A stretch of DNA of 64,000 bases from Raillietiella orientalis (lineage: Eukaryota). How positions within the stretch are numbered: position 1 is the first letter of the stretch; the number at the start of each line of letters is the position of its first letter. The stretch is from contig JAYWIR010000001.1 in NCBI GenBank assembly GCA_036172245.1, positions 6,324,001-6,388,000 of the forward strand. The letters are read 5' to 3'. Made by a program: the position numbers and the translations under genes. The notes below the pieces were generated by a model. It saw only the letters and a program-made list of their open reading frames with translations, searched no databases and had not been told where the DNA came from. Below are positions 1-64,000 of this stretch, one piece after another.

Positions 1-3000
1 AAAATAAAGAATACCGACAAATATATTGGTTTCATTTTGATCACCATTTTATGCTCATCGCGGGCACCATAGTTCGATTGATGCGTTGTCGCCGTTCGCC
101 GTTCAGTTATCAGATTTACCCGGAAATAAGTTTTGCACGCGGTTTTTCCGGGGGCATTCATTATTCAAGAATTATAAAAATACACTTAAATGTTCGTTGC
201 TCTTAAAATAAGAATCAGGTGATTTTCATCCGCTTTTGTTTTCGAAACCCTACTGCCTAACCCTTATGTTATGGAGAAACCCGGGAGCAGGAGTTCACCT
301 TCATTTATAAAGCTAGGCATAGTGATGCAGCAGTATCCCATTTGAAATGTTTATATGGGATCTGAAAATTTTCCTGCTTTTACAATGTTCGAATATTTCC
401 CATTTTCTTAAGGTCCTTTTCAAGTACATACTCTGTTTCGTCCTCCTCGCAAAGTGCTGTTTCCTTTTGATTTCTGCTCTTTACGAATTTTGTTGCTCTT
501 CCGTCGTGATGCTATCACGTCGTGTGTGGACCACCGTATCGCTCAACCCCTGCGGCTTGGTTTGAAGTCGATTCTTTCCCTGAGGCTGGCAAGCTTTTGC
601 CCGTACCTCCGAGAATCTGAGTTCATAAGAATTTCTTAGGAAGTATAAAGAAATTATGCTCGTTAACTGTTATATCCTGAGCATTTTCTCACGAAAGTCT
701 GGGTGACAGATGAAAGAATTTTCGTAGCTCGCGCTGGCTGCATCTCAAGGTCAAAGATGGAACAAGGAAGAAGGAAGCGAAAGAACCACAGCAGTTCAAC
801 GCAGCCCTATGTCTCATCCATTTCAGGCTGTTGAACCGAAGACCGAAAAGTCTGATTCAATTTCCGCTGTCTCAAAAACCCCTGTGTCTTCTGTGACCTG
901 CAGAGATCACCAGCCTTGGTTGCGATGTATCGTCCGCTGAAGAGTGAAGGAATCCAAAGGTTCCGGGACTTCGAAGGCGGGACCTTTCTCTAAAGAAAGG
1001 TCCCGCTTTCCCCTTCTCTAAAAGATGGGAAAACGATTAAAGCCCAGCATCCAGACCTTCCGTCTCATTTCTTTCCATGTCGCGACCTCCTTCTTGCTGC
1101 TCTTTTCCTTAGGAATCGTGAGGCTGCTGCGAGCAAGCAACCACCCTGGACCGCATTTCTCCCTTGCAAAGCACACGGAAGCCATTGCCACGCGTCCCTG
1201 CGCGTGGACGCGGCCCGAACTCTGACGTGCCGGATGGACGAGCTCTCTTCAGGCGCACTTCGTGCAGGCTCCAGGACTTCCGCTTCCTCGCGTTGCCGTG
1301 CTGCGGGCGCGTCCGTTGCAGCCACCCGGCTGGGAGGAACCATGGGGTCACCCTGGGAACGGGGAAACAGAACCCCCCTCGCGAGCCTTCCGACATCGAT
1401 CTGGGGCGTTCGGGAAGCTGCTCTCCGGCGGAAGCAGGCGGTCTCCTCGCCTCTGGCCGCTGGCGCCCTGCACGACCTTTGCGCACCTACAAGTAGCGCC
1501 TGCGTCCACCCCGAGGGGAACCGACGAAAAGGCGGCATCAAGGAAGGCGAAAAGACAGCGAAGAAGAGCGAGTAGGTCGCGGGTACCGGAGGGCGTTCGG
1601 GGAAGCAAAGGTCTCAGCACATCGCCCAAGAGTGGAAGGCCCTCTGCCGCGGCCGTCGGGAGTCGCGACTTCCGCCTGAGGCTCCAAGAGGGCGCAAGTT
1701 CGAAACCCCCTGAGAGGGGTGGGCGCCGAGAATGGGGGTGAGTCGCAACTTTCGAGTTTTCGAGTCCCCCCCCTCCCTCCCCTACTCAGGGCGACGCATG
1801 GGCTTCGGGAGCGGTGCTGGTGTGATGGGCGTGGGACACCGGATGCCTCGCTGACCATCCTGAATCGGGATTCGGGCCTTCGGGATTTTACTGAGCATCA
1901 TGGAGTTGCGGACGAGTCCTCAGGGGTTCCCTTCCAGCTCCTCGCATGGAATCAACTCCCTTCCCCCCTCGAGGGACCCTCCATCGTGCTTACGCGGCTG
2001 CGACCCCCCTCCAGCCTGCGGGAGTCCAGCGCTCTCCCTGGAGATACCCTCCAGAGGGGCCTGCCAAGAGCGGCTTCTCGGTCTCCTCCCTCACAGTCTA
2101 GAGGAACTCCACGCTCGAAGCCTTCCTGGATTCTTGGGTAGGCTCCTTCGATGGTTTCCCCCCGGACTGAGTTTTTTCGGGTGTCGCGGCAGATCCCTGC
2201 GAGTCCCTGCGGCGGCTTCATCTGCCACTCCGATGCCCAGAAGACGTGGACGGTTCCGGGAGAACTGGACGGGCCGAAAAAGGGTGACTGCTCTGAAGGA
2301 GCCGCTCCTCGAAGGCCGCGAGAGCCGACGCATCCGGAGGGCACTGCGAGCCACGCTCTCGCAGCGATTCGTCTCCCGCAACGGCGGACTTTCGTGTGGC
2401 CCCACGATGAGTCCAGCCGTGCGACTGCCTTCACGAGGGTTGCAGCAGCGAGGCGAAAGGAGGAAGTCGTCTCCAGGAAGACCGCCCTCTCTCTGCGCTG
2501 CGGTCCTAGCGAGGGAGGATCATCGACCAAAGGTCTGCCTTCCCTACTTTTGCTTGTGCTCTGCTCGGCCACCCAAACTTCCCGAGTCACCGACCTACCT
2601 GTGTGGAGCCGACCTTCCTCTCCTGGAACTTCCGGTGGTTCCCCCTGGGAACAAGGCATCCCGATTTGTACGTTCGGTTCTCTCCCGCAGAGTTGACACC
2701 CCCCCTTCGGCGTTACCGTGGGTTGAGAAGACCGGAAGGGAGCACCTAGCCGCCATTTCTTTCTCGCATTCGGGCTGCTGCCCTCAGGAAGACCGCAGGG
2801 GGCGCAGTCGCTCAGCCACCGCCGCGCCTTCTGGCGAGGAAGCCGTCCTGGATGGCGTGAGGGATCAGTCCGTGGTATCAGCAGAGGGGAAAGTGGAGAA
2901 CCGAGGAGAAGCGGGTTTCAGGAGCGCCACTCCTGGAACCGACGAGGAACGCTACAGGAGCGGCAGGACTTCCGCGTGTCTCCGAGATGGTTTAAGATCC

Positions 3001-3542
3001 CGTCTGGGGTTCGCTGTGCCTCTGGGCGTGCGAAGAGGAGAGGGGAACACCCCCCTCTCCCCTTTTCGCCCCGTTTCCTTTTCCCTTCTTGTCGGTACGC
3101 GCTGCCGTCATCCTGCCAGCAGGTGAGCGGCTTCCGCGTCTCTGGGGGATGGTTCACGCGACCTGCCCCTGCCCCTTCCCTTTCCCAGGATCCCCCCTCC
3201 GCGTCGCGCGTCCCAAAGGCGCGTGCTGCTCGTTCGTGCGTTGTTCTTTATTGACCAGCCGGCGCCTGAGGGCATGAGAGGGCCGGATGCAGGCGCCACT
3301 CTCGGGATTCGACGGGGACGGAGCCGCCTACCCGTCGACTGCGGCTCCAGGTCGCGCGGGATCTGCTCCTCCCTTCCCCAGGGGTCGCCTCTTCTTCCTC
3401 GGTGGCAGCAACAGCCTCAGGGCGAGCTGCGCTAACGGGGCGACCTCCCCGCCACAGCCTCCTGGGGGCACTGTCCTTCCTCCCTCCACAGAGGGCAGTG
3501 CGGGGTTCTCTCGTGGGGCCACCAGGCGGAGCTCCCCACCCC

Positions 3543-3962
3543 TCAGATCCGGAAGTCCCCAGCGGGCAAGTGGACGCACACCCTGTTCAGGAACTCCATG
3601 GTCCTCTTGCACTTGCCGAGGGAGTTGAGGCTGTGACCCTCGGGACACGGCGGGTGCTCGACTTCGAAGAGAGAGAAGAGGGTCCTGAGGGTGCGCCTAG
3701 AGGCCGCCTCCCCCTCGAGGCCCCTGCACAGCCACCGGCACTTCCACCATCGGGCTTCGCTGGCCACGTGCAGGCACGCACTCAACCCCGGAGCGCCCAC
3801 TCCGGGGCGCTCGGACCCTGCTGCAGAGGGAGCCAGTTGCCTCGAGAACCTTCCCCGGCGGGATCGGCTCACGGAGCTCGGGGCCGCAGGCGCCGGTGGC
3901 AGCAATAGAAGCAGCAGCAGCAGCAGTTCGAGACGCGTCTTCGCTGCCTCTCGGACGTCCAT
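3543..3962 (-). CDS. Candidate secreted protein with a Folded-gastrulation N-terminal (FOG_N)-like / GBP-type cysteine motif; 3' extent uncertain
   Basis: ORF from ATG 3962 reads MDVREAAKTRLELLLLLLLLLPPAPA (signal-peptide-like), then basic sites RSRR and SRR, then RTLFSLFEVEHPPCPEGHSLNSLGKCKR. This resembles Drosophila Fog KSIFTLPFRHCPQGHTL (recalled) and fits the insect GBP consensus C-x2-G-x4-6-G-x1-2-C-[KR]. Confidence 0.45.
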   Translation of the reverse strand: MDVREAAKTRLELLLLLLLLLPPAPAAPSSVSRSRRGRFSRQLAPSAAGSERPGVGAPGLSACLHVASEARWWKCRWLCRGLEGEAASRRTLRTLFSLFEVEHPPCPEGHSLNSLGKCKRTMEFLNRVCVHLPAGDFRI

Positions 3963-4182
3963 TGCGACTGTCGTAGCCGGGGGCCCGTCCAGCAGGACTC
4001 GCCACACACCCATCCCGAGGCTCGCCCTTTTATTCCGCGGCCGCTCCTTTCAGGAGGGGGGGGGAGCAGGGAGGGAGGGGGGGCACCGACCTCGCCGCGC
4101 CGGCCTCTCCTGCGCGGACCCGCGGCCGCGTGTTCTCCACGGTGTTGGCGCTTCCGTTCCGCACAGCCGCTCGACGTCCCGC

Positions 4183-4818
4183 TGACGTCACCGCCAAGGG
4201 ACGGGGGTGGGGAGGGAGGGGGGCGGCTCACCTCGGCGGGGAGCCCCGCGCGTGCCCGGGGCACTCATCTCGCGAGTCACCCGGAAGTGGGCGCGCCTCG
4301 GACGTGTCTCTACAACAACGCGAATCTTCCAGTGCGTCGCGCGCGTTGTTGTTGTTGTCGCTGCGGCTGCCCGCTCCTCCCCGCCCTGGGAAGTCCTGCC
4401 GAATCCCTGACCCCTGACCTTTTCCATGCTCGCGGGCGCCACGCGCGCGGGAGGAGGCGCCGCGGACGGACAGCGCGCGCACTCAGGAGCCGCCGCCGGG
4501 GTACGGGCTTCCATAGGGGTCCACGCGCTCGTCGCCCCTCCGTGCCCCGTAAAGGAAGTGGGAGGAAAGAGGAAGGAAACAGGCACTTTCCTTCTGCGGC
4601 AAATCGCCGGCGTTCCCGGCTGCGCCCACCATGCCAGGTCGCAGCGCCCAAAGCCACTGGCCGGTCGGGCACCGGGTGAGTGGCGCCAGCTTTGCTCCAG
4701 GTCGCCAACGCCGCACGTGGACCGGAGAGCGGCCATGGTTCCTTCCGCGGGCGAGGCAAGCGTCGGTCGGAGGCGCGGCGAATCACCGCGGCGCAACCGA
4801 CGCTTCCTCTTGACGTCA
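4183..4818. promoter_or_regulatory. Putative (possibly bidirectional) GC-rich promoter with CRE and ETS motifs
   Basis: TGACGTCA at 4183-4190 and 4811-4818, and CCGGAAGTG at 4281-4289. Lies upstream of the Fog-like ORF (-) and of a putative + strand gene. Confidence 0.3.
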
Positions 4819-5307
4819 CGCGAAGTCGCTGCCGGCACCCGAAGGCACGCGAGAAGCGTCCCCGGGGAGGAGGTGGATGCCGAGGAGGCCCGGGTCCGAC
4901 CCGCAGGGAGGACACAGTGGTCCATGGGCAGCGAGGAGAACTGAAGCCGCCTCCCCCCTCCCCGACCGAGGGAGAAAGGAGGGCCGGACCGCGGTTTCGA
5001 CCCTTCCGGGAAGGAGGTGCCGCCCTAGGCTCCTCCACGTTCAGAGGGCGCTGGGCGCCAAGCGGGAGCGCGAGAGATGGTCCCCCATCATCGTCTTCTA
5101 CGGGTCCTACAGAAGAGCAGCCAGCATCCTCGTCGACCCAAGCTCTTCGGCCTGACCTGGGAACCAGCCCGGCGTCTCCTGTGCTGGCGAGGGGGAAGAG
5201 AAGAGCAAAAGCCACAGGGCACGACCCACGGCCTCCACCATCGGCTCACGTGCACAGTCCCCCGGGGTAGGTCACCACTGCGCGCACCAGCTTGTTCGCT
5301 GGCAGGA

Positions 5308-8140
5308 TGGCGGCGGCGGCTACGGCGCTGGAGAACGCCAGCTTCGACGGCGAATTCCCGGCCGGAGAGGCGTGGACTCGGTTCGCCCCTTTGAGGTGCC
5401 TCATCGCGTGGGTCACGGGCCGACCGCGACCCAAGGGGACGCGAGTGAGGGCATCGCCTGCAGAGTTCGACCCGGAGCGGCCTCCTCTCCGCCCCTCTCC
5501 CGCGCAGGTCCCGCTGACGTTTTCGCATCGCCCGAGGCCGTGAGAGCAGGGTTGTCAGCTGATCCGAGTTCCTCCCGTCGGCGCGTCGCCCTCGGAGAAG
5601 GCAGACCCTCCTGGCTTTTTCCCTTCTTCTTTGGGGAGGAGTTCTGCCACGTGCCGGGAGCACTCCGTCGGTTGGGGACACTTCCAGGTCGCTTCTGGAG
5701 AGCAGCACCTCTCCAGGAGAAGAGGTGCGGAGATCCGGCGGCCGTCAGGAAGCTCCGCTCCCAGCTTCAGCAGTAAGAGGGATCAGCTGCTCCCCTCGCT
5801 CCCGCGTCCCGTTGGGCGCTCCCAGTCGACGACGCACGCTCTCCCGCGGAGAGAGAGGTCGCGAGGAGCCTTCCGCCGCTGTCTATCGTCCTGGAAGCTC
5901 TGGACCCGTCCAGTGCCGGCGCAGAAAACCACAGGGAAAAGATAGGCACCGCCTGCGGTCTGGAGGTCGCAGACTCCCGCGCGGAAGGCAAGCGCGGCAC
6001 CAGGACCTGTGGATCCGAGCGCCTCTCCAGAAACAAAGGAGCCTGCCGGCAGTGCAAGAAACGCCGCATTCCCTTTAGTCGTGGCCATACCTGACTCTGC
6101 GCGTCAAGAAAGCACGAGTGACCCGCTCCCTGCCCACTGGGGAGGTTGCCCGGCCCGGTGGAAGAGCGTCATGGAGGAGGCGGAAACCGCTTCCTCTGCG
6201 AGAGAACATGCCGCAGCAGCAGAGCAGGGAGCAGGAGCACGCCTGGCGGGAGACGCGTGAACCCCACGCAGTATTTCGTTTCCTATAAGCGCCGCTGGAG
6301 CGCTTCGATCGATCGATTCCAGTTCATCCCCGGCTCAAGTGACAGGGAAAAATGGCGGGCGGCTGAAACACTTCACGAGCTCCGGTGCTTTCGGGGCGAC
6401 CTGGTGTCCTCGAGAAGCATCACCATCTCCCGACTGCTGATAAAGGAAAACACTTGCGTCTAAGCGGAACGACTGCACGCTCTCCTTCAGGATCGACCAC
6501 TTTCCCCTTCCGGTGACCGCTTTCCGTGTTGATCACAGAAAATCACCCCCCCCCAACCCGCTCTCGCTTCACACCGCGCTGGGCTGAGTCCCGGTCGCCA
6601 GATCACCTCGAGTGCCCAATCTGCAGGATGCAGATCTCTCGACGAAGACCACAGAAGTTTGCATGCGCGCGAGCGGGGCGGAGACGTACCGCACGCCTGG
6701 AGCTTTCCGAAGTTCCCTCTTCGGAAAGGAGGAAGCTACGAGCTGCGGACTACAGGGATTGCGATGGCTCCAAAGCGATCTCGGGTGATCCGGAAGCCAC
6801 ACCCGATGCCGAAGAGCATCGCGCGCCAGGGGAGCCACGCCATCGACGGAAGCAAGCAGAAACGTGGAAAGCGGCGCTTTCAAGGGTCGCCGGAAGTGCA
6901 CGTCCGGACCGACCGCAAAACGGAAAGAGCAGAAGGAAGCAAACGCTCTCGCTGCGCCGACGTATTCTCTCAAGCCAGTCGTGAAAGAGAAGTGCCCTCT
7001 CGAAAAAGGGAACGGCGCTATGACAACAGGACTGGGGAGCATAAGCTGGCGCGGCTGCGCCGAAAGGTGAAAAAAAAGAAAGAGGAAAGACCAGAGGTCG
7101 TCGCAACCTCGGAAGGAAAAAAAGTGAGATCAGAAAACCAGATCACGAAGACGCCACGAAAGCCAACAGATTCCACCAGATTTCTCTGCAACCGAAACAC
7201 CAAAATGGGTCGCTGATCACATCCGGAAATGTACTCAGTTGCAAGACATCTCCAGAAGGAGCTGCAGAAGGCAAAAGGCAACCAACTCCACAGCGAAAAA
7301 GAAGCGGAAGGCTCGGAACGTGTGGCTATTTTCTCGAGAAGCCCTTCCGGGAACGTTGCTGGAGGTGCGTTTCGTTCCGAACGAACAAAGCTGAGACCAC
7401 AGCGGGGCGGAACGAAGCACGAACCCAGGAAGGTCAGGGAGGCACGAAGGGCTTCTTTCAGGGACGACGACGACGACATCGGTGCATCGACAGACCCGAG
7501 ATGAAGAATCACGGATAGGGAAATCACGGCCTCGCTCGACGCAAACGCAAGCCGCATTCCGAGATGCTCTGCAGGGAAATAAAGAACTCCCACGAGAATC
7601 CTCTACAGGCGGAGTGTGACTCATGAGAAGCATGTTCCGGATAAGGCCCCTGAGGTCCTTCCAGCACGTGACGTCCACGGAAAGGCACGCTGCGAGAGGA
7701 ATGGGAACAAAAACCTACCCACCGCTCGAAAACACAAGCAATCCGAAGTCGGGCGAGAGCAACGAGACGGATAGTGATGCAGTGAAACATCGGACGATGT
7801 CTGCAACCGTGCTAACACCCTGGTCAGGTCGCTTCCGCTTCCTACTCCTATTATTGGAATCGGTCATCGAGAAGGCCAACCTGCCCATAGGACGAAGGCT
7901 GTTTGTGTGCTACGTCGACGGCGAAGAGCACTGGGGCAGTTGAAACGAACGCAGGGTGAAATCTCGGAGGATTCGCGCAGCATCCAGCCTCCTCCTCGTC
8001 GCTGGATGGCACAAAGTGCACGTGCAACTTTCGCGCTTCTCCCTGGGCAAAACTTACCAAAAAATTTTTCGAGTTACCTTTCAGCACGACTATCCAGTTA
8101 GATGGCTTTAGATGCCAGTGCGTGCAAAAGCAAAATTAAA
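5308..8140 (+). CDS. Possible multi-exon or frameshifted gene of unknown function (low-complexity, K/R/E/S-rich)
   Basis: Exon-like blocks include RSLPPLSIVLEALD after an acceptor near 5825, ECPICRMQ at ~6610, and a terminal block DGTKCTCNFRASPWAKLTKKFFELPFSTTIQLDGFRCQCVQKQN* followed by AATAAA at ~8169. I could not build a continuous model and recognised no family. Confidence 0.25.
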
Positions 8141-8298
8141 ATCCTAATCTCGGGTTAATGTATCCTCGAATAAATAATCTTGATAATACATTATACCGGG
8201 ATCGACAAAACCGTGTATTATCCGTTACATGAAGTGCAGTTAAAAAGCTTCCTCAGAATCTCAGTGGCCTTAACCAAAAGTTTCCTAAAGAACAACAT

Positions 8299-9310
8299 TC
8301 ACGCATGCTTGGAGTGTGCACAGTTTGACAAAATCTCCATCGCCCCAGAATTCCAATCTTTAAGCAAAGCTTTGAAGCAGGAAATCAACTGTTGAAAATC
8401 CCCAGTTATCAACTCCTTTATAGAAATGGCCTCTGGCCCAAGCCATTTACGACCTAAGGCTGATCTGAAGCCAAAATGTTAGCAGCACCATTACTGACCA
8501 ATGGAACCTGCAGCTCTGTATGAATATGGAAGTAAGGAGAGAATCCATAGGATCAAAAAACTGTTGTGCAGTAAATTGCAACATTTGCCATTTAATGAAT
8601 GCAACAATTAAAACGTGGGAAAAAACAAATGGGAATTCCAGACATGTGAACTAAATAACTGGCAAAGGGATCCAGCATGAGAATTTAAACTGCCCAGAAT
8701 GCAAAACAATCAGTGCTTGGGTACTCAGGAAAACCATTTTTTAACTTTTAAACAGTTCTAACACTAAAGGATTACCGACTTCCAAATGCTAACATAATGC
8801 TGTAAAAATAAAAACACTTTTCTCGAACACTCGGAATTACCCCCATGCAACATACAATAAATTGAACAAACCAGCTAAAAGTACTTTGATATGCTTTATT
8901 GAATCGTACTCGGTTTTCAAAACTCTCATTTTGCTGCACGATTCTGGAAACAGCATGGCAAACATCTGAAAGAACAAATACCGTCAAGAAAGCTCAAGGA
9001 AATGACATCCAAAGTACCAACAAATTTACATCAGTTCAATGGGTGGTGAATGTAGTCAGCATATGAAACTCTTGACATTGCTTAATGCAGTTCATCACGC
9101 AGAAGCATTAGAAAGTACGTTACTAAATTACTTACCACTATACATGTCACTGCCAATCCACTTAAAAAAGAAAACTGCCAAAAACTACAAACTCGCCAAA
9201 CAGCACATTGCTACTATGAGTTCTTTTAATGTTGCTTTCAAAGCGAGCATTACAGATATGCGAAACTGTATTAAGATCCGATTTAAGTGAACACTAACCG
9301 CATTTCATTT
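8299..9310 (-). CDS. Possible small spliced gene of unknown function
   Basis: Phase-compatible terminal exons FFDPMDSLLTSIFIQSC|RSALGRKWLGPEAISIKELITGDFQQLISCFKALLKDW...HA*, joined by a 43-nt intron with a CTAAC branch point. Upstream exons are uncertain. Confidence 0.25.
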
Positions 9311-9511
9311 CCTTATACAGCACGCACCGGAAAATATACGCACAGTTTTTCCACAGTCTGCTCAAGAAAACGACAACTAATTTACGTTAACAAAAGCGAC
9401 AATTTCTGCTAGCATTATAATTAAAACCCGTTCAATGAATGCTGCGTTAACCCATGCATTTCAATATGGCGCGACCCACGGGTGAACGCTCCTCAACAAG
9501 TAGGTACGCGA

Positions 9512-9580
9512 AGTTTCCGCTTCCTTTTGGATGACGTTAATGAGCGATTGCAACTCTCGAATTACGTCATGCTTCCGGCC
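9512..9580. promoter_or_regulatory. CpG-containing putative divergent promoter (ETS and CRE-like sites)
   Basis: TTCCGCTTCC, TGACGTTA and TTACGTCATGCTTCCGG cluster in otherwise AT-rich DNA, between two putative divergent genes. Confidence 0.35.
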
Positions 9581-12197
9581 ACCACTTGAAATAACACCAC
9601 TTTTATGTGTTTTACGAAACGGCACCTTTTCCCATCATTTCTATTTCATATCCGTATGACACGTCAGTGTATTCAAGGGAAACTGTATTTGGCCGTTTAT
9701 CCAAAAAATATTACATAACGAAAACCGAATAAATTTGTGGCTTGCTGCTGCCTGAAGAAGAAAAAAACTTTGTGTAATGTAACTAAGTAAAATGAAAGTG
9801 AAAGCCGAAGTCCTTGTGGATTTTTGAAAGTTCAATAAGGAATTGAGTCTCAGACAAAACAACCAAATATATGTATGGATATCCGTTTTTCATGTATCCA
9901 AGTTATGGAAAATCAGAAAAATCACATCTCATACCATGTCATTGCTTATAACCTTATTATGTTTGATATTTTCAGAATTTTTTAAAATGAAAATTCCAAT
10001 TTGATTATGTTTCTAATTCGACTCCTATCAGTTTACAGTACGGAAAAATATGCACTCTGTTTCTAAGTGTCATATTCGTTAATTAGATGTTTATCGTAGT
10101 TTTAAAGCATAAAAAATTTTCTGAACAATGCAATCGTTAAGAATGCAAAGAGGAATTTTGTCTTCTTTGCTGACATTTCGTTGATACACTTTAAGCATTT
10201 TATAAGAATTTCTTGTTGTCCCTCCTAGGATTTTTCAAGTTTTGTTTTCATTTTGCACTCGAACTATCAATCAGAAATCAATAAAAACTTTAGAGTGTAG
10301 AAAACTATTAACAAAATGCATCTGTGAAGATGACGGTCATCTTCAAGGATTTCTATGAGCTTCAGAATGCATTTAAACCCTGATATGGAAAAACTATTAG
10401 TTCGACGTATGCAATTAAATATATGCTATTGATGTAAAATCCTAAAACCTATTTAGCTAAAACTCATTTTAATGTAAACAAAAAAATGTCCTCAATGACA
10501 AATCCAGGATAGGGGAAGTTGAAAATGATAGCTAAAACAGACTTGGAAGAATATTTATGAAAAATGAAAGTCTCTTAAGTGCTTTGATGGAAGTGGAAGG
10601 GTACAGCAATGGCCATGATCCAAAGTACCGAAAGCAAGGCAGCGAGAAGTAACTGTAATTTAATGTATTAATAAAAATAATTTTTGGTTTCTGATACCAA
10701 TAAATCCTTTGTTTGGCATCATCATTCGGAGGATTTTGCTTCACTCAGAAATGTTTTCCTCTTGTGTTTTTGTTGATCCGAGAAATGAGTTTGAGGTTTC
10801 AAACTGTTTTGAAATTATGCATACCAACGGTCGAATCCCCGAAATGTTAATAATTTCTTCGATGCATTCCTAAAGTTTATTTCATTTTATTTTTTAACCT
10901 CCATTCCGGTTGATTTTTTACGTTATAACCCGAGATGACAAGAAAGTCACTAAATCTGTGGGTCTCCATGAGATGGTTCAATCTGCCATCGTGGGTATTG
11001 CACAGTAATTCGACCGTGTGCAGTAAACCCCCTCCATTCGTGCCATTTTGGAGCCTCTCTGTGCAGTGTGTTTTCACATGCAGTACTTGAATCTGTTACA
11101 TGACAAGGCGGGGTATCGTGGTTTTGCTAGGAACAAAGTTTGCAGCTTCGGTTCTCATGGCCATCAAATGCAATGGAAACCACGTGTGAGCTCCAGCTGT
11201 TCCAGCAGGTCACTTGTAAATATGTTTTGGAAATTCGCGGTATTCTCTTTGTGTGTGTGTGTGCGATTTTGATTTGGGATTTTCTTGTTTTTCGTTATAT
11301 AGCGAGAGTTCATCTCAACGTACATTACGTGCTCCTTCAGTGTACAGTTTTCGTCATTTAACTGACTTGTAGTTCACCGTTCTTACAATTGAACATTATT
11401 AACATTAAGAAACATACAGGCTTGTAGGCCGTGTTCATCAAAAAGGATGAAGACGAAACCCGTATTTAGTTATAGGAGTATTTAAAAAAATTTGATAATA
11501 AATTAATTTGATGGGAAATTATGTTTTTGTTTTGTAAAGGACTTGTCAGCCTTCTATGCATAGGCTGTCGCTGCTGCAATTTATGCAATCATAGGTTCCA
11601 GTAGCTTAGAATAACCATTCACGTACAACTCCAGATGTGTATGTTTGAATGGAATGTCGCAAGCATTGAAATGATGCAGTGTTTGATGTGTGTTTGTGGC
11701 ATTTGAAATTATCTGTAAATTATCCAAAGCATTATGTAACAGAAAAAAACTTTGGTCGGAAGTGCAGTCAAAAATGTTTATTTCCAAAACGCTACATAGC
11801 TTCAGGTATTTACCTATGTCCTCAGACTATTCTGCATGTATGAATACATTTGCATTAAAGTACCACATTACAATATTCATGAAGATCTGATGGAATGTAT
11901 GTGTGATCATCACAGTACTTTCCAATGCACATTCCAAACAAATTGTAACTTAATGTTTGTGCAAAGAGAAATTTGTGTTAATAGAAATACGTTGACGTTT
12001 TCTTCATGAACTTGTAATGAATTTTTTAAAACTAGGTGATTTTGTCAAGTCAACAAGTATAAATAAGATGGCAGCCTTTGGTTCATATGTTTTCTGTATT
12101 CATATGAAGTGATTAATGAAAATAAAAGCAGACTTTAAATTTAGCAAAAAGCAAATGATAAGAGCAATCTATTTTATGATTTGATGTACTGTATGCC

Positions 12198-12505
12198 ATG
12201 TCAACAAATCAAGTAAGTGGCCCTGGTGCAAATGAACTTCAGGTAAGAAACTAAATGTATACATGTACATAAAAAAGGAGCAGGTAGTAATTGAAGTTAA
12301 AAAACAGCTTCAGAAGGCATTGGATGAGGCTTTGCAATTCAAAAAACAATTGTCTGAAGCCAAGAAACAGTTGCAACAGAATCAGCCCCAAACCATTTGT
12401 CCTATGTGTGAACTGACTTTCTCATCTGAAGTTGCTTGGAAAACATTTGAAGATCATGTGGTACAACATTTTGAAAACATGCCTCCAAACCCAGTTGCAA
12501 AATAA
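12198..12505 (+). CDS. Coiled-coil plus C-terminal UBZ1-type zinc finger protein (Spindle-F / TAX1BP1-CALCOCO-like); upstream exons may be missing
   Basis: Exon 12198-12242 (MSTNQVSGPGANELQ|gtaaga), a 35- or 41-nt intron, then ...KKQLQKALDEALQFKKQLSEAKKQLQ...TICPMCELTFSSEVAWKTFEDHVVQHF...*. The CPMC-x12-F-x2-HV-x2-HF pattern is the UBZ1 finger of Spn-F and TAX1BP1. Confidence 0.65.
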
Positions 12506-12554
12506 TGCAGTTGCATTTATTTTTTTGTGGGAAATCATTTTTATTTCTATTCTA

Positions 12555-15500
12555 TCAATGACTCTCTTCCTCCTGCAAAAGTCCAAACATGTTGGTAGAA
12601 GTATAGTTCTAAGCTAGCATAAGCCTCACAGTACAGATCAAAAAGTACGCATTACCGGTATTTCTTTTTCTGCAACATAAGGTAAATGACGAGGTTTCTC
12701 CTCTGCAGGTGCTCCTCTTTGAGCCTTCCTTCCTGTACAGCGTCCAGCATGTGATGATCGATCTGCATCTTCCTGCTTGCGGTTAACACCACCACCATCA
12801 TCTTTATCTTTGTTCCGTACATTTGAACGCGCTGGATCGTCATTAGGTTTTTTTGATGCATGTGTACGAGAGCTGTCACGTTTGTCACCAGAAGAATGCT
12901 TTTTAGAGGCCTTTACAAAATAACAGATAATTATTTAAATCATAATTCTCTTACCTCAGGTGACTTTGGCTGACTTGTGCGTGAGCTTCCTGATGAGGAA
13001 GTCTCTTTATGATTCTTTGGATGTGAACTCTGTGTCTTATTTGGACCAGATGCACCTCCTTCTTTTGCTGATTTCTTCTCCTCTTCTTTGTTTGATGGTC
13101 CTGCTGTGCTGCCTTGTGGGGTGGACTGTTTCTTAATCAGTAATGCGCACACACTTTCCACATTCCTACCTCTAAACGCACAGACGACTTTGCAGCAGAA
13201 CTACTATCTGGCAATGCTGCCTGCCCCTCACTTGGAAATCGATTTTGCAATTTATTGGCTCCAGGCATCAAAGGAGGTAATTCATCGCCCACACTTGTGG
13301 TGACACAAACTCGGGATGAGTCAACATAATGAGTTCTTTTTTCCTTGTCTTCATGAAGATTCCTTGCATTATCATCTGCAAGGTGCCAGTTTTGCCAATC
13401 CCTTGCTATGCGTAGCTCTATTTCTCGCTCCCTTTGTGCTGTGTCCACTGGCTTGGCTCCACCAAAAATAGCAGAACTTTTAACAGATACTTCCTCATTT
13501 ACATCAGTGGCATTAGTAGAACGTGGCTGGATCATAAGACGTGGTCTTTCTCGAGTCTCTGATTTTACAGAACCTGTGCATATACAAAGAACAGACTCAA
13601 TAAATGCAACAGCTAGATAAAAAAATTTTTAAATACGAAGTTTAGTTGCTCAGTAACTAAAGTCAAGAAGTGCAGCAAGCTTACGCACCAGTTGTGGAAT
13701 TATCTCTGGGTGGTCTGTTAAATTCCTGACTGGAACGCCCTCTGGATCCGAAGTCTGGTTCTTTACGCCACCTACCATCACCTTCTTGAGAAGTACAATT
13801 TTCCCCATGACTGCTCTGCCAAATACCATTATGTTCTCCATCATCCAGTGCATCTTGCCTCCGACCAGAAGCAAACCTGCGAGCAAAACCTCGTCCTGAA
13901 GGCTCCCTTCTTTCCTCAGTAAATCTCCTTCTGGGTTCTCCAGATCCCCAAGTCTCACTACGGTTCTGATCTGCCTGTCTCCAACTTGAATCTGGGCCTA
14001 AGTACATGCATTATGCCAATAAGATTCCCCCCAAAATGCTGCAGAACTAACCTTTCGATGGAAAGCGGTTTCCTGAAAAATTGTATCCATTTTTCGATTC
14101 CAATCCTGTTGAAAAACACTGAGCACTATATATCTTTCTTTGCTTACCATTATGCTGCTGAGAGTCATCGGTACTGCGCCAATCTTTCTGCAAGACGCGT
14201 TCTTCGGTTAAATCCCGACGGCGGCGATCACTACTCTGCATGCTCTCATTTTCATAACCTGCCAGATTCACTCTGATCTGACGATTTTTCAGATTCTTAA
14301 AAAAAAATATTCAGATACCAATAGAAAAACAGTTATAATGTTAACCTGATTGGTCTTTGATAGACCCTCTAGCAAATCCTGTCTATTTGCAAATTCCACA
14401 TATCCGTATCCTTTAAGCCTTCCAGTTTCTCCCTGTTCTCTAGGAAGTATAACCTTCTCAATCTAATAAGCAGTTCTGAAACTGTTACTCAGTAGGGTAT
14501 GAACACCTTCAATCCTTTGAAAAATGATTGTACATCTAAGTGGTTTGAATCATAAGGCAAATTTTCTATGTAGGCTGTGAATGGAGGCTGAGTAGGAACA
14601 CGACTTAAATCAATATCAGGACCTCTTGCAGCTCGGGGTGCAGTTGGTAAAAGCAATGCTTCTGTTTTACGTGGAATGTCAGATAAATCATCTACATAAT
14701 ATCTCAGAATTGGATTCTAACAATCAAACTTGCTCTTACCCATTTCTTCCATTTCATCAGCCCAAGAGGAAAATTTTTTGGGAGCCATAACAATGGCTTT
14801 CCCTGCTTCAGGAGCAGCAGAGCCATCAGCCAAAAACTCATTTAAAGCTAATGTTTTCCCCTTTGTTTTTTTGTTTTTTCTTCCTGAAATACACTTCCTA
14901 TGTGTTTTGCTACCTAAATTTTTTTGTTCTGAATGCATAATCCTAGCTCGCATTTCTCAGTGATTAGAATTGATATGTTCTGAATGTTAATTCTAACTGA
15001 AAGTGCATGCAAAACCGAGGTGTTGAAACTGGGATATTATATTTTGTATTGCAAGAATGCAATGTATTTAAAAAACAAAACAGATGAAAAGCAAATAAGC
15101 AGGCAAAAAAAAAACTTTTTCCACACTCAAATCTGCATAAACTGCAATATTTTGCAAAATCTACTACAGAAGATCTATTGTAGCTACAATTCAGGAGCTT
15201 CACAGGCATAGGGAGAACAAGTTGCTTAGCAGATACAACTACTTTGCTGGAAAGTGAACCATCATTCCATGTCATTCAATATTGCATCCAACTAACACAG
15301 TGACGTTATTTTAGAAATACCTCAAGAAAAATTTGGTGATAGAATGCTTTGTTAATCAGAATACATAATCAATCTCTTGAGGGGCTTGATACCAATCAAT
15401 CCGTAATCGAATTTTTCCAGAAATTTAGACTTTGTGAATTCATATCCAAATGGTTGGTTTAAATGAGAAACTCTTTGAGTTGTAATACTAACACAAGAAA

Positions 15501-17262
15501 ATCACCAATATCAAAAATACAAAGGAATAATAATGCTTAAGGAATCATTTAGCTTTCAACCCTGTAATCCTTTTCCTCAGTAGTTAGAAAACATATGTAA
15601 ACATTACGGTACACAAAGATGCTCACATATGTATAAAAACAACTCCATAAAAGCTAAAAAAATCATTTTACTTGGTTACATAAAAATAGAAGTACAGTCC
15701 TCTAAAAGTTCCCAAGTTCAAGAAAACAAACTCTCAGGGCATTATAAGAAAGCCACTTCATTGAAACAAAAAAAACTTAAGAAAAATTTTTTACAAATCT
15801 GATGACAGATAAAATTAATTAAACTCTGAATCCAATGATTTATTAATGAAATGGAAAATAAATAAAAATGTACTTCACATTCTCTTAATATAATAATCTG
15901 CTACTGCATGAGTGTTATTATTGCTGACAGTAAATCTCATTTAACAGGATATATGTCATACTACATAGTCTTTCAGTATGATGCACATCTATACAGTGAA
16001 TGTTAGCTCTGATGCATATTAAACATAAAGACTCCAGCACAAGAAAAACCTTATGATACACCTTACAACTAATATTGCCTATAAATGCCAAACTTATGCA
16101 GGTAAAATGAACTGCTATCACATATACCATCAATTATGGAGGGGGCGGGGAATGGGCAAAGGACCTTATAATGGTGGGAAAGCATTGTGCATTTCATTTG
16201 CACCGTAGTATCTTAGAAAATTCAATTGTGAACAGTCAAAAAACAAAATAATTGATTAGATGCATTTCTAATAGAAAGAAGTACTATTTAAAAAAAAATG
16301 CCTCTCTGAAATCTATGTAAAAAAAAAAAAAATTAACGCACACGACATCTTGGATACCATTTTGTTGAAGACACGACAACATCCATCTGCAACTGTGGAG
16401 TTACCTAGACAATGTGCTAATACATAAATTGTAAAATATCATTTATTGTAAATGGAAAATATTTTAAAAATTAATGAGATCTATCTAAATCATCAACAAG
16501 GAGATTGAAAAAAACAAATATACGACTGTCAACCAAAATATCACCTTTTGATGGGGCACAGAAACTGTACTGAGTACGAAAGATACGAAATTTCATCAGA
16601 CTCTTTAAAAACATTTAGAACTACCATGAAAACATATGTTGAAAAAAGTGACATGACATAATACACGGTATATGCACTACTAAACAAAGCTCTCCTCCAA
16701 AAAAGGAAAACCTATAAAACCTATAACCTCTCCCCCCAAAATTAATTGCAAGACAAGTTTAACCGTTTTACTTCCCTAATTCTGTTATCAAACATTTTCC
16801 TATTATGCATGGATTAAAGCTACAAAGTTATCTTATCATTAATCATTATCTTTCAAGCTCCTGCTGATTAACACTCCACAACAACATTACTGCAAGCACG
16901 TTGGATCAGATGCACCTCCTCCTTTTGCTGTGCAGCGATTAACACATCAATCTTAACACTAAATCCACAAATTACAGGAGCATTACAATACTTTCAATCA
17001 TATATACACATATGGAAAATGGCATGCTGTAAATAGGTGATCTGAAATTTCCTGTTTCCAAAAAATATAACAACCTGTTACAACATTGAATTCTAGCAAA
17101 TCATATTGTGAATACATTTCCCTTATGATGGTAGACTACGAATTAACAACTACCGCATGCATTCTAAGTAAAAAAATAGAACTCATTCAAGGGACTCAAC
17201 TACTGACTATTAATTCAAACTTTAGAATTACATAAAAGTGCACATTTACCTGTTGATGACAT
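12555..17262 (-). CDS. eIF4B: Eukaryotic translation initiation factor 4B (11 coding exons, 619 aa)
   Basis: Exons 17262-17250, 14883-14740, 14691-14507, 14462-14346, 14295-14148, 14105-14052, 13997-13689, 13573-13170, 13131-12955, 12910-12656 and 12608-12555; all GT-AG and phase-consistent. Hallmarks: KKTKGKTLALNEFL, SWADE, LPTAPRAAR, RRM (PPFTAYIENLPYD...KGYGYVEF), RPRLMIQPRS and IFGGAKPVDTAQRERE. Confidence 0.93.
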
Positions 17263-17556
17263 TTTAACGATGTACACAAATCAGATCATAATTTGTTTAC
17301 ACATGAAGATAAATAGCACCAAACTTAGTCCTGTTTTCGTAAAGTTGAATTTTAAGCACAACACTCGACCATATTCGTACACAACACTGCATCATATCAA
17401 CGAATCATTTCTGTATGCCTTTTGCTAAAGGTACGTACGCTTGCAGATGGAACATCAGTGGGGGCACTATATGACTCGTTTCATTTCAGTATACCTATTA
17501 CTTTTCAAAGATCACACGAACATTTCACTTCTGAAACACGTTTACTAACTACCTTT

Positions 17557-17571
17557 GCGGAAATGACGTCA
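17557..17571. promoter_or_regulatory. ETS-CRE composite motif at the eIF4B 5' end
   Basis: GCGGAAATGACGTCA, ~300 bp upstream of the eIF4B ATG and next to a minus-strand donor-like site (~17551). Confidence 0.5.
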
Positions 17572-19689
17572 TATCTCTAGCCTGGATCACTTTAATGAAT
17601 TTTAGTTGTGGATGTTTTATTCCGGTATGGTCCTGATTACGCTTCCAAAGAACTACTTCTCGAAAAATATCTCAAATTTCATAAAAAAGAAACTTCGAAT
17701 TTTTGAGGGAAACCAATAATCTTCTCGGTGCGACAAACTTTGTGACTGCTGAAGACCTCTGAATAAAAAGCTCTTTGATAGGTGATTGAGTCACCCCAGG
17801 GATCGTAAAACCAATTGCTCGATTTTCAATACAAAATGAATTTTTTATCTGTATGTATATCATACAGTAATATCCCACAGCAATTAGGAGCACTTTGGAG
17901 AATGCTATAATTAAAAGTTCTTTATTTTCTTGGCTTTTAACAAAGAGGAATTTCTGCAAATTCATAATTTTTTTCTTTTTTTTTTTTTTACTACAGAATG
18001 CCTTTTAAAAAATGGAAAACATATGATGCATCGATACAAATGCTTGAAAAACTTTCTATCGATAAGAATTTTGACCTACAACAAAAGGAATCCAATTATG
18101 CGTTGCTTTTATGTAATGTATAATAAGCATTTCTAAATTTGACGTTTTGGATTTTTTTTTGCTGCCTAATTACAAAAAAAAACATAAAGTAACTAGTGAA
18201 ATCAAAAATGATGGCCCAAAAAGCAAAAACTTTTTGAAAAAACAATGGTTCTCCCATCATTCAATCTAAACTTATCGATTAAAATGGAATCTAAAATTAT
18301 CGAATTAGAATGGAAGATTCTTCACTTATATTCATCCTTGGTAATTTAATATTCATTTATGAGAAAAAAAGTAAAAGTAAATACTGTATTGCAAAACTTG
18401 TTAGAACTTTTGAAGAGTAAACACAAATAATCAAAAATTTAAGACTTCGAACAAATAGATTGCTTTGTAATTCACTGCGGCGATATTTAGGGAAAAACGA
18501 TGGAATTAGTGTTCCAATCGTTAGTTAGCTTGAATACATTTACCAATCATGTTCACTGGATCATTTTAGAAGTTATAGAAAATTGGCAGTGAATTTTGAG
18601 TATCTTATAATCCTACTAAGTGCTCTGCATTTGACATATTTTATGAACTCATACTACATAAGACTTATCTCCACATTTCTTATATAAAATAAAGATTTGG
18701 GTATAGAAGATGATTTCAGGAAAAGAAAAAAAAATAGAAATTTGTGGAGGTATTTCCAAACTACCGTAGAGACATCAAATAGGCTTACAGATTTCCCAAT
18801 GACACTTTTTCTAATCAATAAATGAAATCTACTGCTATGAAAAATGCTTAATTCATCACTTTGACTTTGTATTCTTGTCGATTATCATGGTAAATAATTG
18901 TTTTTGTTCCATGAATCACTGGAAATCTGTGAGCTGATCCACTCGCATAGGAAAATGGAATCATCCGGACTGAGATATCATACTGAAAAAAAACTTCATT
19001 TCCCATAAAATCCTACTTATGGAGGTCATTTAGCTATCAATACAAAGCGCATACCTTCAAGTTTACCAAAACAGTGTTTTAAACTCTATGAGAGTGGCTG
19101 AATGTCTTGTTTTTTCCTTTAAATCTTTCTTCGCTTCCTATGATGATTTCACTGCATAATTCTTTCTCATTTATGTCTCTTCTATTGTGCATTTGATGAT
19201 GACGTATTTTCTATTTCTCTCCCCAGATAATATAGCCACAGTTCTTCGCGTGTTTTTTCCTTTCCTCTGTTCTGAAGTTCTCCTGTTCTTGCTTCAACTA
19301 GGGCATCAACGAGTAGCAGAAGGCGTTTGCATGGCTAGGACAACCCAGTTTATAGAAACGAGCAGTTCCATGACATATGCTGATCTCTCCAAAGCCAGGT
19401 AAACACGATGCCTTAATTAAAAGTAAACCAGGAAACCTTCCCTGACTAGTCGCAAGCAAGCGATCTGCATTGCAAAAAGACGGTTTCAGGTATGCTTTGC
19501 AGCTACTATCAAAGTACAAAAAGACCGTATTATTATCTTCTACTCATACATAACTGCGCTAAAGGAACAACCGGAAGATAGAAAACCGAAAAACCTTCGA
19601 TGTTTGCGCGTGCACGTAAACACTGTCGGCATTTCTGCAGCCAGTGTTTTTTTTTTTCTTTTGGAGTGAACCGTATCTAATGAAACCGG

Positions 19690-19800
19690 AAAGATCGTTC
19701 TCCCTGACGTGCAACCGTGGGCGCTTAACAAGGGCATGCAGCAGCAGCCACAGGTGCAGCAAGTGCCACTTAATGACCACTTCTGCGATCAGTTCGTTTG
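19690..19800 (+). mobile_element. Degenerate BEL/Pao-type gag Cys-His knuckle remnant
   Basis: TCNRGRLTRACSSSHRCSKCHL, then frameshifted HFCDQ, resembles the tandem CCHC knuckles of BEL/Pao gag. No LTRs or pol found. Confidence 0.3.
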
Positions 19801-22074
19801 CTCGAGGAAAAGGTGCCAAGGACCGTGTTTATGGAGACAGGGAATAATTTCTTGTTTGCTGAGCTTCAGGAACGACAGCGCGCAACCACATCAACAAAAT
19901 GAGACATCTTCAAACGGATCTTTTACACGTCCGATACGGGAAGGATTATTTGGCGATTAAGTCTCTGATTTAATCTTGTCCTTTCCTGCAAAGTTGTGAG
20001 GAGGAAACTGAAAACGATGATCCATGAATATTCACTAAGTAAAAGACTTGGCTGATGCTATCCGCATCACATCAGCTATGCTTCAGTTGAGAATAGTGAA
20101 ATGGGCTCTGCTCAAAACGCTGTCTGAGGAATTAAGGATTCCCGCAGAACTCTCACTATAAGACCCCTCCGTAATTCTAAAGTCTCAGCAAAAGAATGGC
20201 TTGGTTGATCGACAGCTTGTTATCACACAATTTGTAACAGTTTTTCATACAAGGGTAGTTATCAGTACAGAAAGTATACATTCATGGCGTACATTTCTTT
20301 TTGTTGTTAGCTCTCTCTTGAACCATTTTTTTTAGTGGATGCAGCCCAATATGCAAAGATTCAAATCACTGCTTTTTGGTCGTTGGTCTGGTCGTCTTTC
20401 CATTCTGCAAGACCCATGCACTTTATTCATTTCCAAGTATATGATCGGTTTGCTTGCACTTTGGGGTGGGTGTGATGCTTTGCTTTGAACTCGGGAGTAG
20501 CTTTCAGAAAATTCGAAGATTCCATACAGAATCACCCAACCTCGTATGAACCTAAAAATACGTTTGGAGGAATTCTGAAATCTTTCTTTGCACAATATTT
20601 GATCGTCTCTTAAAGCGATCATTCTACGAATGAATGACATCTAGAATTTCTTTACTTCAGATTCTTTATGACTTCTGAGAACATTCCCTTTCTCTTCTTT
20701 GATGCTGTAAAAGATCGTTTTATTCTCTGTTTCACAACAGGTTTTTTTTTCGAAAATCTGTCTTCGTTGGATTGCTTCTTCAACTCCTTCCATATAATGG
20801 AAGAGACATTCATGAAGGAAAAAAGACTAATAAAATAAAGATGCCAAATGGGCTTCGATTAGCAAAGATGGTATCCGGAACACAGAAGAATGGATGCATA
20901 GCTGTAAAGTGTTTCTTGGAATTCTCATTTTTCTGATCATACTCTTCCATGTTTGCTGTGTTCACTCCGTCCATTCAAAGTGAGTACATCAATCTGACTG
21001 CCAAGGAGATTTTTGGTATTTGTGATGATTTTTAACAGAAAACGCTTTTGTCACTTCTGGAATTTTTCGCCTTTGCTATTCGATTTTCTGTTGCTTTTAT
21101 GATCTGAGAATTGCACACCCGGATCTGGAGTTGGATTTCATCATACTCTCAATGTAGGGTAAAATTCGCGGATAAAGGAAACAAAAAATCCAAAACTCAA
21201 CTCAAGCTTAAGTTCATAGAGGTTTTAGAAAAACGTGCAAAGATTATATCTAACTTTCCACATACTTTGAAAAGCGATTGCAAAAATCCAAATCCGTTTC
21301 CTCTTATCAATGAATTATTTGAGATTGGCAACAGAATTCTTAAAACTCAGCATCACTGATTGGAACGAGTTGTCCATTCACTTGGAAATCAGCAAAATAT
21401 ATATTTGTAATACATCATTCTACTTTCGTATTGTGGCATCCAGGTCTCAAGTTTTGTTTTAGCCACTTCAGTAAAAGAGCTTTTCTTTTTGAAAAATTTT
21501 TTCATCCCGTTCAAATACTTTCCCGAAAACAATTCACTATGTCGTGACTTTGAGCAAAAAATTTCATTTGAATGCGAATCAATAACCCAGAAAATATGAT
21601 AACGAATATCAAAGAAGAAATTGAAGGAAACGTTCGATAAAGCCAAAGCATCTGACATTTTTCGAATGGTTATCCACATAATGATGGATCCTAAAGCCTT
21701 ATCTCTTGAGTGTTTGGATCAAACAATCAATCAATCAAAGATCAATCGAATTCCAAAGTGGAAATCTGTAGGGGAAACCCAATTACGAAGGTGAGATGAA
21801 TAGGCTCAAATCTCATACTTTCATGAAACTTATTGACAAGCACTTGGGCAGATCAAGTTGTGCATTTGGCAATGGTGGTGCATATCTTCACGTTTCGCAA
21901 AATCCTCCAGCATTGCAGGAGGGTATTGATGGAAAAAAAAAAGGCATAGGGAACTGCATGCACATGTCAATGCAATGTGATCCAACAACGGTGCCCTTAC
22001 TGAACAACACCTCAGACGGATTATTGAGCAGCAGGAACAAAGAGAACCTAAAGTTTGCAACAGCCACTCATCTA

Positions 22075-22656
22075 GTCTCCCCGAACTGCAAAAGGTGCGG
22101 GGAAGTGGAAACGCTCCCCCATCTGCTCCTGGACTGCGGTGTTCTCCAAGGACTCTGGCCGAGGCTGACCTCGGTTCTCCTGCACCAGGGGGACACCGCA
22201 AGAGACTTGATGCGCCGCTTCTTCACGCCAGGAGACCTGTCCTTAGGTGCTGTTATTGCAACGGTCTGCTGCAGCCGCGCCATCGACAAGGCCCACCGAA
22301 AGCTGGAGAAGCTGGCCATTCTTCCTCAGCCCACTGGAATAGCTGGCGTGAACATGGCGTCGGCTGCCGAGTGGACCCATCTTCCGGAAGACGTGGGGAG
22401 CGAAATCTCCGGCATCCACCGCCGGTTCTGAAGGAAAGGAACGGCCGAAACCAAAGACCCCCGTCCCCTCCCCTCCCCATATCTTTATTTATGTTTTTTT
22501 ATATGTGTATTTGTGGTCCCCTCTCTCGCGTTCCGGACTTTCGGTTTACGGACCTGCGTGTCGGGGATCCCCCCCTTCGTTTCTTCTGTGTCCTTTGTCC
22601 GGGAACTCTGTCCCTGGATAGTTTAGAAATAAACGCCCCGGCGCATTCGGGTGAGA
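22075..22656 (+). mobile_element. 5'-truncated non-LTR retrotransposon (L1/Tx1-like ORF2 C-terminus), copy A
   Basis: GC-rich insert in AT-rich DNA. Encodes the zf-RVT motif PNCKRCGEVETLPHLLLDC...W and stops at 22431. The 3' end is AATAAACGCCCCGGCGCATTCGGGTGAGA. A perfect 16-bp TSD, AACAGCCACTCATCTA, lies at 22059-22074 and 22657-22672. Confidence 0.88.
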
Positions 22657-25600
22657 AACAGCCACTCATCTAAAGGAGCGAGAAATCATTCACTTTGTAA
22701 GCATATTCGTCTTGTTCGGAATTCTTTACTTCAGATTTTCAATGAAATCTGATCGAAGATTGTCAGAGAGCAAATTTGCACTTGAGTCTGAATGAATGAC
22801 GCTACAACTCTCCACTAGATTTTCTTGGATATTTTGAACACGTATTCATCTACAGTCAGTTACAAGCAGAGGATAGCTCTTCGAAGGAGATTACGAAAAA
22901 AATGAAATCTCGTTCTGAACATGTGGACCAATTTGCCTTTGTCCTTGCAATAGCAGTACAAGGAAACCACGCTTAGTTAAAAGAACTTGTGCATCACGTC
23001 AAATCCTCGTCTTTGCTTGTTGTTTCCTCTTTGCTCTGCAAATACGCCTCTGATACTTCGAAGGAAGTCGCAATGATCACCCTATAAAATGGTCTTCTCC
23101 CTTTCCTTCGTCTGTCTTAGCAATATACGATTCATCAGGAACAATATTGCATGTGAAACGTTCGATCTATTTTGAATATGTAGAGTTAAGTCGGTTCCCA
23201 TTAGTTTACAATTATCTTCCATGTATTAAGTAAGAATAGCAGATTACAGGGAAGTCAAACTTTTCATATTTATCACGAGCTCTGATCAAAGTGAAGCAAT
23301 ATCGATCATATCATTTTCTGCATAATCCATAGAATAAAAATACTAGGAAAATTCTATTGCAAGTGTAGAAAATTTCCATTTCGAAATCGATTTCTGACTT
23401 GGTTTGGTACTGAGAGGCTGCACGATCAGTCGGTCCTCTTGAGTTTTGAACGAATAATTATGATTCGCTGTGTTCAAATTAAATATAACAATCTATATGG
23501 AAACAGAAGTCTTCATAATCCTTTTATCTATATCCTGCTGGCATTTTATGTCAAAAAAGTCAGATAGCCCTTTATTTTCTATAACATTATTTTACATATA
23601 TGTATATATATATGCGTGTTTTATACGTAGTTACTTGCGAAAGCTTTTGTAAATGCAGATTGCATTCTTCTCCGAGATAAATTTCTCATATTTTGTAACC
23701 GATTAGCAGTAAAGATTATGAGTGTTGAATTTCTAGATAGGTAGCGAAATGCTTGTTGATTCTTCATTGTATGTGAATCGCTAGAAATGATGAATGTCCC
23801 TAAAGAAAAACAAATAATGATGAAAGAAACGATGAAGCAAATATAAGAATCCAGTTTTTAGTTTCCTCGATTTATTGGCATTAGTCGCTTTATATACTTA
23901 AGTAAAAGTTATGAGCAAATGGGGTCAATAACAATTTAAATAAATGGAAAATATGAGATCAGCGATTCTAGATTCCATCTCTATCTGCAAAGCTTTGCTT
24001 TTCAGCTTAGAATGCTGATAACTGTAACATAATGCAGTCAGTACAATTCACAAATAAGAAATACTCATTGCATGAATGATACGAGAAAAAGCAAGCGGAA
24101 TATTAGAAATAAATGTGACGAATTGAAAACTTCTCGAATGTTCAAGAATTTCAAGATATCGCAACCCAATACCCAAAGAGTTACATTCTTTTTCTTATTC
24201 TTATTAGTAAGGAATTAGTCAAGTTCTTCTATATCAGAACATGATTTATAGAATAAGAAAATTCCTGAAAACGCAAGTGCATATGTTTTTCCTACCTAAT
24301 TAATAACAAAGGTACTTGTAGATGATATCTGAAATTCATATTTCCAATCATACGAACATTAGAAACATAGGATCGTTGCATTTACCCGTTTTTAAGATGA
24401 TCATTGATCAAGCATTTCAAGTATTATTAGCATCTAGTGAATGTTTTAATTTCATTTAAATAATGAATTCCCTAGTGAAAAATTGTCCATTTCTTCGTAT
24501 CATAGATTCCCTTATTTAGGTGCTAGTCAGTTTCCATAAAAAATCTTCATTTTATGTCACTGTTGTGGCTTAATTTGTTCCCTGCTTACACTTGTTCCCT
24601 TTTTAGTGGTAATTCAATGCACTTAGTTTGGATCAAACAAAAAAGTCCATTAACTCTTCAAAATGTTCGGTAAATTATAATGTGTTCTTGATCACCTTTA
24701 CAGTTTTGGAACTCTCTAAAGAGTGATAGTGTATTTCGTACTCCAACTAGACAAGTAAGCGATAGATAATTAATTCAATTTCACTAATCCTTTCTTAACG
24801 ATCAATTCAACTATTTGGCCTACTTTCCTTTCTAAGATTGTAGTTTCCAAATGATTTGTGTTCTACTGATGTTATGCAAATATATTTTGTTTGATTCATT
24901 GCATACATTTGTACTGATTTTATTTTTCGTTCACAATGGGAATATTTGAGAAAGTTGAAGGATTACGTTAGCCGTGTCTAAAATAAATTTGAATTGCTTT
25001 TAAATTCCAAGAATTTTCAGTTTGATTTGTATAACTTGAGTTTTGCCTTTACCTTGAAAAAAATAGAATGCCTTCTACTAAACAAGGCATATTAGGACTA
25101 CGGTTTATGACATTTAAGTGTTATCGGAAACATTGGAAACTGTATTTAATTATTTCATTGTAAGTACTGTTTATTTTAACAATGGATCCCGCAATAGTAA
25201 CTTTTTACAAAGTCTCTTTTAGTGAGAATATCGCACGACGAATATGGTTACTTTATGTGTATGCAATATTGCGTATTCAATTGTGCAAATGGTATTGGGA
25301 AAATTTTCACAAGTAATTTGGCAATCGTGGAAGTGCTAACGATTTTTCCCTTCCAAAATAATTGCATGTTAGCATCATATCTTCAGGTACAGAAGCCGCA
25401 TCCTGATATGTATGCGTATTTACATGTTCATCACTGATAAATCAGGTACCCTTCAAAAAGTAAAAATAAGTTTCAACTAACTGTAATTCTCTTGATTAGA
25501 AATTTCCTAGTGATCATACCTGGATTCATTTGTTTTTATTTCATTTCCTCATAAAAGCAATCAGTCTTTCTGAAGAAATCGTTAAGCAGATGTAACTTTG

Positions 25601-26280
25601 GCAGTAAATGCTCGACTAAAGTGTATGGGGATAAATTACCTGCTGCATTATGTATAAGAACGTACAATTTTCTTACATTTGTGATGGCATAATCTGAAAG
25701 TTATCAACACTAAAGAGGAGTCAACTCTCCTAGTCTCATACGCAGAAATCCTTATTTATTTCATTGAAAAGCAACATATTCAAACACTGTGAGGCACAAT
25801 TTGATTTTCAGCGATAATTTTTGTTTTGATGAGTTCATGTGACCTTTGGAAAAGTTCATGTTTTGGTTCAATTGGTAGAAACTAGATTTGTCTTGAAAAG
25901 ATTTAAACAGAAATTTTGGAAGAGCACAATAATATGGGTGCTTCACAATATTGAAAAACAAAAAAAAAGAAGCTTTTTGACTGTGTGGGGACATTCAGCA
26001 CATTTCCGTGCAGTATTTCACAGGATTTAGTAAAAACAAAATATCCCCAATACAATTTTTTTTTATTTTAAAATATAAATCTGATATAAGTGATTACTTG
26101 CTGGATGATATGTTTCTTTCCCCAAAAAGAAAAATGTCATATCTAGTCACCAATGCCCACCATGATGACAGTCTATGCAGATTGATCTCTATCTTACAGA
26201 CACCTTTAATGGTGGAGCTAAGATAATGGATGTTATAAATAATTCTGTGCATCACTGAACCTACACAGTACTTGATTTGA

Positions 26281-27350
26281 TCATATTTGGTTTCTTCTGC
26301 GTAAGGGAACATGTAAAGCTAATGCAAAAGTTATTAACAGAACAGTCATCAATATTAATGCTATAGTGTAGCCTATTGTAATTTGCTCAAATAACTGTAA
26401 CCATGCATACCAAAGGCCAAGCAACAAAAGAAGGAATAATGGTAGCAATAGGCCACCCAAATCAAATTCAAGCTCATGAACAACATGAGGTCTTAAAAGT
26501 GAATTGCTGTTGGAAGAATTAGTAGGTAATGTTACTATTTGACAATGCACTATACATCCTTCACATAGGCCATGTTGTTTTAAACTGCGATTCTCATCTC
26601 TTAATAACTGTCCTTGGAAAATTAGGCGAACACATCTATTCATGGCTAAGTCTGATGAAAAGTGTCTCCTAGAAAATAATGTACATTATTCAAGCATTAT
26701 TGTTTACAAATTCAACACATAACTTAATGTAATTATGAATATCAGCTAATATGAGAAGTTACAAGATGCAATAAGTAAATCTTACTCCAGGCAATCAGTG
26801 AATCATATGTTTACCTCTTGAAATCCTTTAACGATTCTTCAAGAAATCCATCAACCACTTTAAGAGAATCATTAAGGAATTTAATTCGAACTTTTATTCT
26901 CTGTAACTTATTGGAATTACTACCAGTCTGTTCCACTGGAAAATGAGAATTCATTGATTGTTCATTTTGAAATTCCTGAGTCCTACTATTTGTAATGCTA
27001 ATGGTATTATTCTGTAGGATTTGCTCTTCATTTGAAGGAGTAAATACTTGTTGACATGATGATGAAGAGTTTTCTTGAACTGGCAATTGTGAATTACACA
27101 CTTGCAAATGTGCATCTTCACTCCTAACATTTTCTATGCCATTGTCTGAATGTCTTTGATCTCGGTACACATCTTCATGACTCTCAGAAACTAAATTCCT
27201 ATTCTGAGAACCAGTTTCACTTCTTTCTCTTTCTACTTCACGAAAATTGGTCACTCTTGTTGAAGCCCATGCTGTGAATGCGATAATAGATAGAAAAATA
27301 GCAATTCCTGTATAAATGACCTCAACTCCTATCCCTTCAATTGCAAACAT
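26281..27350 (-). CDS. TMUB: Transmembrane and ubiquitin-like domain-containing protein (TMUB1/2 family), 2 exons, 307 aa
   Basis: Exons 27350-26815 and 26668-26281. N-terminus IEGIGVEV plus a TM helix ending AWAST; UBL domain IKVRIKFLND...VRLIFQGQLLRD...IVHCQI; two C-terminal TM helices. Confidence 0.9.
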
Positions 27351-27540
27351 ATCTTACATATCACGAATCATGAAAACTAACATAAATGGTGTCATCAGTG
27401 GTAGATATTATCAATTCTCATTCCCCATCACTCATTATTCATGTTTTCATTCCATTTTCTGCGTTTCACAAAAACAGCAAAATAATATTTTCCTACATCA
27501 CAATAGAAACGCCAGGCGTACTGAATCAGCTGTTACAAAG

Positions 27541-27548
27541 TGACGTCA
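27541..27548. promoter_or_regulatory. CRE palindrome upstream of TMUB
   Basis: TGACGTCA ~190 bp upstream of the TMUB ATG. Confidence 0.4.
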
Positions 27549-29131
27549 TAAAAATGGTAAGCATGAGCAAACATCGTCAAGATTTGGAAAAATCTAAATT
27601 TATTAACTCCACGGAAATAAAACCTGAATCATTATTGAAAACAAAAAGAGTATTTGAAAAAACACGAGTATTCCCATTTTTCCATAAACCAGTAGATCTC
27701 CATTCACAATAATATTTAAAGAGAGGATTAACACGTCTGAATACATCTAAAAGATGCAATACTAAGAAATTGTGAAGAGAAAAAACTTTGGAATATAAAC
27801 ACTAGCATGTAATAGTATGCCATGAATAGGAAATGATGTTGATAGTTTACTAAAAGAATCTTTAAAAATCAAAACTTTGATTATTATATAACTTGGATAT
27901 TAATTTGGATTCATCCCGATAGACAATAAATCAGTCCAAACAGAATTATTTTCTCAAATATGAAAAAACAATTCAAAAAGCATTGTGTTATAACTGTTAT
28001 TGTCCATGATTCCATTGTTTTTGTTCCTTTTTACATTTTTCCCAAAGAACAAATAAGAATGATTCCACGTTGATTTGGTCTTTTCATTTCTGGTATTACT
28101 TTTATGGAATCTCCTGCACAAGCGGATTAAACCAATATGGAAAAATAGCAATAGATACTAAGTGTCTTTTTTCTCAAGAGTAAAAGATACCCAGAGACTC
28201 GGGAATGCACACAGATGAAAAGAAGCCACTTGATTCACAAAACCCAAGAATAAAACGCCGATATGGAGGTGTAAGTCAGTTCCACAGCATTTTTAGGGAT
28301 GTAATATAAACATTAATTAACAGTTGCTGAACTGAAACGACAGTTTCGATGAACCTTGCGTTCAAAATGAATCTCTATGAATAACTAAAAATCTTTTATA
28401 TTCCATTACTGCACTGAATCTCCGTAATATTTCAGTAAGAATTCACAATTCCTTTCCTCATTTTTTGTGATAGAAAAGTGGCGACAAGAATTTTTGAGGG
28501 TAGCAGAAGAGTTCATGTTAACTGAAAGAAAAAATGATCCCTAGAAATGTATTTCAATAAGGTTATTCTCATGAATATTAAATGACTATGGAATGTGCAA
28601 ATTAGTTCATATTCATTATAAGATTGATTTTAAATTCATTATAGGATGAATCATGGTGTTCATCGTAAATCTTGGAATACAAACTCTACATGTAATCGAA
28701 TTTGTAAGGCTGGCATGAAATTCCAATTGTTGTCACAATGGTTCCATTGAAAACAACGATCACTAGCATGTAATAGTATCACACAGGAGCTCTTTTTCTC
28801 CATTGCAGTAGGGAAAATGCTGTCCAGGAATCCGCAAAATGAACCGAGCAGTTGTTTCCTTAAAGAATTGTATGCAGCTACATTACAGAATTGTTCATTT
28901 TGTTTCTCTCGAAATCCAATGCACGATAAAGTGATTATGCCAACTATGTTTATGGGCTGAGCTGAATCATTATCATAAAATATAGTTTGTTTTGCACGTG
29001 CAACCTTAGTATGTCTTTCGTTACTTGTTCTACTGTTTTGGAAAAATGTCACTTTGCGTAGCATTCATCCAAAGTTTTCCTTCGAGCAAAGAGCTCAAAT
29101 GAATATGATCACTTGAAGTTATGCGTAGTAT

Positions 29132-29188
29132 AACGAATTAAATAAGGAATAACCATACTATGCATGGTTGCTCCTTATTTAATTCGTT
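29132..29188. repeat. 57-nt near-perfect hairpin
   Basis: AACGAATTAAATAAGGA / TCCTTATTTAATTCGTT form a perfect 17-bp stem, followed by one mismatch, one G-T pair, AACCAT/ATGGTT and a 7-nt loop. Confidence 0.85.
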
Positions 29189-29668
29189 TTGATTTCACTT
29201 ATGACACTGATGAGCCAAGTAGTAATCAGAACAGAATAGCTCTCTTCTCCACAGAAAGCATACTAGGTATGGAACTGATGTATAAACATTCTATACAGAA
29301 AGAAACTGTATATCTACACATATTCGGAGCTTTGAAAACATTCGTTCAAGGTCCGAGAATTTCATGAGGTTAATCTTCATGGTGTGGAAAAAATCTGCAT
29401 TCACAATTTCATTTAACAAGATAAATAAAATCAGTCGCCCATCATTTAGCAAACCTCAGTTATGGGAACCATCAGAATGATCCGGAAACATTCAAGGTTG
29501 TTAAAATGCAGATGTACATTAGGAATGAGGAATTTCCAATTAAGATCAAGGTATTTTGATTTTCTCAGATTCAATTCGCATGGAAAGACGTTCTCCATAG
29601 TAAGCGAAATGGGCATTATTGAGAAAGAAAAAAAAAACTTCAATTTATGGGACTCCTCGATCGAGTCA

Positions 29669-29775
29669 ACGACACGAAGATTTTCATGGATGACTTGAAG
29701 AAAGTATATGTGTCTTCGAGCAAAGAAACCGCTGAAAATTACTTGTTCGAGCTGGAAGAAAAATGGGGACAAAAG
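29669..29775 (+). pseudogene. IS256-family transposase fragment, bacterial (Wolbachia-like)
   Basis: Frame from 29671 reads DTKIFMDDLKKVYVSSSKETAENYLFELEEKWGQK, matching the IS256 motif F..DLK.IY.A.S.E.A...L..LEEKW..KYP. Confidence 0.75.
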
Positions 29776-29776
29776 T

Positions 29777-29903
29777 TTTGATAGAAACATAAATTCAGAT
29801 TATCATGCAGTATCAAAACCCATCTAGAGAATTCCAGATGTACTGAAAGCAGCTCCTATCACCAATGATCAAGTCATTTTTGCAGCAAATGGTAGAATTG
29901 CAG
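29777..29903 (+). pseudogene. Fragment resembling the lipoprotein-releasing ABC permease LolC/E periplasmic region (Wolbachia-like), with an internal stop
   Basis: FDRNINSDYHAVSKPI*RIPDVLKAAPITNDQVIFAANGRIAG. Assignment is from recalled alphaproteobacterial LolC/E sequence. Confidence 0.5.
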
Positions 29904-30150
29904 GCACCACAAAAATTGAACTCAGTTATTGCAGAAATGAGAAAAGCCAGCAGCCTCGCCAAATAGCGAGGAAAAATGGAATGCAACAAACAAATATACA
30001 AAAGATATCACAGAACTTGCTATGCAAGGAAAGCTTGATCCCGTGGTTGGTCGTGATGAAGAGATAAGAAGAACTATGCAGGTACCACTGAGACGAGCAA
30101 AGAATAATCCAACGCTGATAGGTGAACCCGGTGTTGGAAAAACTGCAATC
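29904..30150 (+). pseudogene. clpB: Bacterial ClpB fragment (N-domain linker to AAA1 Walker A), frameshifted
   Basis: [16 protein letters not shown], a frameshift, then [65 protein letters not shown]. The ClpB/C signature [33 protein letters not shown] is present with decay substitutions. Confidence 0.92.
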
Positions 30151-31414
30151 CCTAAAATTTGTGGGATTCCTCGACTGAGTCATTCCATTAAGAATGACAC
30201 TGAGTTTTCAGGTTGAAATTCTATGAAAATGGCAGCTTTTTCCTGTGGACACAACCTTCTTGATGAGCAGGGAGTAATTTGTATCCTGAAATTTCCCTGA
30301 AAACTTCTGCAGCGTGGTTTCTTAGAGACATCCCTTTTGAAGAATAGAAAGCAAATTTGCAAAGCGCATCTCAGGATTAATTTTTTTTTCTTGTTCATCA
30401 GTCTGCAGATTCGTCTGAAGCCCAGGTTGGACGCCACGGTTTATGGGGAAAGAAAAAATTCGTTCACGTCCTTTTCCCTCCATCGCTTGCGTGTGTCACC
30501 CGTGTGATGTAACCGATCTGTGGATCTCCGCGGACCTCGGCTTACACCACGAGGGCTGCTCAAGAGGGTAATTGATTTACTGTTGGGCAGGGCCGTTTGC
30601 TCCCCCCTCCACCAAAACTTCAGCTCGAGTCCATGCACGGGGCATGCCCTCAATTACCGAGACAAGATGATCGTTTCGTCACTTTCGAGTGTACCCAACC
30701 CGATATGCTCGCCGCCTACCCCGTAAGCCCTATGCAGACCCGTTTTTGCGAGGAGCACTTTACCCAACGGAACTGCTGAAGGAGAGGAAATGAGTGTTCA
30801 TGAATTACGACCGACCTCATGGAAGCTCCCAATGCATCCGCTGCAACGTGTAGAGCTTAAATATACAGCAACCTTCCCCCCCCTCCCCCCCACGCCAGCG
30901 ACAGCACAACGGATTTTCTTTTTCTCTCCCCCCCCCTTCCGCTGAAGAGACCCACTTTGTACGGAAAATGTGTGGTCCCCAGAACATATGTATACGGAAA
31001 ATGCTCCAGTGCACAACACATTCGATAATAGGGCGATTCCCCCCCCCCCACTGGCTGCGGTAAATCCGAGTTTAAAAAAGTTGTCTTCAAAGCCCGACCG
31101 GGATCTCAACTTGGCCAGGAATTGCTGGGGTCCACACAGCATGTGTTTTTGCGTTTGGCTTCCCCACGTCCAGGCACGTAACGGTTGAACGTAGAGTTTC
31201 AAACATGGTAGGGTCGGAGGAGGAGGAGGAATTTTTTTTTTTTCCCCTCTCTTTCTCTCTTACATCCCCCCCTCCCCCTCCCTTCCCTCCATTTTTTTGA
31301 AAGTTTTTTTCGTTTTGCGTTTTGTCATCATGCCGAGCGTAGAATACGTTTTATTAACTGGCGGGAGACAAATGCCCCCACCAATGCAAGCATGTTGTGT
31401 CTGATTTAAGGAAC

Positions 31415-34400
31415 ATGGGCGAAGTTGAAATCCTATCAGAGATTGTTCCCGCCCTGTATTTGGGATGTGAAGAAGATGCACTGTCCGAGAGTCAAATCAG
31501 AGCAATTAAGAATTCACGTGCACAGTTCAACAAGTTTCAGACCCTCTTGAAACTCACGTATTTACAAAAGGATGATAAACTCAAAGTGGAAACTTGTTCA
31601 GCGAAAAGTTCTGTAGAAGTAAGAGTACTTTGTGATTCCTAATAATAACATTCTTATGTATAATGTCTCTAGGAAGGAGAAAGTCTCAGTGATAGTGGGA
31701 TACTTTGCCATCTCCTGAATGCTTCTGGTACGTTTTCTTTTAATCCTCAATCACCATGTGCTTGGTTCTCTTGCAATTTAAAGCGAAACCAAGTATCATA
31801 CAAAGAATGGGCATTCGATTTTAGATTCAGAAAGCCTCGTAGTTTGTGTTTTTGTGGTGCTTCTGTTCTTGTATGTTTCGCACTCCCGTTGTAATCGTAT
31901 CGTGTTCGAAAAATGATGAAAAATTAGAAAAGTCAGTTGAAAATAGAAAGCAGTGCTTCAACAAACTGTTTCTGTTTCATATCAGGACAATCCAAAAATT
32001 CAGCACCTTCACAGCTGTTGAGTTCTCATACAGGAAGTGGGAGAACACTCTCAACCAATATGGTAAATAATCTGAAATTTGATTCTTTGTATTTTGTATT
32101 GCTAGCCTGCATTGATTAAAATTAAATCAAAAGAACAAAAATCTGCAGTTTCTTTGTCCAATGTTAAACTTCTAAACCCCACTGTCACTCTTCCTACTTC
32201 TGGTGAAGTATCTGTTCTGAAACCCATTTCATCTTCAGCACAGAAAGGTAGCTGAATAATTTGTTGCAATATGTAATGTACTAAAGGAATATTGGCAGTG
32301 TACGTGCATTCACCTCATCAAGTGTACATTAATGTAGCTAATGCTCCACCGCTGTCATCAAACCTGGCAGTTTTATTAAAGGAATGCCCAATCCTGCTTA
32401 CCACACCCAGAGCACAGAAGATGGCTTCTGGAGATTCCACTTCTCGTCGAACTGAGCTTGGTGAATACAAGCCTTGTGAACTCACTTTCACATAATTTTG
32501 CTGCATAGATGCCTTCATTAAGAGTAAATTGGCATACAAGCCAGATCAGCTAGTGGAGTGGTTACTGAAATCAGGCCTCATCCGAAGCAAACATCGCTGT
32601 CCAGATCATGGCCGTTACATGCAGTTGGGATGGCAGCAACAGTCCATGGAGGACAATGGCAACTATGTTTGGATGGCCAAGTGCTGCTCCCAGCAACTAT
32701 CAGTATTTCAAGGCTCCCTGTTTGAAGCTGTCAAGACATCACCCAAAAATGTCATCAAAATGATATATCATTGGGCTTGTCAGACACCTGCTACAAATGT
32801 TTCCTCGTGGGTGGGCATTCCCTTGCCAGAGATTGCGCATTTTTATATTGTGATGCGATCCGTGTGCTCCCGTTCTCTTCAAGAATTGCTTCCCAAGCTA
32901 GGTGGTCCTGGGTGTTGTGTAGAGCTAGGATTCTTTACTTTGGGATGCACAAGTGCTGAGAAAGGTCGCCAGCGCAAAGTGGATATATTGGGCTTGTATG
33001 ATCGTACTTCTGGTGTGTACCGATTCTGTGCAGTTTCCCCAATTGCCTATGAGAGCTTGCAGAGCATTGCACCATTGCTTCTGCATTTGCCCAGGCTACT
33101 CAAACCTGGATCCATTATTTCTATTGATCCATCTTTGCACCGAGATGCATTGCAGAGCTATGTTTCAAAGTTAGCCCTCACAGTGAGAGAGTCTCCAGCT
33201 CATATCCTCCCAGCCAATCGAGCCAATGCAACAATTATGACTTATTTGACAAAAGTTATACCACGTATCTTTCAATACAATTTGGGTACACTCACCATCG
33301 ATGATATCCAATCTTTTCTTGATGAGCTGTCCTGGAGAGAGCAGTGGGGATTTTTGCCTGCTGATTCATACTTCAATATAGTGGATCAAGTAGCTAACTA
33401 CATGCGCACCAATCAAGGTGATTTTGTCATGTTTTTCTGGTAAAGAAAGTGCATATTCAGATTTGGGTCCAACAGTAGTTACAGTAGAGCAGAAGCCAAA
33501 TGCAGAACTGACAATCAGTGCTGTCATAAAAGAAAAAGGTGATGTTAAACTATCCAACCACCAAAACTCATCCCGACATGTCCAAATGAAGGTAAATGTA
33601 GAAGACTTTCTAACTCATTGCACTTGTGTTAGACTTTGGTTCCAGTTCATCCAGGAACAAAGAAACGAGTGGCTAGTGGTAGCAGTCCCATGAATCCATC
33701 CAAGCGACCTTTATTGAATCCATCCATCAGTTTGAGTTCTTGTGCTAACCTGGCACCTTCTGTTGAGACTGTGGCACTGGAATCTTATTATTATGGCACA
33801 ATGCCGGGTAGGGAAAATCAGGCAGTGGAATGCTTTGGCCCCTTTAAGGTAAGAGTGAAATCACAGAAGCTTCCTCAGAATTTGCCTCCTGTAGTGCCAC
33901 CTCTGCTCCAAACCTTTCACCAATAACATCCAGTTTATGTATCATATCCTACGTCATCTGGAAAGTTCTCACTCTTGCACTACTCAGTTGGGTCAGCTTA
34001 CCCAGTGTCGCTATTGTTTAGATACTTTTGCTACACCATATGCTATGCAGTGCCACATTGAGGAGCGGCATGAAGGCCGTGGTTTCATTTGCCGTATCTG
34101 TGAAGTGACCTTCAAAGAGAAGCATTTACTGTTTACACACATGAATGCTGTCCACGTGGCACTTGAGTTACCTTATGTGTGCCACCTGTGCTCATACCGT
34201 TCTTCACAACATTGTCAGGTGATAGATCACTTCCAGGAAATGCATAGTGGCTCGGATGTACTTCAGTGTCATCTCTGTTTGAAATTAATCAAAGCTCACA
34301 CGCCATATCATTTCATAAGCCATTTACAGGTAGGTCTTAAAAGCTGAGGTTTTCCCTTATGATGTGTTTTTCAGCGTCATAGTCTCAGGAAAAAAGAGAG

Positions 34401-35223
34401 TAATCGGTATAGGTGCCGGCGCTGTTGTTTGAGATTCCTGAGTGAATGTGACATGAAAGATCATCAAAAGCACCATGCAAGTATGAAGTTTGCCCCTGGT
34501 GTGATTCCTTGCAACGAGCATGACCCCATATTGATGCCCCATCCTCTTGCTGAAAGTGCTGCTCAGGTTCCAGCACCACTACCACCACAGCAGCCTCCAG
34601 TGGTTCATTCTTTGTATTATAAGGTGTGTTCTCTCGAGCATGTGCACCTGCTTCGTCAGGAGACGTTTACATGTTGTGAATGTGGTCAGGTGACAGATAG
34701 TAAAAATCACTTTAACGCTTTATGGAGTTGTGCCCATTGCTGTTATCAGACTAGCTGTCACCTTTCTGTGACCAGGCATGTGACTCTTTGGCACAGCAGT
34801 AAGAAACTGCAATCCCGACAGTTTAATAATCTGTTCCCCTCCCCTATGTATTGTGTCTGTGGTTTCCACAGCTCCTCCGGTGATGCTTTGAGCAAACATT
34901 TAGTGTATTGTGGTAGAAAGACTTGTTATTCCAGCGAGTTGCATGTGCATGAAGCAACAAAACTTCATTCGGCCACGTTTCCACCTTTGGTGACTTTAGA
35001 TGAAACAGACGACCCCAGCAGCGAGTGGCTGAAGGCATTTTATGCTCCCAAGGAGCCATTGGGCAAGCAAAAATCCAAATCTGCTTCATCACTGAGCAAC
35101 GAGGAGTCGCCAGATGTGTTGAACCAGCTAGGATTGGTACGCAAGCCTCACGAGGAGGAGAGCACGATCGGTCGCCTGCTGGATAAAATACTGATGCAAG
35201 TCGAGTGCCAGTTGGAGAAATAA
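31415..35223 (+). CDS. POGZ/ZNF280-family (Row-like) C2H2 zinc-finger chromatin protein with an internal Merlin/IS1595-like transposase-derived domain (10 exons, 1063 aa)
   Basis: Exons 31415-31618, 31673-31727, 31986-32062, 32106-32247, 32287-32460, 32509-33417, 33461-33591, 33633-33848, 33895-34329 and 34375-35223, all phase-consistent. LYLGCEEDALSESQ resembles POGZ LFMECEEEELEPWQ; ESYYYG resembles DDFYYG; CHLCSKPFTNNIQFMYHILRH resembles [21 protein letters not shown]; also CRYCLDTFATPYAMQCHIEERH and ELPYVCHLCSYRSS. Confidence 0.88.
32509..33417 (+). other. Exon 6 of the POGZ-like gene: domesticated Merlin/ISXO2 (IS1595-family) transposase-like domain
   Basis: EWLLKSGLI..CPDH...W..KCC..LSVFQGSLFE, an HTH-like segment, KLGGPGCCVELG (Merlin IGGPG..VEIDES), ILGLYDR, LKPGSIISID (I.PGS.I.SD) and IQSFLDELSWRE (L..YLDEF.WR). 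Confidence 0.75.
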
Positions 35224-35248
35224 AAATATGGAGACACTGGGTCAATCT

Positions 35249-38200
35249 TTATTTGTGTTTGCTTGAAGGACCGGGGCTCACTGCTCGCACTACTTCTTTA
35301 GCTACACGTAGGCCCTCTTGCAAAAGGATTTCTTCGTTACACTTGTTCCAGTTCGGTGGAGAGTTGGGGCTTACTGGTGAATCTGAGTTGTCCAAGCTGA
35401 AGTCTTGCGCGCGGAGAAGAGCTCGTTGTTCCAAAAATAACTGTGCTTGTCGATTCTGAACGTTATGAAGCTGCTGCTGTAAACTGTTAAGCGCAATGAG
35501 ATCGTGGCACCCCCTATAATCGTCCGCTTTGTCTCGCAACTCTGCCGCTCTCTCAGCATAACTGCGTAAGTCGAATGCAATTTGTTCTAGCCGTTGCTGT
35601 CTATCTCTTTTTCGAAAAGGAATTTTTGCATCTCGGTCACCTTCTTCAAAATCAAGACGTACTCGCTTTTCGTTTTCCATCGCTTCCTCAATGCAATTGA
35701 GCAAACGGCCCGTCTGCCCCCGAGAGTGGCCTTTGGAGTACTGGTAACCGGATTCCCTCACGACCTGCCGTGCCAGCGGAAACAGTTCGTCTCTCCTGGT
35801 GAGCAGAGCGGGCACCAACCGGCAGATCTGTGCAGCAGCTTCGTTCACGGACACCTAGATCTGCTGGTCAAGACCAGTGGTCTGGGGTTGGGATCGGGTC
35901 ACCTCATGCAGAGTCAACGGCTTTTCAGCGCGACGCTTACAATCAAATCGTCCGTAAATTGCGGCGTACTTGCGGATTTCATCCATGCGGTGAGGGTCAC
36001 TGTCAGGCATTTGAATGATATGCTGCAACCCGCCGTACAGAGGAAGCTGTGCTTGCGGTCCGCATCCTTACCTCTAGGTCTTTGGAAATCCTCCGCTTGT
36101 TGGGTGCCTTGGGTTCGAACTGAGGAAGCGTTTTGACCAGATGCTGTGCAGCATCAGCCAGCCGTTGTATCTGTGGCTCCAGTAGGGCTGGTGTTAGTTG
36201 AAGAGGAGAACCAGGTCTGCTGTAGTAAAGCTCATGCGACTGTAAGTCCGGCATAGGAGCACGAAGTGATTTTTAGCTTACCTGCTGCCGAACCGGGGAA
36301 AGGGCACCGTCGTCTTTTTCGCGGCTGATCGTGGGACTCGGAGTATGAACTGGCGATAGCTGTGCAGACGGAATAGGACTGACACAAGAAGCGGAAGTAG
36401 AAAAATGCAACAAGCGGTTTCCTCCAAACAAAGAAATGCTGTTCCCAAGAAGGTTGGGGATCAACGGTGTTTGGAACGGCGCTGAAATACACAAACAGCA
36501 GTGTGAATGAAATTACGCAAATTTACTTTCAGGTACGGCGTCCCTGAACACACACCTCCGCGAAAGGGGACAGCAGCTTGATTGCTCAGCGCCTAAGATG
36601 TCGAGAGCCTCGGTTAAGATCGCCAGAGGGATTTTTTTACGGCACTTTTACAAATGCACTACTGCAGAGACAGCGCATCGCAATCTGCTCCCTTCAGCAG
36701 GGGCGCTTTGCATCCCTTGGAGCCACGCGAGAGCGTCTTTTCCAGTTGCACATTCATCGGAGATGAATAATGATGATAACCGGCAAACCCTGGTGCGCGC
36801 CGCGTGGCTCGCGCATCGAATCGCGCAAAATTCTTCACCTGCAGAAGAGTGCGTGTGGGAAGGAGGGGTGGGGGTGGGGGGGGTTAAAGGGTGGTTGGTG
36901 GTGCCGTTTGGATTCAATGAAAAATGTTGCTGCGCGATGGACAGAAAATCATCGGAAAAAAAAAAAAAGTAACTGAAGAGTATCGCCCTCTACCGCCCGA
37001 TCTACAGCGAACCGAAAGGATGCACAAGGTGATCCCATTCGCGGCTCCTCTTCCAGTATGTTCGGGAGCATGCGGATGGTTTCCGGCAACCATCGACATT
37101 CGCGTGAATGAGAAGGCGCATCCGAGAGAGCGGCAGGAAAATGGCAATGTGCAAATCGGAATGGCGCGCCCGCTGTGAGACGGGAGATCCCCGAGTCTCA
37201 CGTTCTATCCTCCCCCCCCCCCCCGGCCCATTCCACTCCCGCCTCAGTCTGCTCACGTCTCGTCGCCGATTCCCGGCCTGCAATTCTAAAAAGTTCCGTT
37301 TTGATGTGTACTTTTGGGCCCGATCCCGATGGGGAAAGCAAATAATATACTTTCTTTTTCCTTTTTTTTTTTTTTTTTTTCCAAAAAAAAAAAAATTCCC
37401 GAAACGGACGAAAAAACCGTTTGGCAACGCGTTCGTCTGCATCGCTCGGCGGAGGAGCCGCCGCCATTCCGCCTCGGCGCTTCCTGTCTGCCGGTGCGAT
37501 TGACAGAGCGTTCCGCGGCGCTTCTCGTTCGCAATCTTGTTTGTTTGCGTTTGTGATGAAAGAAAGAATTCCGATTCCTCGTGCAATTTGTTTTGCTTCC
37601 CTTCTTTCCTCCTCCCCTTCCTCAAATACCGTTCCGGGAAGAGCGCGCTGCCTCGCGCTTTGTTTGCCACCCGACCTACTCCGAGGCAAGCGGTTCGGCT
37701 TGCAGCCTCCCCCTCTCTTTTTTTACCCCCCTCCGCCCCTCCTTGCATCGCAGTCGCATCGGCCCTCCTCTTCCAGGAGGAGGAAGACGACGAGCAAAGC
37801 GGTGGTTGCGTCCGGCACGCTTCGATCAACCCTTATCCATCCTGTTGTCACTTGATGGCGCCAGTTCAAATCCTGGTGCACACAGCTCCGATGCAGCGGG
37901 CAGCACGCAGCGCAAGACCCCTCCTCTTCCCCCCCTCCTGCTGTCTGAGGATCTTTGGCCTCCACGAGTAGAGGCAGCAGCGGCTTCTACCCGATCGATA
38001 TCTACCATGGATGTGTTTTTTTTTTTTTGGAAAAAAAATAAAAAAAAACATCCCCCCCCCCGTCACGATCTCCAAGTTTCGGGGCTCGCCTAACGAGTTG
38101 TTGAGCCTGAGTATGCGTGTGCATGTGTGTGCGTGGGGGGGGGGGGGGGGGCAGCGATGACTCACGCTCCATTCCCGACGTGACCCACGGCGAGGGAAGT

Positions 38201-41200
38201 TGTGCACGTGCGCAGGGAAGTCGCCGCCGTCCTTGCAATGGCTGCTGGCGTCTCCGGCAAGAAGCGGCTGCCGACGGTTTCGCCGTCGCGAAGAGCGCGC
38301 GCAGATTTGCGGGTCTTCGCGGACTGAGGCGAAGCGGTGGGACTCGGACGAAGGCAGCAGCGCCTTCCCCAAGGGAAGCTCACCGGGGACTTAGGATCGA
38401 CTGAACCATGCTCAAAGGCTGTTCGCATGGACCCCTTCTCCACATCAGACCTCCGGGATCTCACGAGTCGCCCGGAAACACGCACGGGAGCGGAGGAGGA
38501 AATCCTCCTCTGCGACGACCCAGTCAGACCTTTCTTCCTTCACCTCCTGATGATGTGTGGCAAGGCAGTGCCAGTGGCGCAGCTCCGCGCCGCACAACGG
38601 AAACCGTGCGTTTCTGCGGCGACGCGTGTTACCGGAGACATCTTGCCATCCCTTCCTCATCTCCCCGTCTTCTCCGTCTGAGCACGCGGGTCTTACGTAG
38701 TGCCACCGTTCGTTTCCCCTCGAGCCGGGTCGCTCGCTCGGGAGGCAGCGTCAACACGGCTGTCCAGCCACTGGAAGCCCTCCGACTGCAAGCTGCCGAG
38801 TCGCCGATGATGCGGAAAGTCCACCACGTGGCCGCAGCGAGGGCGAACCCTGCGCTTCCCCCCCCACCCCCCCGTCTCGCGGGCCGCTCACCTGCGAGAG
38901 GGCTCGCCCAGGAGCCGGCTTGGAGACTGACAGCGCGCCACCGGTCACTTCCCACTGTCCCGCGCCCCTTCTTCGCGTCTGGCACGATCGTTCACGTGCT
39001 TCTCGGTCCTTTCTCGGCCCCCGGGGGCGGGGAGGCCCAGGAGTCTCGGAGCTCTGTCCCCCCCAGGCGGCTGCGCGAGCGATTCCTTCTCGCCATGGCC
39101 CGTTCGATGTCTCCCTCCTTCCCTCCCTTTCCTCCCGTTTCCGGAATGTTCTCGGAGATCGGGACCTCGCTGCTGCGCCGCAAGACGGCGCTTCCGAACT
39201 TTCCGTCCGCAGAGGTCGAGGGGCAGTCCTTCCCCCTTCCTCACAATGAGCAGCACAAGGAGGTCCTTTAGGACAGCCCGGGGCATCCTGAAGAAGGCCG
39301 AAGGGGAAAAAAAAAAAACCTTGACGGGATGGCGAGGTGAACGAGCGCCATCGTACGGAGCAGGTGCCGTCACCGCGCGCTTGAATGGACAGGGTAGAGG
39401 TGGGGGGAGACCAAGATCAGTGCCCCGTGGAACGCAAGTGGAGCCGACAACCACTTCGACGAAGGTCCTCCAGGAAGAGGCGGATGCACCCCCGCCCCAG
39501 GAAAGCATCCTCCCTCAGTCGCAGCGCAGGCGTCGAACGGGTAGACGAGGACGGGACCCGGAAGAGCGGGAGGGGAGGCAGAACTGTGCCCCCCTGTCAC
39601 TGCCGCCCCCATCTCCGGAAGACACCGGAAAAGGAACCCGAAGAGCAGGGACCGCTGCCGACGCACGTCGCGCGGAGCGGCAGCCCAGGTGGACGCTGCG
39701 CAAGGGGGGAAGAGAACAACTGAACGCCTCTGCAGCGCAGTCAGGGGGTCGGCGAGAGTCGAGCATCGCTTCCTCTCCCGCCCTGGGGAGAGGGCCGGCG
39801 GGACGTGCGTCGGCGGCGTGGCGTGTGGGCTGCTGCCACTGTGGCGGATTCGACCTCCGTGGAAGGGCCACTGCTACGAAATCGAGAGGGCGCTGCGGGG
39901 AGGACAGGCACTCTGTTCCCCCTACCCACCCACCACCCTCTTTCCCCGCAGTGCTTGGCTCATTTCGGATCCTCCGAGGTTGCCGCAGGACGACGGCGGG
40001 CCGAATCGTTGGTTCTGCTCTCCACCTTCCTCCTCTCCGTCCTGCCTTCCCTCGTCCCTTCTGCATGTGCAGAAGGCAGAGAGAAGACGAGAGGATGAGG
40101 AGGGGATGGGGAGGCAAGCGGGGATGCGATTTGCGGTAGTGACCCGCAGGCCTCCGGTTGCAAGACCGACGCAAGACCGTGGGCACCTGAAGGCGCGCGC
40201 GCTTTCGGACGCCAAGACCACCCCGTGAACGAGGCGATAAAGGAGGCGAAGAGCGCCTCCTTTTTTCTTCCCCCCCCCCCCCCACGCGTGGTGCGGGTGA
40301 TGCGTGCAGTGCAGCAGGGCTTCTCTCTTTTTTTTTTTTGTTTTTGTTTTTCCCCCGGCGTGCCTTCTCCGCAGAGGCGCACAAAGCGCGGATTTCCATT
40401 CTTCGTCCGCAACACGTGCGCCTACGCGCAAACAAAGCACTTGACGAGCGGCAAAAAATAAACAATGGGAAGGGGGGGGAGGGGGGGTGGAAAAGGAAAA
40501 CAGAACCGCGTTGCGCGGCACGATTGTTCGCGCAACCTAGCAACGCGCGCTGTTCCGAGCGCAAACTTTTCCACGAACCAACTGGGCATATACATAACCG
40601 AAATAACTGAAAATGGACTTTTCGGGACTCCATCAGGCTGCAGGTTTCGGGGAATCCGCAGCACCCGCGGGAAATCTCTCCCGAATCCCCGAACCGCTCG
40701 AAATCTCTCGGAAACGAGCGGCGACCGAGACGACTCTTCCATGCAGAAAGAGGTGCTGCTCCCTCAGGAAAGAACGACACCAACCGCAGAGGTCCTCAGC
40801 ATGCTCGAAATGCTCTGCACTCAAAAAGGGAAGAAGAAAATCAGGGAAAGAAGGGAAAAAGCGAAAGTGAGAAGAAGTTTTATCGGAAAAGGCGACGTTT
40901 CCCGAAGTTTCCAAGCTCAACGACCACCCCGAAAACGGCTGACCCGCTTCCCGCCGCCACGCCGTGCGCAAAGCCTCGCAACCGAAAGCACAGCTCGGGG
41001 GGAGGGGGGACCCGGGTCGCCCGAGGAATCTGCGAGGGTTCGGGGAAAGGAACAGACAGTTGCACGTGCAGAAGGCAGGCAGGCAGGTAAGAAAGACGCA
41101 AGCAAAGTGCACCGTGACAAATCCGCACGTGCGGGTTCGTGTGGCGTTCACGGCCGATGCTTTTCGCAGCATCGGGAACTGCAGCGCCTTTTCACTCCAC

Positions 41201-44200
41201 GGTCGGACAAGCACAGCCCGGGGAAGGCAACCACCCAGCTCTCGGGCGCCACCAACCCTCTGCGGGGTGAGTCCGCCAGCAGCCGTGTCGAGCCGCGCGC
41301 CCCGAATCGCGCGCTTCACCCCTCTCCAGAGGATCTCGCCCTTCGGCAGGGGCGACTTGTAGAGGGTCGCTCGTCCTGCGACAGTGGAGCTTCCTTCGCG
41401 GCACTTTCGCTGCCAGCTCCCCTCCCTCCCCCTCTCCGGAGCCCACGCTAGGTCTCGGGAGTCGAGCTTGCTCTCTCCAGGTCCGCTCCGAAACTGCCTG
41501 CAAAGCGCGCTGCGTCAACATCTTGGGGAAGCCTTGGTGTTCCTGGAAGAAAGAGGGATTCCGGCCGTTCCGGTTTCCGCAACAGCGAAGGGAAAGCAGG
41601 AAGCCTCGGGAAGCAGCCCGGCCGTTTCTGCGAGCGAACGCTCAGGAACGGGAACCGGGAACGCTCGCGTTGCGTAGCCGTCGCGTGACCCGGAGGCGAA
41701 AGCGACACACAGGGCACGCTCCTCTTCCCTCCTCTTCCGAGAGCTGCCCTCCCCGAGGGAGGACACGAACAGCAGCCTTCCGGCTAGATGGGAGGTCACT
41801 GTGGAAATCTCCGGAAGGAGAAGAGGACGACTGGGAGAGTGGACGAAGGGACAGCTTACAAACGCTGCGACCCCAACTTCCCCATCCCGAGGACTTTTGC
41901 GCTGCGGCGAACTGCTAGAAATTCAGGAGGAAGACCTGCAGTGGCCCCCAGTTCTCTCGGACAGCAGCACCCTCCCCTTAAAGTGGCCGCAGTCGGCGAT
42001 GCTGCTGCTGCACTGGGGTCCCCCGTGCAACGCCCGCCAGCATCGCTGGCCACGGGTGTGTTTGGGAATCCGAACCGCGGCAGGTGCGGGGAACGTGAAT
42101 CCCTCCCGCACTTGCAGGTGGACTGTGTTTCCCTCCGGCCCCTTTGGGGACGCTTTGCCGCGACTCTAGGAACCCCTCGGCGACAACTCCAGGGACGCTT
42201 TACGACCCCTCCTCGCACGCGACGCGCTTCGGCCAGCAGCCTCGCTAGCAGCTCTCTGAGCCACGCTGGAGGAGGACACAGCGACAGGGGTGCCACATCC
42301 ACTCTGCCGTCCTCTTCACGAGGATGGCAACAGAATGGCCCCACCTGGAAAACATCATGCAGCAAGAGCTTGCCGGCATCCTGAAGAGGATGCAGAGGAC
42401 CGCCCCCAGCAGGACGTGATCCTTTCTTCCCCCTCCCCCCCTCAGATCTATTTGTTTTCATTTTTGCTTGCCCCTTCCCATCTGCTGCTGAGGCGACCTC
42501 AGCGGTCTACGTCCCGGCCACTCGGCAGTTTCCTTTGGAAATGAACGTGATTTTGCAGAGATTGTGGTTGTTTATTTTATATGAAATAAACGCCCTGGCG
42601 CCTCCGGGTGACCACCCCCTCTTCTTCCTCGAGAGAGACGCGTTTGCCGGTCGGTCGGAAAACCGCAAGATCAAAGGCGAGAAGACACAGAGCGGGAGGG
42701 CCGTTCCTTTATCAAGTATCGCTGCAAGAACCGCTCCGGATGCACTGGATGAGGAAGGGAGGGCCCGAAAGCGCTACGCCTGGGCCCTTTCGGGCGCGGA
42801 AACGCTTGGCTCCTGGGTACAGGGGAAACAGCGCCGCCGAGAGGGCGCGGTTCGTTTTCCCGCGGGGAAACGGCGCACCCGTGCTCCTTCGCACGTACCT
42901 TCGGCACGTCCGCTTTCCTACCGCGGTGTTCTCCGGGAGGGAACGGAGAAGAAGCAGGGCAGGAGGAGCCAATACAGCTCGCGTAGGTCGGAGAGGAAGA
43001 GCCAGCAAGCCGCCGGAACAAAAGAAGTCACCTGGATTCTGCAGCCACTCCTGCAGCGCCTTCTGTAGCCGTCGCACGTGGAGCGGTTTCGAAGCCATCC
43101 CGACCAGCGACATGATCTCCAGGAATTCCTCCTCCCCCGCCTCACACAGCTGCTGCACGTCGTCGCCTCCTGGACAGAGAAACGCCGGGCTGAGTTCAAG
43201 AGCGGAGCGCGGCTCCTGCGAACACCCCACCTCCTCCTCCTCCTCGGTGTCCTCCCCCCTTGCGCCCAGCTGCGGCTGATGCTCGCCCGCGCGGAAGGAG
43301 GGGGGAAGGCAGAGAGAGGACGGAAGCGAGGCGAAGAGCCGTGCGCGCGCCCCGATGTGTCCCACGGAAGAGCCCGGCGGAAAACGGGATGCCAATCGCG
43401 ACGGGACCACCGCCTCCGGGAGTGATAGGGGGGTGGGCGCCACGCGCTGGGATGGTTTCGAGGACGAGGGGGTCATCGGTGCGAGTGACGCACGCGGGAG
43501 GAGGAGGGAAGAGTCCTCCTCTTCCTGGCGGATGGGAAAGGAAACGGCCTCCGCGCGAACCTGGCAGAAGGTGGGTGGGGTGGTTGGGTGCGAAAGATCA
43601 GAAGGGATCGTTGCGAAATCCGCTGCGATCCCCGCGGGAGAGGGGGAGAAGAGAGAGAGCGGGAAGGGCGCGCCGGCCTGTATATGCGCGGAGTCGGCAT
43701 GAGGGAGGGGAGGGAAGACGGAAGTCCCGTAGGCGCAGCACCCCCCACCCCGCAGAGGTGTCCGCACGCGGACGGACACGTGGCGGAGGTGCGCTCCGGC
43801 CGTGAGGGCTGAGGGGGCGGCTCGGTTGCCTCCATAGTGCCCCCCCCCCCCCCCGGCTGCGGGTGGGCGGCGGCACGTTCGCGGAGCGTCTGAGCCGCCG
43901 CTGGAAACCGAAGCTGCAGACGCAAGACCCGCAGGCGGCGGCGGCGGCGGCGGTTTCCTTGGAAACGTTCCGGCTCGACGGCGCGGTCGCAGGTGGTTTC
44001 TTCTCCTCAAGCCACGCCCCTCGCTCCTGCGTCGCCGAGCAGAAATCGCGAGCACCCCCGTACCGGGGAAACCGGGAAAGCGATCCTCGGAGGAAGGGTG
44101 CATGCAGCACGCATTAGCTTCCTTCGAAAAACATCAAAGAGAAGAAAGGAAGGCGGAAAGGAGGACCAAGAAAAGTGCAGGGGAAGGGAAGTTTTGCTTC

Positions 44201-47200
44201 TTTTTTTTTTTTTTAAAAAAAAAATAGAGACGAATAGATGAAGATATAAATAGAACAAGAAGATAGAAAGACAAACGAAAGGCAAGGGAAAACCACGAAT
44301 GAAAAAGAGAAAATGAAGATAATAAAAGAACAAATAGGGGAAAAGCAGAAAAGTTTGGAATGCATAAAAAAGTGTGAATAAAAAGGGGGGAAAAAACGGA
44401 GAATATCGGGCGGAGGTAAAGAAAAGTCGGAAAGTAAAGAGAGGGGGAAACAAAAAATAAAAGGAGCAAACAAAAGAACGAGAAAAAAAACGGGAAAGGA
44501 GAATGAAACGCAAAAAGAAAACGAAAACAAAAAAAAAAAAAAAAGGCTAGAAAGACGAGGGGAGGGGAGGGGGAGCAGCGTCGCGACGTTCCCTTGGCAG
44601 AAGGGGGAGGGAGCTCCGAGGTGGTCTCTGTCGCGCGCGCCTCTGGCGACGAAATTAGGCGAACCCGTTGCGGAACCATCCCCGCGCGGGACTCGCCGCC
44701 TCCCTTCTATGCCCCGGTTGCAGCCGGAAAAGGGCAGGATGGGGCTCTTGCGAGCCTGGCTCAGTGTGGTCGCGTCCTACTCGTGTGGGACACGCGAGCG
44801 CCAGGTGGAGGTGGAGCTGCGGCCTGCTCACTCGCTGCGTTCCCGAAGATGCGCTGGTGCCAGACGCTGCTGCTAGCGAATTGAGGTCTTGGGGACCCGG
44901 GAGAGGGTCACAATGATCCGCCCCCCCCCCCCTCCTCTCCCCTGTGCCCGGAGGCGCCACTGACGGCTTGGAGAGCATGAGGAGAGCGGAGGGGGAAGTA
45001 AGTAGGAACCTTTTGCGCCTCCGGGCGGGGGGGGGGGCAGCAAGTGGCGGGTGCTCTCATACAGACGGTCGCCACTCCACCCAAGAGATGCGCTCGTTCC
45101 CTCCGCTGCCCCCGGAGGCTGGACGGCTTACGAAGCGCGCCGACGAGACAGGGTGCACCACGGGCGTCCACACCGGTTGCTAAGCAGCGGCGCGGCCGTT
45201 GCTACAAGGCTGGCGGGGGGCTCTGGAAACTCTGTGGGTTGAATTCAGGAGCTGCTGCTGTTGCTGACACGACGACGGAGCACGGAAGAACAGCGGACGG
45301 GAGTTTCCTGGCAACAGTCAGCGCGCACGACAGCAGATGTCACCACCAGCAGCACCGCTTGAGGAAGAGGAAAAAGGAGAGGAAATTCAGGAAAGTGCGG
45401 ATGGATGGAGCACCTCAGCGTCGAATCATTTTGCACGCGCGCTCAGAACGAACCGCAAGAAGATGGGCGGGCGGAAGGGAAAAAAAAATCGAACGCAAAA
45501 AAGCGCACGAGGCAGCAGCGCCGTCGGCGGCAGGAGAGGGAGTTACTCGAGCAGATCGGCCCTGGGTCGCTCCCCACGGGGGATGGCCCGGGCACTGTCA
45601 GCAGGCGTCTGTGGACACGCATCGGCGCAGAGGACCCAACCTGCGCTCGTACCTACGGAAGGGCCCTTTTCGGCTACCCCCAGCTTCCCGGTTCGTCCTC
45701 CTCGGGGGGACGCCCCGCTGACCCCGTGCTCCCGGAATGCTGCACAATACTCTGTGCACAGACGCGCGCTCATGTGCTCACGCGAAGAGGTGCACGGAAC
45801 ACGCCCCCAACGCGCAAAACGAAACACGCTCATGTGCGCACGGATGCCCAGGCACACAAATGTAAACACAAACACGCATGACACCTGTGTTTACAACGGC
45901 GCACTCCCGAACGTGCACGAGACGTACCGGCGGGAACTTCCCGCGCAAAAACAGCTCTGTGACCGTGACCGCCGGAAGGATTTCATAGAGTGCGGAAAGG
46001 CACGGCCGAGTTCCTTCCCCCCTCTCCTCTCCCCCCCCCCCAACCCAAGATGGCGGACTCAACTTGCCTGCGGTCGCGAAAAGTGCGCATGCGCGCGAAT
46101 TTTGAGGGATGCGGAAGGACACCGGGCAAGCGCAGGATGGAGGGGACGGAGACAATTCCCGGGAGGAGTGGGAAGCGCTCGCGGCGTGACGGCAGAAGAA
46201 AAAAAACAAAAGATGGCGCCAGCGGCTCGATCAGCCAAATGAGTGAGGCGAAAGGAGCACAGAGATCATGAAGGCATCTCGTACTGCGCGCTTTCAGCAT
46301 CTTTGGTACTCGAACAAGCTTCTTCCAGCAGCACGGACTCCCTTAAGGAAGTGAGGGAATGGGGAGGAGGTGCGAATCCGAGGAGGGAGGTGGGGGGGGG
46401 GGAGCTGCAAAGAACACCTACACGGTAAGGGAACAACACCAGACGCACTCAGACAGTGCTGACCGAAAAAGCATTTCCTGGACCAACTCCATTCCGCCCA
46501 TCCCGATGGACCGCTGGCAACACGTCGGATACCTCGCAAGGAGGAAAACTTGCGAAGGAAGGCCGTTGCGTCTGGCTCCCGGTAACGGCTACGTCAGACG
46601 AGTCGTCTGCAGCCAGACCGCAAGGTCGTAGCCCCGCCAAGAAAGATTGGCCCAGCAACGACGACAGAGAGAGTTGCTGCAGCGCCGCCATGGCTCTTTC
46701 GGCAGAGCGCCGCGACACTCCTCCGACTTTTTTTTTCCTCCTTTTTTCCTCTTCGGTTGCAGCGTTGAACCCGACGCAGGATGCACCGCGCATCGCTCAT
46801 AAGTCCCGCCATTTAAGAATGGCCACTACACGTGGCAACCACGCTGCCGGTCCATTTTTACACGCTCCGCGAGACAAGCGCCGGCTGCAAGGGCGGACGA
46901 CGTGCAAATTCCCCGGGATCTGGCAGGACCGAGGGGCTCTCGGTGGACCACGGTCAATCCTCTGACCACAGTGCTAGATGATCACATCAAGCAGGAGGCC
47001 AGCCGTCCCAGACGCTTTGGAAATGACGTCGGCACTGTTTGCGCAACCGGAGCTCCCACCTACACGCCGCCAGGACCGTCCTCTGCAGGTGCCAACTGCC
47101 GCCAGAGACCCAGGGCTGTCACCGAGCGGTGCTGTGCGGCGCCAGGCTCCGGCATTGAACCGGGAACCCCAGCGACGAAGACAGACCGCCTCGCATGCGG

Positions 47201-48422
47201 GGAGCGTGGAAGACGACCTACGTCTCTACACCTGCACAACCGTCTCCCAAGACTGGAGAGCAGTCAAGCAGGCAATGGACATGCAAGGGCGGTCCGGAAT
47301 CAAGATCTTTCGAAGACTATTCCAAGGACACAAAGTCATCCCCCTGCACAACTCCACGTTGACGGAGCAAAGCTTGGACAGAGTACTCAGCAGGTTTCCT
47401 TCAGGGCCTTCTCGAGAGAAAGAGATGGGCACACGAGTACTGCGGCAGGGTGCCAGCTTGGACTATAAGCCACACCCTGCGAAAGATCGAAAGCGCAGAA
47501 CAGCAACGGGTAACAACGAGAATAGGAAACCAAGGACCAAAAGTGCTGTGCGGCGCTTTGTCCCTGGTTTCCCCGTGTAAAAGCCGTTGCGCCAGCTACC
47601 TGGACCTCAAACCTGCGCGCGCCAAAGACACGTGCAGCATAGCCTCGGGAGGCACATCTTGGCAAGGGGGATTCGCGTGTGGGTGCTGGAAGACGCAGCT
47701 CTTCCCTGGAAATGAGGTGTGCTTTTCGATACACGAACGTGTGCAGGTAGGCGCACCGCCCCTCTGCTGACGCGGGAAGGCGGCAGCAGGCCTGGCGCCC
47801 TCGAGGGAAGCCTCCCTCGTATCGAATTCGCAGGAATGGAAAGCGGCGGAGCTGGGCAGCGGGAGGGCGCGGAAGTCGACTGCGAGGCGAACAACGGGCG
47901 GGCAAACGCGAGCGGAAGGAGGAGGAGGAGGGAGAAGGGGGGGGGGACGGCGCTCGCTCGCACGGACACAACAAGGGGAGCCATTGCCGTCACCGTCGAG
48001 GGAGAGCGAGGCGCTCCGCCGCCGCCGAGCGCGGTCACGTGGTACTTCCGCCGCCCGAACCCTCTTTCTCCTCCTGGGGACGGAGCCCAGCGGGAGGAGG
48101 ATGGGATCGGCCCCACCCGGCCTGGCGCACGGCGGCGAGGGCGAGCCGCGGGCAGCGAGGAGAGCGTGCGTAGACGACGACGCCACAGGACGTGCGCGTC
48201 ACGCGCGCCCCCCGCCGCTTGGAGACGCTTCTGCGCGGTCGTCCTCTCCCCGTTCCGTTCCGCAAGGCGGAGCAGAGCGAACGAAACCACGTGGGACAGC
48301 GGCAACAGACCAAAGGCGTCCTTACCGTGGCTGATGAAAGTGTCGTAGTAGCTGAGGAGGTTCGCCCTTTGCAATATTCTGTACAGCTGCAGCTCGGATT
48401 CGTTGGTCGGCTGAGCGGTCAT
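35249..48422 (-). CDS. nab: NGFI-A binding protein (NAB) transcriptional co-regulator, 6 coding exons, at least 442 aa
   Basis: Exons 48422-48326, 43169-43032, 36481-36282, 36239-36072, 36022-35903 and 35854-35249. NCD1: [68 protein letters not shown]2: [35 protein letters not shown]...[21 protein letters not shown]. An acceptor at 48428-48429 implies a further upstream exon. Confidence 0.95.
41800..42612 (+). mobile_element. 5'-truncated non-LTR retrotransposon, copy B, antisense in NAB intron 2
   Basis: Decayed zf-[30 protein letters not shown] and C-terminus [28 protein letters not shown] (stop 42419), homologous to copy A EWTHLPEDVGSEISGIHRRF*. The 3' end is AATAAACGCCCTGGCGCCTCCGGGTG. 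The 5' boundary is approximate. Confidence 0.8.
44215..44575. repeat. Purine-rich (A/G) low-complexity tract
   Basis: About 360 bp dominated by A and G on the + strand, which is a long polypyrimidine tract on the NAB sense strand. Confidence 0.8.
46960..47580 (+). mobile_element. Degenerate non-LTR retrotransposon ORF2 C-terminal fragment, a different family from copies A-D
   Basis: LACGE, a frameshift, then [20 protein letters not shown] resembles a decayed zf-RVT (CxxCG..E...H....C......W). The AATAAA-hairpin end is absent. Confidence 0.4.
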
Positions 48423-49631
48423 CGAGACTGGAAGAGCAGAAAGTGAGAACGCATGCCGTGGCGCGTCCCAGGCGTCTCGGGTTTCCACTGCGAAGGCGCG
48501 TCCCTGGCGGTAGGTGGCGGCGACCCCGCGCCGCGGGCGCCTCGCATGATGCTGCGGACGGCGGCGGTCTTGCGGGAGGAAAGGCGGCGACGGCGCCGAG
48601 GAAGACGCCGCGTCTCGCGGACCGAGCGGGGGCGCGCACACGCCGGCCAAGAATCGGCCCCGCGGGGAAGAACGGAAAATTCGTGAAACCCCCCCCCCGC
48701 GTGGGGGGGGGGAGAGGCACTACGAGGACTCGCCGCCAGACGCTGCCAATCCGTTGGCGCGCGCGCGGCGGGGCGGAAGGCTATCCACCACAGGCAGGGG
48801 AAGGGTTTGCCGGGGGTCTGCTGCCGCAGGCGCGTGTACGGACGGTCCCGGGAGCAGCGGCGATCAGCACGCAGAGGCGCTCCTGGCGTTTTGAGTTCCT
48901 GGGGCAGCAGCAGCGCGCGCGGCGGTGACCTTTTCCATGTGGGAGGGAGAGGCAGGGGGACTCTCTTCCGCCCCTCCGGTGCAGCCGCCCCCGTTTCCTG
49001 GACGACGACGCGGCGGTGCCGCGGTCAGCTGTTTCCCGTGGAGACAGGCGGGCGACCGACTCCCGCGGTCGGCGAAGGGCGAGGACCGTTCCCGAGGTGT
49101 CTCGGAGAGCGAGAAGAGGAAGATGCTGGAGGAGGAGGAAGAGCGACCGAATGCGAGGTGGTGCCGGCTAGCAGCAGAGAGGGATCGCGTCGCGAGGGCA
49201 TTGGCGAAGAGACACGGCGGCCCCCGAGGGGGTGGACTGCGCTCCCCGGCGACCTTCCCGGCGAGCGGGCGCACGGGACGGACTCACGGCGTTGGTACTC
49301 AGGGGATCCCCCGAAGAGGAGACCTCAGGCCGAAGATGCGCCTCGCGCAGGACTTCTTGCTCCCCGGGAGTGGTCGGGAGAGTGCCGACACACTCAACCG
49401 GGGGGGATCTCTTGGAGCACCTCCTGCGGAGTGCCCTTACTCGCTCTGGAATGGAAAGTCCATCTGAGAGGTCGGTCCAAAAGAGGAGGAGGACGCGCAC
49501 CCATCCAGGCACGAGAAGAGGCGCTGCAACCCCGCGCAGCTGAGGAGGGGGGGGGGGAGAGACTGCGATGACGTTACGAGGAGAGCGGAGACGAGGCGTG
49601 TAGTGCAGCTTCGGAGGTTCTTGCAGCTCAC

Positions 49632-50283
49632 CTGGGGCGCACGGGAATGCAGGGGCAGACGGGACGCGTTCCGTATCCTCCTCCTTTCCTTGAATGGTGC
49701 CCTGGGAGTCCAGCCCGCCACGCGCACCCCGAGAGGCCGCCCGCATCTTGCGAGGGAGGCGGGCGCGCCCTCTGCCACCGCTCCACGTGACTGGCGAACC
49801 GGCCGCACGTGTCGCTGCCCCTGGCCCTGCATCTGCTCGCACCCACATCTCCGCGCCGCCACCCTCGAACCCCCTCCACGCGTGCAAGACGCCAGAAGCG
49901 CTCCCAAGGGAGGCAGGGGAAGTCGCCCCACCCCGGCGATCTGACACCGGGACAGGTTCGCCTTCCCCCGAGGTCCTGGAATGTTTCGGCCCAACCCGGT
50001 CTGCGGACCCGCTTCCAAGGCGCCGGGAGCCACCCGTGCCAGTTGGGCCTGGTCGAGGTAGGGCGTTCGTGGGGTTCCTTCGCTTTTCCGGTCCGCAGCG
50101 GGTCCCCATTCGTCCCGCTGAGACCGGAGGAGGGGCGTCGCCATCTTGTCCCGGACTGCCGGAGGTGCGCGGACCCCTCCCCCCTCCGCCCGACTGCTCG
50201 GACGAGGGTGCGTCGCTGGTTCCAGCAGGTGGCGCTACCGCCACCCTCCTGCCCGAAGGGTGTCGAGGCTGGGAATCCCGCAT
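49632..50283 (-). CDS. Candidate upstream NAB exon (G/P/S/R-rich N-terminal extension or 5'UTR)
   Basis: A strong donor CAG|GTGAG at 49632/49631 is phase-compatible with the acceptor at 48428 (CCA G|TC TCG ATG). The frame is open back to ATG 50283, with CCAAT and E-box motifs at ~50551-50593. Confidence 0.35.
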
Positions 50284-53200
50284 CCTGACCTCCGGAGGCC
50301 TCCAGGCAGTCTTCCCGGGGGGAGCGGCATCTTCCCAACGGCATCTTCGATTCGCCCTAACCCAGGCAAAAGAGACGCGCCACCTGGATGCTGGGAGGAG
50401 GCGAAGACCCGACGCCTCCTTCCCTGCGCGAGCGAAAAATTCGCTCCGTCGGTCTTCTTCCCGTCCTCCCGCGACCCCGCCCCCTTTTTTCTTCCCTCTC
50501 CCGTTCTTGGAGGGTCCCGTAAGCTCTTCGGGCCCCGAAGGGGTCTCCGTCCAATCACGGCTCGCGGTACGTGTCGCGCGAACGTGTCACGTGGGAAGCT
50601 GGAGGGACCGTACGCTGTCTGGAAATGCATTTCTTTCATGCCCACCTGCACCTAGAAACCAGCTCCAAAAATAGAACACGAAGGTAAAAATAGAAATGCG
50701 AAATTTTTTTTTTTTTTTTAACAGAGAGCAAAACGCGTGCGTGCGTGAGCGTGCGTGTTTCAGTTCCCCCTTTTCTTGACGTTCTCTCGGATGGGGGATG
50801 CGAACAGAGCCGCAGCAGCAGTTCTTCCTGGAGGGGGAGGGGGGAGACGCGTGGAAGAGTTCCGGACAGAAGGCAGAAGCGACTGCTTCCCTTCTACCAA
50901 GTGGAACTTGCGTGTGCTCCGTCACTGGGGGGCGGCTGGCGTGTCGTGCCCTCCACTCGTTCTTAAAATAAACAACCGCCAACCCACGGATTTGGCCAGA
51001 ATTCGCTACTCCTGTTTCTGATGAAGAAGAATTTATTATTACCCCATCCTCTTTGCGAGCGGCTGCCCCTGCCTAGCCAACGGCAGCCGTCGACCCGAGC
51101 AGCGACCGAAGCTCGAACTCGCAGGGCGCAGAGACTCCCATCCTGAACCCGGAGCAGCCTTTCGGCGGTGAAACGTGGGAAAGGGGCGCTCTCGAAAGAC
51201 CGAGCGCGACACCAGAGGGGGAGAGAGAGAGAGCTCCGGCGGGGGTCTCCAAGGCAACGGGTGCCCGATGCGAGTGCCTTCCCAGCTGGGGAGCTTTACG
51301 CCACACGGGCCTCAGCGGTGGGGCCGCTGTCGCAAGCGAGAAGTGCGCTCCTGAAGCCCGCACGAGCATCCTGTCGAGGCTCCGAGAACGAGGGGCCAAT
51401 GCTTCGTTAAGGAGAAGATGCGCCGCAGGCCACGACTCGGTGAGCAATCGGGAGAGCAGGGGTTTGGAAGCCCGGCATTCCCCTTCCCCCTCCTCCTCCC
51501 TCCACGTGCACGCCGCCCGCCTGGGGTATCAACTGCGGGTCTTCTGGAACGCGTGTGACCACACCGCGCGACAAGTGCGCTGATTACCGAGGGAGTGGCA
51601 GCCGGGCATCAAGGATGAAGGAAGGCAAGAGATGGCAACTTTCATCCTGCTAGCGGGGAGGACGGGAGCGTGTGTGCTGCCATCACGTCGAGGGAGCACC
51701 TGAAGACGGCGCCGGCCGCGTCCCAAGCGGGCGCGCGGACGGAACGTGCCGCTCAACTGGAGGACCCCTGAATTTCGCACGTTTCGGTCTGTCTCGGGGC
51801 ACGCCGGTCCAGAGCAGGACCTCGGTGGGGCCGATTAAGCGATGGGTCCAATCCCTATCGCTTGAGCTTTGGCATGAACACACAGGTGACCACCAGACTG
51901 ACAACAAGCAGCATGAGCTTGAACAGGGTGCGAAAAAGAAACAACAGCCACGGCCAACAACACTTCGTTTTGCCAGTGGCTGCGTTCACGATCTGCAGCT
52001 AAAACAAGAAATGTCATGTCAGTGTGGGATTCCTCGGTCTTAGTGCCTTTTATTAATGGTACTTTACAGTGGACACGTACCCCAGTTCCTGCACCTTTTG
52101 CTAAGAGGAGGATTCGTACAATCTCACGAGGCTAAGAGATCACGCGCGCTCTAGGAAACGGCGTTTGTACACATCCTGACTTTCTCTACTCGACAAGCGA
52201 AAGATGCTACCACGTATCTGCAACGAGAGCAAGAAGAGATCATTCACTAGGAGACACATCAAGCAGGGGGCAGCAGGTCGTTCTCACGAGCGCGGCGCAG
52301 ACGGTGAGTGGCGGCCGCGCGCGATGCCGGAAGCGTTTCCGACAGGCCTGCAAACTTTCCCTCCTGTAGCAGCAGCAGGCGGGCGAAGGGAAGACGCGAA
52401 GGAGCGTGCAGAAAGAGTCCAGGGAAGATGGGAGAAACCCACATAGGCCAAGACGTACGTGCTGCTGCTCACCCTCTCCGCGAGGCGAAGAGGGAGCGCG
52501 GCGCCTTCAGGCCGAGAGCGTTCAGCCATCCGCCCTGCGAAGCGTCTTCGACCGTCTGTCTGGAGGTCGTCCGCTCGGGAAAGGAGGACGAGGTGCGCGC
52601 AGACAGCGGGGTCGGGACCGAAAGCGGCTGCCGCGTGAAACCAAACGGTGCCGACACCCTCTAGCCGTGTGATCCACGCCCGAGCACCACCTCCAGAGGA
52701 GTCCCGCCGCCGCCACACGTGATGCTCGATTTCTTCCGCGCTAGCAGGTCGGAAGGAAGGGCCGAGACGTCACTGCCACCTCCAAGTACTGACTGCCCCG
52801 GGCGGCGTTTTCCACGAGCACCCACCCACGATGGACGTTCGTTCCGTCTCAGTCCTTCCGATGGCCGGAGTCCCAGGATCTTCAAACCTCATCCTGCTCT
52901 TCCTGAAGCCGACGGTTCGCCGTCCTAGTCGAGGGTGCTGATGCGAGCGGACGCAGAGCACCACGGTCCAGGAGTCGGTCTTTTGCCAGGCTACGTGGGA
53001 GAACACCAATAGACACTTTCGTCGTGGGATGGTTGCGCAGCACATCACCGAGAGCCTCCTCTTGGTCTCTTTCGCCCTCCCGAGTACACGCCCAGATGTA
53101 GTCGCGTTGCACACCAACCAAGGAGAGAATAGGGTTGGCAAACGGCGCGTTCGTTCACTGAGTCTCGTGTTGCTCCTGTCCAGAGCTTCGAAGGAGCGGC

Positions 53201-54029
53201 CAACACCGCGAGGCGAGTGGTGCTGCCCATTGCCAGGAGCATCAGGGAAGCGCAGGCCTCTCCCAGAAGCAAAATCTCCCAGCTTTCCAGTCCGCAGCGT
53301 CATTCGCAAGTGCGCTCGGTGGTTCGGCGGCCAACACCCTCTGCGCCACAACAAGGAAGATCGCAAGAAGCTGCAGCTTCTAAACTCTCTTCTAAACTCT
53401 TCTCTCAACTTCTAAACTCTAAAGTACCTCCCACCCTGGTTGTTTCCGAAGGGAGCCTCTTCCTCATTCTCTCTGGAAAGACCTCCGGAGGGGGGCGTCC
53501 CATTATTTCTTCGCCAAAGAAAACCCGGAAAGGATCCGCTCCTGGATTTCTTCTCGGAGGGAATCTCCGCATGGGAAGCGCTCCTTGTTTCCTCCTCTGA
53601 AGGGAACTCTGAAGGGAACAACGCACTTGCATTCTGGAGAGGCGACCCCGGAGGTGGACATCAACCACCTCCATGTACGAGATGGACGGCTTCATATTCG
53701 CAACCGGAGGGGAACCCCGAAGGGCTTCTTGATTCCTAGAGGGGCCCGGAGGAGCCAATTAAAAATTCCGGCCAGTCAACGGGGACATCCCGTTTTTCAA
53801 CTCTCATCAGTGCCTCACACAAAGCCCGCAGGCCAATCAGCACTATCCGGCAACGGGCTACGAAACCCACGACGCACCCCCCCTGTCTATCAGCAGCGCG
53901 ATTCCAGATGGGATCGGTTTAGCAAATAATCCAGAAGTCTTGGGGAACGGGAAGGAAATACGAGCGGTTTCAGAGGTCCACTTCCAAACCCGGCCAGTCG
54001 GCAGGGGCATCCGGTTTCTGGTTTCCACC

Positions 54030-54460
54030 GGTGCCGCATCCCGAATCGGCCAGCCGGCGTCATCCTGTTGGAGAGGACTCGAAACCCACGGCGCCTCCTA
54101 TCTTCACTCCCCACCCCCCCATTTCTAGACGTCGATCCTCCCCCCGGATGGGATTCGAGCCCGCGACGCTTGGTGCTGCACGCTGAGGCCGGCAGCCGCA
54201 CGGTCTCCCACATGGACAGTGCATTTATAGCACCGGAGAATGCACTCGGAAGGTCTCTCCTTCTTGGCCTCGGAAGCGTCGCCAGTATCGTCCACTGCGG
54301 CACCCGAATAGAGGCAAGCCGGCGTCATCCTGCAGGTGGGGGGACTCGAAACCACGACGCACTCTTCCCATTTCTCAGCGTCGATCCTTTCCCCGAGCGG
54401 GATTCGAACCCGCGACGCTCGGTGCCGAAGCGGAGCGCGCAGCCGCAAGGTTCGCCGACG
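54030..54460 (-). mobile_element. Two tandem copies of a tRNA-derived SINE-like element
   Basis: T-arm/B-box GGGTTCGAATCCC (54399-54411) and GGGCTCGAATCCC (54150-54162). The two units share downstream blocks GGATCGACG..AGAAATGG, GGTTTCGAGTCC and CAGGATGACGCCGGCT, with a period of ~250-265 bp. Confidence 0.65.
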
Positions 54461-55031
54461 GTTCTTCCTCTGAGAAGACCACTCCAATTCGAATTCAGTG
54501 ATCTGCGTTTATCGACGGGGAAACCGTGGCAGCCGGAACGAACGATCTCTGCTTCCCCTCACCTGTGTTTCTGCGCCTTCCGACTGGTGCCGAAAACGAA
54601 AAGATGACACAGCAACAACAGAAACCGAAATACTGAAGGGTTCCAGGTTGCCACGAAGGGAGAAGGAAATGCCATGTTTGAACATTTTCCGATGATGTAC
54701 ACTGCAAATGTGTTCCCGAAAACGCGCATTTGCTTTCTTTTCCTTTTTCCTTTTTTTGACAGCGGTTCGCCCGGTTTGTGGGACAACCCGAAGGACCGGA
54801 CGATTCGCTCCCAAGAATTTCGTCTCCTTCTCCTTCTAAGCAGCGCGTCTAGTCTTCCTCTGGAGTAACGGGCTGTCCGCTGTTCCCCATCGGTTGTCCT
54901 GCCTCACAAATAAAAAGATCACGTCAATGGAATTTTCGTCGTGTATTCGGTCGAAACGAGGCGGAAAGCAAAAGCAACTTGCGTGACGTCAGCGACGCGA
55001 TTTCAAGTTCCCTTTTCTTCTTCGCCTGTCC

Positions 55032-55175
55032 TTCCTACTTGGCTGAGGAGAGTCAAGTCGATCCACTTACTGGCGACCCGGCAGGTCCCATGTTGTGCTG
55101 GCCGCAGTGGGGCCTTGTATCACGAATGTCGTATCGTGAGTTTTAAATAAACGCCCCGGCGTGACCGGGTAACAA
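55032..55175 (+). mobile_element. 3'UTR-only copy C of the AATAAA-hairpin non-LTR family
   Basis: Ends AATAAACGCCCCGGCGTGACCGGGTAACAA and shares CCCGGCAG with copy D (CTCGGCAG in B). A possible 9-bp TSD, CGCCTGTCC, lies at 55023-55031 and 55176-55184. Confidence 0.65.
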
Positions 55176-55459
55176 CGCCTGTCCGTCGTCAAGTGCATCC
55201 CACCGCACCGTCGGATTCGAAACCGAAAATCCAGGAAGGGCACGTGCAACGTTTTCTCCCTTCTGCCGGCAGGGGCTGACCCCGCGCGGTGCTGCTACGG
55301 ACGGGGTCACCGCCGGGGGAGTTTCCACCGGTTTACGCAGCGCCGGGACTTTGCGAGAGCAGACCATCAGCGGCCCAATCCCGACTGCCATGCGCGGAGA
55401 CTCGTCAAAAGGGAGGAGAGGCGAACAGTACCAGCAGCAGACAAACACACACAAAAAAG

Positions 55460-55532
55460 TGCCTCAGACGCGGATTCAACCCCGCGCACGCTGCACGTGG
55501 AGAAGCTGCGAGTGAACGTGTCTGCGCGGCAG
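55460..55532 (-). repeat. Degenerate tRNA-like / SINE head remnant
   Basis: Minus strand GCGCGGGGTTGAATCCGCGTCTGAGGC resembles a decayed T-arm. Similar remnants occur near 55210 and 56190. Confidence 0.3.
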
Positions 55533-58500
55533 TCGAGCCGAAAGGAGGAGGCGCTCGAAGGTGACGTCAGCTGCATTCCGGGGGGACTTGTGAACTCGAA
55601 ACGAAGTAAAACATCCGTAGCTTAGCGGTTTGCTCGAGTCCAGGGAAACCGCTGGGCGCCGTCAACTCCTGGAGTCCGGGAAGCGGACAACTCGAAGTGG
55701 GTGACGTCTCGCATCCGCCCCAACGCCAAACGGAAAGGACGGACGGGCAGAAGAAAGCGGGAGGCTGCAAAAAACGGGCCTGGAAGAGGGAAAGACACGT
55801 CCGGCAAACGGAGCCAGCGAGCTGGCTGCTTCGGGATCCACGCGAGACGGGATGCCCGCACCACCATCTCGAGAGTCGTGCATCTGAGACCGCGAGCAGC
55901 CGCGCGGGGATCCGCGAAGGGGAGCAGTCGTTGCCTCCAGTCAGTCGCTTGCATCTGCATCCCTACTTGCAAACACCTCTTCGGCTCGACTGACTCGACG
56001 CTCTCTTGTTGGCGGCTCGGGAGAAGGACGCCAAAGCAGAGGAAGACGCAGGCAAGAAAGCTTTGCTGACTCCAACTTGGGAGTTTGTGACCCACTCCCG
56101 GGATGTGCCACACGAAGAAGCGACGAAGCGCGCAGTGCGGACAGCAGAAGGCCTCGGCCGATCCTCTGTCGATCGTCCAAGGGTGTAGGATCGAACCCTA
56201 GGGGGAATATTAAGCGCCGCATTCATTCCTAGATTTGAGATGCAGAAAAACCCACCCAGCGGTCCGGACGTCCGTTCTGCCTGGGCACGCTCACGCTCAC
56301 GGACATGAGTGTGCGCGCTGCAAACCAGCGATGCTTTCATGCGAGCGTGTGCCGAGGTCTTCGGGTCGCTTTGATATTCCGACATCCAAAGAGTAGGATG
56401 AGGTGTGTCCGGTTTAGAATTAGGATCCTCGTCCGGAGACTTCCGTTCTCGATCGGCAACTCGATGAGCAGATAAGGGCGGTCAAGTGAGATCGACTGCC
56501 CAGTTTACGCCTTATTCGCCCTACACGCTGCCCCCTCTGTTCTCTTTGTACGACCTTCCTCGATAGTTTGTGCCGAGCAGACCCCGCGCAGATAAAACAA
56601 AAGATGAATCTGCCGAATCTGCAAAGCACGTAATGAAAAAAAAGGTGCATTTTCTCTTTCCTCCATACACTCTAGCTGACCATACGGACGAATCTGTCTG
56701 GCCACGTGCGTGACAAATGAGCTTTCCTGCACTCGATTCTGCCTTTTGAGCTTCTTTGCTTTTTCGCGTTCGCTAGAACGCAGAAGAGGAAGAAAGAGCA
56801 ACGGTGGTTGCCGCCGTCTTGACACTTCGACCAGCAACTTCCTTCCGCTTCGAAGCATCCGAAACGCAAGAACCCACCCTCCAGCACGAGAATCCGGAGG
56901 AACTTCCCTTTCCGATGGATCCGGCTAGCTCCAAACTCCCAGCTGCCGTCCCCCGTTCCCGGGTGTTCTTGGACAGGAGACAATTGAGTATCCTGTGGAT
57001 CCTCGATAGACAATGGTGATCCCTCGTTGTTGGGGAAGAGCGCTCGTGGGGCTACCGGCGAGCCGAGGTCTTGTCGCAAGCACCTCCTTTTCCGTGTGGG
57101 TTCCCCGCTCCCGACTCCGCACCGCGCTAGCCTGCAGAGCATCGTCTGGAAGTCCTCGCTGGCCATTCTCCACGACCCTCTGTGGCTCCCGTCAGAGGCG
57201 ACGGTGTCACGAACGCACCGTGACCGGAACACGAAGGTCGCTCGGCGATTCATACCACGAGCCAGTCCGTGAAATACCTTGTGTCTTAATGTACTCCTAC
57301 AACCGGGCGTAGGATTGTTCTTTCTTTTTCTTTTTTTCGAGGGAAAGGAAGGCACCATTCATGACTTCGCAACGTATTCTGCTTTGCTTTTGCTCTTTTA
57401 CGACGCCGACCTCCCCCCCTCCTCGCGTTTTCCTTTTTTATCTCTTTGTCGAAATGCACATCTTATTGCGTTCGGCTATCAGGCGCAGCTGTTGTGGTCC
57501 GTTCGGAAAGAAATTACCTTGCTTTCCGAAAGATGCACCATATTATTACCACTCCCGATAACCTATGAGTGTCTTCGCCACTGCAGACTGGTGTTTTCTC
57601 TAGTATTCTGGAAACACTCTTCAACGAACCGCACAGCAGGACGGTAATTTATGGCTGCCAAGTGAGTGGTTGGCTCGCGAGCGGGAACGCTCCAGTTGCG
57701 GTCCCGGCCCGCGCGCGGGGTTTCGAGACCACGGAATCCTGGCGACCTCGGGCACAGGGCGAGGTCGCGCGCCATCGCCAGATGTGTTCCACATCCTGCA
57801 GACGCACGTGAGTTGAACTCGTCTCGAGGCCCAGTCCGCCCCGCTGAAGACGCCCTTGGTTGCCAAGGCAAGGCAAAGCGAAACGAGGCCGATGGAGGTC
57901 GCCTCGACCGCGGGGGAGCACCCGGTCGGCGCCGCCGCACGTTCCGCTGCGCCCCTCGAGGTTCCGTCCCGGGCACCCGCTCCTCGAGCCTCCGAAGCTC
58001 CCGGGGACGCGCACCACGAAGGCTAACCGCTTCGACGGAACCTAAGCTGCGAGAAACGGGGATGGCACGAGGTCATTCGTCCATCCACCTTGGAACGCCC
58101 GGTCGGAAAGCACACCCACCTCCTCCGCCCCCTTGTCGCGACCACGCAGCGTCCACTCCGCATCCGGGCGAGGGTGGTTTTCAGCGAAAACGGGCTCGCC
58201 GAATTCCCCCTCCCTGCCAACCCTTCCGCCGCCCCACAAGCACGCGGCGTGCCCTGCTGAGGTCTGCAGAGGAACTTTTGCCGGTGTGCGTGTACAAATT
58301 TGCGCGCGTTTTATATGAGCACGGAAATTCCCCACATGGAAAGTGTTCCAGGATGCGAACGAGTGCCATTCGGACACTAACATGCGTCACGGAAGAAATA
58401 TCGCCTCACACATTCTTCGGCGTGTTTTGCTTTGCATCCTCCAAACAGAATTTTTTTTTTTTTTTCCTTTCCACATTAAAGAGGGAACCAAAATTCTCGG

Positions 58501-61500
58501 GAAGGCATTTCGAACAATGGGGAACGGCGTAAACAGAACGATAATCTTCAGGAAAAGAACCTTTGCCTAAAAATGCCGAGTTGGTCGGGCGGCCGTAAAA
58601 AAAAGAGGGAAAAAAAATGGGGGGGGGAGGAGGGAGGGAAGAAAAAATTCTCGCTTGTTTTCACAGCACTGCCGGTATCACTGATGAATTCACAAAGCAG
58701 ACACTCGAAGTGTGGGCGAAGACGAATGGCGAGATGGGGTCAAGTTGACCCCATCTCGCCAAACAGTCGACGGTCCTTTGTTACGGCAGTGGCCGCCCCT
58801 CTGAGAAACTTCCGCCATCCCCGTGGTTACCCGCTCTGTGCAGACTTGGCGTCCCCTCCTCCTCTTCCTCAAGTCCACCCATTTTCACAGCACGCGCGAG
58901 TCCCTGCCCCGCACTGCCACGCCCGTCCTCACGGAAACGACGCGGTTCTTCGCCAAGCGCACCCTCATTCGACCGGAGGGCACGGCAGCAGCAACTGAAG
59001 CAGCCGCTTTCAAAGGCCGCACTTTTGATTCCCGACTCGACACCGGAGAAAGGTCAAACGCATGAAGATGACCAGCAAACGCAACCATGGACGAAGACGA
59101 ATCCCATATTCAGTCAACACAACAGTTCAACCGACACATTCATTTTCAGCGGGGAAGCCCTACGCGTTGCGGAGGCCCGAAGCATTCAAGAGAAACTGCA
59201 TTTCGGATTTCCGTGTCCGGATGACCTGACTCGGCAATCCGGACGGTTATGGATGAACTGCGCCTGTCACGTGTCACCAGAGGAAACGCTCCATCGCAAA
59301 AAGACAGCGTCCACATTTCACAAACTGTCTCACGAACTTTCCAGCCACACCTACGGTGCAAATCGAGTGCGTCGTCTCGGCAAACGCTTTCGTTGCGTGG
59401 GGACGGGGCACACGCTGTGGAGAGAGTGCAAGCCGGGGGGCCCCACGGACCCCGCACCGTCTCGGTGTGATCCTCGTTCACGACGATAACTTTCGTGATC
59501 GCTTCACGGCGGTGCCCGGGACCGCAGCTCGGACGACGGAGGGCAGCAGCCCGGTCGGTTTCGCCCTGCCGTCGCGGGCTGGCCCGGCGGATCTGCACAT
59601 CGCGGAGAGAATCGTTTCGCTGAACCTCGAAACTCAGAAACGCCCGGGGTGCGCACTCCCACAAGTGGGTTTGGGGCCCGGACCTCCCGGGAGCTCTCCC
59701 TCCGCCCCCCGTGTGCCGACTCGGAAAAGGCGTCTGTTTGCCGGTCGGGTTGGCTCGCCTGCGTTTGCATAGTGGGGCTCTTCCTACGCCGTGGCTACCG
59801 CATGGAAACGTCTCACTCGACGGCACGTGCGAGCCGCCATCTTCTCCTAATTACAGAATCCCTGAACACAGGACTCCCACGGGCGAATTCACGCGGTGCG
59901 GAAAGGGGGATGTGAAATAAGGAACGTCAGGAGGATTTGCTGTGCGTTGTGTCAACGTTCAGGATTTAGCGTGACGGTAAATATAGATTGCGGCATGCAC
60001 CGAAAAGGTCTGTCAACGAGGCTGGTAGAACCCTTCGTGAAATGCAGGCTCGGGGAGGGTTCCGAAGGATAGGGGAAGAGGGAGGAGGAGAAAGAGGGGG
60101 GCAGTGCGGAAAAACAGCACGGAGCCACGGCGTTCTCTCCCTGTTTCCGAAACGCCACGGACCAGGAATTTCGCCCATTCCTCACCGGGAGACCGAGAAT
60201 CTTCCTGCTCCGATGCCGGGTGAGTTCACCCAGGAAGTTCGACTCGAGCGGAACGCTCCTATAGAAGAAATTTCAATCCATTTGATCACACGCGCGCGAA
60301 CGAAGGCCCTGAAGGACACCAATCGAATTCCTGATTTTCTTGGGAACAAGACCTGGCAAGCGTGTTTTTTTTCCTTTCTCCATTGTTGTTTTCCGCCTGC
60401 TGATCCTAATTGGATCCGGCGCGAACAAGGCAGGATCCGCGAATCAAGACGATCAAATGAGAAACAGCTTTCGAAGACACGCCCCCTTTTTTCTTTTTTT
60501 CCTTTTCCAAATTTGATTTAGAAAGTGTTGGCGAATGGCATACGTCAAGACTTGTGGAGCAGGAGGGAGATCCAGACTGCTGCCTGAATTGATTTCCTTC
60601 CTTTTTTTCTGCACATCCTTGTACGACGACTCGAAGCATCCCGTTTGCTCACCCCCCCACCGGCCTGCATCTGTCAGCCGCGAACTCGGGACACGGGTGG
60701 CGGAGGTCACCTGGCGCGCGCGTCTTCCGTGGTTCCTTCTTCCCTCAGGGAGGGTCCGTATCTTTCCAACCCGTTGGGTTTTTATTTTTGTTTTTTGTTT
60801 TTTTTTGCGCTGCGTTACATAACGCACGTTGAGAGCCACCACGGGTGGCGAGGACTTGCGGAGAACGGACCAGTGGCTCCCCTCCCCACGGGAGGGAGGT
60901 TGCCCCTGCAAACGCGCGGGATCTGGAGCACGGACACGGCCAGGGCCATGGGGCGAAGCCGTGCTAAAGGATTCGCGAATTTGTCCGACTCGCCGAGTTG
61001 CGGTTGCGCGCCGTTAGGCACGAAACATGCCAACGTGCGGAGACGGAAGAGGAGGAAGAAGAAATTCCAGGTTGTCACAAATCGATCGAACAAGTTTTAA
61101 CCTTTTCCACGAATTCGAACGAAGAGAAGATCAGAAAGCGATGATGATCTTCGCTGCAAGCGTCTGGGTCTTATTAACGGTAACTTTCTTTATACCCTCC
61201 GAAATGTTCTTCTGGCTACCACCACCATTCAGTGTGAAATTTTCGGCATCAAATGTAATGAGCCCGAAATTTCTTTGGGCTGCTGTTGCAACCGATTCTG
61301 ACCTTCTAGGATGGTACTTCCTGTTCCTCAACTTGCTCAATGGGATCAAAATGCCATTTTGGCTGCTTTCCCTTTGTTCTTTCTAGAACGCACCATTCAC
61401 GTTTCCCTGTGAGTATCCACCCTTTGAAGCCCCCCTTCTTTCATGTTTTTTTGTTTCTTCTTCCGTGGTCCAGGTATTCCCGGTCATCAGGCTCCCACGA

Positions 61501-62499
61501 AGGAGAGTTTCCACGAGCCAAGGAGATCAAACATGGCGTTGTCCGCCATCTGCATTTTCGGGCGTGAGTCCGCGCGGGGAGCTGCTTCGCCTCGGTTTGC
61601 ACACATCCGAAAAATGTGCCTCGGAATACCCCAGAAGAAGAACCTGGGAGAGACCCGAATCCTCCCGGCGGCAGACAACCACCGTGGGTTTTTCCCTCTC
61701 CGCTCTCGGGATCGGTAGCTTCCGGTCGCCGAAATCCCGAAATGTTTCTTTTTTTACCAACAAATTCGGTCTCGACCTCGAGGAGGGGAGAACGGTGCCT
61801 CTGGGCGGCGCGAGGCCGGCAATGGAGGAGCGAATCGCGCGCGGGCACGCACGCGTACGTACGCACGCACGCACGTGTACACATTCCACAAGCGGCGTGT
61901 CCGAGAAAAGCATCAGAGAAGCGTCTCTGCCTGGCTGACCAGAGCGGCAAAGTCAGGACCGCGTTCCTCGGAGCTGCTCGAGTGTTTCCCAACACACCTG
62001 AAAGGGGAAAAGGAAAGGGGAAAAACCGGAGTCCACGCATGCGCCTCTGCAAAGCGGGGTGCGTGAATGAATGGGCGGGCTGCGTTGGTTGCTGACCGTG
62101 AATGATCGCCGTGGGATGGCGCCGGTGGACGCCGGGGCGGAACGAGAGTGCGCGACCGGCCCTGGCGACGGAACCGGCTGGCAGCGGGGACCGCGGCGAC
62201 CCCGAACCGCTCGAGGACTCCGGCGCGCAGTTGACTTGAAGCGCGACGGGACCGCGCCGGAAAGATGGCTTCCGCGAGCCGAGGGCGGTCGGGCTCGTGC
62301 CCGACCTCCCTCGGCTGCAAAAAAATGTCTTCTCGGTTTCATCACCCGCTCCGGAACCAGGAGCTCGTCGATCCGCAGCACCAGGGAAAGCAGAGAATGC
62401 AGCTCACGCGCACCTGACACCCCGGGTGAACTCGAACGCTCAGCAGCAAACCGGAAGCTCCTCACCCCTCCGGCCCAGGAGGAAACCGCACTGCGTCCG

Positions 62500-62820
62500 G
62501 CTCGTCTTCCACACTCTCGAAACTATGCAGCAAGTGCTTGCCGGCATCCTCGGAAGGATGCTGAGGACCGCCCGCAGCAGGATGTGACTCCTTCCCGCGG
62601 CTCCCCTCCTTCCAAATCTATTTATTTATTTTCGTTTTTGTTTCTTTGTTTCCTTTTTGCCTGCCCCCCTCCCTTCTGCTGCCGTGGAGGACCTCACCGG
62701 TCTGCGGTAACCCGGCAGGCTCTCGGTAAGACGGACGTGGTTGGGGACCACCGGTCCAACCAGGATCTTCTGAGAGTATTTATTTTCATCTAAATGAACG
62801 CCCCGGTGCACCCAGGTGTG
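62500..62820 (+). mobile_element. 5'-truncated copy D of the AATAAA-hairpin non-LTR family
   Basis: LETMQQVLAGILGRMLRTARSRM* (stop 62587) is clearly similar to copy B at the nucleotide level. The 3'UTR is shared and ends AATGAACGCCCCGGTGCACCCAGGTG. Confidence 0.78.
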
Positions 62821-64000
62821 AACACGCTCCGGGAAAAATCGCTCCCGATCGCCCTTCCTGGCGCTCGAAGCGTGCAGAAAGGTCCCGTGGCCGCTGATGC
62901 GAGACCGCGTTGAGGCTTGCTTGTTTCGGGAACCGTGCTCTTTCGCTCGGGGGACGAGGAAAAACCACGAGGTGCTGCTCCCGTCACGTGCTGCAGAGCG
63001 GGAGCGCGGATCCCCATCGACGGCTTCCGGGAGAACTTCCCGTTCGGTGCGGCCACCGCGCAGACCACGGTCGGTTCTTTTTTAAGCGGCGCCGAAAATC
63101 GAAAAAAAAAATCCGAGAATCGAAATTCCTCTGGACCGAGGGAATCCTCTCTCTCCCCCCCCCCCTTTCCATAAGGGTCGGATTTCTCACGTCATTAAGA
63201 AAATCAAGGGATCACCAAACATTTTGAAACAGCCACCACAGAGGAGTGGAGTCTTTGAGACTCGTTCCTCTGGGACCCCTGGGCTCCCTTGGGATCGCTC
63301 GCCTTTCTGCTTTGAGGGCAAGGCAAACGGGAACACGAGGTAGGCAGCTGTGGGCCGACATTTTTCCACACACGCGTTTTTATTGCATTACGGAAACTCC
63401 GTTCACAAATGCTTGGTATTTTTTTTTTTTTTTAGAAAAAAAAAAAAGAAGAAGCTACATGCATGCGCCCGCACGTACACACGCAAACAAATACAAACTA
63501 TATACATATACGGAATTACTGACAGTGAATTTTTCATCTAATTATATACGGCGCCGCACTCTGCGCGTGCGCACGTTTCTGTGTTACCCCGGGGAGGGGG
63601 CAGCACGTGTGCAAAGCGAATGAAATTCCCTAAAAGAGAAATGGCTGAAGACATCCGGGGTCGGCGCGATCCCGAATCGCACAGAAGCAAGTAATAACTA
63701 CTAGTAACAACAGCTAGTAGTGGCGGCGAAAATCGAGCTCTCGTGAGGGAGCGAACCTCCACGTCCCGGCGGATCTCCGACCCTCGCGTTTCCGGCGCGG
63801 CTCGCGTGCACTTGGGGTGTTCCGATCACGCGGATCCGGGAGTGGGGGAAGCGTCGGAGAGGAGGACGCGGTGGCGCCGGTCCGCCGACGCGCCACCGCG
63901 GCAAGAAAGGAAAAACCAGGAGTACGGTCCTGGCCCGGGGGATTCCCTCCCCTTCCCCCTTCCTCCTCGCGGGGAACAGCACCTTCGTGAAACGGTCGCC

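Follow-up and report, generated by a model that had tools for sequence, protein, structure and literature searches.

The window, the stretch of 64,000 nucleotides that was analyzed here as a whole, contains at 29669-30155 on the plus strand a segment of 487 bases in which three fragments from within genes abut one another, and their DNA matches Wolbachia genomes. The segment is likely to be Wolbachia DNA that entered the nuclear genome of an arthropod-like animal in a single event and is now dead. On the best reading, it represents one old capture of several fragments in the repair of a double-strand break and corresponds to a "complex numt", with Wolbachia as the donor. The insert encodes nothing and no function is known for it. 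It would record the past presence of Wolbachia in the germ line of the host lineage, at a time sufficiently remote that about 6-7% neutral change per site could accumulate. The coordinates of the insert, of its components and of the surrounding features are collected in Table 1.

Table 1. Features of the insert and its surroundings in the window, with the matching segments of the wStri genome (G001).
Feature	Position	Strand	Description	Match in wStri (window segment, identity, place)
zf-RVT match (zinc-binding region of reverse transcriptases)	21772-22431	+	weak, E 0.0052, below curated cut-off
Ubiquitin-family match	26281-26685	-	weak, E 1.6e-4, below cut-off
Inverted repeat	29132-29188		25 nt, 92% complementary, loop of 7 nt; precedes insert by about 500 bp
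A10 run	about 29627-29637		just before left repeat copy
Left copy of 27-bp direct repeat	29642-29668		host DNA, resembles a target-site duplication
IS256-family transposase fragment	29669-29776	+	model positions about 225-262 of 338; no IS ends	29681-29776, 82%, near 1.466 Mb, and two weaker copies elsewhere
lolCE fragment	29777-29904	+	residues about 68-111 of 409; in-frame TAG at 29825-29827	29777-29900, 81%, 1.069 Mb
clpB fragment	29905-30149	+	residues about 131-214; 5-nt deletion between 29954 and 29955	29905-30149, 84%, 0.432 Mb
Filler	30150-30155		6 nt; no match to clpB continuation in any donor row
Right copy of 27-bp direct repeat	30156-30182		host DNA
315-aa ORF	32496-33443		no Pfam match
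C2H2/POGZ-like double zinc-finger ORFs	33895-35223	+	convergent with NAB 3' end
NAB (NGFI-A-binding) co-repressor gene	35249-48719	-	intron-split
NAB NCD2 end	35249-35854	-
NAB NCD1	47607-48719 and 42712-44133	-	split between two ORFs
Direct repeat	42357-42469 and 62525-62637		113 nt, 74% identical, 20 kb apart; in GC-rich part

The initial annotation of this DNA described three consecutive bacterial-type peptides on one strand within ~490 bp, interrupted by a stop and a frameshift and set among intron-containing animal genes. Each of these elements is present. The peptides, which are transposase-like, LolC/E-like and ClpB, respectively, occupy three different frames of the plus strand (29623-30216); the lolCE frame carries a TAG triplet where donors have GAG, and the clpB piece has lost five nucleotides. 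The neighboring genes are animal, for example a NAB gene that is split by introns and whose closest relatives are arthropod. A 27-bp direct repeat flanks the insert, and the ends that had been assigned to the latter coincide exactly with the inner edges of the two repeat copies. When compared with NCBIfam, the clpB peptide matched TIGR03346 (E 1.9e-29, model positions 144-210 of 853) and the IS256 peptide gave a weak match to NF033543 (E 0.0038); the profile search of the lolCE peptide produced no match. A Pfam search with the three peptides returned nothing above threshold, and an Rfam search of the whole window yielded 0 matches. As the profiles were weak or blank for the IS256 and lolCE peptides, comparison at the DNA level was needed, and this comparison settled the identity of all three pieces.

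None of the pieces includes a full-length open reading frame. The ClpB portion spans about 83 of about 853 codons and is frameshifted, and that of LolCE spans about 43 of 409 codons and includes the stop. The IS256 piece retains about 100 nt from the interior of the transposase gene and nothing more, and therefore is not a mobile element in its own right. Over about 29676-29776 its nucleotide identity to the IS copies of Wolbachia, which are multi-copy, is 81-85%; the first ~10 nt are too diverged for firm alignment, and the piece and the host flank may overlap by 2 nt. Within the genus, identities are 78-88% for the lolCE piece, for which the matches cover positions 108-236 of the 487-nt query, and 76-87% for the clpB piece.

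The origin of the fragments was assessed at both the protein and DNA levels. A scan with the back-translated ClpB peptide, conducted with one genome per prokaryote species, retrieved 596 relatives in 600 candidate stretches, of which 80 were kept. The peptide was 87% identical over 67 residues to the protein of wStri, the Wolbachia of Laodelphax striatellus, compared to 63-74% amino acid identity at the other 79 of the 80 loci kept. When positions 29500-30350 of the window were compared with the whole wStri genome, matches were located at three separate places with E values of 2e-19 to 6.5e-72, in keeping with the three distant loci that had been anticipated for a comparison of each segment. 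The donor open reading frames at these places are an IS256 transposase (NF033543, E 4e-61), lolCE (TIGR02212, E 1.8e-147) and ClpB (E 0). More broadly, 58 of 60 genomes of the Wolbachia genus matched the insert at 76-88% DNA identity, with best values of 85% for IS256, 88% for lolCE and 87% for clpB. Outside the genus but within the family, 20 of 38 genomes produced matches and, among the matches listed, these involved the clpB part only, at 70-78% identity with one value of 82%. Thus, the Wolbachia origin that had been proposed from the wording of the ClpB peptide is borne out, both by the gap between 87% identity to wStri and at most 74% elsewhere and by the matches in nearly all genomes of the genus. 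Judged from its sequence, the donor is Wolbachia or something indistinguishable from Wolbachia.

Three further observations concern the donor genomes. The 82% match to the clpB piece occurs in a genome outside the 60 of the genus (G087), and this genome may represent a Wolbachia-like lineage that is classified apart. The wStri copy of IS256 that best matches the insert is a truncated open reading frame of 196 aa that corresponds to model positions 169-336 of 338 (L083 1308-1898, in G001). Among the matches listed, copies resembling IS256 occupy at least eight places in some Wolbachia genomes and none in others.

The three pieces derive from donor sites that are not linked. The clpB and lolCE genes are separated by 17.9 kb to about 1.3 Mb in all 37 genomes in which both reside on one contig, and the IS256 copies are located elsewhere than clpB and lolCE. 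All three pieces are gene-internal and so cannot be neighbors in a working genome. The ends of the matches are common to every genome (8/13-106/108, 108/109-232/238 and 235/248-481 in query positions), and no match extends beyond a junction by more than 5 nt in the 58 matching genus genomes, among the matches listed. The initial annotation had interpreted the segment as a mosaic of unlinked pieces, to which contiguity of the pieces in a donor genome would have been the contrary observation; the distances between the genes and the abrupt match ends both agree with the mosaic. At the IS256/lolCE junction the pieces share a single T at 29776, an overlap of 1 nt in which the base is assignable to either piece, and the lolCE/clpB junction (29904|29905) is blunt. 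Thus, the insert has at least two fragments from non-adjacent donor positions and inner junctions that are either blunt or within 1-7 bp of microhomology, which are two of the features that define a complex NHEJ insertion. An origin of the joints in a spliced transcript was considered and rejected: the donor sequences at the ends of the pieces place no GT/AG at the joints.

The whole insert is bracketed exactly by the two copies of the 27-bp repeat, which are identical at 23 of 27 positions with all four differences being transitions. The probability of such a resemblance arising by chance was gauged with random pairs of 27-mers from the surrounding host DNA: in 0 of 2,000,000 pairs were 23 or more matches found, the maximum being 21. 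No third copy of the repeat occurs in the window at three or fewer mismatches. If the repeat is instead read as 31 nt (25/31 identical), the filler that precedes the right copy shrinks to 2 nt. One duplication surrounds all three pieces, which suggests one insertion event, and the divergence of the pieces from Wolbachia is similar (81-88%).

In the mechanism that we propose, three short fragments from unlinked sites in the Wolbachia chromosome, in the IS256 transposase, lolCE and clpB genes, would have been joined end to end by NHEJ, and a single double-strand break in a chromosome would have taken up the concatemer as filler. Blunt and 1-nt joints are NHEJ signatures of complex numts and nupts, and capture by NHEJ is proposed on this basis; repair of a break would fit both inner junctions of the insert. 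The 27-bp duplication of host DNA might have been generated by fill-in of a staggered break or by a short templated copy during repair, and the insert would have evolved neutrally since its capture. The duplication is the least standard feature of the locus, as a target duplication of this length is unusual for the capture of filler by NHEJ and requires either a stagger of exceptional length or some templated synthesis.

The same evidence bears on other routes to the present structure. The insert could be the remnant of a larger, rearranged Wolbachia insertion in which two later deletions removed the intervening DNA, such that the inner junctions are deletion scars. Insertions of large stretches of Wolbachia DNA that subsequently break up are described in PMC4046930, and lolCE and clpB occur in the order and orientation of the window in 9 of the 37 genomes, the nearest such pair being 100 kb apart. 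However, two deletions of at least 100 kb would need to have left clean junctions devoid of filler, and the required arrangement is absent in the other 28 genomes. Moreover, a single 27-bp duplication brackets the entire 487 bp, and no other Wolbachia-like DNA was found in positions 1-64000 at E 0.001 or better, and hence none of similar age in the 64-kb window. We regard this history as unlikely.

All three pieces are in sense orientation on the plus strand of the window. Copying from RNA would predict uniform sense orientation, and chance alone would give it in 1 case in 4. LINE enzymes make template-switch chimeras, and chimeric retrocopies mediated by LINEs consist of two or three unrelated pieces that are arranged in the same sense head to tail within a target-site duplication of variable length. 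Here, the reverse transcriptase of a host retroelement at a nicked target would have copied clpB RNA, switched to lolCE RNA and then to IS256 RNA. The insert resembles such retrocopies in the uniform sense of its pieces, in their joining without filler and in a flanking duplication that is long and of the variable type, and a weak zf-RVT match is present elsewhere in the window. It departs from them in possessing neither a poly(A) tract nor the 3' part of a retroelement, with just 6 nt between the clpB piece and the repeat, and in the edge of the duplication, which displays no recognizable A/T-rich nick site. The donor sequences at the ends of the pieces do not fit splice sites, and bacterial RNAs would have had to serve as templates; to our knowledge, the use of bacterial RNA as a template in the nucleus is undocumented. 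An RNA-based origin of this type is very unlikely, but if true it would constitute the first RNA-mediated route of gene transfer from endosymbiont to host.

A mosaic that had formed previously in the donor Wolbachia, as a cluster of junk or pseudogenes, and that was transferred as one 480-bp piece would also account for the joined fragments. Wolbachia of arthropods are rich in IS copies and pseudogenes, as described in PMC7046167, and the matched IS256 copy in wStri already is truncated. Against this, none of the 58 genomes supplies a match that extends appreciably across a junction, and no second lolCE or clpB fragment lies beside an IS copy, among the matches listed; accordingly, an assembled precursor in the bacterium seems highly improbable. 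Capture of separate fragments in one repair event remains the reading that we prefer.

The insert has degenerated. Substitutions were examined in an alignment that comprised the insert, 13 IS copies and 31 of the 58 matching genomes, namely wStri and the 30 genomes with the highest clpB scores. Thirty-two substitutions in 482 nt (6.6%) are private to the insert, that is, are seen in no Wolbachia row. These are distributed as 16/6/10 across the three codon positions, compared to 21/12/51 for substitutions private to the Wolbachia rows (chi-square p 0.013); the spread of the former does not depart significantly from uniformity (p 0.09), although the sample is small. The stop, the deletion and a set of changes that shows no excess at third codon positions point to neutral decay and not to contamination by a live bacterium, and together they amount to the pseudogenized state by which a nuclear transfer is recognized. 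The description of the insert as an old transfer in the initial annotation is upheld by the same features. That reads of a live Wolbachia were wrongly joined into a host contig, whether by faulty assembly, a risk that the initial annotation had raised, or contamination, is hardly credible, as a live bacterium would show intact frames and near-identity to some Wolbachia whereas the pieces, just 100-250 nt in length, reach best identities of only 85-88%, carry the stop, frameshift and non-coding pattern of substitution, and are set within base-precise joints and a duplicated host flank. In the assembly the insert is flanked by host sequence, with the intron-split NAB gene 5 kb away, and the duplicated flank argues for a true junction between host and insert. 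Fossils of this type are not to be confused with contamination or with live infection in genome screens.

The value of 6.6% is an upper bound on change after insertion, as the true donor lineage may be unsampled. The two copies of the 27-bp repeat differ at 4 of 27 positions (14.8%), which is close to twice 6.6%, as would be expected of a duplication that dates from the insertion itself, albeit from small numbers. The duplication thus offers an internal clock. With general arthropod rates, the absolute age is estimated at millions to tens of millions of years, a figure that depends on the neutral rate of the host.

The position of the insert among Wolbachia was examined in a maximum-likelihood tree that was based on 379 columns of clpB plus lolCE from the same 31 of 58 matching genomes. 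The insert resides on an end branch of 0.10 and is sister (91/81) to a clade of eight genomes, outside the cluster of ten genomes (100/98) that includes wStri. The latter is a supergroup B strain (PMC7046167). In AU tests, neither the joining of the insert to the wStri cluster (p 0.28) nor to a third clade (p 0.22) was rejected.

Both components of the preferred reading have precedents, as Wolbachia fossils and multi-fragment insertions each are well described; the locus is a tidy new example of a kind of thing already known. Nuclear Wolbachia transfers (NUWTs) are reported in Dictyocaulus viviparus (PMC4046930), in filarial nematodes (PMC12693587) and in the Wolbachia-free woodwasp Sirex noctilio (PMC8962096). 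As these reports depict them, NUWTs are short Wolbachia fragments that are co-assembled with host DNA, bear stops and frameshifts, are about 80-88% identical to living strains, form long terminal branches in trees and are taken as relics of infection, all of which applies to the insert. It differs from them as one isolated locus of 487 bp that is resolved to the base, with three unlinked donors, clean inner junctions and the 27-bp flanking duplication. Junction anatomy, in the sense of mosaic structure, microhomology or target site, does not feature in the main texts of two reports on NUWTs (PMC12693587, PMC3849323), whose supplements may hold such data.

Complex numts and nupts bring together fragments from donor positions that are not adjacent, the concatenation taking place before the fragments are captured at a double-strand break or in the course of it; their inner junctions are blunt or show microhomology of 1-7 bp, and these are viewed as signatures of NHEJ (PMC6215612). 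The insert shares with these the several non-adjacent donor fragments, the blunt or microhomologous joints and its evident inertness from the time of arrival. In contrast, the donor here is the chromosome of a bacterial endosymbiont, a single orientation is maintained throughout, and host DNA is duplicated over 27 bp, a duplication that is not among the hallmarks of NHEJ in the account of junctions given in PMC6215612. The locus provides a clean, base-resolved case of the entry of endosymbiont DNA into an animal chromosome, in which unlinked fragments appear to have been joined and captured at once and the target duplication still is readable. Unless the RNA-mediated alternative is true, it introduces no biology beyond that of known NUWTs and complex numts.

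The surroundings of the insert are those of an animal chromosome. The closest relatives of the NAB protein are from arthropods (orthopteran, decapod, termite and chelicerate), with identities of 57% or less; on account of these low values the host lineage seems poorly sampled. The C2H2/POGZ-like zinc-finger open reading frames and the NAB gene converge at the 3' end of the latter, and the insert precedes the first long open reading frame of the zinc-finger block by about 2.3 kb, on the same strand. No Pfam match was obtained for the 315-aa open reading frame at 32496-33443. A 91-aa open reading frame runs from the clpB piece into host sequence; when it was compared with annotated short proteins of 50-160 aa, the best match was 76% identical and none resembled the tail that is derived from the host.

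Other features of the window were recorded in passing. The weak zf-RVT match may mark the remnant of a retroelement in an AT-rich block, and a weak match to the ubiquitin family is located closer to the insert on the opposite strand. An inverted repeat and a run of ten A residues precede the left copy of the 27-bp repeat, and a more distant pair of direct repeats is present in the GC-rich part (Table 1). Base composition varies in extreme blocks: GC content is 54-71% in the first 8 kb and 52-70% from 37 to 64 kb, and is 29-45% at 8-30 kb, where one 1-kb bin reaches 50% and where the insert is located. The GC-rich blocks are crowded with overlapping long open reading frames on both strands.

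Follow-up and report, generated by a model that had tools for sequence, protein, structure and literature searches.

A probable row orthologue in Raillietiella orientalis with a domain homologous to IS1595/Merlin transposases

Described ROW, POGZ and recombinase-derived proteins

Drosophila ROW acts with HP1c, HP1b, WOC and BEAF-32 at promoters and is taken as the orthologue of vertebrate POGZ. The published account likewise calls ROW the POGZ orthologue, and describes both proteins as interacting with heterochromatin (HP1) proteins (PMC9724677). The described parts of Drosophila ROW are AT-hooks, fingers and a Gln-rich tail, and its DNA binding has been published as occurring via the AT-hooks (PMC9724677; preprint 10.1101/2021.03.08.434270). 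POGZ is described as carrying a C-terminal pogo (Passer-type) transposase with HTH_Tnp_Tc5 and DDE_1 regions and a conserved DDD triad, and this pogo part is reported as a vertebrate acquisition (PMC7386202). WOC, described as interacting with HP1c together with ROW (preprint 10.1101/2021.03.08.434270), provides a further precedent, in that WOC/ZMYM proteins are described as transcription regulators in which an ancient, catalytically dead domain derived from a Crypton tyrosine recombinase (DUF3504) is fused to zinc fingers (PMC3212892).

The gene analysed here lies in a window of 64,000 nucleotides, the whole stretch of DNA under study. It resembles ROW of Drosophila and other arthropods in its N-terminal acidic motif, ~300-aa domain, YYYG box, C2H2 array and POGZ-like double finger. 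Unlike these proteins, the window copy is short (1051 aa) and without a GRP-type AT-hook; it also lacks the Gln-rich tail of fly ROW, and keeps a PPLVTL motif that is absent from the holometabolous ROW proteins checked. With vertebrate POGZ it shares a C2H2 array and the PF25429 double finger, and in both cases a finger scaffold is joined to a DDE-type transposase. However, the transposase in the window is of the IS1595/Merlin type and sits on the N-terminal side of the fingers; its first catalytic Asp is gone, and the pogo domain is absent. Compared with Merlin and bacterial IS1595 transposases (PF12762), the domain is colinear over its full length, with counterparts of GGPG..VE, SD/TD, the N..I[ME] helix and [YF]LDE..WR, and has an RNase H-like core, but its DDE triad is broken, it has no terminal inverted repeats, it sits inside a host gene and it falls below the Pfam cut-off. 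The eukaryote-type relatives of ~300 aa have a CxxC...C..C ribbon, part of which is kept in the window copy. The likeness to WOC/ZMYM is that of a dead, ancient recombinase domain combined with zinc fingers in a transcription regulator, although the WOC/ZMYM domain, reported to be bilaterian-wide, is a tyrosine recombinase rather than a DDE enzyme and has an unrelated fold.

The gene model and its relationship to arthropod row

The gene occupies 31415-35223 on the forward strand in 10 exons, with an ATG at 31415 and a stop codon at 35221-35223, giving an open CDS of 3156 nt (1051 aa) with splice sites predicted from sequence and homology alone. Its features, and that of its neighbour, are as follows.

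31415..31618 (+), exon 1 of the gene model, with the start codon at its 5' end
31451-31495 (+), N-terminal acidic motif ALYLGCEEDALSESQ in exon 1, aligning with L.[LM]EC.EE.LS..Q of arthropod row proteins
31673..31727 (+), exon 2, a poorly conserved linker with putative boundaries (GT..AG ends, open frame)
31986..32062 (+), exon 3, linker with putative boundaries (GT..AG ends, open frame)
32106..32247 (+), exon 4, linker with putative boundaries (GT..AG ends, open frame)
32323..32460 (+), exon 5, ending RRTEL(D) and running on into exon 6
32509..33417 (+), exon 6, the entire IS1595/Merlin-derived domain (phmmer, hhalign, AF2); a symmetric 1-1 exon with phase-1 introns on both sides
33461..33591 (+), exon 7, a poorly conserved linker with putative boundaries, its donor and the next acceptor picked by frame alone
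33633..33848 (+), exon 8, with the YYYG box at its end, upstream of the fingers
33895..34329 (+), exon 9, C2H2 finger array (finger patterns; zf-C2H2_4 in the Pfam scan, E 1.4e-7)
34375..35223 (+), exon 10, with the last C2H2 finger, POGZ-like double finger, PxVxL-type motif, LGLVRKP and stop
34666..34782 (+), POGZ-like double zinc finger PF25429 (E 2.3e-7, 31.6 bits against a cut-off of 27)
34984..34998 (+), PLVTL, a PxVxL-type pentapeptide followed by acidic residues, candidate HP1 chromoshadow-binding site
35249..35854 (-), final coding exon of the adjacent NAB gene (NCD2; PF04905, E 8.9e-20), which bounds the locus

A reading of the DNA made beforehand from the sequence only had proposed a model of 1063 aa. 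The gene as a whole stands, with a length of 1051 aa here, and the difference of 12 aa falls somewhere in the poorly conserved exons 2-5. The junctions named in that reading, 32460/32509 and 33417/33461, were recovered with GT..AG ends and keep the frame. Motifs conserved among orthologues bridge several predicted junctions, namely R..LD.K.K (exons 5/6), YYYG...KC..C (exons 8/9) and HLQ[RK]H (exons 9/10). At the N-terminus, the motif L.LGCEEDALSESQ is kept across arthropod orthologues in the alignment; the Pfam scan of exon 1 gave no match, and its acidic motif may resemble the N-terminus of vertebrate POGZ/ZNF280. At the other end, the LGLVRKP motif is the same in orthologues, which stop at the same place, and the stop codon lies 25 nt from that of the convergent NAB gene (35249-35251, minus strand). 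A tRNA scan of the window found none.

The score of PF25429 above its gathering threshold and its position after the C2H2 array bear out the POGZ/ZNF280-type finger scaffold of the sequence-only reading. That reading had also seen no C-terminal CENP-B/pogo DDE region, in agreement with the Pfam scan of exons 9-10, where neither HTH_Tnp_Tc5, CENP-B nor pogo DDE_1 was matched, so that the gene is not POGZ proper. Motifs of the PxVxL class bind HP1, and the pattern FPPL[VI][TS][LI][DE][DE] around the candidate site occurs in 7 of the 22 orthologues checked, including a tick and hemimetabolous insects. With regard to AT-hooks, neither a GRP nor an RGR motif is present in the 1051-aa model, and the protein ends soon after LGLVRKP with no Gln-rich C-terminus of the Drosophila type.

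Sequence comparison identifies the gene as the orthologue of arthropod row (relative of woc, CG8092). Among the phmmer matches listed, the top ones are arthropod proteins of 1000-1500 aa with their parts in the same order, and PF25429 lies downstream of the domain in all four long matches scanned. The source names include ‘row’ (Chironomus) and POGZ or CG8092-like (Lepeophtheirus), and ‘row’ or ‘relative of woc’ is given for Drosophila kikkawai and virilis, Musca, Haematobia, Tribolium and Leptinotarsa, as well as for the ticks Dermacentor and Amblyomma. P0001, the closest protein among the matches listed, is 59-63% identical. Arthropod relatives had been anticipated in the databases and are indeed deposited, mostly as uncharacterised entries. 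The fusion is not new to this genome; it is that of the known gene row, and is at least as old as arthropods.

The domain occupies the same position in proteins of insects, a copepod, horseshoe crabs, a scorpion, spiders and ticks, and both the domain and PF25429 are found in the chelicerates Tachypleus, Limulus, Centruroides, Ixodes, Dermacentor, Amblyomma, Rhipicephalus, Ornithodoros, Larinioides and Parasteatoda. A search with the Tachypleus domain returned 13 proteins, and the 10 with a source name are all from chelicerates. The word-based protein search is insensitive (the exon 6 peptide against longer proteins gave a single protein). Since the domain is common to chelicerates and to insects and the copepod, its capture is older than the chelicerate-mandibulate split. 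When the transposases were used to root a tree, the ROW domains came out as a single group (SH-aLRT 100) comprising a chelicerate-type clade of 5 sequences and a mandibulate-type clade of 49 (97). The window's domain sits in the latter without a supported sister, and its branch is long (1.78; the median is 0.42).

A comparison of D. kikkawai row with its Periplaneta counterpart gave identities of 213/309 (69%) for the domain, 67/206 (33%) for the finger array and 37/90 for the region of the POGZ finger, and by this measure the Merlin-derived domain is the best-conserved part of ROW among insects. Insect orders are 64-71% identical to one another in the domain, and the window's copy is ~35% identical to theirs. 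Because of this low identity and the long branch, constraint on the domain may be weaker in the window's lineage than in insects.

The IS1595/Merlin-derived domain of exon 6

The peptide encoded by exon 6 (~300 aa) has homology over its full length to IS1595/Merlin transposases. A phmmer search with this peptide against 1.84 billion representative proteins gave 382 matches at E<=1e-3, the best 150 of which were listed, and ~300-aa proteins were among them at E 1e-11 to 1e-7. All 12 of those used as the transposase set carry PF12762 above its cut-off. When the profile of 54 ROW-type domains was aligned with that of the 12 transposases using hhalign, the probability was 99.94 and the E-value 1.2e-36 over 276 columns, both sets having been drawn from one phmmer search and thus not being independent samples. 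A protein-language-model search placed arthropod clusters on top (0.97-0.96), followed by bacterial ISXO2-like clusters bearing PF12762 (0.95-0.94). Pfam itself did not assign PF12762 to the peptide, even at E<=10, and gave it no match of any kind. Among six ROW-type proteins scanned, PF12762 was found in P0010 at E 0.0022, where its 18.4 bits fall short of the cut-off of 27, and was not seen in P0003, P0007, P0019, P0001 or P0221; D. kikkawai row had none. Searched by sequence against solved structures, the peptide had its best match at E 0.23, and the best match of the A1 profile, at E 0.011, was a C2H2 protein aligned to flanking columns; no IS1595/Merlin relative was found in this way. The following features were placed on the domain.

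32511..32891 (+), N-terminal third, predicted beta-ribbon and then helices (YHWACQT...NV..W), from the secondary structure of the model and the alignment
32892..33374 (+), RNase H-like core, domain residues ~128-288 (VIA-align, Foldseek)
32928-32930 (+), Gly140, aligned with the first catalytic Asp; VEIDES of transposases is VELGFF here
33126-33128 (+), Asp206, the second catalytic Asp, kept (alignment column)
33240-33242 (+), Thr244, in (MAFFT) or adjoining (hhalign) the catalytic Glu column; N.IE..W is NATIMTYL here
33315..33341 (+), FLDELSWRE, counterpart in the alignment of transposase YLDEF.WR

An AF2 model of the domain was obtained at pLDDT 94.3 and pTM 0.90. VIA-align of its core gave 6rwl_A as the best match (Z 10.9, rmsd 3.5, 128 residues aligned); Hermes scored Z 9.6 and IstA Z 9.3, and 15 chains reached Z>=8; the avian sarcoma virus integrase core, Mos1, Sleeping Beauty and TnsB were also matched. 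The predicted core thus has an RNase H-like catalytic-core fold, with Z ranging from 10.9 down to 8.0 for the cores of integrase, Hermes, IstA and TnsB. Foldseek returned 78 matches at E<=0.001, headed by retroviral integrases, IstA and ISCth4. An IS1595/Merlin domain N-terminal to the fingers had been proposed from the sequence, with profile and structure comparison as the means of checking it, and the phmmer matches, hhalign against the PF12762-bearing set and the predicted fold with its Foldseek matches to transposases and integrases all agree with that proposal.

In order to count residues at the catalytic columns, the 12 transposases were compared with the 54 ROW-type sequences (49 mandibulate-type, 5 chelicerate-type) in a MAFFT alignment. 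The first Asp is present in 11 of the 12 transposases and in none of the 54 ROW-type sequences (G 45, A 4, S 3, C 1, E 1). The second is kept in 48/49 mandibulate-type and 0/5 chelicerate-type sequences. At the Glu column, which varies with the alignment used (MAFFT or hhalign), 35 of the 49 mandibulate-type sequences have E or D and the window's domain has T, so that the window reads G140/D206/T244 in place of the DDE triad. These counts are consistent with the catalytically dead appearance that had been noted at the outset. The changes in VEIDES and N.IE..W described there were confirmed, as was the counterpart of YLDEF.WR, while the kept second Asp had gone unmentioned. Some metal binding remains conceivable, since in most insects the second position is still D and the third E/D. 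Retention of the zinc-binding part, which had also been claimed, holds in part: possible ligands are C30, H33, C58 and C59, but where the transposases have four Cys this copy has C-H-(A)-C, with an adjoining Cys, and the first ligand is other than Cys in 13/49 mandibulate-type sequences.

A two-copy fold of the domain scored 0.58, over the tool's mark, and the best of three controls scored 0.01. In the benchmark of this mark, 21 of 30 proteins solved as same-chain pairs pass and 0 of 23 single-chain ones do; the figure for eukaryotes is 17/29, and 1/7 for those without an older solved relative. At least 89% of contacts were common to the runs, and the pLDDT of the partner was at least 82. The predicted interface comprises residues 91-96, 163-168 and 233-256. 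The model supports self-association without demonstrating it, and the pass may reflect the model's memory of integrase or transposase dimers. Moreover, Thr244 is placed on the two-fold axis and this position is acidic in most insects, so the predicted interface may not hold for them.

Origin of the domain and its meaning for ROW

We consider it very likely that the window encodes the arthropod ROW orthologue and that exon 6 is a complete IS1595/Merlin-superfamily transposase, captured before the chelicerate-mandibulate split and kept folded but inactive. The captured protein would have comprised an N-terminus resembling a zinc ribbon, a helical region of DNA-binding type and an RNase H-like core; DNA cutting would since have been lost, leaving a module for binding. 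Two of its elements, the helical region YHW.CQT..NV..W and the former Glu helix IM.YL..[IV]P..FQ, may mediate self-association or contact with DNA or a partner such as WOC. The role of the domain is likely to be non-catalytic DNA or protein binding, and possibly dimerisation. Vertebrate POGZ would have gained its pogo transposase separately, at the opposite end of the same finger scaffold. Because the two superfamilies differ, the transposases lie at opposite scaffold ends and the pogo part is reported as vertebrate-acquired (PMC7386202), we infer that capture was independent in the POGZ and ROW lineages.

The domain might instead have been present already in the common ancestor of ROW, POGZ and ZNF280, with vertebrates losing it and gaining another transposase. 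It is at least pan-arthropod and the PF25429 finger scaffold is common to vertebrates, and weak non-arthropod relatives could have escaped, given that the best 150 of 382 matches were listed and that word-based searches are insensitive. Nevertheless, every ROW-type protein with a source name is from an arthropod, and POGZ is reported to have gained its pogo part in vertebrates (PMC7386202), a report that is silent on any earlier Merlin-derived domain; we regard this ancestry as improbable. Persistence of an enzyme, a nuclease or recombinase with an altered active site, would fit the intact fold of the AF2 model, the second Asp of 48/49 mandibulate-type sequences and the acidic residue at or adjoining the Glu column in 35/49. 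It is made very improbable by replacement of the first Asp, mainly by Gly, in 54/54 ROW-type sequences, by loss of the second from all five chelicerate-type ones and by Thr at the third position in the window.

We attach almost no weight to the idea that exon 6 is a Merlin transposon copy in an intron of a finger gene, mistakenly joined into the model. It is true that the entire domain lies in one exon, between junctions based on sequence and homology. However, in orthologues from insects to ticks the domain lies between the same flanking motifs, conserved motifs cross both junctions, the introns on either side are just 48 and 43 nt, and the catalytic Asp is gone. Nor does the locus have the structure of a mobile element, as seen in terminal inverted repeats, 8-9-bp target duplications and several copies: none of the eight inverted-repeat pairs found has arms outside 32509 and 33417, and within the window tblastn with ortholog queries matched this locus alone.

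Beyond the preferred reading of an ancient, inactive Merlin-derived domain, it is conceivable, if rather doubtful, that the dead transposase is the functional core of ROW, that retained self-pairing and DNA holding underlie the long-range promoter contacts reported for ROW and BEAF-32, and that the HP1c-WOC-ROW complex is built on two domesticated recombinases (a Merlin DDE in ROW and, in WOC, a Crypton tyrosine recombinase). In that case a transposase would have been recruited to the POGZ-type scaffold on two occasions, from Merlin in arthropods and from pogo in vertebrates, since its function needs one.

In the literature text searched, we found no earlier link of row or POGZ-like proteins to Merlin/IS1595; the S1 Appendix of PMC8101967, with Merlin-related proteins found by blastp for each taxon, could include ROW. 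The sole paper found with both ‘DDE_Tnp_IS1595’ and ‘POGZ’ has them in unrelated table rows. In its text, a survey proposes just candidate Merlin domestications or chimeras, in Stentor, Perkinsela and a C. brenneri DDE-WD40 protein (PMC8101967). If not reported before, ROW would add an ancient animal domestication from the Merlin/IS1595 superfamily.

ROW has been studied as a chromatin factor in Drosophila, and it is the fly model for POGZ, in humans a risk gene for neurodevelopmental disorders. The ~300 residues between its described parts are without description in the relevant passages of the main ROW paper (PMC9724677), and are the most conserved among insects. Identification as an inactivated Merlin/IS1595 transposase would supply a fold and an origin for this region, and surfaces that can be tested. 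It would also provide a clean case of one finger scaffold that was joined, in two animal lineages, to transposases unrelated to each other, which may be tested directly in flies.

Structure of the row gene and its surroundings

The names that sources give to its relatives place the window gene in the row family (relative of woc, CG8092). The entries read 'row' in Chironomus, Drosophila kikkawai and D. virilis, 'POGZ' or 'CG8092-like' in Lepeophtheirus, 'relative of woc' in Musca, Haematobia, Arctopsyche and Anticarsia, and 'row' or 'relative of woc' in Tribolium and Leptinotarsa; among ticks, Dermacentor has 'row' and Amblyomma 'relative of woc'. To build the gene model, stop-to-stop ORFs on the plus strand between 31.4 and 35.2 kb were joined through nine GT..AG introns with the frame kept open. 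The predicted gene begins with the ATG at 31415, ends with the stop codon at 35221-35223, and has 10 exons with a CDS of 3156 nt encoding 1051 aa. Eight of the nine introns measure 41-75 nt and the remaining one 258 nt.

Features of the row locus and its neighbour
31415-35223, plus strand: predicted row gene
32509-33417, plus strand: exon 6, transposase-derived domain
34984-34998, plus strand: PLVTL followed by acidic residues, PxVxL-type candidate
35249-35854, 42712-44133 and 47607-48719, minus strand: NAB (NGFI-A-binding) gene, tail to tail with row

A sequence-only reading of this DNA had proposed a protein of 1063 aa. Our model is 12 aa shorter, although it uses both of the junctions named there (32460/32509 and 33417/33461); judged from the sequence, the extra residues must fall within the poorly conserved linkers encoded by exons 2-5 or 7. 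Four junctions are backed by homology, since three motifs cross exon boundaries (R..LD.K.K at exons 5/6, YYYG...KC..C at 8/9 and HLQ[RK]H at 9/10) and the helix that closes the exon 6 domain continues in frame only when the 6/7 intron is removed, its retention leading to a stop at 33441-33443. The whole transposase-derived domain occupies the single exon 6, with phase-1 introns on either side. Such a symmetric exon is an arrangement of the kind expected from a transposase ORF spliced into a host transcript.

The finger scaffold of POGZ/ZNF280 type that had been recognized from sequence alone is borne out by domain searches. C2H2 fingers are encoded by exon 9 and the beginning of exon 10, where zf-C2H2_4 scored E 1.4e-7 and eight finger-like patterns were counted, and the POGZ-like double finger PF25429 follows in exon 10 above its cut-off (E 2.3e-7; 31.6 bits against 27). 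The reported absence of a pogo/CENP-B region likewise held, as a Pfam scan of the row protein gave neither a DDE_1 nor a CENP-B-type match. The stop codon of the convergent NAB gene, whose last exon on the minus strand encodes NCD2 (E 8.9e-20), lies 25 nt downstream of the row stop and so leaves no space for a pogo domain. The tail containing LGLVRKP is the C-terminal end in row orthologs as well.

Given this spacing, the 3' UTRs of row and NAB must overlap. NCD1 of NAB falls into two ORFs, with E 7.6e-27 and 1.5e-11, and the NAB introns are kilobases long, in contrast to the short row introns. GC content in 2-kb bins is very uneven: values are 31-42% at 8-30 kb and 43-48% across row, and reach 57-69% at 2-8 kb and in most of 38-64 kb, with 54-59% in some bins past 52 kb. 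The GC-rich parts contain long ORFs in all six frames; ten of these were tested, of which eight had no Pfam family and two were the NAB NCD1 exons. Homopolymer-rich low-complexity DNA (G/C and A/T runs), which in several frames encodes poly-P, poly-G and poly-K, is found at ~30800-31350, immediately 5' of the row ATG, and at ~36900-38100, within the NAB intron region.

Relationship of the exon 6 domain to IS1595/Merlin transposases

Even at E<=10, no Pfam family matches the exon 6 peptide (302 aa), and a sequence search of solved structures returned no relative. Its phmmer matches among 1.84 billion representative proteins numbered 382 with E<=1e-3, of which 102 were at <=1e-10 and 44 at <=1e-30, the top one being a 708-aa fragment with 60% identity. 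They are of two kinds. One kind comprises arthropod proteins of ~1000-2100 aa that are 32-41% identical across the whole peptide, with the matching stretch lying ~250-650 residues from the N-terminus; PF25429 lay downstream of it in all four long matches scanned. The other kind comprises proteins of ~300 aa (E 1e-11 to 1e-7), of which 12 aligned near full length; every one of the 12 carries the IS1595 transposase family PF12762 above cut-off (E 8e-11 to 1.5e-25). One represents ten near-identical copies, each on a separate contig of 0.85-11 Mb, a distribution typical of a multicopy eukaryotic element. Alignment of a 54-domain ROW profile with a profile of the 12 transposases by hhalign gave a probability of 99.94 (E 1.2e-36, 276 columns), the two profiles being drawn from one phmmer search and hence not independent samples. 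In a ranking by a separate method, protein-language-model features, arthropod clusters came top, followed by bacterial ISXO2-like clusters with PF12762.

An AlphaFold2 model of the domain, built on a 51-row alignment, reached pLDDT 94.3 and pTM 0.90. It predicts, in this order, a small beta-ribbon, a helical part and an alpha/beta core. This core (residues ~128-288) superposes on the catalytic cores of integrases and transposases, with 15 chains at Z>=8: retroviral integrases 6rwl_A (Z 10.9, rmsd 3.5, 128 residues aligned) and 1asu_A (Z 9.9), Hermes (9.6) and IstA (9.3), while Sleeping Beauty and Mos1 gave Z 7.2 and 7.0. Foldseek agreed with the superpositions (78 matches at E<=0.001). The exon 6 domain therefore belongs by descent, over its full length, to the IS1595/Merlin lineage, in line with the Merlin/IS1595 identity that the sequence-only reading had proposed, even though it falls below the curated Pfam threshold.

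Several long predicted proteins (database entries P0057, P0067 (Meganyctiphanes), P0087, P0092, P0117 and P0118), two of them from krill, contain two to three PF12762 stretches and a recombinase zinc ribbon. They look like tandem Merlin-type transposon copies fused by gene prediction.

Loss of catalytic residues, constraint and age

In a 66-row alignment the transposases show the motifs GGPG..VEIDES, SD.W.AY, HTN.IE..W and YLDEF.WR, for which the window domain has, in the same order, GGPGCCVELGFF, IISIDPS, NATIMTYL and FLDELSWRE.

Residues at the three catalytic positions
First Asp: D in 11/12 transposases, 0/49 mandibulate-type and 0/5 chelicerate-type rows; window G140
Second Asp: D in 10/12 transposases, 48/49 mandibulate-type and 0/5 chelicerate-type rows; window D206
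Glu (column of the MAFFT alignment, and alignment-dependent, as hhalign pairs the Glu of the transposases with the conserved Met just before it): E in 11/12 transposases, E or D in 35/49 mandibulate-type rows, E in 1/5 chelicerate-type rows; window T244

The first-Asp column of the 54 ROW-type rows reads G in 45, A in 4, S in 3, and C and E in one each. The earlier description of exon 6 as catalytically dead is well supported. Retention of the zinc-binding part, also proposed, proved only partly correct. The four ribbon Cys are present in 12, 12, 12 and 11 of the 12 transposases and nearly intact in chelicerate-type rows, whereas the ribbon reads C..H...CC in 36/49 mandibulate-type rows, the window included (C30, H33, C58, C59). 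The ligands are missing in a copepod-like group.

Between D. kikkawai row and Periplaneta, the IS1595-like domain is 69% identical (213/309), against 33% for the finger array (67/206) and 41% for the region around the POGZ finger (37/90), which makes the transposase-derived part the best-kept region of insect ROW. In the comparison with a copepod, 147/306 domain and 59/205 finger residues are identical. The window domain is an outlier, with ~35% identity to insect domains; its finger array is similar (30-42%), and towards its nearest relative, P0001, domain and fingers are 59% and 63% identical. We read this divergence as that of a fast-evolving lineage rather than as decay, since the frame is open and the fold confidently predicted.

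With the Rhagoletis domain as query, 316 proteins matched at E<=1e-3. Precomputed annotation of the best 120 of these lists PF25429 in 112 and PF12762 in none, indicating that routine annotation overlooks the domain across the row family; a direct scan of D. kikkawai row did not find PF12762 either. Among chelicerates, the domain occurs with PF25429 in Tachypleus, Limulus and Centruroides, in the ticks Ixodes, Dermacentor, Amblyomma, Rhipicephalus and Ornithodoros, and in Larinioides and Parasteatoda. Many chelicerate and beetle ROW proteins (P0010, P0138, P0082, P0323-P0332 and beetle entries) have an added N-terminal THAP domain, a DNA-binding domain that is itself transposase-derived; the window's ROW protein has none.

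In a quick maximum-likelihood tree of the domain, with the transposases as outgroup, the ROW domains group together (SH-aLRT 100). Five rows make up a chelicerate-type clade and the other 49 a mandibulate-type clade (support 97). The window domain falls within the latter on a long branch of 1.78 (median 0.42) and has no supported sister. A single capture before the chelicerate-mandibulate split is the simplest reading. No carrier outside arthropods was found in searches that are insensitive to weak relatives. The earlier interpretation, capture of an unrelated transposase by a POGZ-type scaffold, is supported, but not as a local novelty of this genome, since the gene is the pan-arthropod row. 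Nilaparvata (P0074, P0081) and Rhynchophorus (P0039) have extra fast-evolving paralogs with a ROW-type domain on long branches.

Proposed function and significance

Exon 6 encodes a transposase module that is folded and full-length, lacks an intact DDE triad and has stayed in a chromatin-factor gene throughout arthropod history; it would act by binding, without cutting. Two conserved surfaces are specific to ROW. One, YHW.CQT..NV..W, belongs to the helical region; the other is the helix IM.YL..[IV]P..FQ, which replaces the Glu-bearing helix. When two copies of the window domain were folded together, the prediction passed the method's mark (score 0.58; best of three controls 0.01), which is reached by 21/30 solved one-chain pairs and 0/23 solved single chains, and among eukaryotes by 17/29 overall and 1/7 of those without an older solved relative. 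At least 89% of contacts are common to the runs, and partner pLDDT is at least 82. The predicted interface comprises residues 91-96 and 233-256, which are the two ROW-specific surfaces, and 163-168; its two-fold axis passes through Thr244, a position with an acidic residue in most insects. The model supports self-association but does not show it, and the result may stem from the model's memory of integrase/transposase dimers.

According to the accessible text of two reports, Drosophila ROW binds AT-rich promoter DNA via three AT-hooks, has HP1c, HP1b, WOC and BEAF-32 as partners, and consists of named parts that are AT-hooks, fingers and a Gln-rich tail (10.1101/2021.03.08.434270; PMC9724677). 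A GRP-type AT-hook was not found in the window's ROW protein, so another part must supply targeting in this lineage. The candidate PLVTL site belongs to the pattern FPPL[VI][TS][LI][DE][DE], present in 7/22 orthologs checked, Ixodes and hemimetabolous insects among them, and in no holometabolous ROW protein checked; FPPL[VI][TS][LI] with acidic residues was seen in P0001, P0305, P0019, P0012, P0326, P0309 and P0307. Motifs of the PxVxL class bind HP1 chromoshadow domains. The motif may be an old HP1-binding site that was replaced in flies.

Vertebrate POGZ, as the accessible part of its description has it, is a chimera of a finger region and a complete C-terminal pogo (Passer-type) transposase with a conserved DDD triad, and arose within vertebrates (PMC7386202). 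ROW and POGZ have the PF25429 finger scaffold in common, but the pogo part is found in POGZ only, and the ROW transposase is of an unrelated superfamily and sits at the opposite end of the scaffold. An earlier study found a dead Crypton tyrosine recombinase in WOC, the partner of ROW (PMC3212892). A survey of Merlin distribution, in its available text, confines its proposals of domestication to a few protist copies; it also names candidate chimeras, one of them a C. brenneri DDE-WD40 protein, and does not mention row (PMC8101967). Full-text searches, from which most subscription journals were absent, turned up no paper that connects Merlin, IS1595 or an RNase H-like domain to row, CG8092 or POGZ-like proteins. 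Fusions between domesticated transposases and transcription-factor scaffolds of the host are well known as a kind, as is the row gene itself. What appears to be new is what ROW's best-conserved domain is and where it came from, together with the union of a single scaffold with a different transposase in each of two lineages. The result carries over directly to a tractable, disease-relevant fly gene.
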